Source: Candidatus Micrarchaeota archaeon (lineage in GTDB: Archaea > Micrarchaeota > Micrarchaeia > Micrarchaeales > CABMGC01). From it: a DNA stretch of 64,000 bases. Location: positions 79,342-143,341 of the forward strand of contig JAJZYR010000001.1 of assembly GCA_021797995.1 (NCBI GenBank), given 5' to 3'. Below are positions 1 through 64,000 of the stretch, one piece after another (the first letter of the stretch is position 1; each line of letters opens with the position of its first letter). Below the pieces are notes generated by a model, which was given only the letters and a program-made list of their open reading frames with translations, did not search any database and was not told the origin of the DNA. Position numbers and translations under genes: made by a program.

Positions 1-302
1 TTTGACGTAAACATTATGTCATTGCCGCGAAGCCCCACTCTTTCTGATAACACAAGCTCCGGAAGGGAGCTGCAGTCAACGCCGCCGGACTCATCCCTCA
101 AGATCTCTACGATATACGGATTTGGGCAGGCCTTCACCGCAAAGTAGTTCTTGAACCCCCTGGACCAGCTAAATGCCCTGTAGAGCCTCCTTGCATTCTC
201 CCTTATTCCCTTTTCACTGTATATGTGGAACGGAGTCGGGTATTTCTTTATCGTCTCCTGTATCTCACTGAGGCCGAAGAAAAGGTCAGAATCGTCATTC
301 AT
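1..302 (-). CDS. lysA: diaminopimelate decarboxylase, N-terminal ~100 aa (gene runs off window start)
   Basis: Minus-strand frame from ATG 302-300 reads MNDDSDLFFGLSEIQETIKKYPTPFHIYSEKGIRENARRLYRAFSWSRGFKNYFAVKACPNPYIVEILRDESGGVDCSSLPELVLSERVGLRGNDIMFTS. This looks like an Orn/DAP decarboxylase N-terminal barrel with the AVKA PLP-lysine context. It starts 6 nt after the dapL stop. It is absent from the ORF track because it is truncated. Confidence 0.7.
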   Translation of the reverse strand, partial: MNDDSDLFFGLSEIQETIKKYPTPFHIYSEKGIRENARRLYRAFSWSRGFKNYFAVKACPNPYIVEILRDESGGVDCSSLPELVLSERVGLRGNDIMFTS

Positions 303-308
303 CGCATC

Positions 309-1610
309 TCACCCGAGCTTGGCACGCATCAGCTCAGCCGCCAGCCTTACCTCGTCAACATGGGGAACGAGAGCAAACCTGACATAGCCGTCGGCGTTTG
401 GCGCGTCGCCGAGCGCAAGCATGCTGCCTGGAGTCACATTTATCCCGACCTTCTTTTCCCTGTCGAGCGTGAGCATGCGCTTTGAGAAGTCTATGGAACT
501 TCCATGGATCTTCGCCCAGACATAGAAAGTTGAGTCGGCCCAGTATCTTATTCCGGCAGTGTCCAGCGCGGCTGTCAGCAGCTTCCTCTTCTCGTCATAA
601 AGCGCCCTCATCTCCTGCACGTGACCTTCGTCTCCGAGCGCAGCTATGGCTGCTTCCTGCACCGCATTAGCGACTCCAGAATCGAGCTGTGTCCTTAGCT
701 TCCTGTAATAGCTTATTAAGTCCTTGCCGCCGGCTGCAAAGCCGACTCTCAATCCTGTGGCGTTGCTCCTCTTCGACAATGACTGGAAGACGATGATGTT
801 GCTCCAGTCATCTGAGAATTCAAGCACTGACCTTGGCTTCTTATCCACGTACATCTCTGTGTACGCCTCGTCTGAGGCGATGACAACCCCGTACTTCTGC
901 GTAAGCTCGATGAGGCCCTTGTAGAACGCGTCGGTTGCCATGGCTGTTGTCGGGTTGTTCGGGTAGTTTATCCATATCATCCTTATGCCGCTGTTTGCGC
1001 TGATCTTCCTCTCTATCTCCGCAAGATCGGGAAGGAAGCCGTTCTCCTCCTTGAGCTGGTAGTACTCCGGAATTCCGCCTGCGAAGACCGTCCCGCCCCT
1101 GTATGGCGGATATCCTATGGAAGGCATCAGGACGGACTCGCCAGGATCCAGTATCGCAAACGGGAAGTGGAAGATCGCCTCTTTCGATCCTGCTGTGGAC
1201 GTGATCTGGGTATCAGGATCTGCCTCAACGGAGAATCTTTTCTTAAGCCATCCTGCTGCAGCCTGCCTGAAGCGCGGCATTCCTATGTAGCTTGGGTATC
1301 CGGACCTGGAATGCTCCGAGGCGCCGCGCTGCAGTGCCCTTACTGCACCATCATAGAGCGGCTCTGTCGGATCCCCAACTCCGAAATCGATTATCCTGTA
1401 TCCCTCCGCCTGCGCGCTGCTCTTTGCCTTATCTACTTCTGCAAATGCGTAGGTCATGAACTCCTTCATCCTCTTGCTTGGCCTTATCATTTCATCCAAC
1501 CTCTCTTTGCCGCTTGCCGCGGCTCCTCTTTCTGCCCTGCGTAACGCAGCATGCTGCTGTTTCGGCGTACCTGCATCTGACCCGCTGCTGCCTCTATACT
1601 TATATGGCAT
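309..1610 (-). CDS. dapL: class I/II aminotransferase, LL-diaminopimelate aminotransferase type
   Basis: Fold-type I aminotransferase motifs are present: IDFGVGDP, NYPNNPT, and SLSKRSNATGLRVGF carrying the PLP lysine. The gene lies between asd and lysA. The first 40 aa look non-native, so ATG at 1490 (MIRPSKRMKEF) is the likelier start. Confidence 0.7.
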   Translation of the reverse strand: MPYKYRGSSGSDAGTPKQQHAALRRAERGAAASGKERLDEMIRPSKRMKEFMTYAFAEVDKAKSSAQAEGYRIIDFGVGDPTEPLYDGAVRALQRGASEHSRSGYPSYIGMPRFRQAAAGWLKKRFSVEADPDTQITSTAGSKEAIFHFPFAILDPGESVLMPSIGYPPYRGGTVFAGGIPEYYQLKEENGFLPDLAEIERKISANSGIRMIWINYPNNPTTAMATDAFYKGLIELTQKYGVVIASDEAYTEMYVDKKPRSVLEFSDDWSNIIVFQSLSKRSNATGLRVGFAAGGKDLISYYRKLRTQLDSGVANAVQEAAIAALGDEGHVQEMRALYDEKRKLLTAALDTAGIRYWADSTFYVWAKIHGSSIDFSKRMLTLDREKKVGINVTPGSMLALGDAPNADGYVRFALVPHVDEVRLAAELMRAKLG

Positions 1611-1658
1611 AACAAGACCTGCTGCCTGGACTGAAAGATGAAGCCAACACCATTTATA

Positions 1659-2729
1659 TCACTTTCCTATACTCTGCCCGTCAATATATCCCTGCTTTAC
1701 TAGCATCTCTGCATTCAGTATTGCGGAGCCTGCCGCGCCTCTTACAAGGTTGTGGCCCAGCAGCACGAACTTATAGTCAAGGATGCTGCATTCCCTGAGC
1801 CTTCCTATAACCGTAGTCATGCCATTGCCTGCGGATGCATCCTTGCGCGGCTGCGGCCTGTCGCTTTCCCTGGTATATGTTATCGGACGCCGCGGCGAGC
1901 TCGGAAGGCCCAGCCCTGCCAGCGGATTGAAGTCTTCCCACGCTTCTATGACCTCGTCTGGATCCGCTTTCCTGGAGAGCTTCACGCTTACGGACTCTGT
2001 GTGCCCGTTCACGACGCCTACCCGTGTGCATGTGGCGCTGATTGCGAAGCCCGCGTTCCTTATCGCGCCTCCGGAAAGCCTTCCGAATATCTTAAGGGGT
2101 TCAGATTGCATCTTCTCCTCCTCTCCGTTTATGAATGGTATAACGTTGCCGACGATATCGAGCGATGGCACGCCGGGATAACCTGCCCCGCTGAGCGCCT
2201 GAAGCGTAGTCACCACTGCCTTTTCCACCCCGAATGCGTCGTATAGCGGCTTCAGGCCCATGCAGAAGCTTATCGTGGAGCAGTTGCCGTTTGTTATTAT
2301 GAATCCCTTCGAACCCCTCCTCGTTCTCTGGCGTTCTATCAGCCCGAGGTGCTCTGGATTTATCTCGGGAATTGAGATCGGCACGTCTGCATCCATCCTG
2401 TGGTTCCTTGCATTTGTAGAGACAGCATACCCATGGTTTGCGAATTCCTCCTCTATTCCCCCGGCCACGTCGGAATCAAGTGCGGAGAAGACGATGCTGC
2501 AGTCCAACCCCGGATGGCACTCCTTTACCACCATGTCCCTTGCATACTCGGGTATCTCGGCCCCTGCGCTCCACCTTGAGCGCATAAGCTCGCCGTAGCT
2601 CTTTCCGGCGGACCTGTCAGAAGCGGCGAGCTCAGTCACCTCAAACCACGGATGCCCGTCGAGCATCTGCACGAACATCTGGCCCACTGTCCCGGTTGCC
2701 CCGAGTATCCCTATGCTGATCTTCCTCAT
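1659..2729 (-). CDS. asd: aspartate-semialdehyde dehydrogenase
   Basis: GILGATGTVGQ dinucleotide fold and GNCSTI active-site cysteine. ATG at 2729 (MRKISIG) lies 1 nt after the lysC stop. Confidence 0.85.
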   Translation of the reverse strand: MRKISIGILGATGTVGQMFVQMLDGHPWFEVTELAASDRSAGKSYGELMRSRWSAGAEIPEYARDMVVKECHPGLDCSIVFSALDSDVAGGIEEEFANHGYAVSTNARNHRMDADVPISIPEINPEHLGLIERQRTRRGSKGFIITNGNCSTISFCMGLKPLYDAFGVEKAVVTTLQALSGAGYPGVPSLDIVGNVIPFINGEEEKMQSEPLKIFGRLSGGAIRNAGFAISATCTRVGVVNGHTESVSVKLSRKADPDEVIEAWEDFNPLAGLGLPSSPRRPITYTRESDRPQPRKDASAGNGMTTVIGRLRECSILDYKFVLLGHNLVRGAAGSAILNAEMLVKQGYIDGQSIGK

Positions 2730-2730
2730 G

Positions 2731-4053
2731 CTAACTACCAAAGAAGGCCTTGTGCAGGTGCCTTACTGCATCGTCGGCATCCCCATCCTTCACGACAAGA
2801 CTCTGATTTATCTCGGAGGTGCTGGATGAGGTCATCTCCACTGCCACGCTGCTCAGCGTCGAGAAGATCCTGCTGAGCAGGTCGGTCCTGTATGCAAGGC
2901 CGTTGCCGACGACCGATACCATTGCCATGTTGCTCTTTATCTCCACCTCCGCAATCTTCTCCAGCTCTTTTACAAGCCCTCTTGTGTCGTGGCGCTGGTC
3001 CAGCGTAACCGAGACGTTGACTTCCGAGGTCGAGACCATGTCAACCGAGAGCCCGAACATGTCGAATGTCTCGAATACCCTCCTGAGGAACCCGTGCATG
3101 AGGAACATCTTCGGCGTGTGTATGTTTATCACGCTTATCCTCCTCTTGCATGCTATCGACGCTATCCGCTTCCTGTTTCCTATGCACCTGACAATCGTGG
3201 TGCCCCTGTGCGACGGATTGAATGTATTCAGTATCCTTACAGGTATGTTCTTGCTTATTGCGGGGAGTATCGTCTTTGGGTGAAGTACCTTTGCGCCGAT
3301 GAATGCGAGCTCTGAGGCCTCGGCGTATGATACCAGCCTTACGTTCCTTGCACTCTTCACTATCCTGGGATCTGCCGTCATTATCCCGTCCACATCGGTC
3401 CATATCTCTATCCTCTCTGCACCTACCGCGGCGCCGATTATCGATGCTGTATAGTCGCTTCCCCCCCTCCCGAGGGTGGTTATCTCCCCGCGGCCGTTCT
3501 TCCCGATGAATCCGGTTACAACATGAAGGTCTGGGCCGTCCTTTCCGAGCGCAGCCCTTATCAAGCGGTATGCTCCAGGGAGTATGTCGGCATTTCCAAA
3601 GTCCGAGTTAGTCAACATGCCCGCATCATAGGCGTCGCATGCCGCTGCCGGAATGCCGCTCTCTGCCATATGCGCGGCTATTATCCTGCTCGACATGCGC
3701 TCCCCGAACGACATGATTGTATCAAGCACCTTTGGGGTAATGTCTCCAGGCCCATTTATCCTCGATGCCGACTTATCCAGCTGGCTTAGCTCCTTGTCTA
3801 TAAGTCCCTTCTTGAGCCCGAGGTCGCTTATCACCTTGTAGTGCCTCTCGCGTATCCAGTCGAGCTTGCCTTCTGCATGCCTGCCGGCCTGGGGACCATT
3901 TGCCAGGGCGATGAGCGCATCGGTAACCCCGCTCAGCGCTGATACGACGACGATTGGATTGCCCTTGCCCATTCTAGACCTTACGATGGCAGTGGCCTTC
4001 CTGATCTGCTCTGCGCTTCCGATAGAAGTGCCGCCGAACTTCATTACTATCAT
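2731..4053 (-). CDS. lysC: aspartate kinase
   Basis: MKFGGTSIG N-terminus, GRGGSDYTA motif and a C-terminal ACT-like duplication. The start forms an ATGA overlap with the dapB stop. Confidence 0.85.
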   Translation of the reverse strand: MIVMKFGGTSIGSAEQIRKATAIVRSRMGKGNPIVVVSALSGVTDALIALANGPQAGRHAEGKLDWIRERHYKVISDLGLKKGLIDKELSQLDKSASRINGPGDITPKVLDTIMSFGERMSSRIIAAHMAESGIPAAACDAYDAGMLTNSDFGNADILPGAYRLIRAALGKDGPDLHVVTGFIGKNGRGEITTLGRGGSDYTASIIGAAVGAERIEIWTDVDGIMTADPRIVKSARNVRLVSYAEASELAFIGAKVLHPKTILPAISKNIPVRILNTFNPSHRGTTIVRCIGNRKRIASIACKRRISVINIHTPKMFLMHGFLRRVFETFDMFGLSVDMVSTSEVNVSVTLDQRHDTRGLVKELEKIAEVEIKSNMAMVSVVGNGLAYRTDLLSRIFSTLSSVAVEMTSSSTSEINQSLVVKDGDADDAVRHLHKAFFGS

Positions 4054-4811
4054 TTCCCTTCGCCTCCCTGCATCATGTCACGCACCATGTCCTCCATCGA
4101 GAAGATTCCCTTCTTCCCTGCTATCCACTTCGCGGCGTATATCGCTCCGGATGCAAAGCCTGCCCTGCTTCTTGCGGTGTGCGTAAGCTCAATGGTATCT
4201 GATGCGCTGTCGAATCCTACTGTGTGTATGCCTGGTATCGATCCGGCCCTTAGGCTTGCCACATGCAGCTCATCAGGTTTGATCCTCCTGTCAAGCCTAT
4301 CAAAGACTGCGCTCTTCTTTCTCTTAACATTCCTGATGACAGCATCAGCAAGCGCCCTTCCCGTACCTGAAGGCGAGTCCGCCTTCCCGCTGTGATGCGC
4401 CTCGTAGATGTAGGGATCGTATTCCGGTGCCTTGTCCATCAGCCTTGAGGCATACTCTACAATCTTCATGAAGAGGCTTGCGCCTATGGAAAAGTTTGGG
4501 CTGTATACAAGCCCGGTATTGCATCTCCTGACTATCTTTCCGGCCTCTTCCAGGCCATTGTACCATCCCGTAGTCCCGACTACCATGTCCTTTCCTGCGC
4601 CTGCAACCATCTCGATATTTGAGAGCTCTGTCTTCTGCGAGGAGAAATCTATCGCCACGTCAGCCTGCCTAAGCGAGCTCTCGCCAACTGACTTGTATTG
4701 GGCGGCAGAATCCTCTGGGTCGATGATTGCTGCTACCTCAATCCCGTTGGCCTTCGCCTGCCGCTCTACCTCCTTCCCCATATTGCCATATCCTATTATC
4801 GCTATCTTCAT
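4050..4811 (-). CDS. dapB: 4-hydroxy-tetrahydrodipicolinate reductase
   Basis: MKIAIIGYGNMGK Rossmann N-terminus and the EAHHSGKADSPSGTG signature. ATG 4811 is chosen over the upstream ORF start, which would overlap dapA. Confidence 0.85.
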   Translation of the reverse strand: MKIAIIGYGNMGKEVERQAKANGIEVAAIIDPEDSAAQYKSVGESSLRQADVAIDFSSQKTELSNIEMVAGAGKDMVVGTTGWYNGLEEAGKIVRRCNTGLVYSPNFSIGASLFMKIVEYASRLMDKAPEYDPYIYEAHHSGKADSPSGTGRALADAVIRNVKRKKSAVFDRLDRRIKPDELHVASLRAGSIPGIHTVGFDSASDTIELTHTARSRAGFASGAIYAAKWIAGKKGIFSMEDMVRDMMQGGEGK

Positions 4812-4815
4812 GCCG

Positions 4816-5727
4816 TCACCTGCCTCCCTTCCCCTTTCCAAGGCCCGTGAGCTCCTTGTATCTTGAAAGGGTCTCGCGAAGGATCTCCATGTTCTGCGGC
4901 GCGAGGCCGCAGAGTGGGAGCCTTACGCCACCGGACGGCAGGCCTGCCAATTCCATTGCAGCCTTTATAGGTACCGGATTTGTCTCCAGTTTTGCAGCCC
5001 TGAACAGGGGCATCAGCTTGTAGTGCAGAACTCTTGCGCGCTCCATGTCCCCGTCCAATGCCGCACCGACCATCTCTGACATCAGGCCTGGAAGAAGGTT
5101 GGATATCGTACATATTACCCCGTCGCCGCCCAGCGCGATGAGTGGAAGGGTCATCTCATCGTCCCCACTCATCATGGCAAAGCTGTCAGGCAGCGCATTC
5201 ATCACGTCCATTGCCTGTGAGATGCTCCCCGAAGCCTCCTTTACTCCGGCTACGCCCTTGAGCCTGCTCAGCCGCAGGAGGGTCTGCGTCTCGATATTGA
5301 TCCCTGTCCTTCCCTGGATATTGTAAATTATCATTGGAACCCTGACGGACGCTGCGACTGCACTGAAGTGCCTGTACAGCCCCTCCTGCGAAGGCCTGCT
5401 GTAGTACGGCGATACGACAAGCACGCCGTCTGCACCGCACGCCTCGGCCTCGCGCGTATACTCGATTGTCTTCTCAGTAGAGTTCGTCCCTGTGCCTACG
5501 ATGACGGGAATCCTTCCCCCAGCTTCGTCAACCGCTTCGGTTACTATCCTCTTTCTCTCAGGCTCCCGAATTGTCGGTGACTCCCCGGTGGTGCCGAGCA
5601 CCACCACTCCCGAGGCCTTATTCGATATCTGTAACCGTATAAGCTTGCGGAGGCCTTCGTAGTCCACCTCGAGCTTCCTGTCAAAAGGGGTTATCAGGGC
5701 GGTCATGCAGCCCTTAAAATTTATCAT
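4816..5727 (-). CDS. dapA: 4-hydroxy-tetrahydrodipicolinate synthase
   Basis: GTTGESPT motif and GVKEASG, the Schiff-base lysine context. First gene of the minus-strand lysine operon. Confidence 0.85.
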   Translation of the reverse strand: MINFKGCMTALITPFDRKLEVDYEGLRKLIRLQISNKASGVVVLGTTGESPTIREPERKRIVTEAVDEAGGRIPVIVGTGTNSTEKTIEYTREAEACGADGVLVVSPYYSRPSQEGLYRHFSAVAASVRVPMIIYNIQGRTGINIETQTLLRLSRLKGVAGVKEASGSISQAMDVMNALPDSFAMMSGDDEMTLPLIALGGDGVICTISNLLPGLMSEMVGAALDGDMERARVLHYKLMPLFRAAKLETNPVPIKAAMELAGLPSGGVRLPLCGLAPQNMEILRETLSRYKELTGLGKGKGGR

Positions 5728-5988
5728 GCTATTACCTTAATGCAACGAGCGGTGCGCGCAGCGAATTATAGGAAGTTATGCGGCGCGAGTCTTTATGCCC
5801 TCTAAAACTTTATAACCTTCGCCTGTTTGATTGCGAGTGCGTCTTGTACTGCTTATATGTTGCTGCTGACTATTTAAATCTTCGTAATTATTTTACGATA
5901 ATCGTATTCTATCCGCGGGCTTCCGAAGGCATAGCTGCATCCCGAAACATTTAAATCCCAGAAGCAGCTATGGTAATCAGGTAATAGA

Positions 5989-6612
5989 ATGGCTGAAGAC
6001 CAAGCTGCGCCGTGGGATGCTAATACTGATGGACTTATAACGAACCTGGATAAGCAGATAACAAAAGAGTACGGACTCAGCCTGCGCGAGCTCCTGCTGA
6101 CCCCGGAGAAATTTGCCGGCCAGAAGGACGCGCTGCAGAATGCCGAAAAGATAAGGGATTACGTCAGCAAATACTTCAGCGGCGTAAAGGACGGGATGAA
6201 GGATGAGCAGGCGGAGTTCACGAAGGAGCTTGAAAACGCCGACGCGCAGAGCGCAAAGATCGAGGAGGTGATCTCGACTAAAGCGGCGCTTGCAAGGATC
6301 CCTTTCATCAAGCCGTACTATGTAGACTTTGATCCTGCAAGGAAGGAGGAAATAACAGTAGACAAGTACGATAACTCCGTCGATGCGCTGATTGCGAAGC
6401 TTGTGAACGTCTCAGATTATGTCAGCGATATGTCAGGCATTTACGGCAAGTACGTAATAGGCTCGTGGCTCTTCTCAGGCCGGAAGGCATATGTCATCTC
6501 GGTGTATCTTGAAGAGAGCATAATCTCTTCCATAGACAGGATGGAAGGGGACCTTGACAGCATGATAGAGACGGCGTACCAGAGCCTGAAGCTCGTCTCC
6601 AGAAAGCAATGA
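5989..6612 (+). CDS. hypothetical protein
   Basis: 207-aa ORF. A TATA-like catttaaatcc lies about 35 nt upstream. The stop forms an ATGA overlap with the next gene. No motif recognised. Confidence 0.55.
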   Translation: MAEDQAAPWDANTDGLITNLDKQITKEYGLSLRELLLTPEKFAGQKDALQNAEKIRDYVSKYFSGVKDGMKDEQAEFTKELENADAQSAKIEEVISTKAALARIPFIKPYYVDFDPARKEEITVDKYDNSVDALIAKLVNVSDYVSDMSGIYGKYVIGSWLFSGRKAYVISVYLEESIISSIDRMEGDLDSMIETAYQSLKLVSRKQ

Positions 6613-7172
6613 TCCTGATGGATGCTGTGGTCATTACAGGCACTCCGGGAAGCGGGAAGAGCACCATTGCAGGGAAGGTGGCTTCCAGGCTCCGCGGATC
6701 CGGCCTCATACACATAAACGAGCTCGTACGGTCCAGGCACCTCTTCTCCTCACGCGCGAAGGACGGAACCATGATAGTAAGGATGAAGGCGCTTGAGGCA
6801 GAGATAGGCAGGATCCTAAAAGGAGGCAGGGGCAGGACCATGATCCTTGACGGGCACCTGCTATGCGACATGCAGATCAGGAAGGCCACTGCCATCGTTA
6901 TAAGGGAACACCTGCCTGTATTGAGGAGGAGGCTTGAGAAAAGGGGGTATGCGGAGCGGAAGGTGATGGACAACCTGGTTTCCGAAGCCCTTGACTACTG
7001 CGGCGAACATGCTTCCTTAAATTACGGCAGGGTGTTTGAGCTCTTTAATACAAGAGAGGCCCCTGGGGAGATAATAAGAATCATAAGGTCCGGCCGGGGC
7101 AGGCAGGCGCGCCCTGACCTCCTTCCGGAGCTTGAGGCGTTGCTTAAGCAGCGCGGGCTTGGAGGCATCTGA
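6609..7172 (+). CDS. P-loop nucleotide kinase, adenylate kinase AK6/Fap7-like
   Basis: ITGTPGSGKST Walker A at the N-terminus. Small size. Contains DGH and VIREHLPVLRRRLEKRGY...N..SEA segments typical of Fap7-type kinases. Confidence 0.6.
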   Translation: MILMDAVVITGTPGSGKSTIAGKVASRLRGSGLIHINELVRSRHLFSSRAKDGTMIVRMKALEAEIGRILKGGRGRTMILDGHLLCDMQIRKATAIVIREHLPVLRRRLEKRGYAERKVMDNLVSEALDYCGEHASLNYGRVFELFNTREAPGEIIRIIRSGRGRQARPDLLPELEALLKQRGLGGI

Positions 7173-7306
7173 CGCGGGTGTGCAGAAAGGCGCCCGGGGA
7201 TCCCGAGGGGCAGCACGATGCCATCAAGGAGCTATGCAGACTGAAAAAGCCAGCCACCATTCATCGATGGAGGAATACCGTTGGCATGCGGGCCCTGGAT
7301 GCCGCG

Positions 7307-8602
7307 CTATCTGAACTTTGAATGCGTACGGACTCCTCTAGACCTATCGCCCCTGAACCTGGAGTCTGCCGGCTGGCTGTGGCCGTATCTGCCGCCGCCC
7401 CTCGTATCGCCCTGGCGGCCGTGCCCCCAGTGGCCGCGGCCCTGATCCTGGCCTCCGCGCCTGAAGTCAGGCCCCCTTCCACTTCTCCTGAATATCTGTA
7501 TATTGCTATACGGGGCCGTGTTGAGCGATATCCTTTCAAGGTGAATTTTCGCCATGTACTCGATATCCTTTACGATCTCCCGCTCCTGCGGCACGGTTAT
7601 TGAAAATGCCCTGCCATCCGCATCCATTCTCGCCGACCTGCCGACCCTGTGCACGTATATGTGCGGGTCTTCCGGAAGGTCGAAGTTTATGACGTCTGAC
7701 ACCCCGAGGATGTCTATGCCCCTTGCTGCGACATTTGTGGCTATCATGAATCTTGCGCCTCCCTTGAACTGCCTCAGTGAGTGCTCTCTCCGCGCCTGTG
7801 TAAGCCCGCCGTGCAGCAATATGGCTTCGTAGCCCTGCTGCTGCAGCGCGTCGTGAATCGCGCTTGCTGCATACTGGGTCTGCGCAAAGATTATCGCCTT
7901 CTTCGGATTGTACTGTTTTATGTATGCAAGGAGGGCGCCGAACTTCTGCCTGCCTTCCGAGACCACATAGAGGTGCTTTATCTTCGTGACCACGAGTTCG
8001 TCACCTGTGCCTACCTTTATCACCTGCATGTCGTGCATGTACCGCCTTGCCACCTGTATGATCTTGTCAGGCATCGTCGCCGAGAACAGAAGCGTCTGCT
8101 TGCTGCCTGGCGTCTTTGATAGTATGAATTCGATGTCGTCGATGAAGCCGATGTCGAGCATCGTGTCCGCCTCGTCGAGTACAAGGAACCTTATGCTTTC
8201 TATCCTCAGTTCCCCCCTTTCCATCAGGTCTATAATCCTTCCCGGGGTCCCTATCACAATGCTCGGATTTCTTTTTAGCGATTGTATCTGCATGTTGATT
8301 GAGGCTCCGCCGTATACCACTGCGACGTTCCTGTTGCCGTATCCGAGCCTGTTTGTCATCTCCAGTATTTGGAGGGCAAGCTCCCTTGTCGGCACTATAA
8401 TCAGCGCCTCTGGCTCCCTGCTTGGCCTCGACATCTGCTTTATCGGCACCAGGAAGGCGCATGTCTTTCCAGTTCCCGTCTTCGCCCTGACAACAATGTC
8501 CTTGCCCTGCATGGCCACTGGTATGACCTGCTCCTGCACATCTGTTGCGTTTATAAAGTTTATTCTCTTTAAGGCCTCAACCAGCTGCGGATTGAGCCCC
8601 AT
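7307..8602 (-). CDS. DEAD-box ATP-dependent RNA helicase with C-terminal Arg/Gly-rich tail
   Basis: Motifs AKTGTGKT, PTRELA, VLDEAD, SAT and HRVGRSAR. ATG 8602 is preferred because gttaaatttgaa lies about 25 nt upstream; the ORF track begins at TTG 8644. Confidence 0.85.
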   Translation of the reverse strand: MGLNPQLVEALKRINFINATDVQEQVIPVAMQGKDIVVRAKTGTGKTCAFLVPIKQMSRPSREPEALIIVPTRELALQILEMTNRLGYGNRNVAVVYGGASINMQIQSLKRNPSIVIGTPGRIIDLMERGELRIESIRFLVLDEADTMLDIGFIDDIEFILSKTPGSKQTLLFSATMPDKIIQVARRYMHDMQVIKVGTGDELVVTKIKHLYVVSEGRQKFGALLAYIKQYNPKKAIIFAQTQYAASAIHDALQQQGYEAILLHGGLTQARREHSLRQFKGGARFMIATNVAARGIDILGVSDVINFDLPEDPHIYVHRVGRSARMDADGRAFSITVPQEREIVKDIEYMAKIHLERISLNTAPYSNIQIFRRSGRGPDFRRGGQDQGRGHWGHGRQGDTRGGGRYGHSQPADSRFRGDRSRGVRTHSKFR

Positions 8603-8879
8603 TTCAGAAAATGGTTTCAAATTTAACACCTTGCTCAAAAGCAAAAAGAGTAATTAAGCGAATGGCTATCTGTTAAAAGTAGCCATTGGTACTGTACTAC
8701 CGTATCTGCTCCTATTTTCTTTATGTCGGACAGGTATTTAAACCTTAACTACGCCGGGATCCTGATGCGCGGTTTTGTAGCAGAGGCTGGCACCGGCGTT
8801 TTTGAGGCAGGATACTTGCCCTGATGGCGCGGCGGCAAGGCGCCAAGCCGCCTGACGGCATTCGACCCGTGGAGCGCCT

Positions 8880-10046
8880 TCAGCTCCGCGAGAATCGCCT
8901 TCCCGAGTATGCAATTATCGCAGCGGCGAGTATCGCCACCATGCCTGCATAGAGATATGAGTAGGCAGGGCTGAGGGCATAAAGCAATCCCATTATCACA
9001 TTTGCAGAGAAGATGCCTATGCTTCTGGAGCCCGTGAGCGCGCCCATTCCGCTTCCGATGCTGCCGGCCTTCTTTATCAGCGAGACGATAGTGGGCTCGA
9101 TGGTTTCCACGACACCCATGGAGAAGCCGATGACGGCGACAGCGGCATATAGGGCCATGGCGCCCTGGCCGGAGAGGTATGCCAGCGCAAGGAAGAGCGT
9201 TCCCAAGCCGGAGAGCAGGTAGCCGTAGAGGCCCAGCGTTCTTACGTAGTTCCACCTCCTGGAGCCAATGTAATATCCTGCGACAGCCGACACTCCGAGA
9301 TATATCCCGTATGACCCTATTCCGAGGAGGCTGCTCGACGACTGCTGTGCTATCGTCAATATCGGGAAGCCGAGGCTGTAGCTGCTGAAGCCGTACAGGG
9401 AGGTTGAGAGGATTATGCCCCTGTACGCGGCCCTGCCCGCGGACGGAAGGGCAACGTTGGCGTTGCGGGACGCCTTCCGCCTTGCCATCCTGCTGTCGCT
9501 GATCATGACCAGCAGGATTGTTGATATCACCAGCGGTATTGCGGTAAGGAGGAGTATCTGCGTGTAGCCGAGGCCTGCGAGGAGAAGGAGCAGGAGGATG
9601 AGTATCGAGACCATGCCTCCGCCTATGTCCAGTGCGTGAAGGAAGCCGAAGGCCTTTCCTCTGTCATCTGTGCTGGACGATCTGGCAAGCATGGCTCTCC
9701 TTGCCGGAGACCTGAAGTTCCTGGCCCACCATCCGCCGGAGAAGAGCGCTATCGCCGCAACAGGGCTCACTGCAAGGCCCATGAGCGAGATGAGCGGTAT
9801 AAGCGCATTTCCCAGTATCGCTATGCGTTTGCTGCTGAACCTGTCACTGAGCCTGCCGCCCACGTATCCGAATGCCGAGCCGCCGCCGAATGCTATCGCA
9901 TTTACCAGCCCGAACTCGTACGCGGGGGCCTTGAGGGTTATAATTAGGAATATGGGCAGGATTGCAAGCGCAGCCTGGTACCCCAGATCAGCAAAGAACG
10001 CCGACAGTGATATCAGCATCACGTTCCTGTTAAGCCACCTTGCCAT
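8880..10046 (-). CDS. MFS transporter
   Basis: 388 aa with about 12 hydrophobic segments and the GGRLSDRF loop motif between TM2 and TM3. Confidence 0.7.
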   Translation of the reverse strand: MARWLNRNVMLISLSAFFADLGYQAALAILPIFLIITLKAPAYEFGLVNAIAFGGGSAFGYVGGRLSDRFSSKRIAILGNALIPLISLMGLAVSPVAAIALFSGGWWARNFRSPARRAMLARSSSTDDRGKAFGFLHALDIGGGMVSILILLLLLLAGLGYTQILLLTAIPLVISTILLVMISDSRMARRKASRNANVALPSAGRAAYRGIILSTSLYGFSSYSLGFPILTIAQQSSSSLLGIGSYGIYLGVSAVAGYYIGSRRWNYVRTLGLYGYLLSGLGTLFLALAYLSGQGAMALYAAVAVIGFSMGVVETIEPTIVSLIKKAGSIGSGMGALTGSRSIGIFSANVIMGLLYALSPAYSYLYAGMVAILAAAIIAYSGRRFSRS

Positions 10047-10111
10047 GCCACCAACGCCTTTATTATGGAGTAGATGCTTTATATCCGCGCATGGAGTGCT
10101 GCAGGCGCAGC

Positions 10112-12520
10112 CTATTGGCCGAGGCCGAGGCGCGTGAATGCCGCAACCTTTACTGCATCATTTACGAACATGAAGGCGATAGAGAGCGCGAAGACCGATA
10201 GTATCGGAACGAGCCCTATGCGCGGTATGAGGATTCCGAAATATGAGAGCACGACGCCTGCGAGGATCCCGATTGCGGATGAGAAGACAAGAGCTGCGCT
10301 GGGCCTCGACTTCCAGAAGGCGCGGCGCTCCCTCAGATTGAATACCGTCAGCTTGTCAGTGACGTCGAACATGAGGAAGATAAGCGTCTGGAATTGCAGT
10401 ACGGTCATGTTGAATAGCCCGAAGCCAAGTGGCACAAGTACAAGCGACTCCGCGATCAGCATGACCCCGAAGATCCCTGACGAGTACATGATCGACCGTA
10501 TATTCCACCTGTCTGGGCTCCTCGAATAACCAGTATTGTCGGTGGCGATTGAGATGTTTGCTATGTCATTTGTGAATATCAGCAGGATAAGGAGGAAGGT
10601 GGTTATGGGTATGAACTTAAACGCGATGAATGCGATCGCTACAAAGCCGACTATCTGGAAGACCTTGGCGACCTTTGCCATCGTGTAGACTAGCATGCGC
10701 TCGAATATTCTCCTGCTCTCCTTTACCGCGTCGACTATAACGCCTATGCCGTTCTTTGTAAGCACCAGGGCGGCGGAGCTCTTCGCAACGTCGGTAGCCG
10801 TGGCGACTGCGATTCCGACCTCGGCCTCCCTGAGCGCCGGGGCGTCGTTTACCCCGTCTCCGGTCATCCCCGTGACGAAGCCCATGCCCTGAAGGGCCTT
10901 GACTATCGTAAACTTGTCCTCAGGATACACCGCGGCGAAGCCGTCGGCCTTTATCGCAGCGCTGCCAAGCGATCCGCGCCGCCTGTCCATCAGGATTATG
11001 TTCTTGCCGATCCCCACCTCTCCCGCAATCTCGTCTGCAACAGGCAGGCTGTCCCCTGTTATCATCTTCACGGATATTCCAAGGCTTATAAGTTCGCCGA
11101 CAAGCCGCTTCGCCTCGGGCCTCGGGGCGTCGTAGAGCGCTATCAGGCCGGAGAGCTTCCATCCCGACCTTCCCGACTTTACAGCAACGGCGATGGCCCG
11201 CAGGCCGTTCCCCGCGAGCCTGGAGGCCTCGGCGTCGACCTGTTTCCTCTCCCGGCCGGAAAGGCTGACCAGCTTCATCACCGAGAGAACCGAACCCTTC
11301 GTAACCTCGTATGCCCTGCCTGAGCTGCCTCCGGAGATCTTTGCCTCAGTTCTCTTCGTGGACGGATTGAACGGGCTGAATGAGATCTGGTTGCCGGCCT
11401 TTATGCCCATCCCTGACGAGTAATCGAGCACCGCGTTGTCTATGGGATCGTTGTCCTCGAGCCTGGAGGCCTCGGCGGCGTACCTTACAACCGTCTCGTC
11501 GCTCTGGCCGTATGGCACCACTTTCTTCACAGTTATGGCATTTTTGGTCAGGGTGCCGGTCTTGTCGATGCAGAGCACCTTCATGGTCGCAGTGTCCTCT
11601 ATCGCCTCAAGCTTTGTCACGAGCACTGACTTCTTCGACAGTTTTGCAGTTCCCAGCGCCATCGCTACGGTAAATGCAGCAGACAAGGCCACTGGTATCG
11701 AGGCGATGAATACGACAAGCAGGAAAGGCAGCAGTATGGCGGTGCTGAACTTAAGCACGAAGACACCGTAGACGAACATCACCGAGACTATGGCGGCATC
11801 GCTTATGACAAGATACTTGACGAGCCTGAGTATCATGCCCTCAAGGTGCGACTTTGGATTTGCAACCTGCACGAGCTTCTCGACCATGCCGTACCGTGTA
11901 TGGTAACCGGTTCCAGTCACGAAGCACGTGGCCTCGCCGCGCTTGACCGTAGACCCTTGGTATACGCTGCCCTTTGGCCTTTTCTCCACGAGAAATGACT
12001 CGCCGCTTATCACCGACTCATCAATGGCAAGGGACTCGGACTCGATTATCTCCGCATCCGCAGGAACTATGTCCCCGAGCCTTATGCGTATCATATCCCC
12101 GGGCACCAGGAGCCTTGCAGGGATTGTGGACCATGAGCCATCCCTTAATGCCCTTGCATTTGAGGCAAGCATGCTCTTCAGGGCCATTATCGACTTGTCG
12201 GCCCTGTACTCTTCAAAGAAGCCGACGACCGCGTTGAGGACAAGAAGGGCTATGATTATGTAAAGGTCCTGAATGTGGCCGAGATAGAATGAAAGGAGGG
12301 CCACTGCCCAGAGCAGCAGCTGCACAGGCCCGTAGAACTTCCTCAGGAAGAGCAGGTAGTAATTCTTCCTCTTTTCGTTTACCTCGTTGTAGCCGTATCT
12401 GGCGAGCAGGCCCTGCGCCTCGGAAGAGGAGAGACCGTTCTTCCTGGCTGGTATTTTATCCATGTTCAGACCTTTTTGCAGCTTCTTTGGATGGGCACCT
12501 CGTGAAATCGCGCTTTCCAT
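10112..12520 (-). CDS. P-type ATPase, plasma-membrane H+-ATPase-like (type III)
   Basis: CIDKTGTLT phosphorylation site, MITGD, GDGVNDAPAL. The N-terminus GLSSSEAQGLLARYGYNEV is typical of type IIIA pumps. Ion specificity is inferred only. Confidence 0.8.
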   Translation of the reverse strand: MESAISRGAHPKKLQKGLNMDKIPARKNGLSSSEAQGLLARYGYNEVNEKRKNYYLLFLRKFYGPVQLLLWAVALLSFYLGHIQDLYIIIALLVLNAVVGFFEEYRADKSIMALKSMLASNARALRDGSWSTIPARLLVPGDMIRIRLGDIVPADAEIIESESLAIDESVISGESFLVEKRPKGSVYQGSTVKRGEATCFVTGTGYHTRYGMVEKLVQVANPKSHLEGMILRLVKYLVISDAAIVSVMFVYGVFVLKFSTAILLPFLLVVFIASIPVALSAAFTVAMALGTAKLSKKSVLVTKLEAIEDTATMKVLCIDKTGTLTKNAITVKKVVPYGQSDETVVRYAAEASRLEDNDPIDNAVLDYSSGMGIKAGNQISFSPFNPSTKRTEAKISGGSSGRAYEVTKGSVLSVMKLVSLSGRERKQVDAEASRLAGNGLRAIAVAVKSGRSGWKLSGLIALYDAPRPEAKRLVGELISLGISVKMITGDSLPVADEIAGEVGIGKNIILMDRRRGSLGSAAIKADGFAAVYPEDKFTIVKALQGMGFVTGMTGDGVNDAPALREAEVGIAVATATDVAKSSAALVLTKNGIGVIVDAVKESRRIFERMLVYTMAKVAKVFQIVGFVAIAFIAFKFIPITTFLLILLIFTNDIANISIATDNTGYSRSPDRWNIRSIMYSSGIFGVMLIAESLVLVPLGFGLFNMTVLQFQTLIFLMFDVTDKLTVFNLRERRAFWKSRPSAALVFSSAIGILAGVVLSYFGILIPRIGLVPILSVFALSIAFMFVNDAVKVAAFTRLGLGQ

Positions 12521-12738
12521 GCTCCCGGTCCGATCTCCTGCTGCCTCTTGAGGCAGCTATAGGATAATGCGGATATGCAATATATATTCAATATGTTAGT
12601 ATCTTGTATCTTTATAGTATTTGTAGTGCCGCTGCTGCTTTAGTTGCGCTCCGACTTACGCATGGCTGCAAACCAGCGGCTAAGCAAAGCCTTCCCGCCC
12701 ACAAGCTTTTAATACATACACTGCAAGTGATAAACGGG

Positions 12739-14172
12739 ATGCCAATGAACAAGATATCGATGCTGCTCTCAGTTGTCGCGGTAGTGGTTGTAGTGGTAGC
12801 TGCTGTGCTTCTGCTGTTTGCTCCGGGGCGCACTGCCCCATACACAGGTGCAGGCGGGAACTTCACTAGTGGTGCAGGGCAGTCGTATGCGCTAGCCTTC
12901 AGCCTTACTGACCCTCCGCAGGTGCCTCCCGGAACCAACGCGCTGGTAATTTCATACTCATCTGTGCAGGCGCATGAAGCCGGCTCAGGAGGCGGTGCGT
13001 GGATAAACGGCACGGGCAACGGGACGCTGAACCTGATGGCGCTTGTAAACAGCAGCCAGGTGATAGCAGGGGCGAACGTGCCCGCAAACGCATCAATAAA
13101 TCTCGTGAGATTTTACATCAGCTCCGCCTATATAACGATAAACGGCATATCGTACAATGTCACGGTGCCGAGCGGCGAGATAACCGCATCGCTTACCGGG
13201 AGCGCGAGGATAAACGGCAGCTCCTCGGCACTTATAGACCTCTCGCCCACTGTAGCGGCCATATATACGCAGAATTCCACCGTCTTTGTGCTGGTGCCTT
13301 CGGTAAAGGCCGTGATAGTCCCTGGGGAGGGCTCCGGAAGCGCCATTGGCTCTAAGGCCGGGCTTACATCCAGGGATAAGGCGGAGCTTGAAGCGGCAAG
13401 CCCTAACATTACAGTATCTGCATCGTCATTGTCGGCTTCAGGCAACGCCACCAGCTTCTCGGTGACGGTAAAGAACAATGCGAACTCGAACGTGATTATC
13501 CGGCATGTCACGCTCTTAGGCAATATCTCAGTATACGTGATCCCGGAGCTTGGAGTGAACGGGAATGCAGGCGCGAATGCGTCAGCAGCATCGCACGGCT
13601 CTGCTGGTGCATCCGGAGTGGATGTGGCCGCAGGGTCAGATGGCCATGATAATCATACTGGAATTGGAGGCACCGCCAGTGGCCTTGGAGTAAACGCCAC
13701 GGCAGGGGTGCAGTCACATGGCGGCTCCTCTGGACCCGGCGTGGAGCAGAATGCCTCTGCAAACGCCAATGGCTCTGCGGAGAATGCAGGAAACGGGCAG
13801 GCAAGAAGGGAAACCGAGCGCGGAATCGGCGTGGTGCTCCCTGTAAGTGCGAACCTCACCGCGAACGCCACCCTTGAAGCTGATGTACACGGACTTGTTG
13901 ATACCGGACTGAATATCGAGTCGATAAGGGCCATAACGTTTGCTGTGTCTGCCAATGGCACGCTTACGGTGCCTTCTTCAGAGCACGATCTTGAAGGAGG
14001 AGGCTATGCCCTTGGCGCCGGGAGTTCGGTAACCTTCAGCTTCAGCGGCAGCATCGGCTTCGGCAACGGGCACATCAAGGCCAACGTGGTGCCTGGAGAC
14101 GCATACGCCATATCGGTAAGGGGAGAGGAGGGCGCAAAGGCCTCTGCCAACGTGACTGCGCTTTCCGGATAA
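12739..14172 (+). CDS. membrane-anchored, sequon-rich extracellular protein (DUF4382-like N-domain, tentative)
   Basis: ATG 12739 (MPMNKISMLLSVVAVVVVVVAAVLLLF signal anchor) has cttttaatac about 27 nt upstream. Many N-x-S/T sequons and a central G/A/S/N low-complexity tract. The LTDPP...VPSGE pattern resembles DUF4382. Confidence 0.7.
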   Translation: MPMNKISMLLSVVAVVVVVVAAVLLLFAPGRTAPYTGAGGNFTSGAGQSYALAFSLTDPPQVPPGTNALVISYSSVQAHEAGSGGGAWINGTGNGTLNLMALVNSSQVIAGANVPANASINLVRFYISSAYITINGISYNVTVPSGEITASLTGSARINGSSSALIDLSPTVAAIYTQNSTVFVLVPSVKAVIVPGEGSGSAIGSKAGLTSRDKAELEAASPNITVSASSLSASGNATSFSVTVKNNANSNVIIRHVTLLGNISVYVIPELGVNGNAGANASAASHGSAGASGVDVAAGSDGHDNHTGIGGTASGLGVNATAGVQSHGGSSGPGVEQNASANANGSAENAGNGQARRETERGIGVVLPVSANLTANATLEADVHGLVDTGLNIESIRAITFAVSANGTLTVPSSEHDLEGGGYALGAGSSVTFSFSGSIGFGNGHIKANVVPGDAYAISVRGEEGAKASANVTALSG

Positions 14173-14330
14173 CCTGCTCCAGTGCGCCTAGGGTTGGCAT
14201 GCGCACTGAATGTATGTCCAGGGCAGGTCTGCAGTACTTGAGCTCAGATGGCACGGCTGGAATTGATTTTACCTTCTTGACGTTAGGCGGCGCAACGCCT
14301 TTATAATAATACCCTGCCAAAGCGGTATAT

Positions 14331-15653
14331 ATGGGAACAAAGAAACTGATCAGCGTCCCTGTCGCGACCGCCGTAGGCCTGGGGGCCATAATCGGCGCGG
14401 GAATATTCGTGCTTAGCGGGAGCGCCATAGCCCTGGCAGGGGCCGACGCAATCATAGCATTCCTGATAGTAGGATCGATTGCGGTGCTAGTGGCGCTTCA
14501 GATGGGGGAGCTCGGCTCGATCATGCCTGACACGCAGGGAGCGTCATATTCTTACGTGTACAATGCGTTCGGAAGCGAGCTTGGCTTCATAACCGGCATA
14601 ATATTCTATTTTAGCTCGGCCGTCGCAATATCGGCCATCTCCCTGGGCTTCGGATCTTACCTTGCAGGCCTTCTAGGCATGCAGTCGGTATACGCTGTTT
14701 ATCTGGCAATACCGCTGATTCTCGTGCTTGCCGCGCTGAATCTCCTTGGGATAAAGAAGGCGGCGAACGCAGACTTCGTGCTCGTCCTAATAAAGATGGC
14801 GGTGCTTGCACTATTCATAGCCTTTGCGCTTAACTTTGCCTTCGGGCTCGGCCACTTCAATCTCTCCAACTTCGGCGTATCGGCTTCGCAGGCTGGCCTG
14901 GCGCCGCTCGCAGCGGCGAGCATAGCGATATTCTTTGCATATTCCGGATTCCAGACCATAAGCACCTTTACCTCGGAGGTGCGCGGAGGGGCGCGTTCCG
15001 CAGCGAAGTCGATAATGCTTGCCGTGATCCTGAGTCTCGTCGTATACACAGCTGTCGTCATCTCTATGCTCCTGCTTGCCCCCTCGTCGGCATACAAGGT
15101 ATCGACTGCAGACCCCATCTCCCTTGCACTTAACGCCGTGTCGGCGCCATACGGCCTTGAGCTCCTTGTCGGCATAGGCGCACTGATAGCGACGGCTTCG
15201 GCAAGCCTTGCGATGCTCATGCGGTCCTCAAGGATAGTGTACCAGCTCGGGAAGGACGGGCTGCTTCCGCGGTTCCTGCGCAGGTACAACGCAAAAAAGG
15301 ACGTCTCGCCGAACGGTGTTCTGGTCACGGTTGCCATATCTGTGGCGGCGCTCTTTGCTGGAAACGTTTACATAATAGCCGCGATCTCCGCTTTCGGCGT
15401 TCTGTTCACATACCTCATGTCGAGCTTCGCCTTGGTGCACTTCCGCAGGATCGGGAAGCACGGCGGCTTTAAGGCGCCCCTCTATCCGTATATATCGGCA
15501 ATCTCGATAATCTTCCTCCTGGGATTCATGTACGGCATGCCTAGGGAAGCGCTGATTATAGGAATCGTGCTCATACTGGCGCTCATAATCACATACTACT
15601 TCCTGAGGGAGTATGACGAGAAGAAAATCGTGAAGACAAGGCTCTTCAGGTAA
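14331..15653 (+). CDS. amino acid permease (APC superfamily)
   Basis: 440 aa, about 12 TM segments, GAGIFVLSG N-terminal motif, and a TATA-like ctttataataat upstream. Confidence 0.75.
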   Translation: MGTKKLISVPVATAVGLGAIIGAGIFVLSGSAIALAGADAIIAFLIVGSIAVLVALQMGELGSIMPDTQGASYSYVYNAFGSELGFITGIIFYFSSAVAISAISLGFGSYLAGLLGMQSVYAVYLAIPLILVLAALNLLGIKKAANADFVLVLIKMAVLALFIAFALNFAFGLGHFNLSNFGVSASQAGLAPLAAASIAIFFAYSGFQTISTFTSEVRGGARSAAKSIMLAVILSLVVYTAVVISMLLLAPSSAYKVSTADPISLALNAVSAPYGLELLVGIGALIATASASLAMLMRSSRIVYQLGKDGLLPRFLRRYNAKKDVSPNGVLVTVAISVAALFAGNVYIIAAISAFGVLFTYLMSSFALVHFRRIGKHGGFKAPLYPYISAISIIFLLGFMYGMPREALIIGIVLILALIITYYFLREYDEKKIVKTRLFR

Positions 15654-15731
15654 GGGACGCGTGTCCATGGGGAACGGCGCACCGGGCACTTGCCCTTTGC
15701 TCTTGGCCATGATTCCATTCCAGCTGCAGGA

Positions 15732-16511
15732 TTATTCGGCCTTATGCCTTGCCTTTTTAGCGCTATCCTGGTCTCTGTCAAGCACCGACGTCAGCGACAC
15801 AGCCGCTATTGTCGCGGGATTTATCACGCTGCCGACGCCGAGGTCTGCAAGGTGCGCTTCCAGCTCCTTGTTGTGCACCACGACCGATATCTTGACCTCT
15901 TTTGCCAGCTTCCTTACGACGAGGACCACGTATACCGTCTTTGAGTCGTCCCTCAGGTCTATTACCACGTCGGTGGCCTTGGCAAGAAGGAACTTCTCCA
16001 TGTCCTGCTTTGAGGTATAGTCAGCAAGATACGCCGCATATCCCTTCTCCCTGAGCTCGTCGGCAAGGACCTTGTCTCCGGTTATTATTATGAATCTCCT
16101 CTTCTGCTCCGCGAGCCTCTGGGCTATGATGGCGTTTGTCGCATCGTATCCTATAAGCACTATGTGCCTGTTCATGCGCTTCCTGTCCACCCTTGACGCC
16201 CCGTGATACAGTTTCTCCACTCGCTCACTCAGAAAATCGCTCGAGAGCACCGTAACGGCGCTCAGGAATATACTTAAACCGGAGATTATTAAAATGATTA
16301 CAAAGATCCTTCCGGCCTCTGTAACAGGCACTATGTCGCCATATCCCACCGTTGATATCGTCACTATTGTAAAATAGAGTGCCTCTATTGGCGAGCTTAT
16401 GGCGACGTTGAAATTGCCAGACTGGCCTAGTATGTACGTGCCTAAGACCCCGTATACCAGGACACCGGCTATGGCGGAGAGGTATATTGCTATCCTGCTT
16501 TTTATTTGCAT
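15732..16511 (-). CDS. potassium channel with C-terminal RCK/TrkA-N domain
   Basis: TVGYGD selectivity filter after two TM segments. Followed by the Rossmann-like HIVLIGYDATN. Confidence 0.8.
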   Translation of the reverse strand: MQIKSRIAIYLSAIAGVLVYGVLGTYILGQSGNFNVAISSPIEALYFTIVTISTVGYGDIVPVTEAGRIFVIILIISGLSIFLSAVTVLSSDFLSERVEKLYHGASRVDRKRMNRHIVLIGYDATNAIIAQRLAEQKRRFIIITGDKVLADELREKGYAAYLADYTSKQDMEKFLLAKATDVVIDLRDDSKTVYVVLVVRKLAKEVKISVVVHNKELEAHLADLGVGSVINPATIAAVSLTSVLDRDQDSAKKARHKAE

Positions 16512-16634
16512 TTGTTTACCACCTTGCTCCTCTGCCAGGGCATGCTATGCGGCTCCTGAAGATTGTGTAATGCACGACTGAATTGGCGTGCAAATATATT
16601 TAAGGGCTGGCTGACCATCCTTCCTGCTGATTGC

Positions 16635-17858
16635 TTGAAGCTTAGTTCCGGCTGGTTCAAATTCCTGCTTGCCTCAAGGGCGATTAGGAGCATTGCGCTG
16701 ATATACATGACACTTGCCGCTCCGCTGTACCTGAACCTGATAGGCATAAGCGTGCCCGGGATAGGAATAATCTATGTGGCCGTTATGCTGCTTTCCGCCG
16801 CGCTGAACCTTTTCCTAGGAATGTTAGGGGACAGGAAGGGCTACAAGAAGGCGCTCATTCTGGCAGAGGTCCTCCCTATGCTCTCAGCCTTCACGCTGTG
16901 GTTTACCGGAAACGCCCCTGCAGTAGTGCTTGCGGTCATCTTCGGTGGCGTTGGAGGGGTTGCCGGGGGCATAAGAGGGGTATACTCTCCAGGAAGCACG
17001 GCCCTGGTGGCGTCAAGTTATCCGCAGGACGACGAACGGGTAAGAAAACTGGGAGCCTTGATAAAGATAGGCGCGGCCTTCAGCATCCTCGGGGCTATTA
17101 TGCTCATTGCCCAGTCATACCTGTTTGCAATTGTTGGAGCGGCGTATGCCTACAGGCTGCTCTTCCTTGCTGCGGCGGCAATGATGGCGCTGTCCCTGAT
17201 AAGCTTGATGTTCATAAAGGAGGCCAAAAGACCTAAAAAGACAACTAGGATGATGAAAAGAGCCAGCTTGGCATATACGCTAAAGGTGATCGCCTCTAAC
17301 ATGGCAAATGGGGCAGGGATGGGTCTTTCGCTGCCTCTCCTGCCCCTTATAATCGGGCTGGCGTTCCATGTGCCTGTCCAGTCACTCGGGCTCACTGTCG
17401 GCCTGGTTTACATACCGTCATATGCAGGGGTTGCGCTTGGATCGTATCTTTCCGGAAGGCATTCCATGAGGAACAATATCGTCAGGACGGCAAGTTATAC
17501 CAGGATGGCAAGCGGCAGTCTTATGATGGCCATGGGAGCAGTGATAGCCGCAGGATACTTTGACTTCTGGATACCGGTTTACCTGCTTGCCATAGTAACC
17601 CTGCTGTACCTGCTCAGGTCCGTAATTGCGGGCTTTGGCAGTCCTTCCGTCAATGCCGTAAACATAAAAGGGATAGACGCCGAGGACTATGGCACTGCAT
17701 CAAGCATACAAGGAGTGGCAGTTGGGGCCTCGATGTCCAGCAGCGGAGCAAGCGGCTTCCTCATGGATGCCTTTCTCCCACTACCCCTCTTCCTCGGCGG
17801 GGCCCTGCAGGCGGTAAGCGGGGTCTTGTATGGGAGATTCTTCACTGACAGGAAATAA
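16635..17858 (+). CDS. MFS transporter
   Basis: Multi-TM ORF. In-frame TTG at 16635 lies about 33 nt downstream of aaatatattta. The ORF track start at 16563 is also TTG, so the start is uncertain. Confidence 0.6.
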   Translation: MKLSSGWFKFLLASRAIRSIALIYMTLAAPLYLNLIGISVPGIGIIYVAVMLLSAALNLFLGMLGDRKGYKKALILAEVLPMLSAFTLWFTGNAPAVVLAVIFGGVGGVAGGIRGVYSPGSTALVASSYPQDDERVRKLGALIKIGAAFSILGAIMLIAQSYLFAIVGAAYAYRLLFLAAAAMMALSLISLMFIKEAKRPKKTTRMMKRASLAYTLKVIASNMANGAGMGLSLPLLPLIIGLAFHVPVQSLGLTVGLVYIPSYAGVALGSYLSGRHSMRNNIVRTASYTRMASGSLMMAMGAVIAAGYFDFWIPVYLLAIVTLLYLLRSVIAGFGSPSVNAVNIKGIDAEDYGTASSIQGVAVGASMSSSGASGFLMDAFLPLPLFLGGALQAVSGVLYGRFFTDRK

Positions 17859-18042
17859 CTGTTTAGTATTTTGAAGTTACTATTGGCAATTTATTACAGT
17901 ATAAGAGGCCATTGGCCTTTATGGCTCCTCGCACTGGCGATGCCAGAGCAAGAGGAGCGGCAGCCCTAGCCACCGTGAGGGCTTTTACCTGAGTACCTGC
18001 ATCATCGAGTAGATATAATATTTATTGTCCTCCAATGCATGC

Positions 18043-18228
18043 ATGCGTGATATGATGGAGAAGGTAGTGTTTGAATTTACACAGAATGGCCCGGTCCTGG
18101 TCAAAAAAGACGGAAAGGTGGAATTTGCCTTGTGCAGATGCGGCCATTCGACTAAAAAGCCGTTCTGTAGTGGAGCACATGTGGATGCAGGATTCAAAGC
18201 CGACCGCAGTATGCTGGAGCTGAAATAG
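18043..18228 (+). CDS. CDGSH-type iron-sulfur domain protein (variant motif)
   Basis: CRCGHSTKKPFCSGAH matches C-x-C-x2-S-x3-P-x-C-[D>S]-G-A-H. ATG 18043 lies about 25 nt after gatataatattta. Confidence 0.6.
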   Translation: MRDMMEKVVFEFTQNGPVLVKKDGKVEFALCRCGHSTKKPFCSGAHVDAGFKADRSMLELK

Positions 18229-18320
18229 CGGGACCTCGTGATAAGGCCAGTGAGGCGCCGTAAAAAGCGTTTCGCTTTCGCCCCACACTATTGTACTACG
18301 CCAGACAACACAGAATATAG

Positions 18321-19466
18321 CTACTGATAAACCAGAAGCGGTATCTTCATCTCCAGTTCAGACATGCCAGAATGGAAACCTCTATTATCGAACTTTCTTG
18401 GCTTTTCCAGGGGGTATTGGTATTTTATAATTCCATTATCCTTCATAAGTATCATATGCGTTCCAAATCTGTGCCTTAACCTATCGCTTACTGCCCGTTT
18501 TCCAAATATGCCAGAGTGAATAAGCGAATCGCTCTCTACGAGAAGTGCGTCGTTTCCGTATTTGCGCTCAAAGAATCCGGTTAGACTGTCCTCTTTGCCA
18601 GGCAAGGCACTTAAGCACATGACTCGTGAATCGCCCCATGGTGGCATTGAGATGTATCTCATGATCTCGTCACCGCTTTTTATTATAATCTTCTTCTTTG
18701 CCTCAATTTGACCATGATCCGAGGTTATTACTAAATTGTAGCCGCTCTTTTTCAAATGAGAGGCAAGTATCTGGTTCAGATCTCTGAAGAGTGAGAGCAC
18801 GCCCTGCTTTACTGACTCCGAGCTATAGCCATTTTTGTGTTCTAAGTGGTCTATTGAAGGATAGTAAGCGTATACAAACCACTCATCCCCTTTCTCAACT
18901 ATCTTCTTGAGTTTGACCATCAAGTCTGCAGAAGTATGATAACTGACATTTCTGCTGTTTTCAATGGTTCTGATGTTCTTTATGTCATCCGGATAGACTA
19001 TGCTTATACTGCCTTTATGTGCAGCTTTCTCAAGAATTGTCGGTTTGGCAAGCACACTGGCCATCCCTTCCTGGCTAAGGCTCGCCCTTCTCGAAAAAGC
19101 GATGGAATCTCTGTATGGCGTGATAACCACCCCGAACTCCTTATAATATACATCCCACCCTATCAAGCCGTGCTCTGCCGGCGTGAGGCCAGATTCCAAC
19201 GAATTCAGGATGGGAACGGTCGTGGAGGGGAACAATGTGCTTATCTTCTCCATATGCGCTTGATTTACAAGCGAGGCATTTGGCCCGTTTAGCATATCCT
19301 CTACCAGATTGTAGCCGAGTCCATCAACAACAAGGAATATCGTTTTCTCTCCAGCTCCAACGATGCCCTTTCTTCCCGACGCTATTCCCTTTATTACTGA
19401 CAGGTTGCTGTTCCCATATTCAGGAAGCACAAAACCATTATCCATAAGTTCGGATGTCAATTCCAT
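18321..19466 (-). CDS. alkaline-phosphatase superfamily enzyme, NPP/PglZ-like phosphodiesterase
   Basis: Ordered motifs VVDGLG, FPSTTVP (nucleophile Thr context), GLTPAEHG, YYPSIDHLEHKNG, ITSDHGQ and GFHSG. The gene is AT-richer than its flanks. Confidence 0.6.
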   Translation of the reverse strand: MELTSELMDNGFVLPEYGNSNLSVIKGIASGRKGIVGAGEKTIFLVVDGLGYNLVEDMLNGPNASLVNQAHMEKISTLFPSTTVPILNSLESGLTPAEHGLIGWDVYYKEFGVVITPYRDSIAFSRRASLSQEGMASVLAKPTILEKAAHKGSISIVYPDDIKNIRTIENSRNVSYHTSADLMVKLKKIVEKGDEWFVYAYYPSIDHLEHKNGYSSESVKQGVLSLFRDLNQILASHLKKSGYNLVITSDHGQIEAKKKIIIKSGDEIMRYISMPPWGDSRVMCLSALPGKEDSLTGFFERKYGNDALLVESDSLIHSGIFGKRAVSDRLRHRFGTHMILMKDNGIIKYQYPLEKPRKFDNRGFHSGMSELEMKIPLLVYQ

Positions 19467-19575
19467 AATATCAATTTTGCATTACTATTCTATAAAACTT
19501 GCCTACTACGCTTCCAACTACGTCTGACCGATATGTGGTACTGTCATCTAGCTACTTATGAAACCGCTATTGAAT

Positions 19576-19591
19576 GTGGATGGACTCTGCG
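19576..19591. repeat. direct repeat copy of the tRNA-Ala(GGC) 3' end plus trailer (att-like)
   Basis: gtggatggactctgcg here matches gtggaatggactctgcg at 21226-21242. That is an 11-nt exact core plus 5 further nt with a 1-nt indel. The second copy is the last 11 nt of the tRNA plus its 3' trailer. Confidence 0.65.
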
Positions 19592-19672
19592 ATAGTCAGT
19601 CATTGAGTATGATGTACAAACACTATCACCTGATGATGTTTAACATCAAACACAGTTATTCGCAGTCGCTTA

Positions 19673-20560
19673 CTATTTCAGATATCTTCGATACTCTTTT
19701 ATATATCTTCTAAAGAACCACGCCACAAATATAGAATCAATTTTTTTGACCTGTGCCCTTTCCAAGGCATTATAATATCCTATCCTATTTTTGTAGGATA
19801 TATTGAGCATCGGATAACCAAGTCTGTTTAGAATAAAGTTCATAATGAGCCTTGATAATCTTCCATTTCCGTCTATAAACGGGTGTACTGTAACAAATTT
19901 TAAGTGTGCTAGTGCAGCCAACTCAACAGGATGCATTTTCATTCTGTTTTTATTGTACCAACTAAAGAAATCCTCAAGTAACGGCATGACTTCTACAGGA
20001 CTTGGAGGTATAAATTTGCTGCCATGTATCCAAACCTGCCTCGTTCGTATTTTTCCAGCTATATCCTTCTTTGTATTTTCAAAAAGAGTATGGTGCCATT
20101 CCAAGATGAGTTGCAGAGTCAGACCTTTTTTATATCTCAGCATATTATAAAAGATATTCGAATGCGCCTCGGCTTCTTTAGCATCTCTCGAAGGTTTATT
20201 TGAAGGTGTCACTCCATGCTGTAATAAATTAGCGGTTTCTTTTAGGGTTAGTGTTGAACCTTCTATTTTTTGAGTATCATAAGTAAACTTAATCATAAAT
20301 CCTTCAATTTCTTTGTCTTTTTCAGAGGGAGTTGCAGAACCGATGTCTTTTTTATAGGACGCCTTTATCTTATCCAATGATAAATACCACTTCTGAGTGT
20401 AAACCTGTGTGAGAAAATCGCTCTTTATTTTATCTAAATTCTTAGGTATACTACTCCCCAGATATTTCTCCTTCTTAATGACAGTTCCATTAAGCCTGAA
20501 AGAGTGTTCGATATAGTAGTACTTTTTATTACCGTATTTCCGTTCCCTTATATTTACCAT
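19673..20560 (-). CDS. Fic-domain protein (AMPylase family)
   Basis: HPFIDGNGRLSRL is the canonical HPFx(D/E)GNGR motif. An upstream TQKIEGS helix motif is present. ATG 20560 (MVNIRERKYG) lies about 25 nt after a minus-strand tttataaat TATA box. Confidence 0.85.
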   Translation of the reverse strand: MVNIRERKYGNKKYYYIEHSFRLNGTVIKKEKYLGSSIPKNLDKIKSDFLTQVYTQKWYLSLDKIKASYKKDIGSATPSEKDKEIEGFMIKFTYDTQKIEGSTLTLKETANLLQHGVTPSNKPSRDAKEAEAHSNIFYNMLRYKKGLTLQLILEWHHTLFENTKKDIAGKIRTRQVWIHGSKFIPPSPVEVMPLLEDFFSWYNKNRMKMHPVELAALAHLKFVTVHPFIDGNGRLSRLIMNFILNRLGYPMLNISYKNRIGYYNALERAQVKKIDSIFVAWFFRRYIKEYRRYLK

Positions 20561-20725
20561 AGTAATACTTGCCCCTACACATTTATAAATATTTGGTTTT
20601 TGATTGAAATGTAGGGGTAGATAGCTACTACTATGGGATTTGTATCCTGCCTCCTCGTAAACGTTAAATGGACTCAGCGTGGCTTCCAACAAAGTTGTAA
20701 GTTCCTCGTATATAGCTATATAACG

Positions 20726-21145
20726 CTATACGAGTATGGCTAAGATAATAGCAGGTACGATGACAAACCAGGCAAGTAAATACATCAGATTAAGCGGAAA
20801 GCTGCGTATATCTATCTTCTCTCCTAAGACGGTTATAAGCAAGTCCAAAATTATCGTAAATAGGAGAGAGGTGATACCAACTGGGAGAAGTTGGATAGCC
20901 GACAGGGACAAGTGCAATTCCGCTAGCACAACCTTGGTCGTTATGAAAAACGACACGAAGCTGCAAATCGGCACAGTAGCGATTGCAAGGGCTGAAGGAA
21001 GCCTCTTAACAATGGCAAGTGGGTGTTTATAGTCCATGCTGATTCTGAATAACTTGAAGTATATAAGGAAAAAGACAATGCCCAACAGCCATAGTCCGAT
21101 ATATCCTATTAATGGGATAAGGATAACGATCAGCTCGTTAGCCAT
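20726..21145 (-). CDS. small integral membrane protein, hypothetical
   Basis: 139 aa with 4 hydrophobic segments. AT-rich and co-oriented upstream of the Fic gene. Confidence 0.55.
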   Translation of the reverse strand: MANELIVILIPLIGYIGLWLLGIVFFLIYFKLFRISMDYKHPLAIVKRLPSALAIATVPICSFVSFFITTKVVLAELHLSLSAIQLLPVGITSLLFTIILDLLITVLGEKIDIRSFPLNLMYLLAWFVIVPAIILAILV

Positions 21146-21231
21146 GAACTTCGCCTACTTATTGTGACCTTGAGCAGTTATTATAATTATGCCTGGGGTG
21201 ATATGCACATGCCCACGAGGGACAAGTGGAA

Positions 21232-21303
21232 TGGACTCTGCGGGATTTGAACCCGCAACCTCCTGCATGCCATGCAGGCGCGCTACCATTGCGCTAAGAG
21301 CCC
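21232..21303 (-). tRNA. tRNA-Ala (anticodon GGC)
   Basis: 72-nt cloverleaf. Acceptor GGGCTCT/AGAGTCC with G3:U70. D arm GCGC-AATGGTA-GCGC. Anticodon arm CCTGC-ATGGCAT-GCAGG. T arm GCGGG-TTCAAAT-CCCGC. Discriminator A, no encoded CCA. Confidence 0.9.
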
Positions 21304-21641
21304 AGAATCTGCAGTTAGAGTTGTCTGATTTGACATGTGACATCCTCCCCGGGCTTTAGCCCGGGGCTTCCCATCGGACCAAGACTTCCCGATCCGAAGG
21401 TATGTTCTCGCTTCGACGGTCCCGCTTTCGCATCCGTTTCCGGGTGCAAAGAGGCAGGATCTCCACGAGCTTCAATTCCCGCATGCCCTGCGGTACTCTT
21501 GTGCAGTATATTCCTCGCAGCATTTATATCCCTGTCGATCCGGAGGCCGCACACCATGCAGGAGTACGTCCTCTCGCCGAGAGAGATGTCCCTGATTGCA
21601 CTGCACGCGCTGCACCTTCTTGTCGTATCCTTCGGTTCCAC
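21304..21641 (-). mobile_element. tnpB: IS200/IS605-family remnant: TnpB (OrfB) C-terminal fragment plus right-end hairpin
   Basis: The translated tail PKDTTRRCSACS...YSCMVCGLRIDRDINAARNIL carries a zinc ribbon and the RuvC-III DRDxNAAxNI motif. It continues into ...GSPGLKPGEDVT, which is encoded by the GC hairpin ccccgggc-ttta-gcccgggg (21347-21366). Only about 105 aa of a normally ~400-aa protein remain. Confidence 0.7.
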
Positions 21642-21851
21642 TGGGTCTATCCTTATCCCGACCTCCTCCCTGGCCTCTCTTACCGCAGCCGCGCTGATAG
21701 CCTCGCCTTTCTCTAAGTGGCCGGATGGCATAGAGTACCATCCATCCCTGTAACCGGTGCCTTTGCGCCTTATGAGAAGTATCTTCCCCTCCTTTCTGAG
21801 TAGGATGAATACGCCAATCCTGTGGCCGCTCCGTATCTCATGTCCAGGCAT
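21642..21851 (-). pseudogene. Nudix hydrolase, N-terminal ~70 aa, fused in frame to the TnpB fragment
   Basis: The complete Nudix box GHLEKGEAISAAAVREAREEVGI is followed within about 5 codons by TnpB sequence. The rest of the Nudix fold is missing. Confidence 0.65.
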
Positions 21852-21855
21852 CCGA

Positions 21856-22083
21856 TCACGCCGGCGAGACGAATAGGATGTTTCCGCCCCTCAGAAGCAC
21901 CGTGCCTATCTTTGCCTTCAGGTTTCCGCTCTCCAGCTCCTCAGCGCCGTCGAGCACGATATTCATGTGGGCATCGAACGAGACTACCTTTCCCCTGATG
22001 TCCAGGCCGTTCTTCAGCCTTATCATCACCTGCTTGCCTACCGCCTTGTTCAGAAGGTCAAAGGGCCGTTCCTGTATTGCCAT
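21856..22083 (-). CDS. archaeal Sm-like protein (SmAP/LSm)
   Basis: 75 aa. Sm1/Sm2 pattern: VMIRLKNGLDIRGKVVSFDAHMNIVLDGAEE...LLRGGNILFVSP. Confidence 0.85.
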   Translation of the reverse strand: MAIQERPFDLLNKAVGKQVMIRLKNGLDIRGKVVSFDAHMNIVLDGAEELESGNLKAKIGTVLLRGGNILFVSPA

Positions 22084-22131
22084 TCATACACCAGAAATCA
22101 GATATACATTAGAGCATTGGCGCATAGATAT

Positions 22132-23169
22132 TTAGGGCTTTACCTTTGACATATCTTCCTTCTTTATCGCAAGCCTGACAGATCCGGTGCCTATCGGTAT
22201 CTGCTTCCCCACAAGTATGTTCTCCGTGACTCCGCGCATCTGGTCCGTTTCTCCGAAGGCCGCGGCATTGATCAGGTGCTTGACCGTCTCCTCATATGCA
22301 GCCCTGGCGAATACCGACTTCTTCTCGCCGCTGAGCCCATGCCTTCCTACCCCCTTTACAGATCCGCTTGCAGTCATCGCGTCAGCTATGAGGAGCAGGT
22401 GCCGCAGGTCGACAGAGATCTTCTGCTCGTCAAGCGTGAGCTGCAGCTCCCTCGCAATTGCATTCCTTGCGGCTTCGATTCCGAAGAGCCTGTAGATGGC
22501 AAAGACGTCGTTTGTATATATCCTTGATTTGTCTATGCCCTCTATGCCCATCATGCCCTCTATGTTGCTCCCTGCCGAGATTATGTAAAATTCACCGGTC
22601 TTGAGGTTCTTTTGCACTATCGCCTTTCCCGCCCCTTCGATCCCGCTTATCACAGACCTCATGATCTTTACCCTCACAGCCCTGACCTCCTTGAGGTTCT
22701 TCGTATGGGTCTTTACAGTGAGCACCAGACCCTCAACGGCCACTTCGAGGCTGAGCAGCTTTCCCAGCCTGTCCGCAACCTGCCTGGGTGTCATGTCCTC
22801 TGACTCTAGCTCCTGCCTGCTTAAAGCGATCTTTATTGTCCCTTTTGCAAAGTTCTCAATAATCCTCCTGACAAGCGTGCCCATACGCACCTCGTTTATC
22901 TTCGCAGCGACCTTTTCCGCATCGTCGATGTTTCTGGAGGCCTTGGCATCGAGGTATATTGTCGAAAGCGGCGTTGTAGGCCTCTTCTTTGCATCCACGA
23001 GCTCTACTATTCTCGGAAGCCCTGATGTAGCTATGGCAGACTCAATGCCTGCGAAGTGAAACGACCTGAGGATCATCTGCGTTCCAGGCTCCCCGACAGA
23101 CTGCGCCGCAATCATTCCTACCGGCTCGCCGAACTCCACCTTGAAATCGCTGCTCTTCTCTTTTGCCAT
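22132..23169 (-). CDS. rpoA2: DNA-directed RNA polymerase subunit A''
   Basis: AAQSVGEPGTQM motif, appropriate size, and position directly after rpoA1. Confidence 0.9.
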   Translation of the reverse strand: MAKEKSSDFKVEFGEPVGMIAAQSVGEPGTQMILRSFHFAGIESAIATSGLPRIVELVDAKKRPTTPLSTIYLDAKASRNIDDAEKVAAKINEVRMGTLVRRIIENFAKGTIKIALSRQELESEDMTPRQVADRLGKLLSLEVAVEGLVLTVKTHTKNLKEVRAVRVKIMRSVISGIEGAGKAIVQKNLKTGEFYIISAGSNIEGMMGIEGIDKSRIYTNDVFAIYRLFGIEAARNAIARELQLTLDEQKISVDLRHLLLIADAMTASGSVKGVGRHGLSGEKKSVFARAAYEETVKHLINAAAFGETDQMRGVTENILVGKQIPIGTGSVRLAIKKEDMSKVKP

Positions 23170-23173
23170 GGCA

Positions 23174-25765
23174 TCACTTCTTGTCCTTTTCCGCCATCTT
23201 GGCGAACTGTGTTGCTACTGGTTCCATCCCGTCCCCGCCATATGAGGTCTGCACCACGTTGTTCGCCGTGTCCCTTACACTAAAGTCCTTTTCTATGTAT
23301 AGGTCCTGGAGCGCGTTCGACAGCCTCCTGTAAAGGTATCCAGACCTTGCGGTCAGGAGAGCCTTGTAGACTTCAGATCCCCTGGATCCGACGGCATGCA
23401 TGAACAGGTCTATGGGCGACAGCCCTGATTCATAGTTGGTCTGCACGAATCCGCGTGCCGAAGGCCTCACGTCGCCTTCGTATATGTGTGGAAGCACCCT
23501 CCTTGTATAGTATCCGCGTTTTATCCTGCCTCCGCTAAGCGTTGCCTGCTGCCCGAGAAACATGCTCATTTGCTCATATTGGAAGATGCTGCCTCTGGAG
23601 CCTGCCCTTGCCATCTGCATTGCGCTGTTCTGCGGGTCGATGTGCCTTATCAGCACGTCCCCTGCCTTCTCCCTGGCAAGGTTCAGGTCGACTATGATCC
23701 TCCTCTCGAGCGACTCCCTTCTAGTGTACCCTATCAAAGGCTCGAGTTTCCCGTTCTTGTACTGGCTTATCTTCTCGTCGATCAGCCTGAACGTGTTCTG
23801 CAGAAGCTCCTCCCTGGCCTTCTCTATCTCATTGTTGGTTGTATATTCCTTTACCCCCACAGTTACGCCGGCAAAGGTCACATATGCGTCCGCCAGCTTT
23901 GAAGAGAGGAAGAGGAACTGCTTGAGCACCTCGTCGCCGTACTCCATTCCTATCTTAATGAGCAGCTTGTTGTTGCCCTTGCCATAGGTCTCCTTGGTAA
24001 TCACCCCTTCGACGAGCTTGCCGTTGACTATCCTTACCATGCCCCCCGCGGTCTTGGTCTCGAAGTTCAGCTTTGGGGGGAGAAGCAGCGAGAAGATGTC
24101 CTTGCCCCTGTACATGCCGTCCTTGTCCGGTTCGGGCAGCTCGTATATGCCCCCGATCCCGAGTATGTACGACGCCTCGTCCTTGTTGAGCCTTGTCTCG
24201 TCTTTTGTGAGGAAGTACATTCCAGTGATCCCGTCCTCGTTATTCGTTATTACGGCCTCGCCGTCCCTTGGGGAGAAGACCTGATGCTGTACCGCAAGCA
24301 GGTACTTTGCTTCTACCTGCGCCTCAAGCGTCTGCGGAACATGCAAATTCATCTCGTCTCCGTCGAAGTCCGCGTTGTAGGGCGATGTCACGCAGAAGTT
24401 TATCCTGAATGTCTTGCCTGGCAGGACCCTCACCCTGTGTGCCATTATCGACATCCTGTGCAGGGACGGCTGCCTGTTGAACAAGACGATGTCGCCGTCG
24501 ACGAGCTGCCTTTCGAGAATGTCCCCGGGCTTTACCGCGGCAAGAAGCTCGTCGTGGTTTATGTCGATGACACGCTTCCTCTTCCCATCCCCGCTTATCA
24601 GGTTAAGTATCATGGGATATTCGGTCCTTGCAAGAAGCTCCTTTGCCTTGTCAAGGTTCCAGGCAGTCACATAGAACGGCACCGTGAGCCTTGAGGCTAT
24701 GTCATACGGTACACCCACCTCGTCGAGGTTTATGTATGGATCCACGCTTATTACGGTCCTTGCAGAGTAGTTTACGCGCTTTCCGCTCAGGTTATACCTA
24801 AAACGGCCCTCCTTGCCCTTGAGCCGCTGCGCAAGGGTCTTCAGCGCCCTTCCGCTTCTGTGCCTTGCCGGCGGTATTCCTGATGTCTCGTTGTTGAAGT
24901 ATGCGGTAACGTGATACTGGAGAAGCTCCCACAGGTCGTCTATGATTATCTGCGGCGCCCCGGCGTTTATGTTCTGGGCGAGCCTCTGGTTGATGCGCAT
25001 GATGTCAACGAGCTTGTGCGTAAGGTCATCCTCGCTTCTCTCCCCGCTCTCCAGCGTGATGGACGGCCTTACATTTACAGGAGGAACGAGAAGGTACGTG
25101 AGTATGAGCCATTCCGGCCTGCTCGAATCCGGGTCGATCCCGAGAATCCTCAAGTCCTCGTTGTTTATGCCCGTGAGCATGTCCCTGATCTCGTCCGGCT
25201 TGAGCTTCTTGTCCCCCATGTAGAAGTAAGTAGGCGAGGAGAACTTGATCTTAGTCTGCGGTGCACCGCAGTGCGGGCATTTCTTAGCGCTCCTAATCTT
25301 CTTAAGCACGCTCTTTCCGCCCTTCTTCTCGTCCACCTCGGCCGCATTGTCGGCTATTTCGGCATCTGTGAGGTCTTCCACCTCCAGCGCGATGATCTTC
25401 TTTGACTTGTCCTGGAGCCCGTGTATCTCATCGTCGGTGAGAAGGACCCTGTGGCACTCTCCGCATGTGGACTGCAGAAGCATGTATAGTATCTTTGAGA
25501 ACTCCGAGTGTATTACCGGCCTGACAAGCTCTATGTGCCCAAAATGCCCCGGACAGGACTTTGCACGTGCTCCGCACGTCTTGCACACAAGGCCTGGGTC
25601 TATTACCCCGAGCCTCTGGTCCAGCAGACCACCGTCTATAGGATAACCATCCTCGTTGTACGTGTCGGGGATGCTAAGCTTGACGACACTGAGCCTCTTG
25701 GCCTTCTCCGGCGATATTATGCCAAATTTCACATTTTTAATTATCTCGGCCTGCATATCAATCAC
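23174..25765 (-). CDS. rpoA1: DNA-directed RNA polymerase subunit A'
   Basis: NADFDGDEMN catalytic motif and N-terminal zinc-binding cysteines (CKTCG...CPGHFGH). Confidence 0.95.
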   Translation of the reverse strand: MIDMQAEIIKNVKFGIISPEKAKRLSVVKLSIPDTYNEDGYPIDGGLLDQRLGVIDPGLVCKTCGARAKSCPGHFGHIELVRPVIHSEFSKILYMLLQSTCGECHRVLLTDDEIHGLQDKSKKIIALEVEDLTDAEIADNAAEVDEKKGGKSVLKKIRSAKKCPHCGAPQTKIKFSSPTYFYMGDKKLKPDEIRDMLTGINNEDLRILGIDPDSSRPEWLILTYLLVPPVNVRPSITLESGERSEDDLTHKLVDIMRINQRLAQNINAGAPQIIIDDLWELLQYHVTAYFNNETSGIPPARHRSGRALKTLAQRLKGKEGRFRYNLSGKRVNYSARTVISVDPYINLDEVGVPYDIASRLTVPFYVTAWNLDKAKELLARTEYPMILNLISGDGKRKRVIDINHDELLAAVKPGDILERQLVDGDIVLFNRQPSLHRMSIMAHRVRVLPGKTFRINFCVTSPYNADFDGDEMNLHVPQTLEAQVEAKYLLAVQHQVFSPRDGEAVITNNEDGITGMYFLTKDETRLNKDEASYILGIGGIYELPEPDKDGMYRGKDIFSLLLPPKLNFETKTAGGMVRIVNGKLVEGVITKETYGKGNNKLLIKIGMEYGDEVLKQFLFLSSKLADAYVTFAGVTVGVKEYTTNNEIEKAREELLQNTFRLIDEKISQYKNGKLEPLIGYTRRESLERRIIVDLNLAREKAGDVLIRHIDPQNSAMQMARAGSRGSIFQYEQMSMFLGQQATLSGGRIKRGYYTRRVLPHIYEGDVRPSARGFVQTNYESGLSPIDLFMHAVGSRGSEVYKALLTARSGYLYRRLSNALQDLYIEKDFSVRDTANNVVQTSYGGDGMEPVATQFAKMAEKDKK

Positions 25766-27598
25766 CTATACGTTGAGTCTTACCTCAGGCATTATGTGCA
25801 GCGACTTTATCTCATCGAGCAGTATCTTGAAGGCATAGCTTATCTCGACCTCTGCAAAAGAATTTGAGCCGCACAGCGGGCATATCGTAACCCTCTTTAT
25901 CCTATCGTAGTAGCCGATGTCCCCGCACTCCTTGCATATGAGAACTTCCGCCTTGTCAGACTGGTCAAGGAGCCTCTCCTTCAGGAGCAGGCTTGCGCCG
26001 TAGCCTATAAGCGCATCGCGCTCCATCTCCCCGAACCTAAGTGCGCCCTGCCTGGCCTTGCCTTCCGTAGGCTGGTGGGTGAGTATCTGGACCTTGCCCC
26101 TGCTCCTCACCTGTATCTTGTTGCTTACCATGTGGTAAAGCCTGTTGTAGTATACCACGCCGGTAAATATCCCTGCCTTGAACGGCTTGCCCGTCATTCC
26201 ATCATACAGTGTCTCCTCGCCGTTCTTGTCGAAACCGTATTTCTCAAGTATCTTACCATACCCTTCTATCCTTGCCGAGCCCTTTTCCGTGAAAGCCGTA
26301 CCGTCGACAATGTGGCCGCCTACCGCTCCGGCCTTTCCAGCAAGCTCCTCGAGCAGATGGCCGAAGGTGAGCCTTGTCGGGATGGAGTGCGGATTGAGGA
26401 GCAGGTCAGGCACAATGCCTTCTGCCGTGAATGGCATGTCCTCTTGCGGCACTACCATCGCAATGACTCCCTTCTGCCCGTGTCTGCTTGCAAACTTATC
26501 CCCCTTCTCCGGGATTCTCAGGCTCCTTACCCTTACCTTTACTATCTTTGTGGCTCCCGTAGACTCCGTGAAGATCACGCTGTCAACGCTGCCTGTCTCT
26601 CCGGTCTTCAGCACCGATGAGTCGTCACGCATCTTCTCCTCAAGGCCTCCAGCGCCTATGCTCTCCTCAAGGAATCTCGGCGGAGCGACCTTTCCGATAA
26701 GCGCATCGCCCTCTACAACCTTCATCTCAGGCTCTATTATCCCATCGTCTCCGAGCTTCGAATATGCATGCTCGCCCATGTATCCTTCGGCCGTAGGCTG
26801 CGGAATCTTGAACTTGTCCTTCTGCCCTCCCGGATACCTCCTCTCCTCATCCACATACGTCTTGTAGAATATGCTTCTTCCTAGGCCCCTGTCAACCGCC
26901 GACTTGTTGACCACTATGGCGTCTGCCATGTTGTATCCGTAGTAAGTGGACAAAGCCACCACGAAATTCTGGCCGCTCGGATGGTGCTTTATGTTTGCCC
27001 CGTCATATGCTACCGTAGTCACTATTGGCGCCTGCGGATAGAAGAGCAGGTAACCTCTCGAGTCGAATCTCAGATTGAAGTTTGACGCATAAAGCCCCTC
27101 GGCCTGCTTGGTGAAGTTTGCAAGCATGGCGTGCCTGGCTATGTTATTGTGCTCCGGGAACGGCGAGGTATTGACGGTAAAGCCGAAGATCGATGCAACG
27201 TCTATCTCCATGTGCGTTGTCTTGTCTGTGATGTCCTCTTCGTTGAAGGCGACGAGCGCGTTCTCCTCCTCTTCAGCGTCAAGATATTCTAGTATCCCAT
27301 TTCTAAGCAGCGAATTGAAGTCGAGCTCGCGTTTCTTTACCTTCTCCACGATCTCCGGCGTCATCTTCGGCTTCATATGCTCCACGATGATGTACGGCTT
27401 CCTTATCCTGCCCCTGTCCGTGTTTATGTTTATCACGTTCAGGCTCTTTATGAACGCTATATTTGTCTCTCCCGAGATGAGCCCCTTCCTCCGCGCGGCC
27501 CTTATCTCGCTTACATACGCGTCAGGATCCGCAATGTGGCCTATGACCCTGCCGTTAAGGTACAGATAGCATCTCGATTCATCTTCCTTAGCCAACAT
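25766..27598 (-). CDS. rpoB1: DNA-directed RNA polymerase subunit B' (C-terminal half of split B)
   Basis: GDKFASRHGQKG motif and C-terminal CKECG...CPLCG zinc ribbon. ATG 27598 (MLAKEDESRCY) lies 7 nt after the rpoB'' stop. The longer track ORF overlaps rpoB'' out of frame. Confidence 0.9.
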   Translation of the reverse strand: MLAKEDESRCYLYLNGRVIGHIADPDAYVSEIRAARRKGLISGETNIAFIKSLNVININTDRGRIRKPYIIVEHMKPKMTPEIVEKVKKRELDFNSLLRNGILEYLDAEEEENALVAFNEEDITDKTTHMEIDVASIFGFTVNTSPFPEHNNIARHAMLANFTKQAEGLYASNFNLRFDSRGYLLFYPQAPIVTTVAYDGANIKHHPSGQNFVVALSTYYGYNMADAIVVNKSAVDRGLGRSIFYKTYVDEERRYPGGQKDKFKIPQPTAEGYMGEHAYSKLGDDGIIEPEMKVVEGDALIGKVAPPRFLEESIGAGGLEEKMRDDSSVLKTGETGSVDSVIFTESTGATKIVKVRVRSLRIPEKGDKFASRHGQKGVIAMVVPQEDMPFTAEGIVPDLLLNPHSIPTRLTFGHLLEELAGKAGAVGGHIVDGTAFTEKGSARIEGYGKILEKYGFDKNGEETLYDGMTGKPFKAGIFTGVVYYNRLYHMVSNKIQVRSRGKVQILTHQPTEGKARQGALRFGEMERDALIGYGASLLLKERLLDQSDKAEVLICKECGDIGYYDRIKRVTICPLCGSNSFAEVEISYAFKILLDEIKSLHIMPEVRLNV

Positions 27599-27605
27599 AC
27601 CACCT

Positions 27606-29081
27606 TCAGACCTGCTCGGCCTTGTGCAATTCATTGAGCTTCTGCTCGACCTGCGCCTCGTCGGCCCCCACCGTGACCTTTGACATGATTGCAAGATACT
27701 TCGTAAGCCCCACTTCCTGGCCCTCAGGGGTCTCGGACGGGCAGATCTTGCCCCACTGGGTCCCATGCACGTCCCTTGCGCGGAAGTGCGGATGTTTCTT
27801 CGCAAGCGGGGACTTTACCCTCCTGAGGTGCGTGTACGAGCTTATGAGATTCGTGCGATCAAGGACCTGCGATACCCCTGTCTGGCCTGCTACCCACGTC
27901 CCGGTCCCCATCGCATATGCAATTTTCTCGGTAAGCGTATCAGGGTTTATTATCGACTGTATGGAGAGCTTCCTGCCCCTCGCGCTCGTCCTCTCTATCT
28001 GATATTTGACCTCTTTTACGAAGAACCTGAAGGCATATGCAAAGAGCTCCTCCATCAGGTCCCCGGCAAACTTTACCCTCTTGTTGGCGTAATGATCCTT
28101 GTCGTCCTGCCTTGCGAGCTTGTTCCCTATAATTGTAGCCTTGCGCGCCATCTGTATCAGGTACTTGCCCTTTTCAATCCTGTCCTCGCTTCCGCTGCCT
28201 ATATGCGGCAGGAGATAGTTGTCGAGCTGCATCTCGGCGCGCTTCTCCTGGTACTTGCTTGCCTGCCCTGGCGCAGCCATCTTTCCAAGCTCCAGGAGCG
28301 CATCCTTTGGGGTAATATCCTTCGTATCGCTTATCTCGATGTTGAGGAGCATGTCATTCTTGAAAGGATGAAGGTCCTGGGCATAGGCGAGTATCTCGCC
28401 CATCTGCATGCCAAGCGCCCTGAGCAGCATTATCAGGTCGAGGCTCTTGCCTGTAGTAGGGAAGTCAACGCTGAATATGCCATTCTGGTTTCTTGAGACG
28501 ACACATCGCGCCCTGAAGCCAGGGGTGGTGGAGAAGACACGGCTCTTTACCTCCTTTCCGTCAGACTCCCTGGTGGTAATTATCCTGTTCGGGGCGACAT
28601 CCTCGAGCCCTATGAGCACGCGCTCCACCCCCTTGAGTATGAAGTAGCCTCCCGGATCGTCGGGATCCTCGCCGCTCTCAAGAAGCTGGCTTCTTGCCAT
28701 GGTCCTTGTGTTGCAGAGATTGCTCTTTATCATAATGGGCATCTCACCGACAAATACCTCCCCGTATGCCGCAGTCTTCTCAATGCCCCTTATAATCGGG
28801 ACCACTTCTATGAAGATCGGCGTGGCATAGGTGAGGTTTCTCAGCCGCGCCTCGTTTGGCAGTATGCCCCTCCTCGATCCGTCAGACTCGATGATGGAGA
28901 CCCTGTCAAGCCTTATGTTCCCGAGTTTCAGCGCAAATCCCTCCACGCTCGGCTCGATGAGGTTCTGCCTGCTTACCACCTTCTGTATGCTGCTGTCAAG
29001 GAAGCGGTTAAAACTCTCAGTCTGGTGCTGCACAAGGGATACCGAATTAAGGTAGGATTCCAATAGACCATATTGTCGCAT
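27606..29081 (-). CDS. rpoB2: DNA-directed RNA polymerase subunit B'' (N-terminal half of split B)
   Basis: 491 aa colinear with RNAP second-largest-subunit N-terminal regions. Located between rpoH and rpoB'. Confidence 0.9.
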   Translation of the reverse strand: MRQYGLLESYLNSVSLVQHQTESFNRFLDSSIQKVVSRQNLIEPSVEGFALKLGNIRLDRVSIIESDGSRRGILPNEARLRNLTYATPIFIEVVPIIRGIEKTAAYGEVFVGEMPIMIKSNLCNTRTMARSQLLESGEDPDDPGGYFILKGVERVLIGLEDVAPNRIITTRESDGKEVKSRVFSTTPGFRARCVVSRNQNGIFSVDFPTTGKSLDLIMLLRALGMQMGEILAYAQDLHPFKNDMLLNIEISDTKDITPKDALLELGKMAAPGQASKYQEKRAEMQLDNYLLPHIGSGSEDRIEKGKYLIQMARKATIIGNKLARQDDKDHYANKRVKFAGDLMEELFAYAFRFFVKEVKYQIERTSARGRKLSIQSIINPDTLTEKIAYAMGTGTWVAGQTGVSQVLDRTNLISSYTHLRRVKSPLAKKHPHFRARDVHGTQWGKICPSETPEGQEVGLTKYLAIMSKVTVGADEAQVEQKLNELHKAEQV

Positions 29082-29102
29082 GCTATCACCAGCATAGAGA
29101 GC

Positions 29103-29333
29103 TTAACCCTCTATGACTACTCTATAATACGTGTAAGAGTGCCCGTTGTCCGACCTGTGTATCTTGATAACATGGCCGGGTTTCGCGCCGAGTTTCTTGC
29201 ATTGCGGATCGCTCTCAAGAATCTTCGGAAGATTATCTATTGTTATATGGCTCCCGTCGAGAAGCGTGTTGACCTCCTTAAGTTTAAGGATCTCGTGATC
29301 CGGAACAATCTCGTGGTCGCTTCTATATGCCAA
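29103..29333 (-). CDS. rpoH: DNA-directed RNA polymerase subunit H (RPB5 C-domain homolog)
   Basis: 76 aa, HEIVPDHEILK...LPKILESDP...GAKPGHVIKIHR. First gene of the rpo operon. Confidence 0.85.
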   Translation of the reverse strand: MAYRSDHEIVPDHEILKLKEVNTLLDGSHITIDNLPKILESDPQCKKLGAKPGHVIKIHRSDNGHSYTYYRVVIEG

Positions 29334-29623
29334 GAATCCACCTAAAACAAGAACTAACAGTGGCGCGCATTGCAGTAGGTATTTATATCAGAAGATTTAT
29401 AACCCTGCGCCTACGTTCCACCACGTCCACTACATCCCTTACAGAGAGGCTTTGTAGGAAAAATCTGATTAAGGGGTATATTGCCGCCACAATGCCTCGG
29501 TTCCTCAGTGCCAATAAGGCTACAAGAGAACCAATAAAATTGCAGAAATTGGAGTGAACTACAATGCCCTTGCACCCCAAACTGTTTTATATTCGCTCGG
29601 GCCATAACTACTTAAGTGACCTT

Positions 29624-30748
29624 ATGCCCGAGAGCTTCAATGTAACGGCTTACGATGTAAACGGCGAGGTAGATTATAGCAAGCTGATCGAGCGCTTCGG
29701 CATAAAACCAATAGACAAAGTTATGGAGGAAAGGATAAAGAAGGATGCAGGCGACCTTCACTATTTAATAAGGAGGGGCATCTTCTTTGCGCACAGAGAC
29801 CTTCCATGGCTGCTGGGCGAGTATGAGAAAGGGAACAAGTTCTACGTATACACTGGCATAGCGCCATCAGGGGGCATGACCATAGCGCATCTGCTTCCCT
29901 TCATCATGGCGCAATGGCTCCAGAAGAGATTCGATGTCGAGGTTCTTATACAAATTCCCGACGAGGAAAAGTTCCTTGCAAAGAAGGACCCCAACCTCAC
30001 GCTGGAGAAGATCCATGAGCTTGCGTATGCAGATGCGCTCAACATAATGGCGCTGGGTTTTGACCAGAAAAAGACCAGGATCTTCTTCGATACCGATTAT
30101 GCGAGCAGGACGTACAAACAAGCCGTAAGGGTGTCGAAATATATAACGTATTCTATAGTAAAGGATGCGTTTGGCTTCTCCAACGAGACTAACATAGGCA
30201 TGCTGTTCTACACAAGCATGCAGGCTGTTCCGGCATTCATCAAGTCTGTCGAGGCCGGAAAGAACGTGCCATGCCTCATACCCCTTGGCGTAGACCAGGA
30301 CGTGCACTTCAGGGTTGCAAGAAACGCGATTGAGAAGCTGGGATACTACAAACCCGCTATAATGCACAACAAGTTCGTACCAGGGCTCAAGGGCGGTGCA
30401 AAGATGTCCTCAAGTGATCCTGGCAACTCCATATACCTAGACGACAGCGAAGATGAGGTAAATAAGAAGGTCAACAGGGCGATTACAGGACAGCAGGCCA
30501 CTGCAGAGCTTCAGAAAAAGCTTGGCGGGGACCCTGAGAAATGCTCCGTATGCCAGTACTACAGGTTCCTGTTCGAGCCTGACGACGCAAAACTTGAGGA
30601 TATTTTCAATGCGGAGAGGAAGGGCACTCTTCTTGCAGGCGAACACAAGGCCGACCTTGCAAGGAGGATAAACAAATTCCTTGCGGACCACAGAAAGAGG
30701 AAGGAAGCGCTCAGGGACAAGCTTGGCAGTTTCATATTACAGGCATAA
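29624..30748 (+). CDS. trpS: tryptophanyl-tRNA synthetase (archaeal/eukaryotic type)
   Basis: GEVDYSKLIERFG, YTGIAPSG..IAHLLPF, QIPDEEKFL and KMSSSDP motifs. ATG 29624 lies about 30 nt after ttttatattc. Confidence 0.85.
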   Translation: MPESFNVTAYDVNGEVDYSKLIERFGIKPIDKVMEERIKKDAGDLHYLIRRGIFFAHRDLPWLLGEYEKGNKFYVYTGIAPSGGMTIAHLLPFIMAQWLQKRFDVEVLIQIPDEEKFLAKKDPNLTLEKIHELAYADALNIMALGFDQKKTRIFFDTDYASRTYKQAVRVSKYITYSIVKDAFGFSNETNIGMLFYTSMQAVPAFIKSVEAGKNVPCLIPLGVDQDVHFRVARNAIEKLGYYKPAIMHNKFVPGLKGGAKMSSSDPGNSIYLDDSEDEVNKKVNRAITGQQATAELQKKLGGDPEKCSVCQYYRFLFEPDDAKLEDIFNAERKGTLLAGEHKADLARRINKFLADHRKRKEALRDKLGSFILQA

Positions 30749-30767
30749 GTTCTTCTATACCGGGCTG

Positions 30768-31151
30768 TCAGAATATCTCTCCAACAACTGCAGTGACACC
30801 CCCTTTCAGGCTGTACGACTCAACGTTATGCCTGTCCTTCAGCAGCTTGGCCACTGCACGGGAGGTGTTGCCGTGGTAGCATACGAAGATGCAGTCGCTG
30901 AATTCAAGGGCCCTGAATCTGTCAGCGCCGAATATCTCCTGCGGCTCGGCCTTCTCGGCGATGCCAGCGTCGAGCTCCAGAAGCCGCGCAATGTAATCGG
31001 CAGGCTCTTTTCCTAGCCAGACAAACTTACGGCCCGATTCGAGCAGCTCCACAGCCTCCTGAAAGTCTATCTCCCTTATTCCGTTCTTTTCTTCCACGAT
31101 GTTCAATAGGCACGTTTCATATAAAAGCATTGCCGTCTGGTCGGCGGCCAT
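30768..31151 (-). CDS. rhodanese-domain protein
   Basis: 127 aa. CYHGNTS active-site loop followed by GGV. Confidence 0.6.
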   Translation of the reverse strand: MAADQTAMLLYETCLLNIVEEKNGIREIDFQEAVELLESGRKFVWLGKEPADYIARLLELDAGIAEKAEPQEIFGADRFRALEFSDCIFVCYHGNTSRAVAKLLKDRHNVESYSLKGGVTAVVGEIF

Positions 31152-31291
31152 GGATATGCCTCAAAATCCGCACAAGCGCCCTGGCAGGCAGATACGCCGT
31201 AAGCCCTGATGCGGTTTCCGCCTTGCGGCTGGCATGCATTCTGGGTTACAAATATAAGCATGCATTTCCAAGACTGATGTGGCAGGGCTTT

Positions 31292-32395
31292 ATGGAATAC
31301 GTCCTCAGGTGCACGGGCTGCAGTTTAACGGCAAGGGACTACGCCTCGTTCAGGTGCAAGAGGTGCGGTTCGGTTCTTGAGGTAAGCTATGATTACTCTA
31401 CCCTTGTGCTGCCTGCCGGCTTTAGAGGAGAAAGGATAGGGAGCAGGAAATATCTGCCGTTTCTGCCTGTTCGCTCGCTTTCTGCGAGCCTCGGAGAGGG
31501 CGGAACCGCGCTGGCGTGCAAACGCATCCCGAAGTACAAAGGAGTCAATCTGTTCTTTAAGACCGAGACCGAGAATCCTACGCGCTCATTCAAGGACAGG
31601 GGATCTGCAGTGGAGATCACAAGGGCGCTGGAGCTCGGGTTCGACAGGATCATATGCGCATCCACCGGAAATATGGGCATGTCGCTTGCACATTACGCCA
31701 AGCACGCCGGTATAAGGGCGACTGTCTTCATAAACAGAAGCGGCAATCCAGAGAAGATAAGGAGAATCCGCGGTTTTGGCGCAGAGATCAAGGCGGTAAA
31801 AGGGGACTTTAACGAGTCGCTCAGGGAGGCTGAGGCATACGCATCGTCATCAAGCGCGTTCCTCTGCGGAGATTACCATTACCGGAAGGAGGGGCAGAAG
31901 ACCGTTGCGTATGAAATTGCAGAGCAGCTGCGCTACGAAGTGCCTGACTTTATCTTCCTCCCGGTGGGAAACGCAACCCTGCTGTCAGCGTTGTACAAAG
32001 GGCTTAAGGAATACATGATGCTCTCGCTTATAGACAGGCTCCCAAGGATCGTTGCAGTCCAGTCATCGGGATGCGACCCGCTGGTAAAGGCATACAACAG
32101 GAAGGAGAAGATAGGTTACGTAAAGCCCTCGACGGTGGCAGACGCGATCGCAGTGGGATACCCCACTTTCGGAACAGAGGGGATAACCGCGCTGAGTGAG
32201 ACAAAGGGATACGCGGTGAGAGTCCCCGACGAGGGCATCATTAAGTCGATGAGGCATCTGGAATCGCTTGGCATATACACTGAGGCAGGTGGTGCCGCGG
32301 CATTCGCAGGATTCAGGAACATGTATGAGGGCAGCAAGCGGGTCTTTAATGGGAAGACCGTCGTAGTCTTAGTCACGGGAAACAACGAGAGGTAG
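31292..32395 (+). CDS. thrC: threonine synthase (with N-terminal zinc ribbon)
   Basis: ENPTRSFKDRG PLP-lysine motif. CTGC...CKRCG N-terminal ribbon. ATG 31292 lies about 35 nt after a TATA-like caaatataagc. The track ORF start overlaps the rhodanese gene. Confidence 0.85.
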   Translation: MEYVLRCTGCSLTARDYASFRCKRCGSVLEVSYDYSTLVLPAGFRGERIGSRKYLPFLPVRSLSASLGEGGTALACKRIPKYKGVNLFFKTETENPTRSFKDRGSAVEITRALELGFDRIICASTGNMGMSLAHYAKHAGIRATVFINRSGNPEKIRRIRGFGAEIKAVKGDFNESLREAEAYASSSSAFLCGDYHYRKEGQKTVAYEIAEQLRYEVPDFIFLPVGNATLLSALYKGLKEYMMLSLIDRLPRIVAVQSSGCDPLVKAYNRKEKIGYVKPSTVADAIAVGYPTFGTEGITALSETKGYAVRVPDEGIIKSMRHLESLGIYTEAGGAAAFAGFRNMYEGSKRVFNGKTVVVLVTGNNER

Positions 32396-32399
32396 TGCC

Positions 32400-33197
32400 A
32401 TGGTCCTCCTTTCGTCAACAAAGAGGATGGACCTGCATCCGCTCGAGCTGGTAATAAAAAGATGCCCGGTCTGCTTAAGGGACACAGAGCAGGACTCCTT
32501 TTACGTATCAAACCCTGACTTCGGCGTTGAGGCAATGACGCCTACAACGCCGCAGTTCAAGGTGGTCGTGGTGCCGAAGGAGGACCATAAGATGAATTGG
32601 TACATAGTTGCGAGGTGTAGGTCTTGCGGTTACCTTTACAAAGTCACCGGGATCCCGCAGTACAAGATAAAGCTGCTAAAGCCTTCGGAGGCAGCAGATG
32701 CCAAGATAGCGATCTTCTGCTGTGATATCTGCTACAACGAGGAGTACAGATACGAAACTGCTGAGATATTCATCAACCTAAGTGATGGAAAGAGCGTCTA
32801 CCTGTGCAATCCCCATGCGGCTGAAGTGGAGGGAAGGAAGGAGAAGAATGGGTCGTACTCGGAACTGGTAAACAGGTTCAATGTCTGGAAGGCCAATGGT
32901 GCGATGCCGAGGGCCGTGCAGCTTAAGGATGGAGAGGTAGTGGTGCTGAAGGGCGATAGAGGATACATGGAGCAGATACTCAGGGAGCTCTCTGGGGCGC
33001 AGTGGATGGAACTCGGAGATCTTATGAGAGGGATAGTGCGGCATGGCATTGCACATAGGACGCCGAAGCTCATAGAATCTCAGGTAGAAGGACTGAAGGG
33101 CCTCTTGCTCGTTGGAGAGGCAAGAAGCGGACGGATAATAAAAAGGAGAAGGCTCTTCCTCACCGGGAAGGGGAAGAAGGTTGCAGGTATGCTCTGA
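32400..33197 (+). CDS. hypothetical cysteine-cluster (zinc-ribbon-like) protein
   Basis: 265 aa with CPVC...CRSCG and CCDIC...C pairs and a basic C-terminus. No family recognised. Confidence 0.5.
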   Translation: MVLLSSTKRMDLHPLELVIKRCPVCLRDTEQDSFYVSNPDFGVEAMTPTTPQFKVVVVPKEDHKMNWYIVARCRSCGYLYKVTGIPQYKIKLLKPSEAADAKIAIFCCDICYNEEYRYETAEIFINLSDGKSVYLCNPHAAEVEGRKEKNGSYSELVNRFNVWKANGAMPRAVQLKDGEVVVLKGDRGYMEQILRELSGAQWMELGDLMRGIVRHGIAHRTPKLIESQVEGLKGLLLVGEARSGRIIKRRRLFLTGKGKKVAGML

Positions 33198-33207
33198 CCC
33201 TGGCCCC

Positions 33208-33609
33208 TTACCTTTCCCCGTCGCCGTAAATGTATCTTGGACCCCTCATCATCGATGCTATCGCGGCGATAAACGCGAGCACTGCGGCTATAATTAGAAC
33301 CTCCTGCATTCCAGAGATGAATGGCACTTCAAGCGCTGTGGGGAAAAAGACCGTTCCGGTGAGAAAGTCTCTGACCGATGGCTGGAGGGAGCCGAGCACG
33401 CTCTTCGGAACAAGTGCTGCTACAGGGTTGTACCCAAAGAAGGATGCGAAGATAGCCGCAGTGGGTGGCAATGAGGCGACCTGCTGCGCCACAGAGGCAG
33501 AGATGCTCTGGGCCACTAATGTCTTGTAGAGCGTGGGCCCGATGCTGCCTGCCGGCTTTGTATGTGAGGAAGCTGTATAAGCCCAGCGCCATAACCAGGC
33601 AGTAGGCAA
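33208..33609 (-). pseudogene. C-terminal fragment of a DHA2-type MFS transporter
   Basis: 133-aa ORF with a non-ATG start. Its tail FISGMQEVLIIAAVLAFIAAIASMMRG parallels the tail of the full-length MFS at 38233-39690 (FITGMRFSFVAMIVILVAAGIVSLARG). About 350 N-terminal aa are missing. Confidence 0.4.
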
Positions 33610-33618
33610 TCCGATAGA

Positions 33619-34425
33619 CTAAATCGCGTTTCGCAGTTCCCGCGAGATCCTGGCTTCGTCAATGCTGATCTTCTTCATCGTGCTGTCCTCTACAGCCGAG
33701 ATGCCCTTTTCAATGTCCCCGTATGCCTGTACAAGAAGGGCCAGCTCTGCCGCATTATCCCCAAGCCTGACCCCGAAGCTTCCGTTTCCTCCGCGTTTCA
33801 CCAGTGCCTTGTTTAAGCGTTCCAGTCTTCTTAGCCTCCTTCCGTAATCCGTTATCCTGCCGAAAGTCAGTCCTGATGCCTTTGAAAACCTCCCTCTCCA
33901 GTCAAGCACCTCGTCTATCGCAGTGCGTATCTCGTCCCTCTCCAGCGGCACAGCGACGCGCTTCCTGAACTCGGCAAAGTCCCTTTCCCTGAATTCCATG
34001 TACTTCCTGAGAAGCGACTCCGACATCTCCCTTGTGGCTTCCGCGCCAATCTTACTGCTGCCCCTGGAATAAGCGGCATCATACTCCTGCTTGAGTGAAC
34101 TGTCCTTGAGCGTTGAGTAAGCCTCGTTTATCATCTCCGATATCTCCTTGGCCCCCTTCTCCCTGCTTACGTCAGGATGGTACCTTTTCATCATTTCCAG
34201 GTAAGCTGCGCGTATGGTCTTCCTATCGTTTGTATAAGGTATCCCGAGAACTTCATAATAGCTCCTCGAAGCCGTATTCTTCAGGTCTATCTTGAACCTC
34301 TTCGCCTCAGCCCTGAATTTTGCATCCAGTTCCGAGCTCTCCTCAAGAAGCCTCTTTATCTTGGCGTCAAGGCGCGCCCCGCCAATCTCCCTGAGCCTCG
34401 CCGCCACTGTATCAAAGACGCCCAA
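33619..34425 (-). CDS. J-domain protein
   Basis: YYEVLGIPYTNDRKTIRAAYLEMMKRYHPDVS is a J-domain with the HPD tripeptide, located internally. The rest is helical and unassigned. Confidence 0.7.
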   Translation of the reverse strand: MGVFDTVAARLREIGGARLDAKIKRLLEESSELDAKFRAEAKRFKIDLKNTASRSYYEVLGIPYTNDRKTIRAAYLEMMKRYHPDVSREKGAKEISEMINEAYSTLKDSSLKQEYDAAYSRGSSKIGAEATREMSESLLRKYMEFRERDFAEFRKRVAVPLERDEIRTAIDEVLDWRGRFSKASGLTFGRITDYGRRLRRLERLNKALVKRGGNGSFGVRLGDNAAELALLVQAYGDIEKGISAVEDSTMKKISIDEARISRELRNAI

Positions 34426-35026
34426 AGACCTCTACCTCCTTATCTCCTTCCGAAAACATCTCGTCCCTTACCTTCCTGCCCCTGGAACCAGTGACTTCAA
34501 GCACCAGGACCCCTGTATTTACTGTCCTTAACTTAAACTGCTCCTCCAGGGGGGTATTAAAGTAGAGCGAAGCGAGCGCCTTCACCACTCCGCCATGCGT
34601 GACGAGCAGGACGGTTTTGCCCTTATACTCCCTGCATATCCTTCCTGCAAACCTGCCCGCCCTGTCGCTCATCTCGGCCAGGCTCTCCCCCTTTCCAGGC
34701 TTGAAGTCCAGTAGAGGAACCCCGCTAGCCCGTATTATCCCCGCGAAGCGCTCATGGCTCATCCCCTCGAACTCCCCGGCGTTCCTCTCCCTCAGCTCCT
34801 TTACGTAATAAACAGGCACTTTATGGAATCGCGCTATCTCCCTGGCTGTATCCGCCGCGCGCCTAAGGTCGCTTGAGAATATTATGTCTATTTCTTCGCG
34901 GCTCAGCTTTAGCGCCACCTTCTTCGCCTGTCTTCTCCCAATCTTGTTCAGCCTTACGTCAGACCCCTGCACCACGCCCCTTACGTTATGGTTGGTCTGA
35001 CCGTGCCTGACGATTATCAGCCTCAT
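34412..35026 (-). CDS. histidine phosphatase family protein (phosphoglycerate mutase-like)
   Basis: The RLIIVRHGQTNHN catalytic RHG motif sits at the N-terminus. A THGG motif lies downstream. Confidence 0.75.
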   Translation of the reverse strand: MRLIIVRHGQTNHNVRGVVQGSDVRLNKIGRRQAKKVALKLSREEIDIIFSSDLRRAADTAREIARFHKVPVYYVKELRERNAGEFEGMSHERFAGIIRASGVPLLDFKPGKGESLAEMSDRAGRFAGRICREYKGKTVLLVTHGGVVKALASLYFNTPLEEQFKLRTVNTGVLVLEVTGSRGRKVRDEMFSEGDKEVEVFGRL

Positions 35027-35046
35027 GCACGCATCTCGTTCCGGGT

Positions 35047-36423
35047 CTAAATTTGCAGTTTCTTCATCAGTTCCGAATAGGCAGCCCCGGCATACTCCTT
35101 CGGAATAGAATTTACGAATAGCATCGCCTTTCCAAGGCGTATATCCTTGCGCGCCTTCCTTCCCTTCCTTATCATATCCCTGAAAGCCTCCTCCGCGCTT
35201 CCGTATCTGTTTTTCTCCAGGGCGTATAGCTCGGTGCCTTTTATCAGCGCCCCGATCGCCCTGCTGTGCCCTTTAATGAAATTGCCAGCAGCCTGGCGCA
35301 TAAAGACGCTAGGGCCCTTGAGCAGCCGCGTCTCTATCCTGGTGCCAGGAAGCGCGAAGAGGAGAAATCCGTAATGCCCCGAGATCCACTGTGCTGAGAG
35401 GAAAACGCCATAGCCATGCCTAGAGAGCGTATCCGCCATTATTCCAGAAGTCTTCCTCAGCTGCGGCCAGACGACATCCTCGCTCTTGTCCGGAACCCTT
35501 AACTTTACCATATAAAGCGAGAGGCCCGAATCCTTGGTGAACTTTCTCAATAGCACCCCGGCTGCAGGAGAGGGAAATCCCTTTCCGAAGAACAGCTCTG
35601 CGCTCGGGTTATCAACGAATCTCCTTGCGACCATCACAAACCGGCTGAGAGACTCTGGAGAGACTCCTGCGCCGACATTCCTATTGCTGTCGACGGGATC
35701 TATGACTATAAACTTAGAATTGAATCTCTTTACAAGCTGCTGGTCACCCTGCCTGCCTCTTGTCTTGGGGTCAAGTATTACAGGCAGCTCAAACGTCGCC
35801 GCACTTTCCAGGAGCTTGATGAGGGATCCAAACTGGAGTATCAGGAGTTCGCATAGATACCCGGGAAATCCGCCAACCCTTACCTCTGCACCATAGATGT
35901 TATGCGCCTTCAGCAGATACTTCAGGAGCCTCGTCTCGTCCCTCTGCCTCTCGGTCATGTTGGAATTTATGAAATCAGTATGCAGAGGGGTCCTGTCTAC
36001 CGTCGTGCCCATTTCCTCAATGTTGTCTATCTTAAGTGCGGGGACAAGATCTATCCTGACTCCAAGCCCTTCAAGGTAAACGCGTATGTATGGGTGCTCC
36101 GCATATTTTATCTCGAACCTGTCGCGTTTTCCGCTTGCAAGCTTCTTCCCGTAGGCTAAGCCCTTCCTGACAAGCTCCTCCTTCCCGGTTTTCTTATGGA
36201 AGAGCATAAAGATGTCGATGTCCGCATCCCCCTTCAGGTTAGTCCCCCTGGCCACGGAACCAACGACCCTCAGTTCAACCCCCTTCTCGACAATTCCTGC
36301 CAGCCTCGATGTCACCGTATTTATATTGGCTATAGTGGCATTGGTTTCGGCCTGGCTGGGCTTTATGTCGGCAAGCACCCTGTGGAAGATCATTTCTGCC
36401 TTCCCTGCCTTTCGTGCTTCCAT
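35047..36423 (-). CDS. cca: CCA-adding enzyme (archaeal class I tRNA nucleotidyltransferase)
   Basis: GSVARGTNLKGDADIDIFMLF nucleotidyltransferase motif. Length and order are typical of archaeal Cca. An alternative start at MIFHRV is possible. Confidence 0.8.
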   Translation of the reverse strand: MEARKAGKAEMIFHRVLADIKPSQAETNATIANINTVTSRLAGIVEKGVELRVVGSVARGTNLKGDADIDIFMLFHKKTGKEELVRKGLAYGKKLASGKRDRFEIKYAEHPYIRVYLEGLGVRIDLVPALKIDNIEEMGTTVDRTPLHTDFINSNMTERQRDETRLLKYLLKAHNIYGAEVRVGGFPGYLCELLILQFGSLIKLLESAATFELPVILDPKTRGRQGDQQLVKRFNSKFIVIDPVDSNRNVGAGVSPESLSRFVMVARRFVDNPSAELFFGKGFPSPAAGVLLRKFTKDSGLSLYMVKLRVPDKSEDVVWPQLRKTSGIMADTLSRHGYGVFLSAQWISGHYGFLLFALPGTRIETRLLKGPSVFMRQAAGNFIKGHSRAIGALIKGTELYALEKNRYGSAEEAFRDMIRKGRKARKDIRLGKAMLFVNSIPKEYAGAAYSELMKKLQI

Positions 36424-36482
36424 ATGTGCTTCTTACACTGGAAAGCTTAAAACCTTTGCGAGGTAATCCACTTCCATGTAAC

Positions 36483-36584
36483 GGGCTCGTAGCGCAGCAG
36501 TAGCGCGCATCGTTCGCAAGAAGCCTCTAAAAAAGGCTTCATCGAAAGACGATGAGGTCGCGGGTGCGATTCCCGCCGAGTCCA
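36483..36584 (+). tRNA. tRNA-Ala (anticodon CGC) with 30-nt intron
   Basis: Acceptor GGGCTCG/CGAGTCC with G3:U70. D arm GCGC-AGCAGTA-GCGC. Anticodon stem CATCG/CGATG with loop TTCGCA|A. Intron 36519-36548 sits at position 37/38 and contains the hairpin GAAGCCT-N7-AGGCTTC. T arm GCGGG-TGCGATT-CCCGC has a non-canonical loop. Discriminator A. Confidence 0.8.
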
Positions 36585-36675
36585 CATTTTTACTGCGGTA
36601 TTTGTTCTCTAGTAATGAACAATAGTGTTCATTGGTAATGAAAACATTTAAATATCTTAGCCTCTAAATGAAATC

Positions 36676-37896
36676 ATGATACTGAAGGAAACACTTAGGC
36701 AGATAGTCAAAGCTCAGAGGAAAGACTTAGAATCGTTCAGCTACGGAGTAGAAAGGGAAGAATTAGGTGAGATAAAACTCAATATGCATTACGCATTGAT
36801 ACTATCAGGTATAAGACGATGTGGTAAGAGTACTCTACTTCACCAATTGCTTAAAAAACTTCCAAATTTCTATTATCTAAACTTTGAGGACACACGGCTA
36901 GACAGCTTTCAAGTTGAGGATTTCGAAAAGTTAGATGAAATCTTCAAGGAAGATTACAGTGAATCCGAATACTATCTTTTCGATGAAATACAGAATATTG
37001 ATAAATGGGAGCTTTTTGTAAGATCCAGACTTGACAAACAGAAGAAATTTATTATTACAGGCTCTAACGCTTCGCTTTTAAGTAAGGAGCTTGGTACTAG
37101 ACTCACAGGCAGGCACATCAACATGGAACTGTTTCCATTCTCCTTTATGGAGTCGCTTTCTATGACTAAGGTAAAGGCAAGCGCAACTTCATTCTCAGAA
37201 TACTTAAGAAGTGGAGGGTTTCCAGAATATCTGAGATATAAAAAACAAGAAATACTGCGCGAGTTATTAACAGACATAATACAAAGGGATATTGTAGTAA
37301 GGCACAAATTGCGCGATTCTAAAACAGTGAAGACACTTGCGTTATATCTGCTTAGTAACACGGGCAACGAGTTTTCGTATAATAACCTTAAGAAGATGTT
37401 CAATCTGGGGTCAGTGAATACCGTAATAGCATTTGTTTCTTATTTTGAGGACAGCTACCTTCTATTTACTGTGCCAAAGTTTGATTACTCGCTTAAGAAA
37501 CAGATAGTTAATGCAAAAAAAATATATTCTATAGATAATGGTCTTTCGACCTCAAATTCGGCTTCGTTCTCTTCAGATTTAGGAAGAATGTTAGAGAATT
37601 CTGTATTCTTGCATCTTCGTAGGAGATATAAAGAAATATTCTACTTCAAAGGAAAAAGAGAATGCGATTTCTTAGTAAAGGAGCAAAACAAGATAAAAAT
37701 GGCAATACAGGTCTCGTATGAGCTAAACGAAGGAAATAAACAGAGAGAATTTGACGGACTTCTTGAAGCTATAAAAGAGTTTGATTTGGTAGAAGGATTA
37801 ATACTTACATTTGACCAAGAAGACAAATTTGAGATTGAGGGAAAACACATAATAGCAAAACCGGTTTGGAAATGGATGCTAGAAAGCAATTTGTAA
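36676..37896 (+). CDS. AAA+ ATPase, COG1373 type (AAA_14 + DUF4143), paralog 1
   Basis: GIRRCGKST Walker A, YYLFDEIQNIDKWE Walker B, ITGSNASLLSKELGTRLTGRH, C-terminal ECDF...IQV. AT-rich. TATA catttaaata lies about 25 nt upstream. Confidence 0.85.
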   Translation: MILKETLRQIVKAQRKDLESFSYGVEREELGEIKLNMHYALILSGIRRCGKSTLLHQLLKKLPNFYYLNFEDTRLDSFQVEDFEKLDEIFKEDYSESEYYLFDEIQNIDKWELFVRSRLDKQKKFIITGSNASLLSKELGTRLTGRHINMELFPFSFMESLSMTKVKASATSFSEYLRSGGFPEYLRYKKQEILRELLTDIIQRDIVVRHKLRDSKTVKTLALYLLSNTGNEFSYNNLKKMFNLGSVNTVIAFVSYFEDSYLLFTVPKFDYSLKKQIVNAKKIYSIDNGLSTSNSASFSSDLGRMLENSVFLHLRRRYKEIFYFKGKRECDFLVKEQNKIKMAIQVSYELNEGNKQREFDGLLEAIKEFDLVEGLILTFDQEDKFEIEGKHIIAKPVWKWMLESNL

Positions 37897-37995
37897 TGTA
37901 TGAAAGTGAAAAAGGAGGAACGAGATTAAAATTGTTTTATCTATGAGTCTGTGTTCAAAAGAAATATCTCCAATTTGGATTTTACCTAGTACACA

Positions 37996-38113
37996 AACCT
38001 TTTTGGAAAGGTTAATCGAAAACACTGGGTGCGAATACAGCCAGATTTGCACCGTGTCTGTTTATATTTCTAAATGCGGTATAATCTGTGTGCGAAGACA
38101 CAGATGTTCGCAT
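37996..38113 (+). repeat. conserved non-coding module R, copy 1
   Basis: Hairpin aaccttt-ttgg-aaaggtt (37996-38013). Hairpin 38023-38056. TATA tttatatt (38061-38068). gtgtgcgaa...ttcgcat hairpin. Homologous to 42857-43010 and 45542-45695. Confidence 0.8.
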
Positions 38114-38170
38114 TTCTGAAAATAAAATCTACGGTGGCTATATGGAAACGAAAGCTAGACGAAAAAGCTA

Positions 38171-38226
38171 CGACCCGCGTCCGCTTTGCAAGCGGAAGGT
38201 CGCTGGTGCGATCCACGCGGAGTCGA
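38171..38226 (+). pseudogene. tRNA-Ala(UGC)-like 3' fragment
   Basis: Anticodon arm TCCGC-TTTGCAA-GCGGA. Then AGGTC, an imperfect T arm with a TGCGATC loop, and GGAGTCG-A. There is no matching 5' acceptor strand or D arm. Confidence 0.6.
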
Positions 38227-38232
38227 TTCAAG

Positions 38233-39690
38233 CTACCTGTCCGGCTTCGTAGTGCCTGCGCCGTGAAGCTGTTGTACTCTGTCATCCTTCCCTCTTGCCA
38301 GCGATACTATCCCTGCAGCGACAAGTATGACTATCATTGCAACGAACGAGAACCGCATGCCCGTGATGAATGCGCTGGCAGTTGCCCCTGTCAGCTTTGC
38401 AGAGGTGCCTACGAAGATCTCAAACGCCTGCGCGCGCGGTATCGATGCAGCTGCTACCACGAAAACGACTATGAAGCTGCCCATCATGCCTATGGTAGAG
38501 AACATCCTGGACAATCCGGAAGCTATGCCGAACCTGCTCTGCTCTGCGTGCGCCATGATGGAGCTACTGTTTGCTGGCCAGAACATCGCGCCCCCTATAC
38601 CTGTAATCAGCGACCCTAGTATTACAAGGTAGACCGAGGAGTATGGATTCAGGAACATGTACACTATTATCCCAAGTATCTGGAGGGCTATGCCCAAGGT
38701 CGCCACAATCCTCGCGCCGTGCTTGTCCGAGATCCTGCCCATGTAAGGCGACAGCAGGCCGCTTACAACGTAGCCTGGCACAAGCAGGAGGGAAGCGAAG
38801 AGGGGTGTAAAGCCGAGGACCCCCTGAAGATACAGTATAAGCATGAAGACGACTCCCAGGAAGCCCAGGCCCTGAAGCATAGCAGCGAAAACTGAGTTCT
38901 TGAACACCCTGTTCGCGAACATGTCGAACGGTATCGTTGGGCTCTCAGATCTCCTCTCTATGAAGTAGAACGCTGCCAGGAGCAATACGCCTATGACCAC
39001 CATAACCGTGTTGAGTGCACCTGTGCCGGTTGAGGCATATCCTATGCCGCCGTACAGCAGCAGGGACAGGGCAACTGCCAACGTCACCATGCCCCCTATG
39101 TCCAGCTTGGCTGCGAACGTCTGCTTGTCGGATATGTACTTGACGCCCAATACCAATGCCACTATGCCTATTGGCACGTTTATGAAGAATATGTACTGCC
39201 AGCCTATGAAGGTTGTTATTATGCCGCCAAGTAGTATGCCTAGGAGCGCCCCTATATTGTATGCCATGGCGGTGAAGCCGAAAGCCCTTCCGATTCTGTG
39301 CCTTCCGAAGGTATCAGCTATTATTGCGCCGCTGGTTGCTGCGATCATCGCCCCTCCGAGCCCCTGCACTGCCCTAAATACGATAAGGAGAACGTCAGTA
39401 GGGGCTATGCCGCAAAGGAAAGAGGAAGCGGTAAACACGGCAAGCCCGGCTATGAAGATTTTGGCCCTGCCATATATGTCGCCCACCTTACCGAACTGTG
39501 TTGTGGCTACTGCACTGATGAGCATGTATATCAATATGACCCATATTATGGTAGTCAAGTTAGAATGAAGCGACGACACTATTGCAGGGAATGCCAACAG
39601 CACTATTGTTGAGTCTATGGCTGCCATCAGCACTGCTACGAGTATCACACCCAGTATTATGTCCTCGTGTACGTGTTTTGCAGCCAACAT
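38233..39690 (-). CDS. MFS transporter, DHA2 (EmrB/QacA-like, 14-TM) family
   Basis: 485 aa with about 14 hydrophobic segments. N-terminal LMAAIDSTIV and GKVGDIYGR motifs. Confidence 0.75.
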   Translation of the reverse strand: MLAAKHVHEDIILGVILVAVLMAAIDSTIVLLAFPAIVSSLHSNLTTIIWVILIYMLISAVATTQFGKVGDIYGRAKIFIAGLAVFTASSFLCGIAPTDVLLIVFRAVQGLGGAMIAATSGAIIADTFGRHRIGRAFGFTAMAYNIGALLGILLGGIITTFIGWQYIFFINVPIGIVALVLGVKYISDKQTFAAKLDIGGMVTLAVALSLLLYGGIGYASTGTGALNTVMVVIGVLLLAAFYFIERRSESPTIPFDMFANRVFKNSVFAAMLQGLGFLGVVFMLILYLQGVLGFTPLFASLLLVPGYVVSGLLSPYMGRISDKHGARIVATLGIALQILGIIVYMFLNPYSSVYLVILGSLITGIGGAMFWPANSSSIMAHAEQSRFGIASGLSRMFSTIGMMGSFIVVFVVAAASIPRAQAFEIFVGTSAKLTGATASAFITGMRFSFVAMIVILVAAGIVSLARGKDDRVQQLHGAGTTKPDR

Positions 39691-40022
39691 AGGAATCAGC
39701 GTATGATAACGGCATATCCACTGCCAATTACATACATGTAGCTGTTTTAACGGTCGAAGCTTAATAACCTTTATCAGTTACTTACGGAATACGCGTAACA
39801 ATATTCCACTATAAAAGATAAATTTACTTGCTTATAATGGCCCAATAAGGACGGCGTAAGCTTAAGGAAAGATTTCACTCCTTTTTCTTCATTGGTTATA
39901 TGTTTGGGGCCAGCTATGTGACATCCTCCGATGACTAAAGGTCGTTGGCTTCCCCTGCATTTGCAGGGTATGTTCTCAATTCCTCAAGCGGCTTTTCGAT
40001 TCCTGTTGAATCGCAGAGGCTA

Positions 40023-40655
40023 CTAATATGGGCTGGTGAGCTTGCCGGCGTCTGCAGATTCTTTGTGCCGCTTTATGAAATTCAGGACGACTGTAGCAGT
40101 ATGCTTGTCGTATCTCTCAAGGTATTTGTGGATCTTTTTTCTGCTTATCTTCTTTAGTAGCTCGCTGTAATCTTGAATCGGCAATTTCACCCTATAGTAG
40201 AACAGGTCTATAAGCGTCTTTTCTGGTTCAGATACAGGCACCTCCAGTGTCCCGTATTTGACTATGCCAAATCCGAAGAAATACTTTGCTGGCATGTGGT
40301 GGACGAAGACCGTTTCCTTTATATCGCCAAATATGTGTATCGAAGAGGCGCGGACCTTCCTGATGGTAATGATATCAGGCCTAGAGTTCTGTGTCCAAAG
40401 CTCCCTTATAGTTAGCGCGGACAGCAATCCATAGTAGAATGGACTGTATGCAAAGCCTGCCACCATGCTATCTTTTTTGAATGCATAGGCCCCTTTTCTA
40501 ACCGTATACAGCTTTCCGCTGCTCTTCATATACGCGATGATCCTTGTAAGGTTTGCCGTTTTCAGCTTTTTGTTTTTGAAGTATAGCTTAAGGTCCCTGC
40601 GCGTGAACACAGGGTAGTCTGAAAAATGATTAATTATGTCCTTTACTATTGTCAC
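40023..40655 (-). CDS. AbiEi-like antitoxin / COG5340-type wHTH regulator (tentative)
   Basis: 210 aa. The N-terminal pattern FTRRDL...L..L..SGKLYTVRKGAYAF resembles AbiEi wHTH domains. It overlaps the upstream nucleotidyltransferase gene by 26 nt. Confidence 0.5.
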   Translation of the reverse strand: MTIVKDIINHFSDYPVFTRRDLKLYFKNKKLKTANLTRIIAYMKSSGKLYTVRKGAYAFKKDSMVAGFAYSPFYYGLLSALTIRELWTQNSRPDIITIRKVRASSIHIFGDIKETVFVHHMPAKYFFGFGIVKYGTLEVPVSEPEKTLIDLFYYRVKLPIQDYSELLKKISRKKIHKYLERYDKHTATVVLNFIKRHKESADAGKLTSPY

Positions 40656-41328
40656 TCAACCACTTCTTTATCGTGTTCACCATCAGGTCGAATGTCGGCG
40701 GCAGGCCTGCGATTATCAGATGCCCTAAGCTGCCCATATTCGGCGGCGGATTTCCGTCTATTTTTCCAATTAATGCCTTTAGCCGTTTGACTGACGTTGC
40801 ATCAACCCTGTTGATCAGGGAAATCAGATAGTAAATATCATACAGATCCTGCACTTCAGTCTGCTTGAATCTCTCCACACTATTCAATTTATCTTCATAG
40901 GCGGCCATCTTTTCATTGAGCAGTTCCAATGGACTTAGAGATAGGACAACGATTTTGCTGCCGTCAATTTTCATGTAATCGAATTCGGTGCCCTTTTTGT
41001 ATTTGAAGTTGATGTCGATTTTCATCTTTGTGTTGGATTCTACCAAAAAGTGCATCGTGTCTGTTGCCTTTTCATATCCCTTTTCTTTCATCAGAAATCC
41101 TGAATCTTTCAAGAAATCTGAGAGCTCCTTGTAGTGCCGCATCTTTTCTTCGTTTGTCTTAGCATCGAGATAGAAGTCTATGTCTCTAGAGAACCTGTTT
41201 CCCCCATGGCATCTCCATATCGAAGTGCCGCCGTGAAACACCAGGCCGTTGTATCTGCTATACAGGAGTTCTACTAGAACGTCCTCCAGTTTTGCTTTCT
41301 CCATCTGCGCCTGATCTCTTATATCCAT
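40630..41328 (-). CDS. nucleotidyltransferase AbiEii/AbiGii toxin family (DUF1814)
   Basis: FHGGTSIWRCHGGNRFSRDIDFYL matches the GGTAL...R.S.DIDF N-terminal motif of the family. 232 aa. Confidence 0.65.
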   Translation of the reverse strand: MDIRDQAQMEKAKLEDVLVELLYSRYNGLVFHGGTSIWRCHGGNRFSRDIDFYLDAKTNEEKMRHYKELSDFLKDSGFLMKEKGYEKATDTMHFLVESNTKMKIDINFKYKKGTEFDYMKIDGSKIVVLSLSPLELLNEKMAAYEDKLNSVERFKQTEVQDLYDIYYLISLINRVDATSVKRLKALIGKIDGNPPPNMGSLGHLIIAGLPPTFDLMVNTIKKWLSDNSKGHN

Positions 41329-41402
41329 AGAACCATAACTACATTTTATTACAATTTTATGTAATAATATGCACTTATATATTTAAATACCTTGCTGTTG
41401 AA

Positions 41403-41499
41403 GGCAGTGTGGCGGTAGTGCTCATCGTTCGCAAGAAGCCTCTAAAAAAGGCTTCATCGAAAGAGGATGAGTTCGCGGGTTCGAATCCCGCGGAGTCTA
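41403..41499 (+). pseudogene. tRNA-Ala(CGC)-derived pseudo-tRNA retaining the intron
   Basis: A 42-nt run (41423-41464) is identical to tRNA 36508-36549, covering the anticodon stem-loop and the whole intron. The T arm is canonical (GCGGG-TTCGAAT-CCCGC). The 5' acceptor strand and D stem do not pair, and the anticodon stem has one mismatch. Confidence 0.7.
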
Positions 41500-41577
41500 C
41501 TTACTCTGATTAGGTCGTTTGGATATTATATAGTATAGTAACAAAGATTTAAATAACATTATATAGTATACTATATC

Positions 41578-42852
41578 ATGGATAAAGAAACGCTCAGGCT
41601 CGTAATAGTTGACCAGAGAAAGAGCCTCGAGGAAAAGCTTAGAGACAAAAACATAATCGTTCGGGATGCAAGTAAGTCGATAGTGCTGAAAGCCCCGACC
41701 GCCTTCATAGTCCTCGGGGTCAGGCGCTCTGGCAAGTCTACGCTTTCGGAGCAGTTGTTTATTGATGACAAATTTGGTTATATAAATTTTGATGACGAGA
41801 GGCTCCTAGGCGCAACTAGAGATGACCTTAATATCATACTTCAGATATTCTATGAGTTGTACGGATCCGATCTTGGCAATATAATACTCGATGAGATACA
41901 ATTAGTACCTGGTTGGGAACCGTTTGTGAGCAGGCTTAGGGATACAAAGAAGGTCATAGTCACTGGGTCTAGCTCTAAACTGCTTAGTGGCGAGCTTTCG
42001 ACCAGGCTGACAGGCAGGCACATCGACCTCCTGTTGTTTCCGTTCAGCTTTAATGAGTTTCTTACGTATAAACACTGGAACATACCTAAGGCTTTCTCTA
42101 CTACCGATAGGGCAGAGGTTGTAAGATTACTCGATGAGTATATAAGCTCTGGGGGATTCCCGGAGCAGTTTACCTTGGGCAGGCAGATAATCAGGAACAT
42201 TTACAATGATATAATAACAAAAGACATCGTAATAAGGCATAAGATAAAGTACATAGACGACTTAAGGCAGGCAGCGCGGTTTTTGGTATCAAACAGCTCA
42301 AAAGAATTTACATACTCTTCTCTTAAAGGTGTGACTGGGGCCAAGAGCATTATAACCCTATCGAATTGGGTGAGGTACCTTGAAGAGGCATATCTTATCT
42401 TCAAAATAGAGCGGTTTTCATATAAACTGAAGCAAACAATCCTCGCGCCTAAAAAGATATACTGCGTCGATGTTGGTATAATAAACGGGATAAGCCCGGA
42501 GCCGACGGGCAACAAAGGCAGATTGATGGAGAATACTGTTGCAATGGAACTGATAAAGGGCAGCAAAAATGTCGGATTTGAGGTATTTTACTGGAAGGAC
42601 CATCAAGGGAGGGAGGTAGATTTTATTATTAAGGACGACAGAAAGGTCGCTAAGCTAATCCAGGCTACTTATGCAACAAGCCGTGAAGCAATTGAAGATA
42701 GGGAAATAAAGTCGCTAGTAATAGCTTCTAACGAACTGAGATGCAATAATCTCTTCATAGTCACGTGGGATTATGAGGGCAGTATCGTGATAGAAGGAAA
42801 GAAAATAGCACTTGTTCCATTATGGAAGTGGCTGCTGAATAAAGAATTATGA
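41578..42852 (+). CDS. AAA+ ATPase, COG1373 type (AAA_14 + DUF4143), paralog 2
   Basis: GVRRSGKST, NIILDEIQLVPGWE, VTGSSSKLLSGELSTRLTGRH, C-terminal REVDF...IQA. TATA atttaaataac lies about 25 nt upstream. Confidence 0.85.
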   Translation: MDKETLRLVIVDQRKSLEEKLRDKNIIVRDASKSIVLKAPTAFIVLGVRRSGKSTLSEQLFIDDKFGYINFDDERLLGATRDDLNIILQIFYELYGSDLGNIILDEIQLVPGWEPFVSRLRDTKKVIVTGSSSKLLSGELSTRLTGRHIDLLLFPFSFNEFLTYKHWNIPKAFSTTDRAEVVRLLDEYISSGGFPEQFTLGRQIIRNIYNDIITKDIVIRHKIKYIDDLRQAARFLVSNSSKEFTYSSLKGVTGAKSIITLSNWVRYLEEAYLIFKIERFSYKLKQTILAPKKIYCVDVGIINGISPEPTGNKGRLMENTVAMELIKGSKNVGFEVFYWKDHQGREVDFIIKDDRKVAKLIQATYATSREAIEDREIKSLVIASNELRCNNLFIVTWDYEGSIVIEGKKIALVPLWKWLLNKEL

Positions 42853-42856
42853 CAAT

Positions 42857-43010
42857 GCTTTACGAAAAGCTTTACCAAAGAGTCTGGGTGCGTAACCTTT
42901 TTGAAAAGGTTGAACCAGAACACTGGGTGCAGTTTTGTCGTTATTTGCACCGTGTCTCTTTATATTTCTGAAATGCCATAGTCTGTGTGCGGATACACAG
43001 ATGCGCGCAT
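42857..43010 (+). repeat. conserved non-coding module R, copy 2
   Basis: Starts 5 nt after the ATPase-2 stop. Hairpins at 42894-42911 and 42921-42954. TATA at 42959-42966. By hand alignment there are 3 mismatches in about 117 nt versus copy 3. Confidence 0.85.
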
Positions 43011-43061
43011 TTTGAAATATGATCTACTGTGGCTTGAATGGCTAGAAGAAATGACGGTAAA

Positions 43062-43119
43062 AGCTTAGAGCGCGTCGTTCGCAACGATGAGATTGCGAGT
43101 TCAAATCCTGCCGAGTCCA
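43062..43119 (+). pseudogene. intron-less tRNA-Ala(CGC)-derived 3' fragment
   Basis: CGTCG-TTCGCAA-CGATG anticodon arm joined exactly at the exon-exon junction of the 36483 tRNA. T arm GCGAG-TTCAAAT-CCTGC. CGAGTCC-A. The 5' acceptor strand and most of the D arm are absent. Confidence 0.65.
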
Positions 43120-43230
43120 TTTTATGTTTACGAGTGAAGCAGGTGCGATGGACTTGTCTTTAGTCTTTGGTAGAAATAGATGTTCTATATTCTAGAATAT
43201 CCAGAAGATTTATATATGTATATCATCACA

Positions 43231-43248
43231 TATATCACTAGTGATATA
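43231..43248. promoter_or_regulatory. perfect 18-bp palindrome, candidate PadR operator
   Basis: tatatcact|agtgatata lies between the TATA-like gatttatatatg (43207-43218) and ATG 43249. Confidence 0.5.
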
Positions 43249-43479
43249 ATGAGAAACGTAGAAAACGTAGAGAAAGAAGACTGTGGATGCAGCTGCAGAT
43301 GCGGAGGTGGAAGCAGAGGAATGCGCAGGCATATGGGCTTCGGTGATATGGACTTGACAAATGACGAAACAGCTGAACGTCTGAGATACTACAAAGATGA
43401 CCTCACGGAAGAAATAAAGCTCATAGATAAACGGATAGCGGATCTCAAGGCAGAAGCCACAAGGAAAGGCAGCAAATAG
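43249..43479 (+). CDS. small Cys/Gly/Arg-rich plus coiled-coil protein (DUF5320-like, tentative)
   Basis: MRNVENVEKEDCGCSCRCGGGSRGMRRHMGFG followed by a heptad-like tail (LTEEIKLIDKRIADLKAEA). ATG 43249 lies directly after an 18-bp palindrome. Its stop overlaps the PadR start. Confidence 0.55.
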   Translation: MRNVENVEKEDCGCSCRCGGGSRGMRRHMGFGDMDLTNDETAERLRYYKDDLTEEIKLIDKRIADLKAEATRKGSK

Positions 43480-43859
43480 TGCAGGCTATGCCTATAAATT
43501 CAGGGTACTGCAACTGCGGTCCGTTTAGGGTGAGCGTGATCCCCCACGGGCTTCTCAAGCCGTATATTCTCAGGCTGATATCAGAGAGGCCTATGTACGG
43601 CTTTGAGATAATGGAGCAAATATTCGAGAAGACAGGCGGCATGTGGCGGCCCGGTCCTGCAGCCACGTATACTACGCTTGAGTGGTTGGAGCGGAATGGA
43701 TATATAAAATCGCTGAATGCAGTGCAGAGGTCCGAAAAGCAGAGGAAACAGTATAAGATAACTGAAAAAGGCCTCACTGCGCTCACAGACTATGCCGAAA
43801 CGTCAAAAATGATAGCGAACCGCATGAAAAGGTTCGGATTGCTGTATGGTGGCCTTTAA
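43479..43859 (+). CDS. PadR-family transcriptional regulator
   Basis: LLKPYILRLISERPMYGFEIMEQI...GPAATYTTLEWLERNGYI is a PadR wHTH. The start is either GTG 43479 (TAGTG overlap) or ATG 43488. Confidence 0.8.
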   Translation: MQAMPINSGYCNCGPFRVSVIPHGLLKPYILRLISERPMYGFEIMEQIFEKTGGMWRPGPAATYTTLEWLERNGYIKSLNAVQRSEKQRKQYKITEKGLTALTDYAETSKMIANRMKRFGLLYGGL

Positions 43860-44223
43860 TGATCGTTATCCCAATTACTACAAAATATATACTGATGATA
43901 GTATAACGGCAGTCAGATTTGCTGTAGCAGTTTAAAGTCAAAATCTCTTACTTCATCTACCCCGCGTACTACTGACGGTTGATGTTCTTTATAGTCAACT
44001 GCCAATAATTCATCCAGCATTTTACTGCCTAAAAGACCAAATTTTACCTGGGGATACGCGTATAACAAATTCCTGCCTTCCACGTAATCGACAATATACT
44101 AATGCTTATCTTACAGAACAGCACAAAAGGTGCAGAGGAGCAGAGTAATGATCAGCCGTCTTTCATTTACGTACAGTATACTAAACGTAAAGCATATAAA
44201 CATGTATAACATACTATACAGAT

Positions 44224-45522
44224 ATGGCTAGCGTTGATGACTTTAAGTATGTGCTTACCCTCTGGAAAGAGATGGAGCTACCAGAAGTCATAGACAGGAA
44301 GATTACTTTAGATTTAGATGCAGACAAAATAATAGTCATTGCTGGTGTAAGACGCTCTGGTAAAACGAGTTTAATGTTTCAGCACATTAAAGAGCTAATG
44401 AGAAGAAAGGTGGGAAAGGACAATATTATTTATGTTAATTTTGAGAATGAGCGCCTAATAGCTACTAAAGCAACAGACATGGATAATCTCATGGTTGCGC
44501 ATTCGCAAATATTCACTCCTGTAGAAGGAATTGTGTATTTGTTCTTGGATGAGATCCAGAACGTAGAGAACTGGGATAAATGGATAAGGAAGATATATGA
44601 CACCAAGAAGTATAGAATTATAATAACCGGATCGTCATCGCAATTACTTAGCAGCGAGATAGCTACGGCGCTTGCAGGCAGGAACCTTTCTTATACTGTT
44701 TATCCATTCTCTTTTAGCGAGATACTGAAATCGAAGGGTATAACCACCGAAATTAGTAGCATAAAATTTTCTTCAAAGAAAGGCATTGTACTGAAAGCGC
44801 TAGATGAATTTCTCGAATATGGCTCTTTTCCAGAGGTCATACTTTCAAATGATGCTACAAGAAAAATGGATCTTTTATCAGCGTACTTTGATGCAATATT
44901 CTTTAGGGACATAATAAAGCGATATAACCTGAGGGAAATGGGTGCATTAAACATTTTCCTTAAGATACTTGCTAGTAACTATTCGACTTATTTCAGCTCA
45001 ACAAAAGCCCAGAATTATTTCAATAGTATGGATTTTAAGATTAGCAGGGTTACAATTCTTAACTTTTTAGAATACTCTAAATCTGTATTCTTTGCTGAAA
45101 CCTTGGAGCAATACTTAAAAAGTCCAAGAAAGCGATTTGCTAGACAGATAAAGAGTTATATTGTTGACATTGGGCTATCAAGATTGTTTACAGAGATAGA
45201 TAAAGGTAGGGCACTTGAAAATGCGGTGTTTATTGAGCTGCTTAGAAGGAGAAAGGCACCAGATAATATCTATTATCTGAAATTGAAATCAGGAAAGGAG
45301 ATTGACTTTATTATAGGTTGGAAACCTACTAAACTAATACAGGTATGCTATAAATTTTCTAGCAACGATGTAAAAAAAAGAGAAACTCTGGCACTAGTTG
45401 AAGCTGCAAAAACACTTAGACTTAAAGAAGGGACCATAATTACTTATGATTATAGCGGCAGTGAGGTTATAAATGGAATAAAGATATTACACACACCCTT
45501 CTGGGAATGGGCCCTTACGTAG
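44224..45522 (+). CDS. AAA+ ATPase, COG1373 type (AAA_14 + DUF4143), paralog 3
   Basis: GVRRSGKTS, YLFLDEIQNVENWD, ITGSSSQLLSSEIATALAGRN, C-terminal KEIDF...IQV. TATA gcatataaac lies about 25 nt upstream. Confidence 0.85.
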   Translation: MASVDDFKYVLTLWKEMELPEVIDRKITLDLDADKIIVIAGVRRSGKTSLMFQHIKELMRRKVGKDNIIYVNFENERLIATKATDMDNLMVAHSQIFTPVEGIVYLFLDEIQNVENWDKWIRKIYDTKKYRIIITGSSSQLLSSEIATALAGRNLSYTVYPFSFSEILKSKGITTEISSIKFSSKKGIVLKALDEFLEYGSFPEVILSNDATRKMDLLSAYFDAIFFRDIIKRYNLREMGALNIFLKILASNYSTYFSSTKAQNYFNSMDFKISRVTILNFLEYSKSVFFAETLEQYLKSPRKRFARQIKSYIVDIGLSRLFTEIDKGRALENAVFIELLRRRKAPDNIYYLKLKSGKEIDFIIGWKPTKLIQVCYKFSSNDVKKRETLALVEAAKTLRLKEGTIITYDYSGSEVINGIKILHTPFWEWALT

Positions 45523-45541
45523 TAACGAGCAACTTACAAGA

Positions 45542-45695
45542 CCTTTTTACGAAAAGCTTTACCAAAGAGTATGGGTGCGTAACCTTTTTGAAAAGGTTGA
45601 ACCAGAACACTGGGTGCAGTTTTGTCGTTATTTGCACCGTGTCTGTTTATATTTCTAAATGCGGTATAATCCGTGTGCGAATCGGATGTTCGCAT
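45542..45695 (+). repeat. conserved non-coding module R, copy 3
   Basis: Hairpins at 45581-45598 and 45608-45641. TATA at 45646-45653. gtgtgcgaa-tcggatg-ttcgcat hairpin. Confidence 0.85.
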
Positions 45696-45757
45696 CCATC
45701 CAATGGCTGAAGTGCGTGGACTCTCTGCTATTCATTTTGTAAGACTGTAGGCGCGTG

Positions 45758-46423
45758 TTACCTTGATATTACGAGCCCGAAATGCCAATGCCCGGGCTTG
45801 AATCTCTTCTTGATACTGAATCCAGGGAACCATGCAAGATACTCCTCCTCGGACATCCGCAGGTTATCTGGCGGGCCTGAATGCTGCTTGTCGCGCATGC
45901 CGGCACCTTTTCTCCAGTCAACGATTATTATACGCCCTCCAGGTTTAAGTATCCTTATTACTTCTCCAGCAGCAGCGCCCTTCCTGTCCATATCGTGGAA
46001 TGAATTCGCCATGAAAACTGCGTCTGCAGATGAGTCGGGCAGGGAGATCCTTGAAGCATCCTCCTTCAGGAACCTTACATTTTCTCCATGGACCGTCTTG
46101 CGCGCCGCAGATATCATGGCCTTGCTGCTGTCTATGCAGTAGAGCCTTGATGCGAATGGTTTCAGCTTTTTGGCATAGAACCCAGGGCCACAGCCTATAT
46201 CCGCTATAACCTGCTTCTCAGGCCCGAAGATGTCCTTGAGGAAGGCTGTATTCTCGAACTTTTCTCTGCCATTAAGCAGGCGCTGTGCTGCGGATTTGTC
46301 CCATGAGTGGTGATGCGCTTCCATTATTACACGTTTACTGGGAGACTGCCGAACAAACGATCTCCCATAGGGAGTCTGGCTTGCTATGCGCCTGCCGGAT
46401 GCACATTTGCCTGTATTCTCCAC
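45758..46423 (-). CDS. class I SAM-dependent methyltransferase (Methyltransf_11-like)
   Basis: VIADIGCGPGFYA motif I and IIIVDW post-motif. The track start is GTG 46423, with tctatataac about 25 nt upstream. An internal ATG at 46324 (MEAHHHSWDK) is an alternative start. Confidence 0.75.
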   Translation of the reverse strand: MENTGKCASGRRIASQTPYGRSFVRQSPSKRVIMEAHHHSWDKSAAQRLLNGREKFENTAFLKDIFGPEKQVIADIGCGPGFYAKKLKPFASRLYCIDSSKAMISAARKTVHGENVRFLKEDASRISLPDSSADAVFMANSFHDMDRKGAAAGEVIRILKPGGRIIIVDWRKGAGMRDKQHSGPPDNLRMSEEEYLAWFPGFSIKKRFKPGHWHFGLVISR

Positions 46424-46503
46424 GCCAGACCTCTGTTGTCAGTTATATAGAATGGCCGAGAAGCCTTAAATATCTTTAAATTAGACTGTTCTATCGGGTT
46501 CTT

Positions 46504-46568
46504 GGCCCAGTAGTAGAACGATTCCATTCGCAACGGGGAGGCCGCTGGCATGATTCCAGCAGAGTCGG
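46504..46568 (+). pseudogene. degenerate intron-less tRNA-Ala(CGC)-like fragment
   Basis: ATTCGCAA loop context. Perfect T stem GCTGG-CATGATT-CCAGC. AGAGTCG-G. Anticodon stem and acceptor stem cannot form. A TATA-like ctttaaatta lies upstream. Confidence 0.5.
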
Positions 46569-46601
46569 TTTTATCTTATTCAGTACAAACGTGGCGGTTG
46601 C

Positions 46602-47111
46602 ATGAAGAAGAAATTTAAGCTGGGCTTATTCATCGGCAGGTTCCAGCCCTTCCACAAAGGCCACATGTATGCGCTGGAGTTCTCCGCAGCAATGTGCAAG
46701 GAGCTGGTCATAGGGATTGGAAGCGCAGGGGAGTCTGGTACTGGAAGGAACCCCCTTTCGTCAAAGGCCCGCATAAGGATCATCAGGGCTGCGCTGGATG
46801 GGGCATCCCTCGATACAAGGTGCATACGCTTCATTGAGATACCAGACTTCAAGGATGATGAGAAGTGGTTCCGGTACATAACCAGGAAGGAACCAGGCAT
46901 AGAGGCCGTCTTCTCGCATCACTGGCTGGTGAAGAGGATATTTAGGGAGCATGGGCTTGCTGTAATAATGCCCCCATGGCACAAGAGGAGCTCGCTTGTG
47001 GCAACCAAAATCAGGAGGATGATAAAGGAGAAGAGGAATTGGAGGGGCAGGGTTCCTGCCGGCGCGATAAAGGAGATATCTTTATATGAGAAAATTATTA
47101 GAGGCGCATAG
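46602..47111 (+). CDS. nadM: nicotinamide-nucleotide adenylyltransferase (archaeal NMNAT)
   Basis: GLFIGRFQPFHKGH nucleotidyltransferase (H/T)xGH motif. 169 aa. Confidence 0.8.
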   Translation: MKKKFKLGLFIGRFQPFHKGHMYALEFSAAMCKELVIGIGSAGESGTGRNPLSSKARIRIIRAALDGASLDTRCIRFIEIPDFKDDEKWFRYITRKEPGIEAVFSHHWLVKRIFREHGLAVIMPPWHKRSSLVATKIRRMIKEKRNWRGRVPAGAIKEISLYEKIIRGA

Positions 47112-47428
47112 ACCCCGCTGCTGCTTTTTAGCCATGCAGAAGGCATAGGCTGGCTGTGCACCAGGGCTTTTATCTGATGCCGGAAAATGGCGAATGCCTT
47201 AACAACATGCGAGTGGAAGAATGCGCCATTTATGGGCGGATGGGAGCAGACCGCATCGCACAGGAAGTATAATGCAGATAAATATATATAAGAGATGAGC
47301 AAAAAGGTATGCAATGGAACTGATAAGTGCCCACAAATTCAGAATTTGTCCGGAGCGCGGCGCCTTCATGCGGGAAGAAGTCACTAAATGCAGAGCCACA
47401 CTTTCAGATAGCCATTGAAGCTGAGATA

Positions 47429-48646
47429 ATGGGAAGGGTACTAATCGTAGGCGCAGGAGGAGTCGGGAGGGTGGTAGCCCACAAGTGCGCGCAGATTCCT
47501 GAAGTCTTTGCTGAGATTATGTTAGCCAGCCGCAACGTCTCAAAGTGCGAAGAAATAAAGAGGGAGATTAAGGCAAAGACTGGGCGGGAGATAAAGGTTG
47601 CTGAAGTGGACGCCGATGCTGTTCCAGAGCTTGTTGCATTGATAAAGAAGTTTAATCCGGAACTCGTCGTCAATGTTGCCCTTCCTTATCAGGATCTCAA
47701 GATAATGGATGCGTGCCTTGAAGCCGGTGTAAATTACCTTGATACTGCAAACTACGAATCACCAGATGTTGCGCATTTTGAGTACAGCCAGCAATGGGCT
47801 TACCGGGATAAATTCAGACGGAATGGACTTATGGCAGTCCTTGGGTGCGGATTTGATCCAGGAGTCTCAAATCTCTTCTGCTCGTACGCCCTAAAACACC
47901 TCTTTGACGAGATAAATTATGTCGATATTCTTGATTGCAATGCAGGAAGCCATGGGTATCCGTTTGCAACCAATTTCAATCCTGAGATAAACATTCGCGA
48001 GGTGACGCAGGCAGTAAGGTATTGGGTGGACGGGAAGGTGATAGAAACCCCTCCCATTCTTGATCCAAAGAGCATTCATTTCAGCTTTGACTATCCTGTT
48101 GTAGGGCCCATGGAGAGCTATCTCCTCTACCACGAGGAACTTGAGTCGCTTGCCGCGAACATAAAGGGCCTGAAGAGAATAAGGTTCTGGATGACCTTCT
48201 CTGAAAGTTACCTGACGCACCTCAGGGTCCTCCGGAATATCGGAATGACAAGAATTGACGGAGTCGATTATGAGGGCAAGAAGGTTGTTCCGCTCAAGTT
48301 TCTCAAGTTGTTGCTTCCTGATCCGGCCACGCTTGGGACAAATTATACCGGAAAGACGGTCATTGGGGATATAATAACAGGATTAAAGGACGGAAAGAGG
48401 AAGTCTGTTTACATTTACAACATATGCGACCATGCAGAGTCGTTCAGGGAGGTCGGAGCGCAGGCAGTCTCATATACTACAGGGGTGCCTGCAATGATCG
48501 GGGCCATGATGATGCTTAAGGGCATTTGGAAGGACGCAGGGGTATTCAACATAGAGCAGCTTGACCCTGATGCATTTATGGAGGCGCTGAACAGGTACGG
48601 GCTTCCGTGGCAGCAGGTTGAGTTCACGGGGAAACTGCCTGATTAG
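47429..48646 (+). CDS. carboxy(nor)spermidine dehydrogenase (saccharopine dehydrogenase family)
   Basis: MGRVLIVGAGGVGRVVAHKCAQ Rossmann N-terminus, about 405 aa, immediately upstream of an nspC-type decarboxylase. ATG 47429 is preferred over the track start. Confidence 0.7.
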   Translation: MGRVLIVGAGGVGRVVAHKCAQIPEVFAEIMLASRNVSKCEEIKREIKAKTGREIKVAEVDADAVPELVALIKKFNPELVVNVALPYQDLKIMDACLEAGVNYLDTANYESPDVAHFEYSQQWAYRDKFRRNGLMAVLGCGFDPGVSNLFCSYALKHLFDEINYVDILDCNAGSHGYPFATNFNPEINIREVTQAVRYWVDGKVIETPPILDPKSIHFSFDYPVVGPMESYLLYHEELESLAANIKGLKRIRFWMTFSESYLTHLRVLRNIGMTRIDGVDYEGKKVVPLKFLKLLLPDPATLGTNYTGKTVIGDIITGLKDGKRKSVYIYNICDHAESFREVGAQAVSYTTGVPAMIGAMMMLKGIWKDAGVFNIEQLDPDAFMEALNRYGLPWQQVEFTGKLPD

Positions 48647-48656
48647 GTGCGCGTTC

Positions 48657-49835
48657 ATGGAAGGCCAATCTTATGAAGCTGCCATTAAAGACTTCCCGGA
48701 TAAGATGACCAGCAGCGTAGAAACCCCCTGTTTTATCGTAAGCGAGGGAGCCCTGAGGAGAAACCTTGAGATTCTTGCCTCCGTAAAGAGACGCACTGGG
48801 GCGAAGGTCCTCCTTGCGCTGAAGGCATTTGCAATGTTCAGCACATTTCCCCTTATTAGGAAATATCTTGATGGCGTATGCGCAAGCGGGCCTATTGAGG
48901 CACAGCTCGGCTTCGAGGAGTTCGGAAAGGAGGTGCATACGTTTGCCCCCGCATATTCTGAAGCGGACATGAAGAGGGTGATAAGATACTCGGACACCAT
49001 AATCTTCAACTCCATTGCCCAGTGGAAGAGGCACCGCGGGGCGATAGAGAGGAGCGGGAAGAGGATTGAGGTAGGGCTGCGCATCAATCCAGGATACTCC
49101 GAGGTGGAAAACAGGCTGTATAATCCCTCAGCTCCGGGATCGCGGCTCGGCATGGCGGCTTCGGATCTTGATGGTGATGACCTTGACGGCATCGACGGAC
49201 TTCACTTCCATTCACTATGCGAGCAGAACTCCGATGTGCTCGTGCGTGTACTGAGGTCTTTCGAAAAGCGCTGCGGGAAATACATACCGCGCATGAAATG
49301 GATCAATTTCGGCGGTGGGCACCACATAACAAGGAAGGGCTACGACACTGGACTGCTCGTCAGGACGGTAAACGACTTCAGGAGGAGGTACGGGGTGCAG
49401 GTGAACATAGAACCGGGGGAGGCTGTGGTCCTGAATGCAGGGGTATTGGTAGCCACTGTACTTGACATCGTCCACAACAGAGTCGACACGGCAATCCTTG
49501 ATACGTCTGCTGAGGCACACATGCCTGATGTCCTTGCAGGCCCTTATCGCCCGGAGGTTATAGGGGCAGGAAGGCCTGGCATGCGGAAACACACTTACAG
49601 GCTTGGGGGCCTTACGTGTCTTGCCGGCGATGTTATTGGGGATTACTCATTTTCAAAGCCGCTCAAAACCGGGGATCGCATAGTATTTCTTGACATGGCA
49701 CATTATTCGATGGTCAAGACAACCACCTTTAACGGAATACGGCATCCGTCGCTTGCACTATACAATCCAGGCACGGGGAAGGTCAGGGTGGTAAAGAAAT
49801 TTGGGTATGATGCGTATAAGGAGAGGCTTTCCTGA
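48657..49835 (+). CDS. nspC: carboxy(nor)spermidine decarboxylase
   Basis: ALKAFAMFSTFPLIRKYLDGVCASGPIEAQLG matches the NspC-type PLP-lysine region of alanine racemase-fold decarboxylases. The start is ATG 48657 or 48705. Confidence 0.7.
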   Translation: MEGQSYEAAIKDFPDKMTSSVETPCFIVSEGALRRNLEILASVKRRTGAKVLLALKAFAMFSTFPLIRKYLDGVCASGPIEAQLGFEEFGKEVHTFAPAYSEADMKRVIRYSDTIIFNSIAQWKRHRGAIERSGKRIEVGLRINPGYSEVENRLYNPSAPGSRLGMAASDLDGDDLDGIDGLHFHSLCEQNSDVLVRVLRSFEKRCGKYIPRMKWINFGGGHHITRKGYDTGLLVRTVNDFRRRYGVQVNIEPGEAVVLNAGVLVATVLDIVHNRVDTAILDTSAEAHMPDVLAGPYRPEVIGAGRPGMRKHTYRLGGLTCLAGDVIGDYSFSKPLKTGDRIVFLDMAHYSMVKTTTFNGIRHPSLALYNPGTGKVRVVKKFGYDAYKERLS

Positions 49836-49843
49836 GCCACAGC

Positions 49844-50812
49844 TTACTTGATGAACGATGCTGAGAAGGCCATGGCGTTTGCCCTTGCAATGTCGCTTTC
49901 TGTGAGCAATCTGCCCTTCAGCAGCAGGTCAATCTCATTCCTTAGGTTTGTCGTCAGCATCTCAGGCCCGTCGGTATTTATGGTATATTTTATCTTGTGG
50001 GAGTTCAGCGAGCTAAACACCTGCCTCATGTGTGCCATGTCCCTTATCACGCCGGTATGCATGTTTGATGACGGGCATACTTCAAGGACTGTGCCTGCAT
50101 CAGCCAGGAGATCCATTGTCCCCTCGCTTTCCGTTGCACGCACACCGTGACCTATCCTCTGCGGCTCAAGATACTCGAGAACCTCCCTTACTGATTCGTG
50201 GTTGTTGTCCTCCCCGGCGTGCACCGTCAGGCCGAGACCCGCTTTTCCGGCCTTCTTGTAGATATCGCCATAATCCGAGTATCTGAAGTCTCTGCTTGCT
50301 GGGCCGGCTATGTCAACGCCCACCACCCCCCTGTCCTGATACTTTATTGCCTTCTCGACTATTATCTCGTTGAGCCTGCGTTCGAAGGCCCTGTCAAGGC
50401 ACACTATTATCCCGGCCTTTACAGGATACTCCATTGACGCCCTGTCCAGTCCCCTTATCGCAGCCATCATTATCTGGTCAAGGTCCTGCTCCCCTCCCCT
50501 GTTTCTCTTCATCGGATTGAACCTTATCTCAAGCAGGGTTATGTTGTTCTTCCTGTACGCTCCGGCTATGGTCTGATATACAGCCCTCTCCACCGCCGTG
50601 GGGCTTGACTGTATAAGGTCCGTCCAGTTGAAGAGCTTCAGGTAGTCATCAAGCGACTTGACCGACTTCCGGCTTACCGTAATCATGTCCACGAAGCTCC
50701 AGTAGTCCTTCGTAGGCAGCCTTATGCCCTGCAAATGCGCAATCTCCCACATGACGGCAGGATCGACGGAACCGCCAAGATGCACATGGAGCTCGGCAAG
50801 CTTATTCTCCAT
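49844..50812 (-). CDS. add: adenosine deaminase
   Basis: ELHVHLGGS metal-binding N-terminus, HAGE, and INTDGP C-terminal motif. Confidence 0.8.
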   Translation of the reverse strand: MENKLAELHVHLGGSVDPAVMWEIAHLQGIRLPTKDYWSFVDMITVSRKSVKSLDDYLKLFNWTDLIQSSPTAVERAVYQTIAGAYRKNNITLLEIRFNPMKRNRGGEQDLDQIMMAAIRGLDRASMEYPVKAGIIVCLDRAFERRLNEIIVEKAIKYQDRGVVGVDIAGPASRDFRYSDYGDIYKKAGKAGLGLTVHAGEDNNHESVREVLEYLEPQRIGHGVRATESEGTMDLLADAGTVLEVCPSSNMHTGVIRDMAHMRQVFSSLNSHKIKYTINTDGPEMLTTNLRNEIDLLLKGRLLTESDIARANAMAFSASFIK

Positions 50813-50973
50813 GATGCTATTTGCCGTTGCGGTTTATAAGATTTCCTGTTTATTGCCATTTTCAGGGGCCGTGGCACCGGTGAATGAGTACCATTGTAAC
50901 GAAAAGTACTGACGGAACTGACACTTTTCAGTATATTTATATATGATGGACGGCGCAATTCCTGTGTGGAAAC

Positions 50974-51570
50974 ATGGCAGGCAGAGAAAGCGATAATGGA
51001 AGCGGGGGCAGGATAAGAACGCGCACAGGCATTATTACCGGTCGTGTTACTAACCGGATGGACTTGGCGCCTCTTGCAAGGGACGCAAGGGACAGAATAG
51101 GCTATAGGATAATGGATATGATGGACGCTATAAAGGACAGGGCGGGAGCCGCAAGAGATGGCGTAAAGCGAGACATACATGAGCTTATCATTGACGACTT
51201 GGCATCTGATATGTTGGATGCGTATAGAAAAATTAGCCCGGAAGAGATGCGGAAGGACGTTAGACGAAGCAGGCTGCATAGAACTGGCGCGTTTGCCTTG
51301 ACGCTTCCGTTATCCGTAGCAGGATATCTTGTTGATTTCCATGCGAGACAGCCTCCTAGCCCTGCTGTATGGGATATGGTGAACATTGGGTGGCTGATTG
51401 CAGTAGCCACGGTGGCCGGAACATGGGTGAATGTGAAGGCAAGGGAACTGGCTAGCATTATGGTAAAGAAGGAGCGGAGAATGGCGGCGGTGGCGGAGGA
51501 GGAAGAGATAGGGAAGGTAATACATGTTGACTTCTCCGGCAATGGCAGTGGAAGCGGGCCTGCAAGCTAG
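50974..51570 (+). CDS. hypothetical membrane protein
   Basis: 198 aa with two hydrophobic segments. TATA-like tatatttatatatg lies about 30 nt upstream. Confidence 0.5.
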   Translation: MAGRESDNGSGGRIRTRTGIITGRVTNRMDLAPLARDARDRIGYRIMDMMDAIKDRAGAARDGVKRDIHELIIDDLASDMLDAYRKISPEEMRKDVRRSRLHRTGAFALTLPLSVAGYLVDFHARQPPSPAVWDMVNIGWLIAVATVAGTWVNVKARELASIMVKKERRMAAVAEEEEIGKVIHVDFSGNGSGSGPAS

Positions 51571-51642
51571 GCAACGCGCTGCCGGGCCCGGCAAGCACTG
51601 ATAGGTTTAAAAAGGTGCCATGAATAACAGTAGTGTCATTAT

Positions 51643-52239
51643 ATGCTCTTCATGCTCGGCATTATCCTAGACGTGGTTGCGGTAATTGCAGTCCTTGTGG
51701 TGCTCATTCTCATAGGCACGTTCGTAAGCATCTATAACGTGCTCGTCACGCTGAGCAACAACGTGAAGAAGGCATGGGCTGACATCGATGTGCTCCTTGA
51801 GAAGAGGCATGACATGCTGGGAAAGCTGATGGACACGGTGAGCGGATATGCAAAGTACGAGAGGAGCGTGCTTACGCAGGTCACCAAGGCCAGGACGGCA
51901 TGGATGGGCGCGCAGAAAGGCACCGTCCAGAACAAGATCGACGCATCGAACCAGATATCAACCGCGCTCAAGTCAATATTCGCCGTCGCGGAGAACTACC
52001 CGGATCTCAAGGCCGACAACAACTTCATGCAGCTGCAGCAAGCCATTACGGAGATTGAGAGCCAGATAGCCGACAGGAGGGAATTCTACAATGATGCAGT
52101 GAACTTATTCAACATAAGGATACAGCAGATACCGTATACCTTCTTTGCAGGCATGCTCCATTATGCACCGCAGCCGCTCTTCCAGGTGCCTGAAGAGGAG
52201 AAGCAGGATGTCAAGATCCGATTTGACACGGGTTCCTAG
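51643..52239 (+). CDS. LemA family protein
   Basis: N-terminal TM segment followed by the ENYPDLKADNNFMQLQ...REFYNDAVNLFN LemA signature. Confidence 0.8.
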   Translation: MLFMLGIILDVVAVIAVLVVLILIGTFVSIYNVLVTLSNNVKKAWADIDVLLEKRHDMLGKLMDTVSGYAKYERSVLTQVTKARTAWMGAQKGTVQNKIDASNQISTALKSIFAVAENYPDLKADNNFMQLQQAITEIESQIADRREFYNDAVNLFNIRIQQIPYTFFAGMLHYAPQPLFQVPEEEKQDVKIRFDTGS

Positions 52240-52296
52240 ACGGCTCGCCATACTGGAAGGCTGAGCCCGCTGATATGCGGCTGGGCAGGCGCATAC

Positions 52297-55200
52297 CTAA
52301 CCATTTCGGGGATTGCGGGAGCCGTGCCGTGCAAGCGGTCCCCTTCTCCTTTTGCCCTTCCTGCTCAGGTAGTATGCTGCAATCATTAGCAGGATTATTG
52401 CAACTGCAATAACAGCGATTACCGTGCTGGTTGCGGCCGGCGGCTTTGCCTGCGCAGGCGGCGCGGCCGCCTGGGAGGTCGTCTGTGCCGTAGAGACTGG
52501 CACCGTAGTGGTTTTCGGCGGCAGGGCCTGGAAGACGCCTATTATAGGGTCGCCTGGCGCAAGGCTGAAGGAGACTGTGCACGCTGACGCATTGGCAGTG
52601 GAAGTTATCGCAGCCCACGCACCGTTGAGCAGCTTGTATACGCTTATAGTTGGAGAGGGTGCACTGCACGGATAGTGAACCGTGATGTTGAGCGATGCGG
52701 AAGGCGAAGACACGTTGACTCCGAATGAGAGCAGCTTCTTGTATCCCGTCAGGTTGGGTGTCGATGCCGTGTCGTTCGCAAGCGACACATTTGAAGTGAA
52801 AGGGACGTTTGACGCAGTATAGACAAGTATGAGCGCATTCCCGTTCTCGAAGTTGATGTCGAGCGGGCTGTTGCTGGATATGTAAGGTATAAGGCCATTG
52901 AATGACGGCCCTGTTACGTTTATGATACGCAGGGCGTTGGTGGAGAGGTAGAAGCTGACCGAGGCATTGTGGAGTATGGGTGTGTACTGTATGCTGTTCA
53001 GCATGGCGTAGCAGCTGCCCTGGCCTGAGGCGCCTATCTGCACAGGATTGCCGAGCGTGAGCACCTTTAGCGCGTTGTTTACGCTGATGCCTGTGGCGTT
53101 TGGACTGATGTAGTTGTCCGTCACCGTGAATGCCTCGCCGCAGAGCGTGATGCTGAAGGTATTTAGCTGGGCAATGCCGTTGACGATGTAGCCGTTAGGG
53201 ATAGTGGATATCGAAGGCTTCTGCACCCCGCCACCGCCGCCGGTTGCCATGCCTGACGAGCCTCCGGTTCCGTAGTATATCGTAGTCGTCGATGGCGCAG
53301 GAGGACTTGGATTTGGAATCGAGAACTGCGTGCCTGGATCCGTACTGCCTACAACAGTGTTTGCGCCCCATAGGCCATATACGGTATCGTTAGTGAGTCC
53401 TGTAGCAAGCAGGAGAGATGCAGGAGCCCTGCTGCCGAAGGAAGGAAGCTTGAGGAACGCCCTGTTATCCCCGTAGGTGGAGCTGTGGGTTATGTAGAGC
53501 ACGAGGGAGTTGTTCCTTCCCCCTCCGATAGTCGTATTTGCGCCAAGAGTCGGGGTAAGTATTAGGGTATTGGCTGAAGTGACGTTAACGAGGAGCGTTA
53601 TCTCGTTTATGGGCAGGGTCAGCGTGAAGGTGTTGTTGATAGTCGTGCTTGCACTCGGCGGGAGCAGCGACCAGTATCCCGTGTACGGAGGCTGACCGCC
53701 ACTGAAGAAGAGTGTTAGGAAGGTAGTCTTTCCTACATCGACAGTGGTGTTTGTTATAGAGACTGTTGCAGGGGAGATTGCGGGGAAGAACACAGAGCTG
53801 AAGATTCCGTTCGCGGTTTCCTGCGGAGTGCCTGCATCCTTTACTGATACCTTAACGAGGTTCGGGCCGGCAGAGGCTGTGACGGAGTTGAATGTGAAGG
53901 AGTTTGTCGTATCCTCTGAGACGCTGTTGTACGCTATCACATTCGTGGCCATGTAGTATGAGATTGCCATTGGCGTGATGGGCCCTATTGCACTGCCTCT
54001 GTCGGTGACGTTCGCTGCCATCTCTACTATCCCGTTGCCTGCGGAATTTATGTAATTCATGTTGTTTATGTTGGTGTTGGAAGAGGTAAAGGACCTGACG
54101 AACGTATATGCTGGGAACTGGCCCAGCCTCGTTGAGTTGGTCAGGTTTATCAGCATGAATGTGTTCGGGACGTTTGACTGCGCGTTGGCGATCTCGGGCA
54201 TGTTGTACGTGAAGTACGTGACCGAATTTGTTGGTATCGCGGAGCCCGGAACAAGCAGAGTATTGGTTGTAAGTATCAAATTGACCGGGATCCCGTTCTC
54301 GCCGGAGTACGTAACTAGGTTATTAGGCGCAATTGGCGTGTTGGCAGGCACCTCGCCAAGGAAGTTCCCGTTAGGCACGTTGTAGAGCAGCGTGGGGCCG
54401 TTGTACGTGTACTGTGCAAGCTGAATGTTGTTTGAGGGATCCTGCGAAGGCAGCACCCCGTTTGCGTTGATTGAGTCGTAGATGCTGATCCGCACGCCTG
54501 GTGCAGGTGGCGTTAGGCCATAGATCCATACTCCTGTAATGTTGTAGGCGAGGAACGTGGGCAATGAAGAAGGGCCTTGCATGAGGGCGGTGTTGGAGCT
54601 TGCAGGCAGCGCATTTATCCCATAGATCAGGAAGGACCGTACCTTCGAGCCATTCAGCCCGCCTCCCCACCCTGCGACAGCAACGATGAACGGGGGTGTG
54701 TACGCGCTCACGTAGTTCGCACTGATGCCAAGGTTGGTTATCGTTACCTCTGGATCTACAAGCTTTCTGGCTATGGCATTCTGTATCTGCGGCGAATTTG
54801 ATGTGAGCACCGTAGCAACGTTGAGCGTATTGGACTGCATGAGCGAGTATGTGTCAAGGTTGTAGATTACGCTGTTCTGCACCCCGCCTGCGCCGGGCTG
54901 GTACTGCGCACCTACCGTATTGATTGTGAACATGCCGGTGTGGTTGCTCGATACGACGAAGAGGTTCGGAAGGAAGGCGGGCAGCACACTTTCGTTGCCT
55001 CCGGCAACCGCAAGCACATTGCCTGTAGACATTGCATTGAAGGCAATGCCATTCCACGCGTAAGGAGTCACTGTAAGCGTGTTTCCTGGATTCTGATATT
55101 CGAACATCGGGTTCGGAGGCGTTCTGCTGCTTGGACTTTGCGGCTGCGGCATCTGAAACGGAGGAACTAGGGAAAACTGCATGAGGTCGTATCCCCCAAG

Positions 55201-57183
55201 TACACTTCCTGCAAACCAGTTGTATGTATATGAGTTCGGTGCAGGGCCAGGGGTCCCTCCAATTGGCATTATGTTGCCAGTAAAGGCCTTGCCTTGCTGA
55301 AGTATTGGCCCCTGGCCCTGCGGGAACTGCGCTATCCCAAATGCGAGCCCGTTGTTCACGTTTACGTTTACGCTGAACGGCGAGTTAAATATGTATGGCG
55401 AGGAGGTGCTGATGTCGTTGGCTACTGCATTGAGCGTGTACGCTCCCGAAACGCTCGGTGTGAAGAGGAGTGAGGTAGGGGTGCACTGCGCTGTGGATGT
55501 GATCCCGTTAACCGAAATGTAGCCCGGCTTAAGGATGTTGACATCGAATAGGTCTGTCCCTGCGCATGGATAGCCTCCAGCTACAATCACGTTTACCGTC
55601 AGGGAGGTGCTCTGCCCCACCCCAATAACAGGATTGGATGGCTGTGAGATCGTAACGGCTGGCTGCAGGTTAATCGTGAGCGTGTTCGAAACGGACAGGG
55701 TATTTGCGCCTGTACTGTCGTATATAAGGGCATTGAATGTCCATACGCCCGCTATGGTATTCGGAGGCACTGTGGTTCCGAATGGATAACCTTCTGCTGC
55801 ATTCTGTAATATATTAAGGTGCAGGTCGTTGACAGGAGAGGAGGTGTAGAACATGTTCACGTTTGACGGAATGGCATAATAGACGCTGTTGGATACCATG
55901 CCGTTGTATCCGCCTATGCAGACTATCGCACCAGGGAAGACGCAGCTCATGTTCTCTGTTGCGACCGGATACGGCACCGTGTCAAAAAAGCTTCCTGCAC
56001 CGCCATTCTGCGGATTGACGAATGTATAGTTTGCCATTGAGAGGGGTACCGACGGAGCAGAGGCATACCCTCCGATGCAATATATGCCTACTCCGTTTGA
56101 CTGGAAGGCAACGCAGCTCGTGCCGCCTTTATAGGAGCCGCCAAACGCACCGGATGATCCAGAAATGGAGGACCAGGATATTCCCGTCGGGCCGGGAGTG
56201 CCCTCTGCATAAGCGCCATTTGGTCCGATGCAATGGAACATGCCTCCGGTCGGAGCCTGGTCGCAGTGGGTGGCACCTGACCATGCCAGCGAGTTTGCCT
56301 GCGTCCATGCGCCTATGCCTCCTGAATTCGGCAGTATGTTTGCGTAGTAAACCGCATTGGTAGGGATGCCAATGGCATTTCCGTCTAGGGTGTTTGTCGT
56401 GGTTCCTCCAAAGCAGTAGATGATTCCAGAAGCGGCGCCGCAGCTTGTGTTGGCAATGAAGAGAGGGTAGCTGTTTGTAGATGCCCATGAGCTTATCACA
56501 TTCCCAGAGACGGTTGCGAAGGTGACTATATTTGCGTATGCCGAATGCCCTGCGTATGATAGAGTAAGACCGTATGGGTTGTATCCCCCTACGCAATAGA
56601 TTGTGTTTGAGGGCATAATGCAGCCTGTGCCTATTGTATTGGTCATGAATGCGTTTGCAGACGGCACCCAGGCGCCAATCCCGTTTGCGCCGTAGTTATT
56701 CACTGGAGCGGCAAAGGCGTTGTAGACATAGTTGTCGCTTATGCCGTTGAACCCGTAGCCTGCCATGCAGTAGATGTACCCTGCGCCGGGATTCGAGACG
56801 CAGCTCTCCGCCTCTATGTTTGAGGGGTATGCGTTTGTCGCAACCCATGTATCGAGCGCAGCTGGAACTGTGCCGGGATTTGATGTCTCTGGATTGCCGC
56901 CGCCGATATTGGCTAAGCCTGAAGATGCGGGGGCGGTAATAATCTCGTTGAATGAGTAAGGAGGGATGCCATTGCTTACTATAAAGCTCTGCGCTGCAGT
57001 GAGCTGCGGTACGTCGATGAGCGAGTTTGTCAGTATCTCTGGACAGGGAGATGCAGTCAGGATATTGCCAGGACCTGTGCCGCAGACTCCTGTGGCATTG
57101 AGCGGTGCAATATAGATAAATGCTGCCGCAAGGATTGCCAGGAAAAGTGCCAGGCCCGACAGGCGGTTGCCCATAATTCCCAC
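52297..57183 (-). CDS. giant surface protein: signal peptide, six-bladed Kelch-like propeller, beta-rich repeats, Thr/Pro linker, C-terminal TM anchor
   Basis: 1628 aa. N-terminal LALFLAILAAAFIYIAP. Six IYC(I/V/F)GGY-type blades, about aa 120-440 (nt 55863-56826). Dense N-x-S/T sequons and very few charged residues. The C-terminus reads PPKTTTVP...VIAVIAVAIILLMIAAYYLSRKGKRRRG. The start is GTG 57183 or ATG 57174. Confidence 0.8.
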   Translation of the reverse strand: MGIMGNRLSGLALFLAILAAAFIYIAPLNATGVCGTGPGNILTASPCPEILTNSLIDVPQLTAAQSFIVSNGIPPYSFNEIITAPASSGLANIGGGNPETSNPGTVPAALDTWVATNAYPSNIEAESCVSNPGAGYIYCMAGYGFNGISDNYVYNAFAAPVNNYGANGIGAWVPSANAFMTNTIGTGCIMPSNTIYCVGGYNPYGLTLSYAGHSAYANIVTFATVSGNVISSWASTNSYPLFIANTSCGAASGIIYCFGGTTTNTLDGNAIGIPTNAVYYANILPNSGGIGAWTQANSLAWSGATHCDQAPTGGMFHCIGPNGAYAEGTPGPTGISWSSISGSSGAFGGSYKGGTSCVAFQSNGVGIYCIGGYASAPSVPLSMANYTFVNPQNGGAGSFFDTVPYPVATENMSCVFPGAIVCIGGYNGMVSNSVYYAIPSNVNMFYTSSPVNDLHLNILQNAAEGYPFGTTVPPNTIAGVWTFNALIYDSTGANTLSVSNTLTINLQPAVTISQPSNPVIGVGQSTSLTVNVIVAGGYPCAGTDLFDVNILKPGYISVNGITSTAQCTPTSLLFTPSVSGAYTLNAVANDISTSSPYIFNSPFSVNVNVNNGLAFGIAQFPQGQGPILQQGKAFTGNIMPIGGTPGPAPNSYTYNWFAGSVLGGYDLMQFSLVPPFQMPQPQSPSSRTPPNPMFEYQNPGNTLTVTPYAWNGIAFNAMSTGNVLAVAGGNESVLPAFLPNLFVVSSNHTGMFTINTVGAQYQPGAGGVQNSVIYNLDTYSLMQSNTLNVATVLTSNSPQIQNAIARKLVDPEVTITNLGISANYVSAYTPPFIVAVAGWGGGLNGSKVRSFLIYGINALPASSNTALMQGPSSLPTFLAYNITGVWIYGLTPPAPGVRISIYDSINANGVLPSQDPSNNIQLAQYTYNGPTLLYNVPNGNFLGEVPANTPIAPNNLVTYSGENGIPVNLILTTNTLLVPGSAIPTNSVTYFTYNMPEIANAQSNVPNTFMLINLTNSTRLGQFPAYTFVRSFTSSNTNINNMNYINSAGNGIVEMAANVTDRGSAIGPITPMAISYYMATNVIAYNSVSEDTTNSFTFNSVTASAGPNLVKVSVKDAGTPQETANGIFSSVFFPAISPATVSITNTTVDVGKTTFLTLFFSGGQPPYTGYWSLLPPSASTTINNTFTLTLPINEITLLVNVTSANTLILTPTLGANTTIGGGRNNSLVLYITHSSTYGDNRAFLKLPSFGSRAPASLLLATGLTNDTVYGLWGANTVVGSTDPGTQFSIPNPSPPAPSTTTIYYGTGGSSGMATGGGGGVQKPSISTIPNGYIVNGIAQLNTFSITLCGEAFTVTDNYISPNATGISVNNALKVLTLGNPVQIGASGQGSCYAMLNSIQYTPILHNASVSFYLSTNALRIINVTGPSFNGLIPYISSNSPLDINFENGNALILVYTASNVPFTSNVSLANDTASTPNLTGYKKLLSFGVNVSSPSASLNITVHYPCSAPSPTISVYKLLNGAWAAITSTANASACTVSFSLAPGDPIIGVFQALPPKTTTVPVSTAQTTSQAAAPPAQAKPPAATSTVIAVIAVAIILLMIAAYYLSRKGKRRRGPLARHGSRNPRNG

Positions 57184-57435
57184 GCTTTTATCTTGGGAGG
57201 GAATATTAATAAATGTGTGCCGAATGAGTAAGAAGTATTAGCTTGGCAGCCCGACCCAATTCAACGTGTATTGACATGGGGGGCGTAATAAGCGCGGCTG
57301 CCATGAAAACTGAAAACTGCATATAAGTATCACGCAGGCTGTGAGGAGGAACTGAACCGGTAGCACCATGGAGGCCGGTCATGGCCGCTCCGGAAGCCTG
57401 CGCGCTTCGGATCTCTTTGGATTGGGTTGTTGGTA

Positions 57436-58122
57436 ATGGCGATGCTTAGGATAGGGCACAGGGGCGCTGCCGGCGAGGCTCCGGAGAATACGCTAAGGAG
57501 CTTCAGGCTTGCGCTGGAGCAGGGTGCAGATGCAGTTGAGCTTGATATCCGCAGAACGCGGGACGGGGTGCTTATAGTCATGCATGACGCCGACCTTATG
57601 AATCTTACAGGCACCGCAGGTCTTGTCTCAGATACTCCAATGAGCCATATCAGGGAACTCCGGGTAAAGGGGGAGCGCATACCCACCCTCGACGAGACCT
57701 TATCAGAGCTTGGGCACTACAGGAAGCTTATCTTCCTCGAGGTGAAGGAATACGGCATCGAGGAGCAGGTCGTGGCTGCAGTGGAGAATGCCGGCGTCAG
57801 GGATGTCTCGGTTGTAGTCTCGTTTAACATGGACTCGCTCAGACAGATAAGGAGGATTGGCAGCGCAATTCCGATAGGCCCCACGTTCGAGAGCAGGGAA
57901 GCGTGGGTGCCCATAGCCAGGGGGATGGATGCGCAGTATATCTCTGTCATGAAGGACCTGCTCCGCAGGGAGGACATAATGCAGGCCCACGAGAGCGGGC
58001 TTAAGGTACTCGCATGGACCGTCAACACGAAGGAGGAGATGGCCAGGTTCGGGGAGATGCAGGTCGATGGGATCATCTCGGATTATCCGGGAATGCTGCA
58101 CGAGGTCTTTCCAGGGTCGTAA
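57436..58122 (+). CDS. glycerophosphodiester phosphodiesterase
   Basis: GHRGAAGEAPENT catalytic motif, ELDI and MHD segments. ATG 57436 is chosen; the track start is TTG 57427. Confidence 0.8.
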   Translation: MAMLRIGHRGAAGEAPENTLRSFRLALEQGADAVELDIRRTRDGVLIVMHDADLMNLTGTAGLVSDTPMSHIRELRVKGERIPTLDETLSELGHYRKLIFLEVKEYGIEEQVVAAVENAGVRDVSVVVSFNMDSLRQIRRIGSAIPIGPTFESREAWVPIARGMDAQYISVMKDLLRREDIMQAHESGLKVLAWTVNTKEEMARFGEMQVDGIISDYPGMLHEVFPGS

Positions 58123-58250
58123 TGGCGGCTTTGTGGCATAATCTTGCTCCATGAATGGGCGTGGCACGGTTTCCCGCCCGCTTTTGCTAAAGCATGGTTC
58201 CGCAGACGCATTCAGGCTCCGCATTCCCGCTTTGCACGGGCCGTTGGGCA

Positions 58251-59150
58251 TCATGCCTTCGGAAGGTCCGCAATCCACTTGACGACAGAAGCTGCCATTG
58301 CATCCTCGTATCCTGTGAACGAATGCGATGCACCTCTGATCAGCATCGAATCGAACGCCGTGGAGTTTGCCTTCTCCCTGAGTATCTTCATGTACATCTC
58401 CACTGGCTTTACCGCGCCTTCGTCCCTGGACCCGAAAATGACGTACATAGGGATCCTGATGCTGCTGAACTCGCGCAACTTCCCGTCGTAATTGAAGAGC
58501 CGCGCCTCAATCCTGCCGGGATCTGCGACCGACAGGAACCTCTGCGGTGAGAAGGGGAGGGCGGGGCAGCATGCATTGCCTCTGCCAAGCCTTACCATGC
58601 GCCGTGCCTTTTTTACAAGCCTGGCCCACTTCCTGCCCAGCTCCTTCTTGTTAAGGTTGTAGTCATCATCAGGGGCAAGCAAGACCAGGGCCCTTACTTT
58701 CCTGTTTCTTCTCCTGTACTGGTAATATAGTATCTTCTGGCATCCTGTGCTGTGGCCTGCAAGCACGAACCTGCTGTATCCAATGGACTTCAGGAACCTC
58801 AGTGCGCCGTCTATATCACGCACGCTTTCCTCAAACCTCTCGTACCTTGTGCCTGTCCTTATCCTCCTCCGCTTCCCGCCGAGCGCGACTGTTCCGCTGC
58901 TCTCGATATCATGACCGCGGGTATTGGCCGCAAGGACAGAATACCCGGCTCTCCTGGCGGCTCTCATGAGCGCCAGGGGGATTCCTCCGGAGTAGAAATT
59001 CGAGGCCATGCCATGCACATATATTATGCACAGTCCGGCTTTCCTTCTTCCGGCGAGGAAGCCGTCAAGCCTGAGCCCGTCCGTTGCCCTGAATGAGACC
59101 TGCTCGCCCTGAATCTGCAGTGCCCCCATGCTACCTGTGCTGTAAGCCAC
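58251..59150 (-). CDS. alpha/beta hydrolase
   Basis: GHSTGCQ nucleophile elbow (GxSxG) and HG oxyanion region (VHGMASN). The start is GTG 59150 with tatttatat about 30 nt upstream, or ATG 59129. Confidence 0.7.
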   Translation of the reverse strand: MAYSTGSMGALQIQGEQVSFRATDGLRLDGFLAGRRKAGLCIIYVHGMASNFYSGGIPLALMRAARRAGYSVLAANTRGHDIESSGTVALGGKRRRIRTGTRYERFEESVRDIDGALRFLKSIGYSRFVLAGHSTGCQKILYYQYRRRNRKVRALVLLAPDDDYNLNKKELGRKWARLVKKARRMVRLGRGNACCPALPFSPQRFLSVADPGRIEARLFNYDGKLREFSSIRIPMYVIFGSRDEGAVKPVEMYMKILREKANSTAFDSMLIRGASHSFTGYEDAMAASVVKWIADLPKA

Positions 59151-59299
59151 TATGTCACAGACCTTCTTATTCCGTCACGGTGTATTTATATCCGACTATT
59201 TGCCTTTATATCCGGCTGGTTTGACGGCCCATCGAAGCGTATTCTGTGCTCATTCTGACATCCCCCTGCAAATTAAGGGGAAGTCGGCCTCGCATTTTA

Positions 59300-59950
59300 C
59301 TATATAGTTGAATCTCCATTTCCCAGTAGCTTAAGCGACACGCTATCCCATATCAATGCCCTAAGGAGCCATTCCTGCTCGGGCAGGTGTTCGTCTATCA
59401 CAAGGCTCCTTACCTTTACAATCCATTCATCATACGCTTTTTTCGCCCTCTCTACAGATTCTGCACAGCTGTTGCCCTTCATGATAGAAAGAGGTATCCT
59501 GTTTGTTGAGTCAAAGAAGGGTCTTGAAAGCTCATCTTTAAGTGGTGTTACAGTTTTGGTATGGTCATATATTATGACAAACTTCTCCGTATAACCAATA
59601 AAGCATTTAGTATTTTTGGATACTGCAGCTTTCCCTAGAGACTTTGCAGCCTCACACGCTATCGTATATATTATTCCTTTAAATTTCGATATATTACGCC
59701 CATCAATGAGGGCCTTATCCCCGTATCCGTAAATCGCATCTTCATCCCCATGGCCATTGACTATGAAGAGGTCTATGCCCTTTGAGGCAACTATTCCCTC
59801 TATCACATCCCTGCTGGCTCTTTTGCTTATAAGCTGTACCACTTTAAGGCCGCACCTCTTTCCCTCGGTTGTAATGGCCTCGCTCCATTTGCTCACGTAG
59901 GTGGTCTCTATGTCGTGGTCAGGAAGAGTTATGATTACACTCTTTTCCAT
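59300..59950 (-). CDS. hypothetical protein with His-Gly ... Ala-Cys dyad pattern (possible clan-CD caspase/gingipain-like fold)
   Basis: 216 aa. LFIVNGHGDEDAIYG and IIYTIACEAAKSLG are spaced as the catalytic His and Cys strands of clan-CD peptidases. This is pattern-level evidence only. AT-richer than flanks. Last gene of an overlapping three-gene operon. Confidence 0.55.
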   Translation of the reverse strand: MEKSVIITLPDHDIETTYVSKWSEAITTEGKRCGLKVVQLISKRASRDVIEGIVASKGIDLFIVNGHGDEDAIYGYGDKALIDGRNISKFKGIIYTIACEAAKSLGKAAVSKNTKCFIGYTEKFVIIYDHTKTVTPLKDELSRPFFDSTNRIPLSIMKGNSCAESVERAKKAYDEWIVKVRSLVIDEHLPEQEWLLRALIWDSVSLKLLGNGDSTI

Positions 59951-60156
59951 TGGGCCTCATCCTTGAAGAGTTCAAGATAACGAAGCTCTATCTTCGCAAG
60001 GAGTACTCCGGTACCATCCCTCTTCTTGAGAGCCTCAATCGCCTTCTTCTTATCAATAGACTCGCCGCCGCCTATGGCAATGCTGATATGGCTCGGCATC
60101 TTCTCGTACCTTTTTATCATGATGCCCCAGAATTCATCAGGTATCTCACCAGTCAT
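59935..60156 (-). CDS. small hypothetical protein
   Basis: 73 aa. The start forms an ATGA overlap with the upstream gene, and the gene overlaps the downstream gene by 16 nt. Confidence 0.5.
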   Translation of the reverse strand: MTGEIPDEFWGIMIKRYEKMPSHISIAIGGGESIDKKKAIEALKKRDGTGVLLAKIELRYLELFKDEAQWKRV

Positions 60157-60440
60157 AGCAGTCCCATTTTATGCATTTTATTTATAACCTTTCTGCCTTC
60201 AGGCCCGCCTGTAGCCGCTTTTCTGTAGGTCTGCTTCCATGTGAGTGTTTTGTTGCCTAGTTTTACGATTGGCATATCGCGCTCTCCGACAGGCAGGATG
60301 GACATTATACGTCTTAATTTATCTACGTAATCAAGGTATAAGACCTTTGGCTTCTTTTTGCGATAGGCCGACATTCCCAGACCCTCAACCTGAGTTACAT
60401 TATACGCGCTATGTGACATTCCTCCGCCCGCAAGCGGCAT
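60153..60440 (-). CDS. small basic hypothetical protein
   Basis: 95-aa ORF. The likelier start is ATG 60374 (MSAYRKKKPKV, 73 aa), about 27 nt after cgtataatgt. Confidence 0.45.
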   Translation of the reverse strand: MPLAGGGMSHSAYNVTQVEGLGMSAYRKKKPKVLYLDYVDKLRRIMSILPVGERDMPIVKLGNKTLTWKQTYRKAATGGPEGRKVINKMHKMGLL

Positions 60441-60652
60441 GGGCTTCTTGCATCAATGGAGTAAAATCCATAGTATCATTGCCATGCACGCTTATATGCC
60501 TTTGCGGTTCGCTTTCACCCCGCCCCGAAGAGCGCGGGCTTTCCGCCACCTCCTGTCACTCGTTCCGTAGACTGTCAATTATTTATAGAAATATTCAACT
60601 TTTTATTGAAAAAAAGCAAACATTTATATATCTAAAGCTGAATAGCATATGC

Positions 60653-61087
60653 ATGGCCTCTGAGGAGAAGATCGTGGTCAGGCAGATCGGCAGGCCGCAT
60701 AAGGAGAACGCCGATGCACTGCTGGTATGGTTCTGCGAGTCGCTGGACCTGTCCGGAAATAAGGACATAATGGGGCCGGAGATGCTCAGGGAAATAATAA
60801 ACGGAAGCCTGAACGGGAACGGAGTGACGAGCAAGGAGTTGAACTGGAAGCTTAATGTACCGAGGACCACGGTGATATACCACCTGAACAGGTTTATCTA
60901 CTCAGGGATTGTGATAAGGAGGGGCAGGAGGTATTACCTGCGCTCTGAGGACATGAAGAGCACCCTGCAGGAACTCCAGGCAGACATGATAAGGGAGTTC
61001 CAGCGCATGATGGACATGGCCCAGAAGCTGGACGGGATACTGGAAGATGAGACATATGCCAGAAGGAGAAGAGCAAAAAAAGGATAG
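60653..61087 (+). CDS. winged-helix transcriptional regulator, co-transcribed with grpE-dnaK-dnaJ
   Basis: 144 aa. TSKELNWKLNVPRTTVIYHLNRFIYSGIVIRRGRRYYL is an HTH plus wing. ATG 60653 lies about 25 nt after tttatata (60623-60630). The 3' end overlaps the grpE start. Confidence 0.65.
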   Translation: MASEEKIVVRQIGRPHKENADALLVWFCESLDLSGNKDIMGPEMLREIINGSLNGNGVTSKELNWKLNVPRTTVIYHLNRFIYSGIVIRRGRRYYLRSEDMKSTLQELQADMIREFQRMMDMAQKLDGILEDETYARRRRAKKG

Positions 61088-61655
61088 CTTGGGAGGAGCC
61101 GAAGCCGCGGGGAAGGTGCCTAAGGATGGCAGTGGCAGCGGGGAGAAGGGACTGGGAGCGCCCGAGAAGGAAGAGGCGGGGAAGGCTAAGCCCGAAGAGG
61201 AGCTTAGGGAGAGGCTCCTGAGGCTCGCCGCGGAATTCGACAACTACAAGAAGAGGACTGCCAAGGACATCGAGAATGCGAAGAACATAGGCAAGGCGGA
61301 GATGGCACTGAAGCTGCTTCCGGCCCTGGATGAATCTGAGCTTGCGCTCAATGCGCTTGGGGAAAAGGGGGCCAAGGAGGGCATCGGCATGGTGCTCGCG
61401 AACCTCACGGATGCGCTAAAGGGGCTTGGGCTCGTGGAAGTGGACGCGCACGGGACCTTTGATCCGTACAGGCATGAGATAGTGCTTGCCAGGGAGAGCG
61501 AGAAGAAAGAGGGTACGATCCTTGAGGTCGTAAGGAAAGGGTATGAGCTGAATGGCATCATGCTCCGGCCTGCATCGGTAATCGTCTCGAAGGGGACTGC
61601 CGAGGCAGCAGGCAGGAAGGAGGAGAAACTGCAGCAAGAACAGGATAAATTATGA
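61047..61655 (+). CDS. grpE: nucleotide exchange factor GrpE
   Basis: [13 protein letters not shown] signature and C-terminal beta domain ([16 protein letters not shown]). Confidence 0.85.
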
Positions 61656-61669
61656 TCATAGGTGAAAAA

Positions 61670-63550
61670 ATGGCTAAAATAATAGGAATTGATTTGGGAA
61701 CCAGTAATTCTGCGGCAGCGGTACTTGAAGGAGGGAGACCGGTTCTGATCCCAAGCTCTGAAGGGACATCGTTATACGGAAAGTCGTTTCCAAGCTATGT
61801 CGCCTTCACAAAGGACGGCCAGAGGCTCGTAGGCGAGCCGGCAAGAAGGCAGGCGGTGGCAAATCCTGATGGAACCGTGAATGCATTCAAGAGGAAGATG
61901 GGCACTGACTACAAGTACAGGATCTTCGGAAAGGACTACACCCCCCAGGAGCTCTCCGCAATCTTATTGCAGAAGATAAAGAAGGACGCGGAGGCATTCC
62001 TTGGAGAGGAGATAAAGAAGGCCGTGATAACGGTGCCGGCATACTTCAATGACAACCAGAGGCAGGCCACAAAGGACGCCGGGGAGATCGCCGGGCTTGA
62101 GGTGGTAAGGCTCGTGAACGAGCCCACGGCAGCATCGCTCGCATTCGGAGTCGACAAGCTCAGCAAGGAGATGAAGATCCTTGTCTACGACTTCGGAGGC
62201 GGAACGCTCGACGTGACGATAATGGAGTTCGGCAACGGCGTCTTTGAGGTGAAGTCCACGAACGGGGACACGCAGCTCGGAGGCACGGATATGGACAACG
62301 CTATAGTAACGTTCCTGCTTGCCGAAGTGAAAAAGCAAACAGGGATAGACATCTCAAAGGACACGCAGGCGCTGCAGAGGCTCCGCGAGGCCGGGGAGAG
62401 GGCCAAGATCGAGCTCTCGACAACGCTCACTACGGAGATAAACCTGCCTTTCCTGACAATGGGGCCCGGTAACGCGCCGGTTCACTTCGCATACCCGCTC
62501 GCAAGGGCGAAGCTCGAGGAGATAGTCTTCCCGATTGTCGATAGGACCACAAAGCCCGTAAGGCAGGCGCTCACGGACGCAAAGCTCGAGCCCAAGGACA
62601 TCGAGAAGGTGATCCTTGTCGGCGGGCCTACCCGAATGCCCATAGTGCAGAGATACGTGGAGCAGCTCCTCGGGAAGAAGATCGAGAGGGGCGTCGATCC
62701 GATGGAGGCCGTTGCCTTCGGGGCGGCAATACAGGCAGGAGTGCTTACCGGAGAGGTAAAGGACATCGTACTTCTAGACGTAACTCCGCTCTCCCTCGGG
62801 CTTGAGACCCTCGGGGGCATCATGACCAAGATCATAGAGAAGAATACGACGATACCTGCGAAGAAGACCCAGATATTCAGTACCGCGGATAACAACCAGC
62901 CTGCAGTGGAGATCAACATACTGCAGGGCGAGAGGCCCATGGCGAAGGACAATGTAGGGCTCGGGAGGTTCCAGCTTACCGGGATCCCTCCCGCACCAAG
63001 GGGGGTTCCGCAGATCGAGGTGACCTTCGACATCGATGCGAACGGGATCTTACATGTAAGCGCGAAGGACAAGGCGACCGGCAGGGAGCAGAGCATGCAG
63101 GTAGTCGCACCGAACAAGATGGACAGGTCGGTGATAGAGAAGAAGGTGAAGGAAGCGGAGGAGTTTGCCGAGGCGGACAAGAAGGAGCTCGAGAAGGTGC
63201 AGACAAGGAACGACGCGGAATCGCTGATTTACTCCGCTGAACATACCATGAAGCAGTTCAAGGACAAGATATCCAAGGACGTTGCAGACGAGGTTGAGGC
63301 TGCAAGGAAGGCGCTCCAGGAGGCCATCGAAAAGGAGGACTACGACGCGATGAAGGCGAGGATGTCGGACCTCGGCGACGCGCTTCAGAAGGTAGGAGCA
63401 GGCATGTACGGCCAGGGGCAGGGTGGGGGCGGTGGAGCCGCGGGGCAAGGCCCTGAAGAAGGCGCGGGAGCGGGAGGAGGTGCAGATCCTGGTGCTGGCG
63501 GCGGCGGTGCAGGCGATACGGTAGATGCGGACTTCAAGGTAAAGAAATAG
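61670..63550 (+). CDS. dnaK: molecular chaperone DnaK (Hsp70)
   Basis: [19 protein letters not shown] and [11 protein letters not shown] motifs. Gly-rich C-terminal tail. Confidence 0.95.
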
Positions 63551-63556
63551 AAGTAG

Positions 63557-64000
63557 ATGCAGATGCCTGATGATTACTACAAGGTATTGGGAGTCCAGAA
63601 GGGCGCCAGTGCTGACGAGATAAAGAAGGCGTACAGGGAGCTTGCGCTGAAGTACCACCCTGACAGAAACCCGGACAAGGAAGCAACAGAGAGGTTTAAG
63701 GAGGTCAACGAGGCTTATGCGGTCCTAAGCGACCCGGAGAAGAGGAGGCAGTACGACGCGTACGGGCCTGCGGGCTTCGGGCAGAAGTACAGCGAGGAGG
63801 AGATCTTCAGGAACTTCGACTTCGAGCAGATCTTCAAGGACATCGGCATAAACTTCGGCTTCGGTTCCGGGGGCCAGCCGTTTGGCAGCTTCTTCGAGCA
63901 GGGAGCCGCGCGGCAGGGCGGGGAGGGGCAGAGCATACTGTACAGGATGGAGCTGCCGCTGGATGAGATTGCCGACGGGGTGCAGAAGGAGATCTCGGTG
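63557..64000 (+). CDS. dnaJ: molecular chaperone DnaJ, N-terminal part (runs off window end)
   Basis: Read by hand: [40 protein letters not shown]...FGFGSGG. This is a J domain followed by a G/F region. Absent from the ORF track because it is unterminated. Confidence 0.85.

Follow-up and report, generated by a model that had tools for sequence, protein, structure and literature searches.

Two single-gene modules bounded by copies of the tRNA 3' end lie behind tRNA-Ala(GGC) in a Micrarchaeota archaeon

How did two genes of atypical base composition come to lie directly behind an intact tRNA-Ala(GGC) gene in a tiny, acid-mine DPANN archaeon of the Micrarchaeota? DPANN archaea combine tiny genomes with a life attached to other archaea, and their acquisition and exchange of accessory and defence genes are poorly understood. 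In the 64,000-nucleotide stretch of DNA that we analysed (the window), this tRNA is trailed by two modules of one gene each, acquired separately and each delimited by a copy of the last 11 bases of the tRNA. Such tRNA-linked insertion sites are already familiar; what is unusual here is that the modules are tiny and that no integrase gene lies nearby.

The intact tRNA gene that anchors the array occupies positions 21232-21303 of the minus strand (Rfam RF00005, 70.7 bits; ARAGORN, 21231-21304). The original prediction had noted that gtggatggactctgcg, at 19576-19591, recurs as gtggaatggactctgcg at 21226-21242, and had taken the second copy for the end of tRNA-Ala(GGC) with its trailer. This proved correct: because ARAGORN and Rfam map the tRNA there, the proximal repeat is its last 11 nt (CGCAGAGTCCA) plus trailer. 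The 11-nt core is present three times on the minus strand. Copy C (CGCAGAGTCCA, 21232-21242), the proximal boundary of the first module (unit 1), runs from the final 3 nt of the T-stem through the 3' acceptor strand, with U70, to the discriminator. Copy B (CGCTGAGTCCA, 20669-20679), which had been overlooked, is co-oriented with one mismatch and sits in the gap between the membrane-protein gene and the Fic gene, where unit 1 meets unit 2. Copy A (CGCAGAGTCCA, 19581-19591), an exact 11-nt copy, forms the distal boundary of the array and is followed by TCCACATTCAATAGCGG and then by a phosphodiesterase-family gene; distal to it, no core with up to two mismatches was found on that strand as far as 14 kb. 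The cores are always intergenic, between a stop codon and the next promoter-like box, and neither terminal inverted repeats nor attC-like palindromes were found at the unit ends.

The core repeat is real and not a product of chance. With up to one mismatch, the 12-mer ATGGACTCTGCG occurs three times in the window versus 0.32 expected, and 0 of 100 shuffles reached three, which bears out the earlier judgement that the repeat is unlikely to be fortuitous; by our own estimate, chance would give an exact 12-mer within 1.7 kb of the same strand with a probability of ~1e-4. At the same tolerance, CGCNGAGTCCA gave 14 matches in the window versus 4.2 expected, half of which (7/14) fall in the two tRNA-Ala arrays, co-oriented with their tRNA, and a repeat search revealed an eighth, more degenerate core copy, AGCAGAGTCGG, at 46558-46568. 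The identity common to the GGC-array copies is only 11-13 nt, versus tRNA copies of 36-89 nt at the second array, which follows tRNA-Ala(CGC). A length of 11-13 nt is short compared with known archaeal attachment sites.

Base composition and gene content were as originally described. The interval is AT-rich (GC 0.33-0.44 versus 0.52-0.57 around it), with 0.42 in unit 1 and 0.35 in unit 2 versus 0.54 in the RNA polymerase genes, and ORF calls and Pfam (PF02661) identify a 139-aa membrane-protein gene and a Fic gene, both co-oriented with the tRNA, as its only genes. Upstream, the neighbours of the array are the tRNA, a NUDIX/TnpB remnant, an LSm gene and the RNA polymerase operon. The locus has an intact, full-length tRNA at one boundary, a displaced 3'-end repeat at the distal boundary and atypical GC (0.35-0.42 versus 0.54), and the same tRNA stands without the units in two related loci (L167 and L056; contigs and loci used for comparison carry L numbers). 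The proposal of an insertion of foreign composition at a tRNA-Ala 3' end, bounded by direct repeats, stands. Between 17.85 and 19.5 kb, GC is intermediate, without accompanying cores at up to two mismatches.

Each unit recurs in related metagenome contigs beside other neighbours, with homology breaking exactly at the 11-nt core. Unit 1 (20680-21231, minus strand; 563 bp core to core, GC 0.42) encodes a 139-aa hydrophobic, apparently integral-membrane protein (ORF call at 20726-21145, minus strand). A TATA-like box (GGCATAATTATAATAAC on the gene strand, 21178-21191, minus strand) lies ~35-50 nt upstream of the ATG and is kept in an alignment of three lineages; it is a putative promoter. The protein has no Pfam or PADLOC match and belongs to a genuine family with 32 homologues and 20 invariant columns. 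Its bacterial homologues are 46-60% identical, and their neighbourhoods revealed no conserved partner and no functional clue; in L033, a tRNA-Ala(TGC) gene lies 1 kb upstream, without a repeat. Three lineages have cores on both sides of unit 1, each with its own set of neighbours. Relative to ours, the unit in L025-L027 and L029 has 90% nucleotide identity, with homology running from core to core, and is adjoined by an RHH gene and a 3-dmu-9_3-mt gene instead of tRNA and Fic. L169 (74% amino acid identity) has an intact core 102 nt upstream of the unit's gene and a decayed one ~47 nt downstream, and the neighbours differ again from those in the other two contexts. Its length is 563 bp in two lineages, and in two lineages other than ours it occurs without Fic. 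Because the tRNA trailer TTCCACTTGTCCC also follows the non-tRNA core in L025, it belongs to unit 1.

Unit 2 (19592-20668, minus strand; 1088 bp core to core, GC 0.35) encodes a 295-aa class II (FICD-like) Fic protein at 19673-20560, minus strand (Pfam PF02661, E 1.5e-22, 80.7 bits versus a cut-off of 24). The true start is the ATG at 20560, which is also called in most related contigs; a 339-aa ORF that reads through core copy B is an artefactual 5' extension, not the gene. For annotation, the gain is two units instead of one and a Fic protein of 295 aa instead of 339 aa. Twenty to 35 nt upstream of the ATG, a TATA-like box (AAATATTTATAAATG on the gene strand, 20580-20594, minus strand) lies between 8-nt palindrome arms at 20572-20579 and 20610-20617; judged by sequence, it may be a promoter or operator. 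Like the class II AMP-transferases FICD/HYPE, the protein combines the catalytic motif HPFIDGNGR (HPFIDGNGRLSR), which aligns with the FICD motif and agrees with the family pattern HxFx(D/E)GNGRxxR, with an N-terminal inhibitory helix bearing a TxxIEG motif, TQKIEG, which aligns with TVAIEG of FICD and agrees with the class II pattern (S/T)xxxE(G/N). FICD is also its best match in the PDB (1.7e-32, both motifs aligned). PADLOC matched it to the profile of SoFic, a single-gene defence system (2.7e-34, profile positions 50-248 of 361 only), and to PDC-S04; similarity to SoFic structures is weak (7e-6). It differs from both FICD and SoFic in its length of 295 aa and its N-terminal 80 residues, and it has no SoFic-like C-terminal extension.

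The Fic unit, too, is found apart from its present neighbours. In strain L021 (97% identical), homology stops exactly at the distal core, which there reads TGCCGAGTCCA, and unrelated DNA follows. In L058-L060, the Fic gene (85% nucleotide identity) and a homologous leader lie behind at least 35 nt of the tRNA-Ala(CGC) 3' half, and in L059 Fic shares a core-to-core unit of 3.9 kb with two small ORFs and a PIF1/RecD-like WYL helicase, and no integrase was found in this unit. Fic also occurs without the membrane gene in other contigs. More distant Fic homologues (83% and 76% identity) have neither cores nor tRNA, and the core association is therefore lineage-specific. The original prediction had treated the interval as a single Fic-plus-membrane cassette. 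The insertion at tRNA-Ala is upheld, but it consists of two units split by a third core, whose genes occur apart in other lineages. The near-identity in size with the 1.62-1.64-kb ATPase units of the CGC array, which had been offered as a sign of a shared mechanism, must likewise be abandoned: because the 1.65-kb interval is made up of two separable units (563 + 1088 bp), the match is a coincidence.

A connection to the CGC array nevertheless exists on other grounds. This array, 15 kb away in the same window, is bounded by the same 11-nt core with one position different, and its copies extend to 36-89 nt of tRNA sequence, intron included; its cores are visibly decaying (GAGTCGA, GAGTCTA, GAGTCGG). 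The Fic unit begins with ~25 nt that are similar to the start of the ATPase-3 unit at 43120, after the core at 43119 (z 7.4), and the Fic 5' arm also resembles the Fic leader in L058-L060. In those other contigs, the close Fic homologue sits directly behind the copy of the tRNA-Ala(CGC) 3' half and the 114-nt repeat of the CGC array. The earlier suggestion that the two arrays are linked is thus sustained by the common core, the similar unit starts and the position of Fic behind a CGC 3'-half copy. Similar arms are also found at the other end of unrelated units, where the 3' ends of the Fic and RHH-PIN units (z 6.0) and those of the 3-dmu and L059 units (z 9.4) are alike beside the core. Being short, these similarities could be shared promoter or terminator sequence and not recombinase-binding sites. 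By sequence, the cargo is defence-like at both arrays, with the FICD/SoFic-like Fic protein here and PDC-S01 ATPases, AbiE and PIN at the CGC array.

The original prediction had proposed a search for empty sites, and this succeeded between lineages but not within the species. In L167, from a related genus (RpoA'' 77% identical), tRNA-Ala(GGC) comes after LSm and is succeeded by housekeeping genes without any units, and L056 is similar. The sequence found behind tRNA-Ala(GGC) in L167 is placed differently in the window, downstream of the inverted tRNA-Ala(CGC) array. Compared with L167, the two inverted tRNA-Ala genes seem to have exchanged flanks. Contigs retrieved through the exact membrane protein (22 read) or the exact CDGSH protein (23 read) show the order tRNA-membrane-Fic wherever they are long enough, the sole departure being the distal junction of L021; this invariance gives no sign of ongoing turnover in the population. 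The Fic unit is present in every sufficiently long contig that has the identical phosphodiesterase-family or CDGSH protein, and no within-species empty site was found. Seven LSm-protein loci, which seemed to have other DNA beyond the NUDIX gene, were considered as empty sites and rejected: they diverge exactly after a stretch ending in GGATGTCAC, without the tRNA. That stretch is the right end of an IS200/IS605 TnpB remnant, and we treat these loci as IS-related rearrangements or repeat-induced assembly joins. In L028 the second unit behind the same tRNA is apparently swapped; the haplotype switch falls not at the core but 25-57 nt beyond it, within 33 identical nt. We down-weight this swap because the change falls within shared sequence, and the contig may be an assembly chimera. 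A scan of JGI metagenomes with the tRNA 3' half returned only two loci, both of use as distant comparisons only.

Consistent with the earlier description of the insertion as integrase-less, Pfam scans and gene tables identified no integrase family among the larger ORFs of the 64-kb window, and none is annotated in the gene tables of related loci. Neither ORF inspection nor Pfam analysis of called ORFs gave int(N)/int(C) fragments beside the cores; no intI, attI or Pc adjoins the array, and the interval holds no transposase or casposase gene. An autonomous partner using the same attachment site was found neither in the window nor in the related loci nor in IMG/VR scans, where a 22-mer of the site had 0 matches among viruses and plasmids and a 15-mer had 104, almost all due to chance or unrelated tRNAs. 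A search for literature on Micrarchaeota integrases or DUF4143 mobility turned up nothing specific.

Our preferred reading, to which we assign a probability of about 0.55, is serial site-specific integration of non-autonomous modules at the 3' end of tRNA-Ala(GGC) by a recombinase acting in trans. The interval would be the tRNA-proximal end of an integration hot spot, which two unrelated, non-autonomous single-gene modules entered one after another. Each insertion would supply its own copy of the tRNA terminal sequence, rebuilding the tRNA and pushing the older copy distally, to give the order tRNA-core / membrane unit / core / Fic unit / core / chromosome. In published tRNA-linked islands, older elements are likewise displaced distally by new ones, with partial tRNAs left in place (bioRxiv 10.1101/2020.12.28.424599; PMC4383910). 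Strand exchange most likely takes place within GAGTCCA(T), which is invariant; immediately 5' of it, the copies vary in base (A, T, C), yet the tRNA retains its own base there. The enzyme in trans would presumably be a tyrosine integrase, encoded by an autonomous relative at another place in the genome or in the community, and the same enzyme family would serve the tRNA-Ala(CGC) array. Each unit would be expressed independently from its own promoter-like box, and the cargo, an AMP-transferase like FICD/SoFic and a small membrane protein, would be of a defence or stress type. We count against serial integration that no recombinase, site-bearing plasmid or virus, excised circle or within-species empty site was found in the searches described. 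The constant order within the species, the shortness of the common identity and the coreless distant Fic homologues also weigh against it, as do the possible chimerism of L028 and the brevity of the similar arms. If a recombinase in trans does move the units, they would form a compact platform for the acquisition of defence genes in DPANN archaea, working on a principle like that of integrons or cis-mobilizable elements, with a tRNA end as its basis, and the conserved core (GAGTCCA) with its arms offers a concrete substrate for finding the recombinase.

Several other explanations have to be weighed against serial integration. A possible one, which we hold to be clearly less probable, is that the units are dead remnants of gene capture, left from a larger autonomous plasmid or provirus after internal deletion of its integrase and replication genes and now fixed and immobile. 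The 1.1-kb Fic unit of the window could be a deletion derivative of a unit like the 3.9-kb one of L059, more than 20 contigs of the species share one arrangement, the cores of the CGC array are visibly decaying, and tRNA islands commonly contain degenerate remnants along with partial tRNAs (bioRxiv 10.1101/2020.12.28.424599). Random decay would not, however, be expected to preserve the size of the membrane unit (563 bp in two lineages) and both of its cores in three; unrelated units retain similar sequence on both sides of the core, and an integrase is absent even from the larger L059 unit. Were the units merely decayed remnants, the locus would be an ordinary tRNA-linked island, of value mainly for annotation. 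Exchange without any integrase, by homologous or microhomology-mediated recombination with the tRNA-derived sequence and its flanking arms as short homology patches, seems improbable: 11-13 nt leaves homologous recombination very little to act on, the breaks in L021, L025, L029 and L169 lie exactly at the core, and tandem direct repeats of a tRNA 3' end are a classic integrase footprint (PMC4383910). In its favour are the failure to find an integrase, the apparent exchange of flanks between the inverted tRNA-Ala genes relative to L167, and the off-core haplotype switch in the 33-nt identical stretch of L028, although that contig may be a mere chimera.

The two remaining explanations fare worse. 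That a single 1.65-kb Fic-plus-membrane cassette with one repeat pair moved as a unit is very unlikely, even though the outer repeats are exact over 12 nt and all contigs of the species have the two genes side by side in the same orientation, since a third core lies between the genes, the core-flanked membrane gene occurs without Fic and Fic without the membrane gene, and the two halves differ in GC and have a TATA-like box each. We give least credence of all to a chance repeat or a functional RNA or regulatory motif, such as a tRNA-like 3' processing or termination signal, with no insertion at all. The core is indeed short, and its intergenic position between stop codon and promoter box could also hold a terminator or processing signal. 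Against this stand the shuffle statistics, the identity of the core to the 3' end of the adjoining tRNA, the coincidence of homology breakpoints between genomes with the core, and the CGC-array copies of 36-89 nt including the intron, which are explicable only by duplication of a tRNA gene end.

The known systems closest to the locus include tRNA-gene islands. Like Islander-type islands of tyrosine integrases (PMC4383910), the locus has an intact tRNA at one end, displaced direct repeats of the tRNA 3' end and foreign composition, and it resembles the tycheposon islands of Prochlorococcus, in which insertions are stacked at one tRNA with the older ones distal and with adaptive or defence cargo (bioRxiv 10.1101/2020.12.28.424599). 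It departs from such islands in that the array has no integrase or integrase fragment in or near it, the single-gene units measure 0.56 and 1.09 kb versus the usual 5-20 kb, the repeat is only 11-13 nt, and the host is a DPANN archaeon. Unlike SSV-type (partitioning) elements, it has no int(N)/int(C) fragments beside the insertion, and unlike a casposon or a transposon with target-site duplication, it has no terminal inverted repeats inside the direct repeats. The CIMEs of streptococcal ICE families, defined as elements that retain attL and attR but lack the genes for integration and transfer (PMC6323972), offer another parallel: here, cores flank each unit without a recombinase gene, and the units stand in tandem with other elements at the same site. 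CIMEs, in contrast, come from bacteria; they originate from identified conjugative elements and are mobilised by these once accretion has taken place. In the present case, we know of no autonomous partner, the units have single genes, and archaea are not known to have an equivalent conjugative context.

Gene-cassette arrays of integrons have been reported in archaeal MAGs too. The units resemble them in being mostly co-oriented, single-gene and devoid of a recombinase of their own, in sharing a short recurring core with loosely conserved flanks, and in varying in combination between genomes. Unlike an integron array, this one has no intI, attI or Pc; what recurs is a tRNA 3' end, copied directly, and not an imperfect palindrome with R and L boxes as in attC, and its units appear to carry their own promoters (TATA-like boxes), whereas integron cassettes are mostly promoterless. 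More tentatively still than for the remnants of gene capture, we suggest that Micrarchaeota might possess an integron-like cassette system whose core is the last 11 nt of tRNA-Ala genes, in which a recombinase encoded elsewhere would insert, excise and shuffle modules with their own promoter and conserved arms, in trans, between the GGC and CGC arrays and between lineages, and would by the same reaction flip the segment between the inverted tRNAs. The cassettes of such a system may be modules of one gene each, from below 1 kb to kilobase size, with defence or toxin genes for the most part.

In Sulfolobus, integrase-mediated gene capture leaves captured genes flanked by tRNA-derived repeats, as are the units here. 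Such archaeal systems differ from the present locus in having integrase genes or split int(N)/int(C) and attachment sites of ~40 nt or more, none of which we found here. In Thermococcus, the pTN3 integrase uses oppositely oriented tRNA genes as inversion endpoints and flips the chromosome between them (PMC5495485); the shift of flanks between L167 and the window at the inverted tRNA-Ala genes is similar.

Two copies of the tRNA-Ala(GGC) 3' end had been taken to bracket a single Fic and membrane-protein cassette of ~1.64 kb, and both repeat sequences were confirmed in place. The tRNA itself was called on the minus strand by ARAGORN (21231-21304) and Rfam (21232-21303, 70.7 bits). On the tRNA strand, the proximal copy reads CGCAGAGTCCA (21242 to 21232), followed by TTCCAC, and consists of the last three bases of the T-stem, the 3' acceptor strand (including the alanine-specific U70) and the discriminator; the distal copy reads CGCAGAGTCCA, followed by TCCAC (19591 to 19576). 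A third copy, CGCTGAGTCCA (20669-20679), which the original prediction lacked, sits in the same orientation between the two genes. Thus, the single 1.65-kb unit was wrong: the interval comprises 563 bp (unit 1, with the membrane-protein gene) and 1088 bp (unit 2, with the Fic gene). The identity among these core repeats is short (11-13 nt); allowing up to one mismatch, a 12-mer search found three matches in the window versus 0.32 expected, and none of 100 shuffles reached three. The GC content is 0.42 in unit 1 and 0.35 in unit 2, versus 0.54 in the adjacent RNA polymerase genes.

Comparative evidence across loci, using contigs drawn from metagenome assemblies in ENA, JGI and Logan and from MAGs in NCBI, indicates that the core is a recombination junction. 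In a sister lineage (contigs L025-L027 and L029, the last annotated as a Micrarchaeota MAG), the membrane unit is present in a 90% identical form with CGCCGAGTCCA on either side, and homology to the window starts at one core and stops just past the next. On its upstream side lies an RHH-gene unit; on its downstream side, a 3-dmu-9_3-mt unit is followed by a decayed core (CGCCTAGTCCA), an RHH-PIN pair and another core. In a third lineage, the GC-richer contig L169 encodes a 74% identical membrane protein, with an intact core 102 nt upstream of the gene and a decayed core (AACCGAGTCTA) ~47 nt past its stop codon, spaced as in the window; the neighbours of this unit differ from those in other lineages. 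Contig L021, a strain variant, is 97% identical to the window through the tRNA, membrane unit and Fic unit as far as the distal core, TGCCGAGTCCA, beyond which lies unrelated DNA with ASCH and acetyltransferase genes. In L058-L060, the Fic gene (85% nucleotide identity), with a recognisably homologous leader, is preceded by an at least 35-nt copy of the tRNA-Ala(CGC) 3' half that ends in the core; in L059, 3.9 kb separate this core from the following one, which lies beyond two small ORFs and a PIF1/RecD-like WYL helicase. Contig L028, in which membrane and 3-dmu units appeared to lie behind the window's own tRNA, was given little weight as a unit swap, as it may be a chimera. The distantly related L021 (~3185-3250) and L057 (8197-8270) genomes share a ~24-nt motif, AAGCGGGTCTGGGTGCGATTGTA, ~50 nt past a core of the tRNA-Ala type; inserted units of a further class may begin at this motif.

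Sites without units were found behind tRNA-Ala(GGC) in related genomes. Contig L167, whose RpoA'' is 77% identical, has LSm, tRNA-Ala(GGC) and then housekeeping genes directly, and the low-GC relative L056 has a similar layout. Within the species, no empty site was found, and all contigs long enough to show it keep the arrangement, apart from the distal junction of L021. The tRNA of L167 (~11345-11451), for which ARAGORN makes no call, has a 31-nt T-loop insertion that is probably a non-canonical intron.

The 139-aa ORF of unit 1 (20726-21145) had no match in Pfam or PADLOC searches, and belongs to a genuine, conserved family (32 homologues, 20 invariant columns) of small, hydrophobic, apparently membrane-spanning proteins. 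Homologues with 46-60% identity (L030-L037) occur in acidophilic or sediment bacteria, namely Peptococcaceae CEB3 and Dehalococcoidales, Kryptoniota and Bacteroidetes MAGs; none is flanked by the core. These homologues suggest that the gene has been transferred between domains. The Fic ORF matches PF02661 (Pfam), and in PADLOC the SoFic model (2.7e-34) and candidate family PDC-S04. Its best alignment is to human FICD (1.7e-32) and it has a catalytic HPFIDGNGR motif and an inhibitory TQKIEG helix; thus, it is a class II Fic enzyme. In related contigs, it is annotated with the ATG at 20560 as its start and a length of 295 aa, and a 339-aa ORF running through the middle repeat was rejected as an extension artefact. 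A+T-rich, TATA-like boxes read from the sequence upstream of the membrane gene (21178-21191, kept in three lineages) and of Fic (20580-20594) presumably act as promoters. The latter is flanked, 5' of the Fic start codon, by a perfect 8-nt palindrome, CCCCTACA / TGTAGGGG (20572-20579 and 20610-20617), which may be an operator.

The same window contains a sister array (36483-46568) behind a second, intron-containing tRNA, tRNA-Ala(CGC) (36483-36584, plus strand), whose 3' end is CGCCGAGTCCA. Its 3' half recurs downstream in four copies that are decaying (38191, 41464, 43084 and 46533); one of them, at 41412-41500, retains 90% identity across 89 nt, intron included. Between these copies lie genes for an MFS transporter, a methyltransferase, an AbiEi/AbiEii pair and three AAA_14/DUF4143 ATPases. 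The ATPases share only 32-40% identity with one another and hit PADLOC candidate PDC-S01 with E-values down to 4e-116. A ~114-nt repeat (37961-38074, 42859-42972 and 45546-45659) precedes pseudo-tRNA halves at ATPase-unit ends and recurs upstream of Fic in L058-L060, before the tRNA-half copy (L058 4781-5066); it looks like a conserved element end. Units with no other relationship also have similar sequences beside the core. At their 3' ends, the Fic unit resembles the RHH-PIN unit (GTTTGTAMATCATAC..., z 6.0) and the 3-dmu unit resembles the L059 unit (z 9.4); at its 5' start, the Fic unit resembles the ATPase unit at 43120 (TTTAnnGTTTACGAG.GA.GCAGG, z 7.4). Because the core and some arm sequence are common to both arrays, a common recombination system is plausible, and the proposed link between them held up. 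The size match between the ATPase units and the 1.65-kb interval, also offered as meaningful, is a coincidence, given the division of the interval. A DUF1749 hydrolase ... GrpE-DnaK block lies directly after tRNA-Ala(GGC) in L167 (11340-11460), a related genus; in the window, this block (58251-63550) is found downstream of the tRNA-Ala(CGC) array, which has the opposite orientation. An inversion between two tRNA-Ala 3' ends would fit these positions; one of this kind has been described in Thermococcus (PMC5495485).

Serial integrase-mediated insertion into a tRNA 3' end classically leaves the pattern seen behind tRNA-Ala(GGC) (PMC4383910). Each incoming unit would regenerate the tRNA and displace the previous copy, as newcomers displace earlier insertions in tycheposon islands (bioRxiv 10.1101/2020.12.28.424599). 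The base 5' of GAGTCCA is A in the tRNA and the distal copy, T in the middle copy and C in CGC-type copies, and the tRNA retains the base paired to its position 7. Because this base varies among copies while the tRNA keeps its own, we infer that strand exchange would occur within GAGTCCA(T), which has the length of a tyrosine-recombinase overlap region. Searches of the larger ORFs of the window (Pfam; gene tables) found no recombinase family, and the gene tables of related loci list none; thus, the units are non-autonomous, in keeping with the integrase-less insertion originally proposed. They are comparable to cis-mobilizable elements, which "retain intact attL and attR" having lost their integration genes (PMC6323972), and resemble integron cassettes in layout, but not in site structure. 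The units may still move: conserved unit ends and constant size across lineages favour mobilisation in trans, whereas the arrangement fixed throughout the species and the larger Fic-containing unit in L059 favour decayed remnants. Neither an excised circle nor a partner element was found, and two scans of viral collections (IMG/VR) gave no relevant match. We rate the locus as a tRNA-linked island or cis-mobilizable element, reduced in this DPANN archaeon to miniature defence-type modules of one gene each.

The window also encodes split RNA polymerase subunits and an LSm protein, along with the intron-containing tRNA, and every named relative of its RpoA'' is Candidatus Micrarchaeota (58-69% identity). 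MAS-series sample names coincide with those in a published acid mine drainage sediment survey, which suggests such sediments as the origin. On the 5' side of the tRNA, a NUDIX gene has lost its 3' half, in place of which lie the C-terminal part of an IS200/IS605 TnpB (Cas12f1-like_TNB) and the right end of the element, which bears a GC hairpin (21337-21647, minus strand). This yields a 178-aa fusion ORF (21315-21851); the intact NUDIX protein is 155 aa in L016, L017 and L021. Because these three contigs lack the remnant and still carry tRNA-membrane-Fic, it is unrelated to the insertion. In seven contigs of other assemblies, agreement with the window stops exactly at the end of ...GGATGTCAC, a pattern suggestive of numerous IS copies, rearrangements or joins induced by repeats, and LSm-anchored alternative loci were set aside as IS artefacts or rearrangements. 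Distal to the last core, the region at 17850-19580 has phosphodiesterase/PglZ-like and CDGSH genes with a GC content of 0.41-0.47, versus 0.52-0.57; no further core copy was found, and the region may represent an older portion of the island that has fully decayed. Within the phosphodiesterase-family gene, AGCCGAGTCCA (19313-19323, plus strand) is an inverted near-copy of the core that encodes the DGLG motif and is probably due to chance.

Follow-up and report, generated by a model that had tools for sequence, protein, structure and literature searches.

The locus considered here lies on the minus strand of a 64,000-nt stretch of contig JAJZYR010000001.1 (the window), from an uncultivated Candidatus Micrarchaeota archaeon. 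In the direction of transcription it comprises an LSm gene, an ORF of mixed origin and a tRNA-Ala(GGC) gene (Table 1). The ORF consists of (i) codons 1-68 of a Nudix gene, (ii) in the same frame, the zinc-ribbon/RuvC-III tail of a TnpB, and (iii) the right end (RE) of an IS. A first-pass annotation of the same DNA had already recognized the Nudix start with its complete Nudix box, a switch to a TnpB tail at about 21641-21653 and the adjoining tRNA; these assignments are retained here, the switch point being placed at 21648|21647 by comparison with an intact allele and full-length IS copies. The gene order around LSm is unchanged in the intact allele.

Table 1. Features of the locus, with positions counted within the window
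Feature	Positions	Strand	Evidence or annotation
LSm gene directly upstream of the chimera	21856..22083	-	Pfam LSM, E=9e-22
Chimeric 178-aa ORF, pseudogene product	21315..21851	-	GenBank: NUDIX domain-containing protein, MCL5419522.1
Truncated Nudix gene, codons 1-68 of 155, Nudix box included	21648..21851	-	Identity to intact gene, Pfam
Proposed deletion junction, 21-nt homeologous Nudix stretch, same phase as tnpB	21648..21668	-	Three-way alignment
311-nt remnant of a TnpB-only (IS1341-like) IS200/IS605-type element	21337..21647	-	Last ~45 tnpB codons + RE
TnpB zinc ribbon (CSACS...CMVCG) and RuvC-III (DRDINAARNIL) coding remnant	21507..21647	-	PF07282, protein alignment
Omega-RNA (reRNA/sotRNA) scaffold, all helices present	21337..21498	-	RNAalifold, CM R1, MFE
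Terminal stem-loop of omega-RNA/RE, CCCCGGGC-UAAA-GCCCGGGG	21347..21366	-	Alignment
Host sequence between RE and tRNA, 33 nt (tRNA 5' flank)	21304..21336	-	Identity to intact allele resumes at 21336
tRNA-Ala(GGC), intact, G3:U70	21232..21303	-	ARAGORN; Rfam RF00005, 70.7 bits

A Nudix pseudogene joined to an IS remnant

The NUDIX profile matches residues 12-73 of the ORF (E=1.7e-15) at profile positions 4-65 of 134, i.e., with its N-terminal half only, so that a complete Nudix fold is not present; the Nudix box GHLEKGEAISAAAVREAREEVGI conforms to GX5EX7REUXEEXGU. The TnpB zinc ribbon profile (Cas12f1-like_TNB) matches residues 62-115 (E=2e-14), and the motif CSACS...CMVCGLRIDRDINAARNIL, which comprises zinc ribbon and RuvC-III (DRDxN), aligns with 13 members of the TnpB family. 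HTH, RuvC-I and RuvC-II of a complete TnpB are lacking, and searches of the window with the tail (tblastn/blastn) yielded no full TnpB.

Sister strains carry an intact allele (L004-L006, and L105 on a 32.7-kb contig) encoding a Nudix protein of 155 aa, followed by GCAAAAC-TTTAT|ATG... and the tRNA. The truncated Nudix gene is identical (100%) to its intact counterpart in L004-L006 (P0004) and shares 99.6% identity with that of L105. Window and intact alleles are collinear on both sides (99.6-100% identity), the sole difference being the replacement of 275 nt by the 311-nt IS 3' end. The sequence of the intact allele at the insertion point is ...TTTAT|ATGTCAAATC; the flank in the window begins at the same A. 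The RE junction corresponds to the position directly after TTTAT, a pentanucleotide that serves as TAM of the IS subfamily and at the same time forms the BRE/TATA core of the tRNA gene.

The left junction coincides with a stretch in which Nudix (GAGGAGGTCGGGATAAGGATA) and tnpB (GAGGATGCCGGCATGAGGGTA) are identical at 16/21 nucleotides and encode EEVGIRI and EDAGMRV, respectively. This value is the maximum among 627,912 host-by-IS position pairs and is reached by only two of them. Since Nudix and tnpB are in phase in this homeologous stretch, the fusion is in frame. Thus, the Nudix gene is a pseudogene and the in-frame fusion a by-product of in-phase homeology, which explains the GenBank entry as a misannotated pseudogene fusion.

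An open frame of 178 aa and significant Pfam scores for both domains could also be taken to indicate a functional Nudix-zinc-ribbon fusion protein. This is, however, very improbable, given that the product would possess half a Nudix fold and only the last ~45 residues of TnpB, with its C-terminal ~60 residues representing omega-RNA read as protein. Moreover, the ORF varies in length between strains (178, 165, 156 and 145 aa among the assemblies), while sister strains with identical flanks have kept the intact Nudix gene. A homologue search revealed no Nudix-TnpB fusion outside the population carrying the chimera, and the fusion protein is not conserved in relatives.

IS repeats do confuse assemblies, and the left junction is also found in seven other assemblies (L095, L096, L098-L102) with seven different right flanks, none of which is present in the window. 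Yet an origin of the chimera as an assembly artefact is hardly conceivable: at least 10 independent assemblies share the left junction, the whole arrangement of the window is repeated in NCBI, JGI and ENA assemblies, and private SNPs spaced by less than 141 nt form a continuous link from the left junction to the tRNA flank. As to the seven alternative flanks, the repeat is longer than the 141-nt k-mer, the tails show the consensus variants of the IS for longer than 141 nt, and the flank in L096 is that of the full-length copy L009. Therefore, path switching by the assembler is judged likelier to account for them than real recombination between IS copies.

The remnant shares 91-97% identity with the 3' ends of full or degraded IS copies (L007, L008, L009). 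L009 is a full-length copy (96.7% identity over the remnant) encoding a TnpB of 440 aa (P0049). A further copy (L109) in the same MAG as the window is 99% identical to L009; its tnpB frame is open over 361 aa and then cut off by the contig end, so that the genome of the window itself probably encodes an intact TnpB. The search for intact homologous elements proposed in the first-pass annotation thus identified full-length relatives, and its reading of the locus as an IS remnant with a destroyed TnpB is supported. No tnpA was present in any of the IS copies examined. Relatives of the IS occur mostly in Ca. Micrarchaeota MAGs. An additional sequence (P0122) added no information; it corresponds to the L007 site in a different sample, with the IS copy truncated.

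The RE terminates with ...GGAGGATGTCAC, which is invariant in an alignment of 54 sequences and is followed by a variable base; the conserved RE contains a subterminal hairpin, and its boundary in the window (21337|21336) is sharp. An RE ending with GTCACT, suggested by the T that opens all six right flanks in the close subfamily, was dropped in favour of GTCAC, since the following base varies in the wider family. On the opposite side, TTTAT precedes the left end at 8/9 independent sites of the subfamily and is regarded as the TAM, the insertion 3' of it proceeding without target duplication. TAM and left end are both deleted from the window, hence the element can no longer move. A covariance model detected two more RE remnants in the window (39918-40028 and 60413-60534), both more decayed, indicating IS decay to be routine in this genome.

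Omega-RNA scaffold and guide

The consensus structure (RNAalifold) contains 36 pairs, 29 of them with compensatory changes; paired cells amount to 94.9%, as compared to 72.5% in shuffled and 35-47% in slid controls, and the covariation score is 0.593 versus 0.07-0.14 for the slid controls. A covariance model (CM R1) built from 47 distant relatives only matches the remnant over its full length (model positions 1-164) with 105.6 bits (E=4.7e-32), intact copies scoring 100-116 bits with the same model. The minimum free energy of the scaffold is -73 kcal/mol (z=-3.76). The remnant shares its two unpaired pairs with L009, and 5/5 private substitutions fall into unpaired columns. Thus, a conserved fold extending over the 3' end of tnpB as far as the RE boundary is present as a complete, correctly pairing scaffold, and the survival of the right-end RNA module assumed in the first-pass annotation holds structurally. 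An extra long-range pairing (21533-21536 with 21339-21342) would possibly extend the scaffold to ~21536. At gathering thresholds Rfam reported tRNAs alone and no omega-RNA family; a permissive Rfam search gave a match to HgcC (RF00062) at 21324-21414(-) with 24.3 bits (E=0.0016), which is below the 50-bit gathering threshold.

The strong GC hairpin noticed in the first-pass annotation is real and forms the final omega-RNA stem-loop; 43 nt (previously given as about 45 nt) separate its 3' edge from the tRNA 5' end. Its tetraloop reads UAAA in place of the UUUA conserved in the family. The two altered positions (columns 250-251) are T in 52/54 and 47/54 sequences, and A at both is shared by the window allele and L045 only (2/54). 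The flip from CTTTAG to CTAAAG removes an in-frame TAG, and the ORF of the window allele therefore runs past the hairpin (178 instead of 165 aa, the latter also being the length of variants with the canonical loop). The UAAA tetraloop may impair the function of the RNA, and the change suggests that constraint on it may already be relaxed.

The 33 nt between RE and tRNA correspond to the ancestral target after the TAM. With the scaffold ending exactly at the boundary, the first 16-20 nt of this tRNA 5' flank (21336 to ~21317) would form the guide segment of the omega-RNA. The same sequence follows TTTAT in L004-L006 and L105, i.e., the intact allele offers the target together with its TAM (TTTAT-ATGTCAAATCAGACAACTCT), and no TAM-flanked copy of the target is present in the window itself. 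Should TnpB encoded by other copies in this genome take up the omega-RNA, the latter would be expected to direct cleavage of intact alleles. Cleavage of empty alleles is the usual homing logic of TnpB elements.

tRNA-Ala(GGC) and its promoter

The tRNA-Ala(GGC) gene is the copy of the intact allele (100% identity to L004/L105 over the shared part), and the RE ends 33 nt short of it. At -38..-32 sequence inspection shows GCAAAAC-TTTATAT in the intact and GTCACAT in the window allele; the latter contains no TATA-like sequence at the expected position (-38..-31), i.e., a BRE/TATA box ~31-38 nt ahead of the mature 5' end is lacking. The other tRNA gene of the window (tRNA2) possesses TTAAAA at -36..-31. 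These comparisons agree with the first-pass annotation, which saw no good TATA box and located the remnant in the promoter region of the tRNA gene, and they refine it in that the RE boundary splits the GCAAAAC-TTTAT|ATG of the intact allele. By this inspection tRNA-Ala(GGC) has lost its own BRE/TATA promoter. The flipped loop (CTAAAG) was considered as a new TATA box of the tRNA gene and rejected as too weak, comprising four A/T bases in a GC stem at -56..-51.

The minus strand is free of runs of four or more T from the start of LSm to the end of the tRNA gene, and the 33-nt flank likewise lacks a TATA-like box. Due to the absence of a T run, read-through into the tRNA gene is plausible. The tRNA would now be made from an LSm-Nudix' transcript containing the omega-RNA, with the LSm transcript as the most likely source of read-through into remnant and tRNA, and RNase P would free the tRNA from it. 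In the wider IS family, a co-oriented ORF starts 20-50 nt after the RE in 20/51 independent insertions, as compared to 12/116 control TTTAW sites outside long ORFs; genes placed behind an RE evidently persist.

BRE and TATA box are gone and the allele still persists in several populations, which may point to the remnant having been exapted and retained for tRNA transcription, be it via an omega-RNA-guide-tRNA co-transcript, in which RNase P would set the omega-RNA 3' end, or via a promoter inside the tnpB tail or RE. Such a role is conceivable and can be proposed with reserve. The path to the tRNA is free of T runs and genes 20-50 nt behind the RE occur family-wide. In addition, AT-rich motifs (ATATAAAT and AATATAC) are located in the DINAARNIL codons, ~25-35 nt ahead of the first omega-RNA helix, and the former is improved by a private SNP (C to T at 21528). 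However, these motifs are forced by conserved codons, and no BRE/TATA was found upstream of haloarchaeal sotRNAs (PMC4615843). Moreover, only one allele is concerned, and a recent one, its flanks being the same as in the intact allele, so that its persistence says little about selection.

Alternatively, the remnant could be inert debris without use as RNA, next to a silent or dispensable tRNA gene, the codons GCC/GCU being covered by other tRNA-Ala isoacceptors. The changed tetraloop, the loss of the promoter and the more advanced decay of the other two RE remnants in the window would fit. This is nevertheless unlikely, considering that every stem is intact, with all five private substitutions missing paired positions, that the tRNA sequence is unchanged, and that LSm read-through meets no terminator.

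With due caution, one may speculate on a more general habit of this TnpB family, i.e., insertion between promoter and gene in the orientation of the gene, with the TAM (TTTAT/TTTAA) corresponding to the TATA core. The left end would regenerate the TATA box (TTTAT|AA), the captured promoter would drive tnpB, and the displaced gene, here tRNA-Ala(GGC), would be expressed by read-through of omega-RNA and guide. In this doubtful case, the remnant in the window would be a required part of the tRNA unit (an omega-RNA-leader-tRNA precursor to be cleaved by RNase P) and at the same time provide a trans-usable guide against the intact promoter. The literature searched contained no report that connects TnpB/IS605 TAMs with archaeal TATA boxes, which by itself does not prove novelty. 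Provided that it can be confirmed, the persistence in several populations of a tRNA gene without BRE/TATA would offer a means to test how archaeal tRNAs are expressed by read-through and what becomes of genes behind a TnpB right end. Likewise, the family-wide surplus of gene starts at 20-50 nt from the RE would suggest promoter capture at a TAM identical with the TATA box as a general habit.

Proposed history and comparison with known systems

Three observations go beyond the first-pass annotation, namely the coincidence of TAM and TATA core, the homeologous patch at the left junction and the mutation of the conserved tetraloop. Overall, the locus is very probably best explained by an insertion at the TATA box of the tRNA gene and a subsequent homeology-guided deletion. 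In the first step, a TnpB-only IS200/IS605-type element of ~1.39 kb would have inserted in tRNA orientation right 3' of the TTTAT within GCAAAAC-TTTAT|ATG, 33 nt ahead of the mature tRNA 5' end. In the second step, ~1.35 kb would have been deleted between the 21-nt patches at Nudix codon 68 and near tnpB codon 360. The Nudix 3' half (275 nt) would have been lost along with BRE and TAM, and the IS would have been deprived of its left end and of 1077 nt. The intermediate allele is inferred only, since a full IS between intact Nudix and tRNA was not found in look-ups of the LSm and intact-Nudix clusters. Pattern scans of a metagenome collection, apparently without this organism, yielded no such allele in the first run and three unrelated chance matches in the second.

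A one-step origin, in which TnpB-triggered homing repair of an empty allele copied the IS tail alone, would dispense with a later deletion; here, a sister chromosome carrying the IS would serve as template, and the resected left end would anneal to it at the Nudix/tnpB homeology. The combination of a perfect RE-flank junction on the right with a homeologous patch on the left is in line with this course, as are the retention of the RE side in both other remnants of the window and the position at which TnpB cleaves its target, namely toward the flank and 15-21 bp away from the TAM (PMC11043419). Nonetheless it is improbable: a full-length IS, none of which was found at this site, would still be needed in the sister copy, an ordinary intramolecular deletion gives the same junctions, and retention of the RE side is also explained by an essential tRNA gene downstream. 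On the two-step account the locus is a fossil in an uncultivated archaeon that joins a known kind of element with a known kind of decay. It provides a clean natural before/after pair for a TnpB element, from which TAM, exact target and both junctions can be read as well as the way in which the element decayed.

Among characterized IS605-type TnpB/reRNA systems, TnpB7 of Sulfolobus islandicus (PMC11043419) and ISDra2 of Deinococcus (PMC8612924) serve as references. Common to these and the present family are a TnpB with DRDxN RuvC-III motif and zinc ribbon, a scaffold sharing sequence with the 3' end of tnpB and terminating at the RE in ...(G/U)UCAC, a guide formed by flanking DNA, a T-rich pentanucleotide as TAM on the 5' side of the left end (Sulfolobus, TTTAA; present family, TTTAT or TTTAA) and the absence of target duplication. 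In contrast to both references, the locus comprises only the last 311 nt, without left end, TAM or functional TnpB in cis; moreover, full copies of its IS subfamily lack tnpA, and the target is the TATA box of a tRNA gene.

In Halobacterium salinarum, sotRNAs are formed from IS1341-type tnpB genes, one of them on a truncated tnpB pseudogene of 120 bp (Gomes-Filho et al. 2015, PMC4615843), which represents a precedent for a truncated tnpB that has kept its RNA; the HgcC family has also been linked to tnpB 3' RNAs (PMC4615843). The present remnant shares with these sotRNAs the nature of an archaeal ncRNA at the tnpB 3' end with a conserved RE tetraloop. It differs from sotRNAs and HgcC in the tetraloop itself (UUUA, or UAAA in the window copy, rather than UUCA), and from the H. 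salinarum sotRNAs in that the pre-insertion allele, both junctions and the damage to the Nudix gene and the tRNA promoter are resolved.

PATE/MITE-like derivatives of IS200/IS605 elements arise by internal deletion of tnpB, as also observed in this family (L008 and P0005). Whereas PATEs retain both ends and are mobilisable, the remnant described here is devoid of left end and TAM, and its deletion reaches into host DNA. Finally, an immobilised locus beside a host gene, with a guide toward the promoter region of the host, resembles exapted TnpB derivatives such as TldR and Sigma-TnpB (PMC10691335). The latter are, however, full-length inactivated TnpB proteins conserved across lineages, while the locus of the Micrarchaeota archaeon represents a recent polymorphism in which no TnpB protein is left.

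Chimeric ORF and parental element

The first-pass annotation had described the ORF preceding tRNA-Ala(GGC) as a Nudix-TnpB chimera ending over a GC hairpin next to the tRNA gene, all of which is confirmed here: the ORF matches the NUDIX domain (Pfam; residues 12-73, profile positions 4-65 of 134 only) and the TnpB zinc-ribbon domain Cas12f1-like_TNB (Pfam; residues 62-115). Homology searches revealed 100 % identity of its first 68 residues to an intact 155-aa Nudix protein (P0004) and 82-90 % identity of its tail to TnpB proteins. In GenBank, it is labelled as NUDIX domain-containing protein of a Ca. Marsarchaeota archaeon. Its length differs among assemblies (178, 165, 156 and 145 aa), the 165-aa version stopping at a TAG inside the canonical hairpin loop CTTTAG; the window ORF extends to 178 aa because this loop is flipped to CTAAAG. 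The fusion is no conserved protein, and the truncated Nudix gene is a pseudogene.

Features on and around the remnant
Feature	Position	Strand	Remark
tRNA-Ala(GGC)	21232-21303	-	
Chimeric ORF	21315-21851	-	178 aa
IS remnant	21337-21647	-	311 nt
GC hairpin	21347-21366	-	present
LSm gene	21856-22083	-	upstream of truncated Nudix gene
Fic/DOC-domain ORF	19673-20692	-	339 aa
Second tRNA	36483-36584	+	102 nt
Second right-end remnant	39918-40063	-	different subfamily
AbiEi-like ORF	40023-40655		
AbiEii toxin-like ORF	40630-41328		
Third right-end-like match	60413-60534	-	antisense within ORF 60245-61087(+)

This feature is what remains of a TnpB-only IS200/IS605-type element, including its omega-RNA, in agreement with the origin originally proposed. 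A full-length homologue (L009 395-1782, about 1.39 kb) encodes a 440-aa TnpB (P0049) without TnpA, and its 3' end is 96.7 % identical to window positions 21669-21337; degraded copies L007 and L008 share 91-93 % identity with the same stretch. A frameshift splits tnpB of L007 (56-1491) into 122-aa and 301-aa ORFs, and L008 (2893-3857) and protein P0005 carry internal in-frame deletions with both element ends kept; within one MAG, L007 and L008 have a common left flank and different right flanks. In the alignment of 54 family 3' ends, the right-end terminus GGAGGATGTCAC is invariant and conservation ends at the next base, placing the right end in the window at 21337. Of 9 independent subfamily sites, 8 have TTTAT in front of the left end, the corresponding motif in the wider TnpB family being TTTAA. 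The remnant is immobile.

Intact alleles and probable history of the locus

Contigs with an intact Nudix gene (L004-L006) are 99.8-100 % identical to window positions 22100-21648 and 21336-21258, enclosing 275 nt vs 311 nt in the window. Contig L105 (32.7 kb) of a sister MAG is collinear with the window on both sides, over 3.2 and 3.0 kb (99.6-99.7 % identity), with this replacement as the sole difference. Intact and window alleles represent an empty-site/filled-site pair. The Fic/DOC-domain ORF, two genes downstream of tRNA-Ala(GGC), is conserved in position in L105.

The intact alleles read TAG-CAAAAC-TTTAT/ATGTCAAATCAGACAACTCTAACTGCAGATTCT-GGGCTC (L004-L006, L105), with a BRE/TATA-like GCAAAAC-TTTATAT at -38..-32 from the mature tRNA 5' end. 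The right-end junction (slash) directly follows TTTAT, which doubles as target motif (TAM) and TATA core. At the corresponding positions the window has GTCACAT and no BRE; the lack of a good TATA box noted at first reading is therefore explained by an insertion that split the promoter and a deletion that then removed it. The tRNA-Ala(GGC) gene of the window allele lacks its predicted promoter, and a complete omega-RNA scaffold adjoins the 33-nt host leader before it. The second tRNA of the window (Rfam, 52.9 bits; not found by ARAGORN) probably contains an intron because of its length, and has a TTAAAA box at -36..-31. In family member L053 (~1390-1500), what seems to be an intron-containing tRNA gene has its 3' terminus a few bases before a left end (TTTAA/CAAAGTGAGCGGG); this insertion is likewise tRNA-adjacent but adjoins the opposite side of the gene.

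The 21 Nudix nucleotides that end at the left junction (GAGGAGGTCGGGATAAGGATA) and the tnpB nucleotides before the retained tail (GAGGATGCCGGCATGAGGGTA) are identical in 16 positions, the maximum over all 627,912 pairs of host-segment and IS positions, reached by two pairs only. The deletion therefore appears to have been guided by homeology, and since both patches share codon phase (EEVGIRI vs EDAGMRV), the in-frame fusion is a by-product. Besides 275 nt of Nudix sequence, the deletion would have taken out the BRE, the TAM and, from the IS, the left end plus 1077 nt.

The window arrangement is that of contig JAMCZO010000013 of MAG GCA_023485525.1 and recurs in one JGI and one ENA assembly. 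On contig JAMCZO010000025, the same MAG harbours another copy (L109; 99 % identical to L009), preceded by TTTAT and with a TnpB frame that stays open for 361 aa until the contig ends. At least 10 assemblies contain the left junction, seven of which (L095, L096, L098-L102) have consensus IS variants in the tail and seven different right flanks behind a right-end junction at locus position 4747 (1453 in L101); the L096 flank is identical to that of L009. Real recombination between IS copies is an alternative explanation for these flanks; we attribute them to assemblers that switched paths within a repeat exceeding the k-mer in length. Path switching implies several near-identical IS copies in the population. 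A chain of private SNPs (spacing <141 nt) connects the left junction with the tRNA flank and anchors the window arrangement.

Conservation of the omega-RNA module

For the 54-sequence alignment, RNAalifold predicted 36 pairs, 29 with compensatory changes. Paired cells amounted to 94.9 % (column shuffles, 72.5 %; slid partners, 35-47 %) and the covariation score to 0.593 (shuffles, 0.19; slid controls, 0.07-0.14). A covariance model (CM R1) that used 47 distant relatives alone (TnpB sharing no more than about 57 % identity with P0049; close subfamily excluded) matches 21337-21498(-) across the whole model (105.6 bits, E=4.7e-32), compared with 100-116 bits for intact and near-intact copies; Rfam yielded only a sub-threshold HgcC match (24.3 bits). 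Survival of the right-end RNA module, as the first-pass annotation supposed, is thus supported structurally, but the terminal tetraloop is UAAA instead of the conserved UUUA, the two altered positions being T in 52/54 and 47/54 aligned sequences. Both non-canonical pairs of the remnant also occur in L009, and its single-sequence fold reproduces the helices (-73 kcal/mol, z=-3.76). All five private substitutions (21528, 21499, 21415, 21356-21357; relative to the consensus tail in other assemblies) fall into unpaired columns; the host DNA on either side shares 99.6-100 % identity with the intact alleles. Through the C to T change at 21528, GACATAAAT has become GATATAAAT, which is the better TATA-like octamer of the two and lies ~30 nt ahead of the first omega-RNA helix.

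The second right-end remnant (L060-like; CM R1, 71.1 bits) is truly homologous in its 3' ~110 nt only (from about 40028), with a decayed terminal hairpin. Ending ...GGAGGATGTCAC/ATAGCTGG, it adjoins the stop codon of the AbiEi-like ORF, located downstream of the AbiEii toxin-like ORF, and like the main remnant retains the right-end side only. The third, weak match (16.4 bits, with a whole-window E of about 6e-4), ending ...GGAATGTCAC, may be a very decayed right end.

Proposed expression, possible insertion habit and known systems

Transcription of tRNA-Ala(GGC) would now occur by read-through from the LSm-Nudix' transcript, with release by RNase P; the minus strand contains no run of ≥4 T from the LSm start to the tRNA end. 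If loaded with the remnant RNA, TnpB from other copies would target intact alleles (TTTAT plus matching 20-mer), which is the usual TnpB homing logic.

In a rough family-wide test with crude gene calling (L014-L093), a co-oriented ORF (≥90 aa) starts 20-50 nt after the right end in 20/51 independent insertions vs 12/116 control TTTAW sites that lie in these flanks but not within long ORFs (binomial p about 6e-8). The 33-nt tRNA spacing fits this range, and the excess supports the plausibility of read-through. These data suggest that the T-rich TAM makes family elements land in TATA boxes with the right end facing the gene, and that a position between TATA box and gene is habitual for them, the genes behind the right end persisting. 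As the left end begins with AA (or CA), TTTAT/AA regenerates a TATA-like box before tnpB. Our literature search retrieved no paper linking TnpB TAMs with archaeal TATA boxes, a link following simply from the T-rich TAM.

What sets the present locus apart is that its history is resolved, that TAM and TATA box coincide at a tRNA gene, and that this tRNA possibly depends on the remnant. TnpB-only IS remnants with omega-RNA are an already known kind. The IS605-type TnpB7 of Sulfolobus islandicus has TTTAA as experimentally defined TAM, as in the wider family here, and its guide RNA likewise ends with ...UUCAC before the guide (PMC11043419). Gomes-Filho et al. (PMC4615843) connected the right-end-like tetraloop of HgcC with tnpB 3' transcripts and also described an archaeal case in which a truncated tnpB pseudogene retains its RNA.

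Follow-up and report, generated by a model that had tools for sequence, protein, structure and literature searches.

Organization of the tRNA-Ala locus

The DNA under study is a 64-kb stretch from Candidatus Micrarchaeota archaeon (DPANN), hereafter called the window, which contains an intron-bearing tRNA-Ala(CGC) gene followed by exactly four tRNA-Ala-like pieces in the same orientation. The genes cca and NMNAT form the left and right host flanks. The adjacency of cca and tRNA-Ala(CGC) is kept in at least 10 Micrarchaeota species, and in the nearest species (L021) NMNAT lies ~6 kb past tRNA-Ala, with other genes in between. As originally predicted, the island between the flanks (36585-46568) is AT-rich, with a GC content of 0.35-0.48 compared to ~0.53 in the flanks; a single 1-kb bin, over the MFS gene, reaches 0.52. 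Pfam and PADLOC matched the gene content and the four segments (E1 to E4) that had been described from the sequence. The features are as follows, where R denotes a repeated region, and Int(N) and Int(C) the N-terminal and catalytic parts of an integrase gene (int).

35047-36423, minus strand: cca, class I CCA-adding enzyme (Pfam tRNA_NucTransf2, CAA_C, NTP_transf_2); left host flank
36483-36584, plus strand: intact tRNA-Ala(CGC), read as attL/attB target (Rfam; own covariance model)
36585-38226, plus strand: cassette E1, 1.64 kb (ATPase-1, R1, Int(N) stub, tRNA-like arm)
36676-37896, plus strand: E1 ATPase-1, AAA_14 + DUF4143, PADLOC candidate defence gene PDC-S01 (Pfam; PADLOC E 4e-116)
37945-38141, plus strand: E1 repeat R1, conserved int upstream region, read as P arm
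38142-38252, plus strand: E1 Int(N) stub 1, METKARRKSYDPRPLCKRKVAGAIHAESI..., running into the following fragment
38171-38226, plus strand: tRNA-Ala(UGC)-like fragment, read as attR of E1 (own model; repeat family D2)
38227-41499: segment E2 (Pfam, PADLOC)
38233-39690, minus strand: E2 MFS transporter (Pfam)
40023-40655, minus strand: E2 AbiEi (Pfam; PADLOC E 1e-15)
40630-41328, minus strand: E2 AbiEii (Pfam; PADLOC E 1e-15)
41403-41499, plus strand: tRNA-Ala(CGC)-like fragment, intron kept (repeat D3, 89 nt at 90%; own model)
41500-43119, plus strand: cassette E3, 1.62 kb (ATPase-2, R2, Int(N) stub, fragment)
41578-42852, plus strand: E3 ATPase-2, PDC-S01 (Pfam, PADLOC)
42859-43037, plus strand: E3 repeat R2
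43038-43163, plus strand: E3 Int(N) stub, MARRNDGKSLERVVRNDEIASSNPAESI...
43062-43119, plus strand: E3 tRNA-Ala(CGC)-like fragment (own model)
43120-46568: segment E4 (Pfam, PADLOC, own model)
43180-43479: E4 ORF
43479-43859: E4 PadR
44224-45522: E4 ATPase-3, PDC-S01 (Pfam, PADLOC)
45546-45700: E4 repeat R3, truncated before Int(N)
45758-46423, minus strand: E4 SAM methyltransferase
46496-46568, plus strand: E4 degenerate full-length pseudo-tRNA-Ala(CGC) (own model)
46602-47111, plus strand: NMNAT, CTP_transf_like (Pfam); right host flank

The three ATPases share the AAA_14 + DUF4143 architecture, match PDC-S01 HMMs (E 1e-96 to 1e-116) and have their own TATA-like upstream sequences. DPANN genomes are reported to be enriched in AbiE, SoFic and single-gene PDC systems, and both PDC-S01 and the AbiE pair, identified here by HMM matches, are described as typical of DPANN defensomes (PMC12988326). 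The cassettes mostly carry candidate antiviral defence genes; nothing is unusual in the PDC-S01 and AbiE proteins themselves.

The intact tRNA-Ala(CGC) scored 52.9 bits in Rfam against a gathering score of 29. It has a 30-nt intron (at about 36520-36549), because of which ARAGORN made no call, and the G3:U70 pair can be read off its sequence. A repeat search found the 36-nt 3' part of the tRNA in five copies (at 36549, 38191, 41464, 43084 and 46533), with 69-83% identity to the tRNA copy. A covariance model was built from nine tRNA-Ala genes, namely eight from other Micrarchaeota loci and the window's own tRNA-Ala(GGC), and none from this locus. This model matched the intact gene at 36489-36577 with 53.6 bits and, in the 64-kb window, also 46496-46568 (E 5.9e-11), 43039-43119 (E 4.5e-9), 41449-41499 (E 4.6e-7) and 38171-38226 (E 1.5e-6), with nothing beyond these better than E 0.9 save the unrelated tRNA-Ala(GGC) at 21232-21303. 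Rfam, the repeat search and the independent model therefore place the five plus-strand tRNA-Ala-derived sequences essentially where the original prediction had put them. The anticodons are also as read then (UGC in the 38171 piece, CGC in the rest), and the 42-nt identity between the tRNA (36508-36549) and the intron-keeping fragment (41423-41464) is exact. The last piece starts at 46496 rather than 46504 and is a full-length degenerate pseudo-tRNA in our model.

Strain variation downstream of the tRNA-Ala gene

The tRNA-Ala(CGC) gene is 100% identical across every population variant, and the contigs that share it together with an identical cca protein have at least four different sequences directly after it. 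These are ATPase-1 (the window, L003, L009 and L010), an integrase (L001 and L004), a 342-aa ATPase_2 gene followed by a fragment and then an integrase (L002), and a second integrase type (L008). L001 and L037 overlap over 3724 nt at 100% identity, and joining them yields a 12,024-bp element, E0, which is inserted between the tRNA and ATPase-1 in one assembly. Starting from the tRNA, it runs through Int(C), backbone genes (one of them for a DUF87 ATPase), an MmeI/Type ISP-like restriction-modification gene, R0 and Int(N) (METKARRQTARERPLCKKTFRKSFIKPKRRKVAGSNPAES) to a fragment. Beyond E0, L037 continues with ATPase-1 and the rest of the window's array through the PadR gene, where the contig ends. 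In L039, the DNA beyond the position equal to 38227 differs from the window, and E2 does not directly follow E1. Modules are therefore present or absent in different strains (E0, the ATPase_2 cassette of L002, and E2 after E1), with an intact tRNA at one end and co-oriented 3' repeats delimiting them. This agrees with the tRNA-Ala integration hotspot with stacked cassettes that had been proposed, and relatives do not show one fixed order after the identical tRNA. An empty cca-tRNA-NMNAT site, whose search had been suggested together with that proposal, was absent among 23 NMNAT-bearing contigs, and every contig reaching far enough from NMNAT has the same E4-E1 order. Neither two IMG/VR scans nor the contigs examined yielded a circular, un-integrated copy in which int is contiguous. 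All comparisons are with metagenome contigs, and chimeric assembly may account for some joins; the key variants recur in independent assemblies.

Evidence for a self-splitting integrase gene

The array had been described as having no visible integrase. This holds for the catalytic part, since tblastn of three family integrases against the whole window found no remnant of it, but it does not hold for the other end of the gene, nor does the statement that there is no split integrase. Together, R and the short ORFs beginning at 38142 and 43038 make up the promoter-proximal Int(N) side of an int gene that splits itself. The R/Int(N) module closes integrase-bearing elements in L037 and L049, the latter being a complete 3.3-kb element on one contig with R at its far end (and an Int(N) ATG out of frame with the core); in the L046 element, part of R is found close to the far end. 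R1 is 91% identical to R0; within it lie hairpins, a single CTGGGTGC motif at 38025 and a TATA-like TTTATATT at 38061. Int(N) stub 1 has the same start (ATGGAAACGAAAGCTAGACG) and frame as the Int(N) of E0 in L037. E2 is without R and without an Int(N) start, its open frame having no start codon, and R3 is not followed by a fragment. Nucleotide identity among the R copies is 79-97%, compared to 32-40% amino-acid identity among the ATPases. R is so much better conserved because it sits, as element backbone, at the far end of integrase-bearing elements, with the ATPases being variable cargo.

At the tRNA end in L001, L002 and two other species (L023 and L026), an open integrase frame of 311-328 codons reaches back into the tRNA, and its tRNA part (...DDEVAGAIPAESIKLLGKK...) is without an in-frame start. 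Family-wide, the gene calls that reach furthest N-terminally run into this tRNA-coded peptide. In E0, Int(N) and Int(C) share a frame across the core (PAES), giving a 351-aa protein that matches PF00589. The attP thus lies inside the integrase ORF with Int(N) and Int(C) separate, and both ends are seen for E0 and L049. The window array looks integrase-free because integration splits int and only far ends remain here. Gene callers routinely list the Int(C) fragments as 240-330-aa 'integrases', some of them starting inside the tRNA gene, and miss the Int(N)/R ends, and therefore arrays of this type appear to have no integrase.

In an alignment of 28 homologues, R165, K190, H310 and Y319 are invariant and H283/R286 are at least 90% conserved. 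These correspond to the tyrosine-recombinase catalytic residues (R, K, H-x-x-R, H/W, Y) in the C-terminal part, with roles given by motif context and not by structure. PF00589 was matched by all 28 family members and PF16795 (Phage_integr_3, the SSV marker) by none of them, even at E<=1. A profile search of the PDB with the family gave XerA as the best match (4a8e, 2.4e-5), and the SSV1 integrase was not among the matches; IntI4 reached only 0.038 in a single-sequence structure search. Within the literature searchable here, the family is without prior description for DPANN.

These data also change the reading of the fragments, which had been taken as displaced host 3' tRNA ends. In E0, only the final 14 nt are identical between the tRNA and the distal fragment, and fragments have their own anticodon (UGC) or their own intron. 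For the most part, the fragments therefore belong to the elements themselves: they are tRNA-like attP arms lying within the Int(N) reading frame.

Proposed origin of the array

Our assessment, which includes the cassettes moved in trans, is that the tRNA-Ala gene is very probably a strain-variable landing site and that four remnants of self-splitting-integrase elements lie in tandem over 36585-46568. Each element would have entered the 3' end of tRNA-Ala(CGC) by site-specific recombination, using a predicted tyrosine integrase whose attP, a tRNA-Ala-like stretch ending in the 11-nt core CGCCGAGTCCA, lies within its own reading frame. Integration would cut int, such that the catalytic Int(C) stays right after the regenerated tRNA without promoter or start codon, whereas the putative R promoter region, the first 10-30 codons (Int(N)) and the tRNA-like arm seen as the fragment would go to the far end. 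Newcomers would insert at the intact tRNA and shift older elements rightward. In this strain every Int(C) has been lost, leaving the far ends and the cargo (three PDC-S01-type ATPases, the AbiE pair and MFS transporter, the PadR regulator and the methyltransferase). Counting against this reading are the missing R and Int(N) start of E2, the lack of a fragment after R3, the out-of-frame ATG of L049 and the failure to find an empty site or a circular copy. The 42-nt identity of E2, with diverged sequence on either side, could reflect recombination at another presumed crossover position or by another integrase.

E1 and E3 are minimal 1.6-kb units in which a single ATPase gene is accompanied by R, an Int(N) stub and the core, and similar units are found elsewhere. 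E1 (window 36574-38227) recurs in L038 with 97.7% identity and unrelated flanks, spanning from the last 11 tRNA nt to the end of the fragment. ATPase-2-like genes with R, 87-90% identical to E3 in nucleotides, recur in L055-L058 and L062. In L055 and L062, where left junctions were read, the cassette is preceded by CGCCGAGTCCA or by a variant differing in one base, and in L059 the core is on both sides of the ATPase-2-like gene. The ATPase_2 cassette of L002 retains the first 84 nt of Int(C) coding sequence at its start. Since cassettes without Int(C) recur elsewhere bounded by CGCCGAGTCCA, they probably moved in trans. Complete relatives such as the 12-kb E0 most likely supplied the integrase for E1 and E3, which would themselves be non-autonomous; it is the recurrence of such units in different contexts that points to this. 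In L039, the fragment after R1 is closer to that of E0 than to that of E1, which indicates recombination among elements, outside the simple model.

With the same self-splitting origin, E1 and E3 could alternatively be dead deletion remnants that are not mobilisable, their copies elsewhere reflecting shared ancestry and rearrangement. Int(C) fragments are unexpressed after integration and expected to decay, and the 84 nt of Int(C) in the L002 ATPase_2 cassette are what a deletion could leave behind. In L050, a remnant of about 330 bp consists of R, Int(N) and fragment without cargo, and decay is visible at other far ends, where the L038 core has acquired a stop codon, the L062 fragment is truncated and R3 is incomplete. 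But the Int(C)-less ATPase and R units hold att-to-att boundaries at 87-98% nucleotide identity in several unrelated neighbourhoods, and independent deletions are not expected to repeat the same boundaries; we thus regard this alternative as rather unlikely, though to be taken seriously. A scenario in which a tRNA-ATPase unit was duplicated locally and the copies then diverged, without a mobile element, would account for three paralogous ATPases each with an R and for tRNA pieces on one strand. It is contradicted by the strong conservation of R next to diverged ATPases, by fragments that are unlike in anticodon and intron state, by strains that differ by whole cassettes and by the integrase-bearing E0, and by E1 at another locus in L038, and it is accordingly highly improbable.

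Other readings concern what the pieces are. Archaea, including DPANN relatives, have split tRNAs, and the pieces at 38171 and 43062 keep intact anticodon arms, as halves of functional split or permuted tRNA genes would. However, the 38171, 43039 and 46496 copies have non-standard pairs in T, D or acceptor stems, matching 5' halves were not found among window matches better than E 0.9, the 38171 and 43062 pieces are inside short ORFs in the integrase frame, and the pieces travel with cassettes in other strains. Complementary halves are thus not seen, only 3'-biased degenerate copies with broken stems, and a split-tRNA identity, which we rejected, is scarcely credible. An integron-like platform is suggested by the co-oriented single-gene cassettes with a structured repeat of about 150 nt behind each: an IntI-type integrase would have captured the ATPases as promoterless cassettes, with R serving as the attC-type site. 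Yet R precedes the int gene of the elements themselves and leads into its start codon, the cassette boundaries are at the tRNA-derived core and not at R, an IntI gene is absent (XerA being the far better structure match), and the ATPases have upstream TATA-like sequences of their own; this identity was also rejected as most improbable. Finally, the ATPases, with a PD-(D/E)XK-type C-terminus, might themselves be mobility enzymes homing into tRNA-Ala as selfish nuclease genes. A survey of the PD-(D/E)XK superfamily reportedly mentions DUF4143, the ATPase is the only gene in E1 and E3, and a PD-(D/E)XK fusion has been reported for PDC-S01 (PMC12988326). But E0, L049 and L046 have the same ends (tRNA on the left, R at the far end) with an integrase and without such an ATPase, the L002 cassette carries a different ATPase family, and the boundaries are the att core of the integrase, and hence we give this reading very little weight.

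Comparison with known mobile elements

The self-splitting reading brings the array close to the SSV-type ('type I' or 'suicidal') archaeal integrases of SSV1/SSV2, pTN3 and pT26-2/TKV (Badel et al. 2020, PMC7253208; review PMC8371274). Shared features are the attP in the int ORF, integration into the 3' tRNA part giving Int(N) and Int(C), an att segment translated as part of the protein, and an integrated copy that would be unable to excise itself and would need the intact integrase of a relative. In contrast, the Micrarchaeota family matches PF00589 and not PF16795, whose superfamily is stated to be monophyletic (PMC8371274) and to which it does not belong, its nearest structure is XerA and not SSV1 Int, and its host is a DPANN Micrarchaeota rather than Sulfolobales, Thermococcales or Archaeoglobales. 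Unlike pT26-2, where int is antiparallel to the tRNA and attP/attB identity extends over 51 bp, int and tRNA are co-oriented here, and the identical core appears to be 11-14 nt at the 3' end. The elements are also arranged in tandem, whereas tandem insertion was said not to be observed for suicidal MGEs (PMC7253208).

An intact tRNA at one end, co-oriented 3' direct repeats, AT-rich cargo and strain-variable modules are shared with serial-integration tRNA islands such as the Klebsiella asn-tDNA hotspots (PMC4891358) and tandem Sulfolobus elements (Redder et al. 2009, cited in PMC8371274). The repeats here, however, are mostly element-borne arms in a coding frame and not host 3' copies, and the array is without a complete integrase. 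By retaining cis sites (core and R/P arm) without a recombinase, and by recurring in different contexts, E1 and E3 resemble non-autonomous elements mobilised in trans. Bacterial CIME/IME-type elements and MITE-like derivatives are of this kind. Each cassette here differs from them in having one intact, probably useful gene (PDC-S01) and in its derivation from a self-splitting integrase system, its mobilisation being suggested by sequence comparison.

Significance

In the literature, self-splitting integrases form one protein superfamily and are considered peculiar to hyperthermophilic archaea (PMC8371274). A DPANN family with another Pfam signature would widen their host range and raises the question of a convergent origin. 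The array would also provide natural examples of tandem suicidal-type elements, the arrangement that Badel et al. (PMC7253208) had reported as not observed, and the loss of Int(C) from its older members suggests a reason for the persistence of such arrays. More tentatively, and with less than even confidence, we propose that this is an undescribed Micrarchaeota lineage of PF00589/XerA-like self-splitting integrases, maybe independent of SSV/pTN3/pT26-2, whose core, R and Int(N) stub may have been taken over by ~1.6-kb integrase-less cassettes with one defence gene each. Mobilised in trans, these could pile up at tRNA-Ala in an array that would be stable because no junction rebuilds int. Such an array would be a tRNA-anchored archaeal counterpart of the integron cassette array, building a compact DPANN single-gene defence repertoire. 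For genome-reduced DPANN, it may offer a route to gain and shuffle single-gene defence (PDC-S01, AbiE and restriction-modification).

tRNA-Ala-derived sequences in an AT-rich island

The tRNA at 36483-36584, which scored 52.9 bits with Rfam, reads as tRNA-Ala(CGC); it has G3:U70, and its anticodon loop is interrupted by a 30-nt intron. ARAGORN reported only tRNA-Ala(GGC) in the window, missing tRNA-Ala(CGC) because of its intron and also missing all the fragments, and Rfam at a permissive threshold returned one fragment only, at E 1. A repeat search of the window recovered five co-oriented copies of the 36-nt 3' part of tRNA-Ala(CGC), together with an intron-including 89-nt copy of 90% identity. 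To obtain locus-independent statistics, a covariance model was built from nine tRNA-Ala genes (eight from other Micrarchaeota loci plus the window's tRNA-Ala(GGC)) and run across the whole window with filters off; beyond the two true tRNAs and four fragments it gave no match below E 0.9.

tRNA-like fragments located by the covariance model
38171-38226, tRNA-like fragment, E 1.5e-6
41449-41499, tRNA-like fragment, E 4.6e-7
43039-43119, tRNA-like fragment, E 4.5e-9
46496-46568, tRNA-like fragment, E 5.9e-11

The five co-oriented tRNA-Ala-derived sequences of the original prediction are confirmed by Rfam, the repeat search and the independent covariance model, and the 42-nt perfect core that it described (36508-36549 = 41423-41464) was exact on re-check. 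The last piece, predicted at 46504-46568, is real, but its extent was wrong, as it is a full-length degenerate pseudo-tRNA starting at 46496.

The window has a GC content of ~0.53, with an AT-rich stretch at 36-46 kb whose 1-kb bins range from 0.35 to 0.48, except for one bin of 0.52 over the MFS gene. Pfam and PADLOC annotated the following genes.

Genes of the island and its flanks
35047-36423, minus strand, cca
36676-37896, ATPase-1 (AAA_14 + DUF4143)
38233-39690, minus strand, MFS transporter
40023-41328, minus strand, AbiEi + AbiEii
41578-42852, ATPase-2 (AAA_14 + DUF4143)
43479-43859, PadR
44224-45522, ATPase-3 (AAA_14 + DUF4143)
45758-46423, minus strand, SAM methyltransferase
46602-47111, NMNAT

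All three ATPases are strong PADLOC matches to the candidate defence gene PDC-S01 (E 1e-96 to 1e-116). AbiE, SoFic and single-gene PDCs are reported as enriched in the DPANN defensome (PMC12988326), and the island cargo agrees with this.

A second AT-rich island (18000-21304, GC 0.38-0.44) lies directly 3' of tRNA-Ala(GGC) (21231-21304, minus strand).

Genes of the second island
18321-19466, PglZ/phosphodiesterase-like protein
19673-20692, Fic-domain protein
20726-21145, membrane ORF

Neither an integrase nor, with the tRNA-Ala model, a tRNA-like repeat at its far end was found in this second island. Beside its tRNA, the ORF at 21315-21851 (minus strand) combines an N-terminal NUDIX domain with a Cas12f1-like TNB domain (the TnpB C-terminal zinc ribbon), and looks like a TnpB remnant joined to a NUDIX gene.

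Conserved target site and variable downstream DNA

The species-representative genomes included no conspecific of the window's organism, and the nearest cca among them had 62% identity. A protein-guided scan of these genomes placed the window in Candidatus Micrarchaeota (DPANN). In at least 10 of the Micrarchaeota species tRNA-Ala(CGC) adjoins cca, which makes the target site ancestral. In the closest species representative (L021), a LAGLIDADG-like ORF (8525-9535, minus strand) lies between cca and tRNA-Ala(CGC), and the 6 kb from the tRNA to NMNAT encode PfkB, PIN, Fic, a SLOG-family protein, peptidase A4 and an AlkZ-like glycosylase.

Assemblies of ENA, NCBI, JGI and Logan have at least 22 contigs that encode an identical 458-aa cca protein; in all of them tRNA-Ala(CGC) is 100% identical, and the DNA after it varies. 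The neighbour of the tRNA is ATPase-1 in the window and three other contigs (L003, L009 and L010), a tyrosine-recombinase gene in L001 and L004, and a second recombinase type in L008, while in L002 the tRNA is followed by a 342-aa ATPase_2/AAA_14 gene, a tRNA-like fragment and then a recombinase. Read from NMNAT, every contig reaching far enough has the order methyltransferase, ATPase-3, PadR, ATPase-2, AbiE, MFS and ATPase-1, and exact-protein matches of ATPase-2 and ATPase-3 came from the window's own context alone. The predicted tRNA-Ala integration hotspot with stacked cassettes is thus borne out by identical tRNAs with differing downstream DNA. Comparison with related genomes and bins yielded this polymorphism but not an empty cca-tRNA-NMNAT site, as a site without the array was seen neither among the NMNAT-side contigs nor in relatives.

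A self-splitting integrase

In L001 the recombinase frame is open from within the tRNA to the catalytic domain (...ARSAAVARIVRKKPLKKASSKDDEVAGAIPAESIKLLGKKFYQEAEEN...HSLRHY...TYIS), with no in-frame start in its tRNA-coded part. The same holds for L002, and contigs of two other species have the same open frame (L023, 328 codons; L026, 317 codons). In the window, two fragments are each closely preceded by the ATG of a short ORF that runs on into the fragment in the integrase frame and corresponds to Int(N), the start-codon part of the gene.

Int(N) short ORFs of the window
38142, begins METKARRKSYDPRPLCKRKVAGAIHAESI...
43038, begins MARRNDGKSLERVVRNDEIASSNPAESI...

Contig L037 carries, in this order, a DUF87 ATPase, small ORFs, an MmeI/Type ISP-like restriction-modification gene, the repeat copy R0 and METKARRQTARERPLCKKTFRKSFIKPKRRKVAGSNPAES reading into a fragment, and beyond that fragment ATPase-1, the repeat copy R1, fragment 38171, MFS, AbiE, ATPase-2 and PadR. 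L001 and L037 overlap by 3724 nt at 100% identity and together define E0, a 12,024-bp element that in some strains sits between the tRNA and the window's array. Its left end is the tRNA plus Int(C), the catalytic part, and its right end is R0, Int(N) and a fragment. The two integrase parts of E0 have a common core read in one frame (PAES), and their joined product has 351 aa and contains a PF00589 domain. L049 repeats this architecture within one contig of 4.5 kb, as an intron-bearing tRNA, Int(C), five small ORFs, R, a fragment and a host gene. In L046 the tRNA and Int(C) are followed by restriction/defence cargo, and part of an R copy lies close to the end of the contig. PHROGs gave nothing informative on the E0 backbone beyond the integrase and the DUF87/FtsK-like ATPase, and IMG/VR scans with the R pattern and with the reconstructed integrase gave no match.

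The original prediction had seen no integrase. The catalytic part is indeed absent, since tblastn with three family integrases detected no catalytic remnant within the window, but Int(N)/R ends are present. A self-splitting integrase solves the puzzle of the 'integrase-less' array: the window has kept its N-terminal ends and lost every Int(C).

Four proteins considered as intact int genes (P0001, P0007, P0029 and P0032) were all integrated Int(C) with a called ORF running into the host tRNA. In L045 (~10001) and L046 (~5005), the Int(C) gene calls begin inside the tRNA and in frame with Int(C), with predicted products of 322 and 323 aa, respectively; the called start is the ATG of a D-loop reading AATGGTAG in L045, and a GTG in L046, where the D-loop reads AGTGGTAG.

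Repeat R as the upstream region of int

The three ATPases are 32-40% identical to one another, whereas the R copies directly after them (~140-200 nt) are 79-97% identical, which was the first clue that R is not merely the 3' tail of the ATPase genes. At the far end of E0 R stands ahead of Int(N), L049 likewise has R at its far end, and L046 has a partial copy near its own; R is therefore the conserved int upstream region. With the ATPases and restriction genes as variable cargo, the difference in conservation is resolved. R contains a TATA-like TTTATATT ~75 nt before the Int(N) ATG.

Three hairpins are predicted in R (regions 37996-38113, 42894-43010 and 45581-45695), with a few compensatory changes among six copies (3 of 28 predicted pairs) and the variable stretches in loops. 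The TATA-like box is closely followed by the last, composite hairpin, which could be an operator or a 5'-UTR structure. R has an ESGC...TGCS frame that resembles the Int(C) 5' region, but a coding role was rejected because R0 interrupts this frame and the variation is confined to hairpin loops.

The motif CTGGGTGC occurs as two copies 39 nt apart in R2 (42884, 42923), as one exact and one degenerate copy each in R1 (38025) and R3 (45610), and as two copies 42 nt apart in the Int(C) 5' coding region (L001 9721/9763; L002 4239/4281), the latter always on the tRNA strand. It has GGGTGCG in common with the T-stem/loop of the target tRNA (GCGGGTGCGATT), and its copies may be integrase binding sites on both arms and the core. 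CTGGGTGCG motifs are present in R and the Int(C) 5' region.

A JGI metagenome scan with a degenerate R pattern returned five loci, with true R in L050 only. On this distant Micrarchaeota-like contig (6253-6650), tRNA-Ala is followed by a cargo-less ~330 bp remnant and a second fragment. The remnant, an Int(C)-5'-like module fused to R, then Int(N) and a first fragment, looks like an element collapsed by recombination between the Int(C) and R motif modules. In L055 (2558-2962), an unrelated 134-aa ORF is joined to an R copy with its METKAR start codon region, so that another gene appears to have taken over the int promoter/start module.

Fragments as attachment arms

The fragments had been read as displaced 3' ends of the host tRNA. 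In E0, attL (the tRNA) and attR (the distal fragment) are identical over the last 14 nt only, TCCCGCCGAGTCCA, and the distal fragment reads UGC at its anticodon and carries a homologous intron of its own. Cassette boundaries elsewhere are the 11-nt CGCCGAGTCCA or a near variant: the L038 copy of the ATPase-1 cassette E1 spans window 36574-38227, the core precedes each of the ATPase-2-like cassettes of L055 and L062 (one base off in L055), and it stands at both sides of the ATPase-2-like gene of L059. The fragments are thus not displaced host 3' ends; for the most part they are tRNA-like attP arms that belong to the elements and lie within the Int(N) coding frame, and the crossover would most likely occur at the very 3' terminus of the tRNA. 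A second conserved element end, unlike R (...CACTTGTATAATAATG..GGGACTGCA..TGCAGGGACGCCGAGTCCA), closes some ATPase cassettes (L059 5030-5105, L062 70-141, L055 1000-1068), which suggests that more than one P-arm type uses one 11-nt core. The MFS/AbiE segment E2, without R and without an Int(N) start, is an exception to this scheme; a 42-nt core that stays identical while its flanks diverge could also result from crossover within the anticodon/intron region, or from the action of a different integrase.

Possible mobility of the mini-cassettes

Two segments of the array are single-gene cassettes.

Mini-cassettes of the window
36585-38226, E1, one PDC-S01 gene, R, Int(N) stub and fragment
41500-43119, E3, one PDC-S01 gene, R, Int(N) stub and fragment

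The E1 copy in L038 has 97.7% nucleotide identity across 1654 bp and lies between flanks unrelated to those of the window (purD, NAC, a glycosyltransferase, NIF3 and TruD), and L039 has other DNA after E1. Homologues of ATPase-2 (87-90% amino-acid identity) with R after each of them were found in other neighbourhoods, beside an AbiE pair in L055-L058 and beside ksgA and RuBisCO in L062. In L002, the first 84 nt of the ATPase_2 cassette are still Int(C) coding sequence, so this cassette descends from a complete element.

The data contradict four rival readings, namely segmental duplication, split tRNAs, an integron-like platform and homing driven by the ATPases. Only one rival is serious, which takes the mini-cassettes for deletion remnants that cannot move. 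Cassettes without Int(C) nevertheless recur with the same boundaries in different neighbourhoods, and this makes mobilisation in trans by a relative's intact integrase the likelier reading, which we favour with modest confidence from sequence comparison; such mobilisation has already been proposed for suicidal elements (PMC8371274).

Comparison with SSV-type integrases

The mechanism is the one known from SSV-type 'suicidal' integrases, in which attP lies within the int ORF, the target is a tRNA and integration separates Int(N) from Int(C) (PMC8371274, PMC7253208). Suicidal integrase families have been tied to Pfam PF16795 and one single origin (PMC8371274). All 28 sampled members of the present family matched PF00589 and none matched PF16795 even at E<=1, so membership of that superfamily is not supported. 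At least 509 proteins of the collection belong to the family, whose best solved relative is XerA (4a8e). Here int is co-oriented with the tRNA, whereas the int of pT26-2 is antiparallel to its tRNA (PMC7253208). Tandem arrays are present here, in contrast to suicidal elements, for which, according to Badel et al., no tandem insertion had been observed, because a rebuilt int would excise the elements (PMC7253208). No junction of the window's array rebuilds an intact int, which may explain its stability.

The full-text literature searched contained no description of such integrases in DPANN or Micrarchaeota. The original observation is genuine, and reading it as a hotspot is correct. As a kind, the system is already known; it is set apart by its integrase lineage and host phylum, by its tandem arrays and by its single-gene cassettes.
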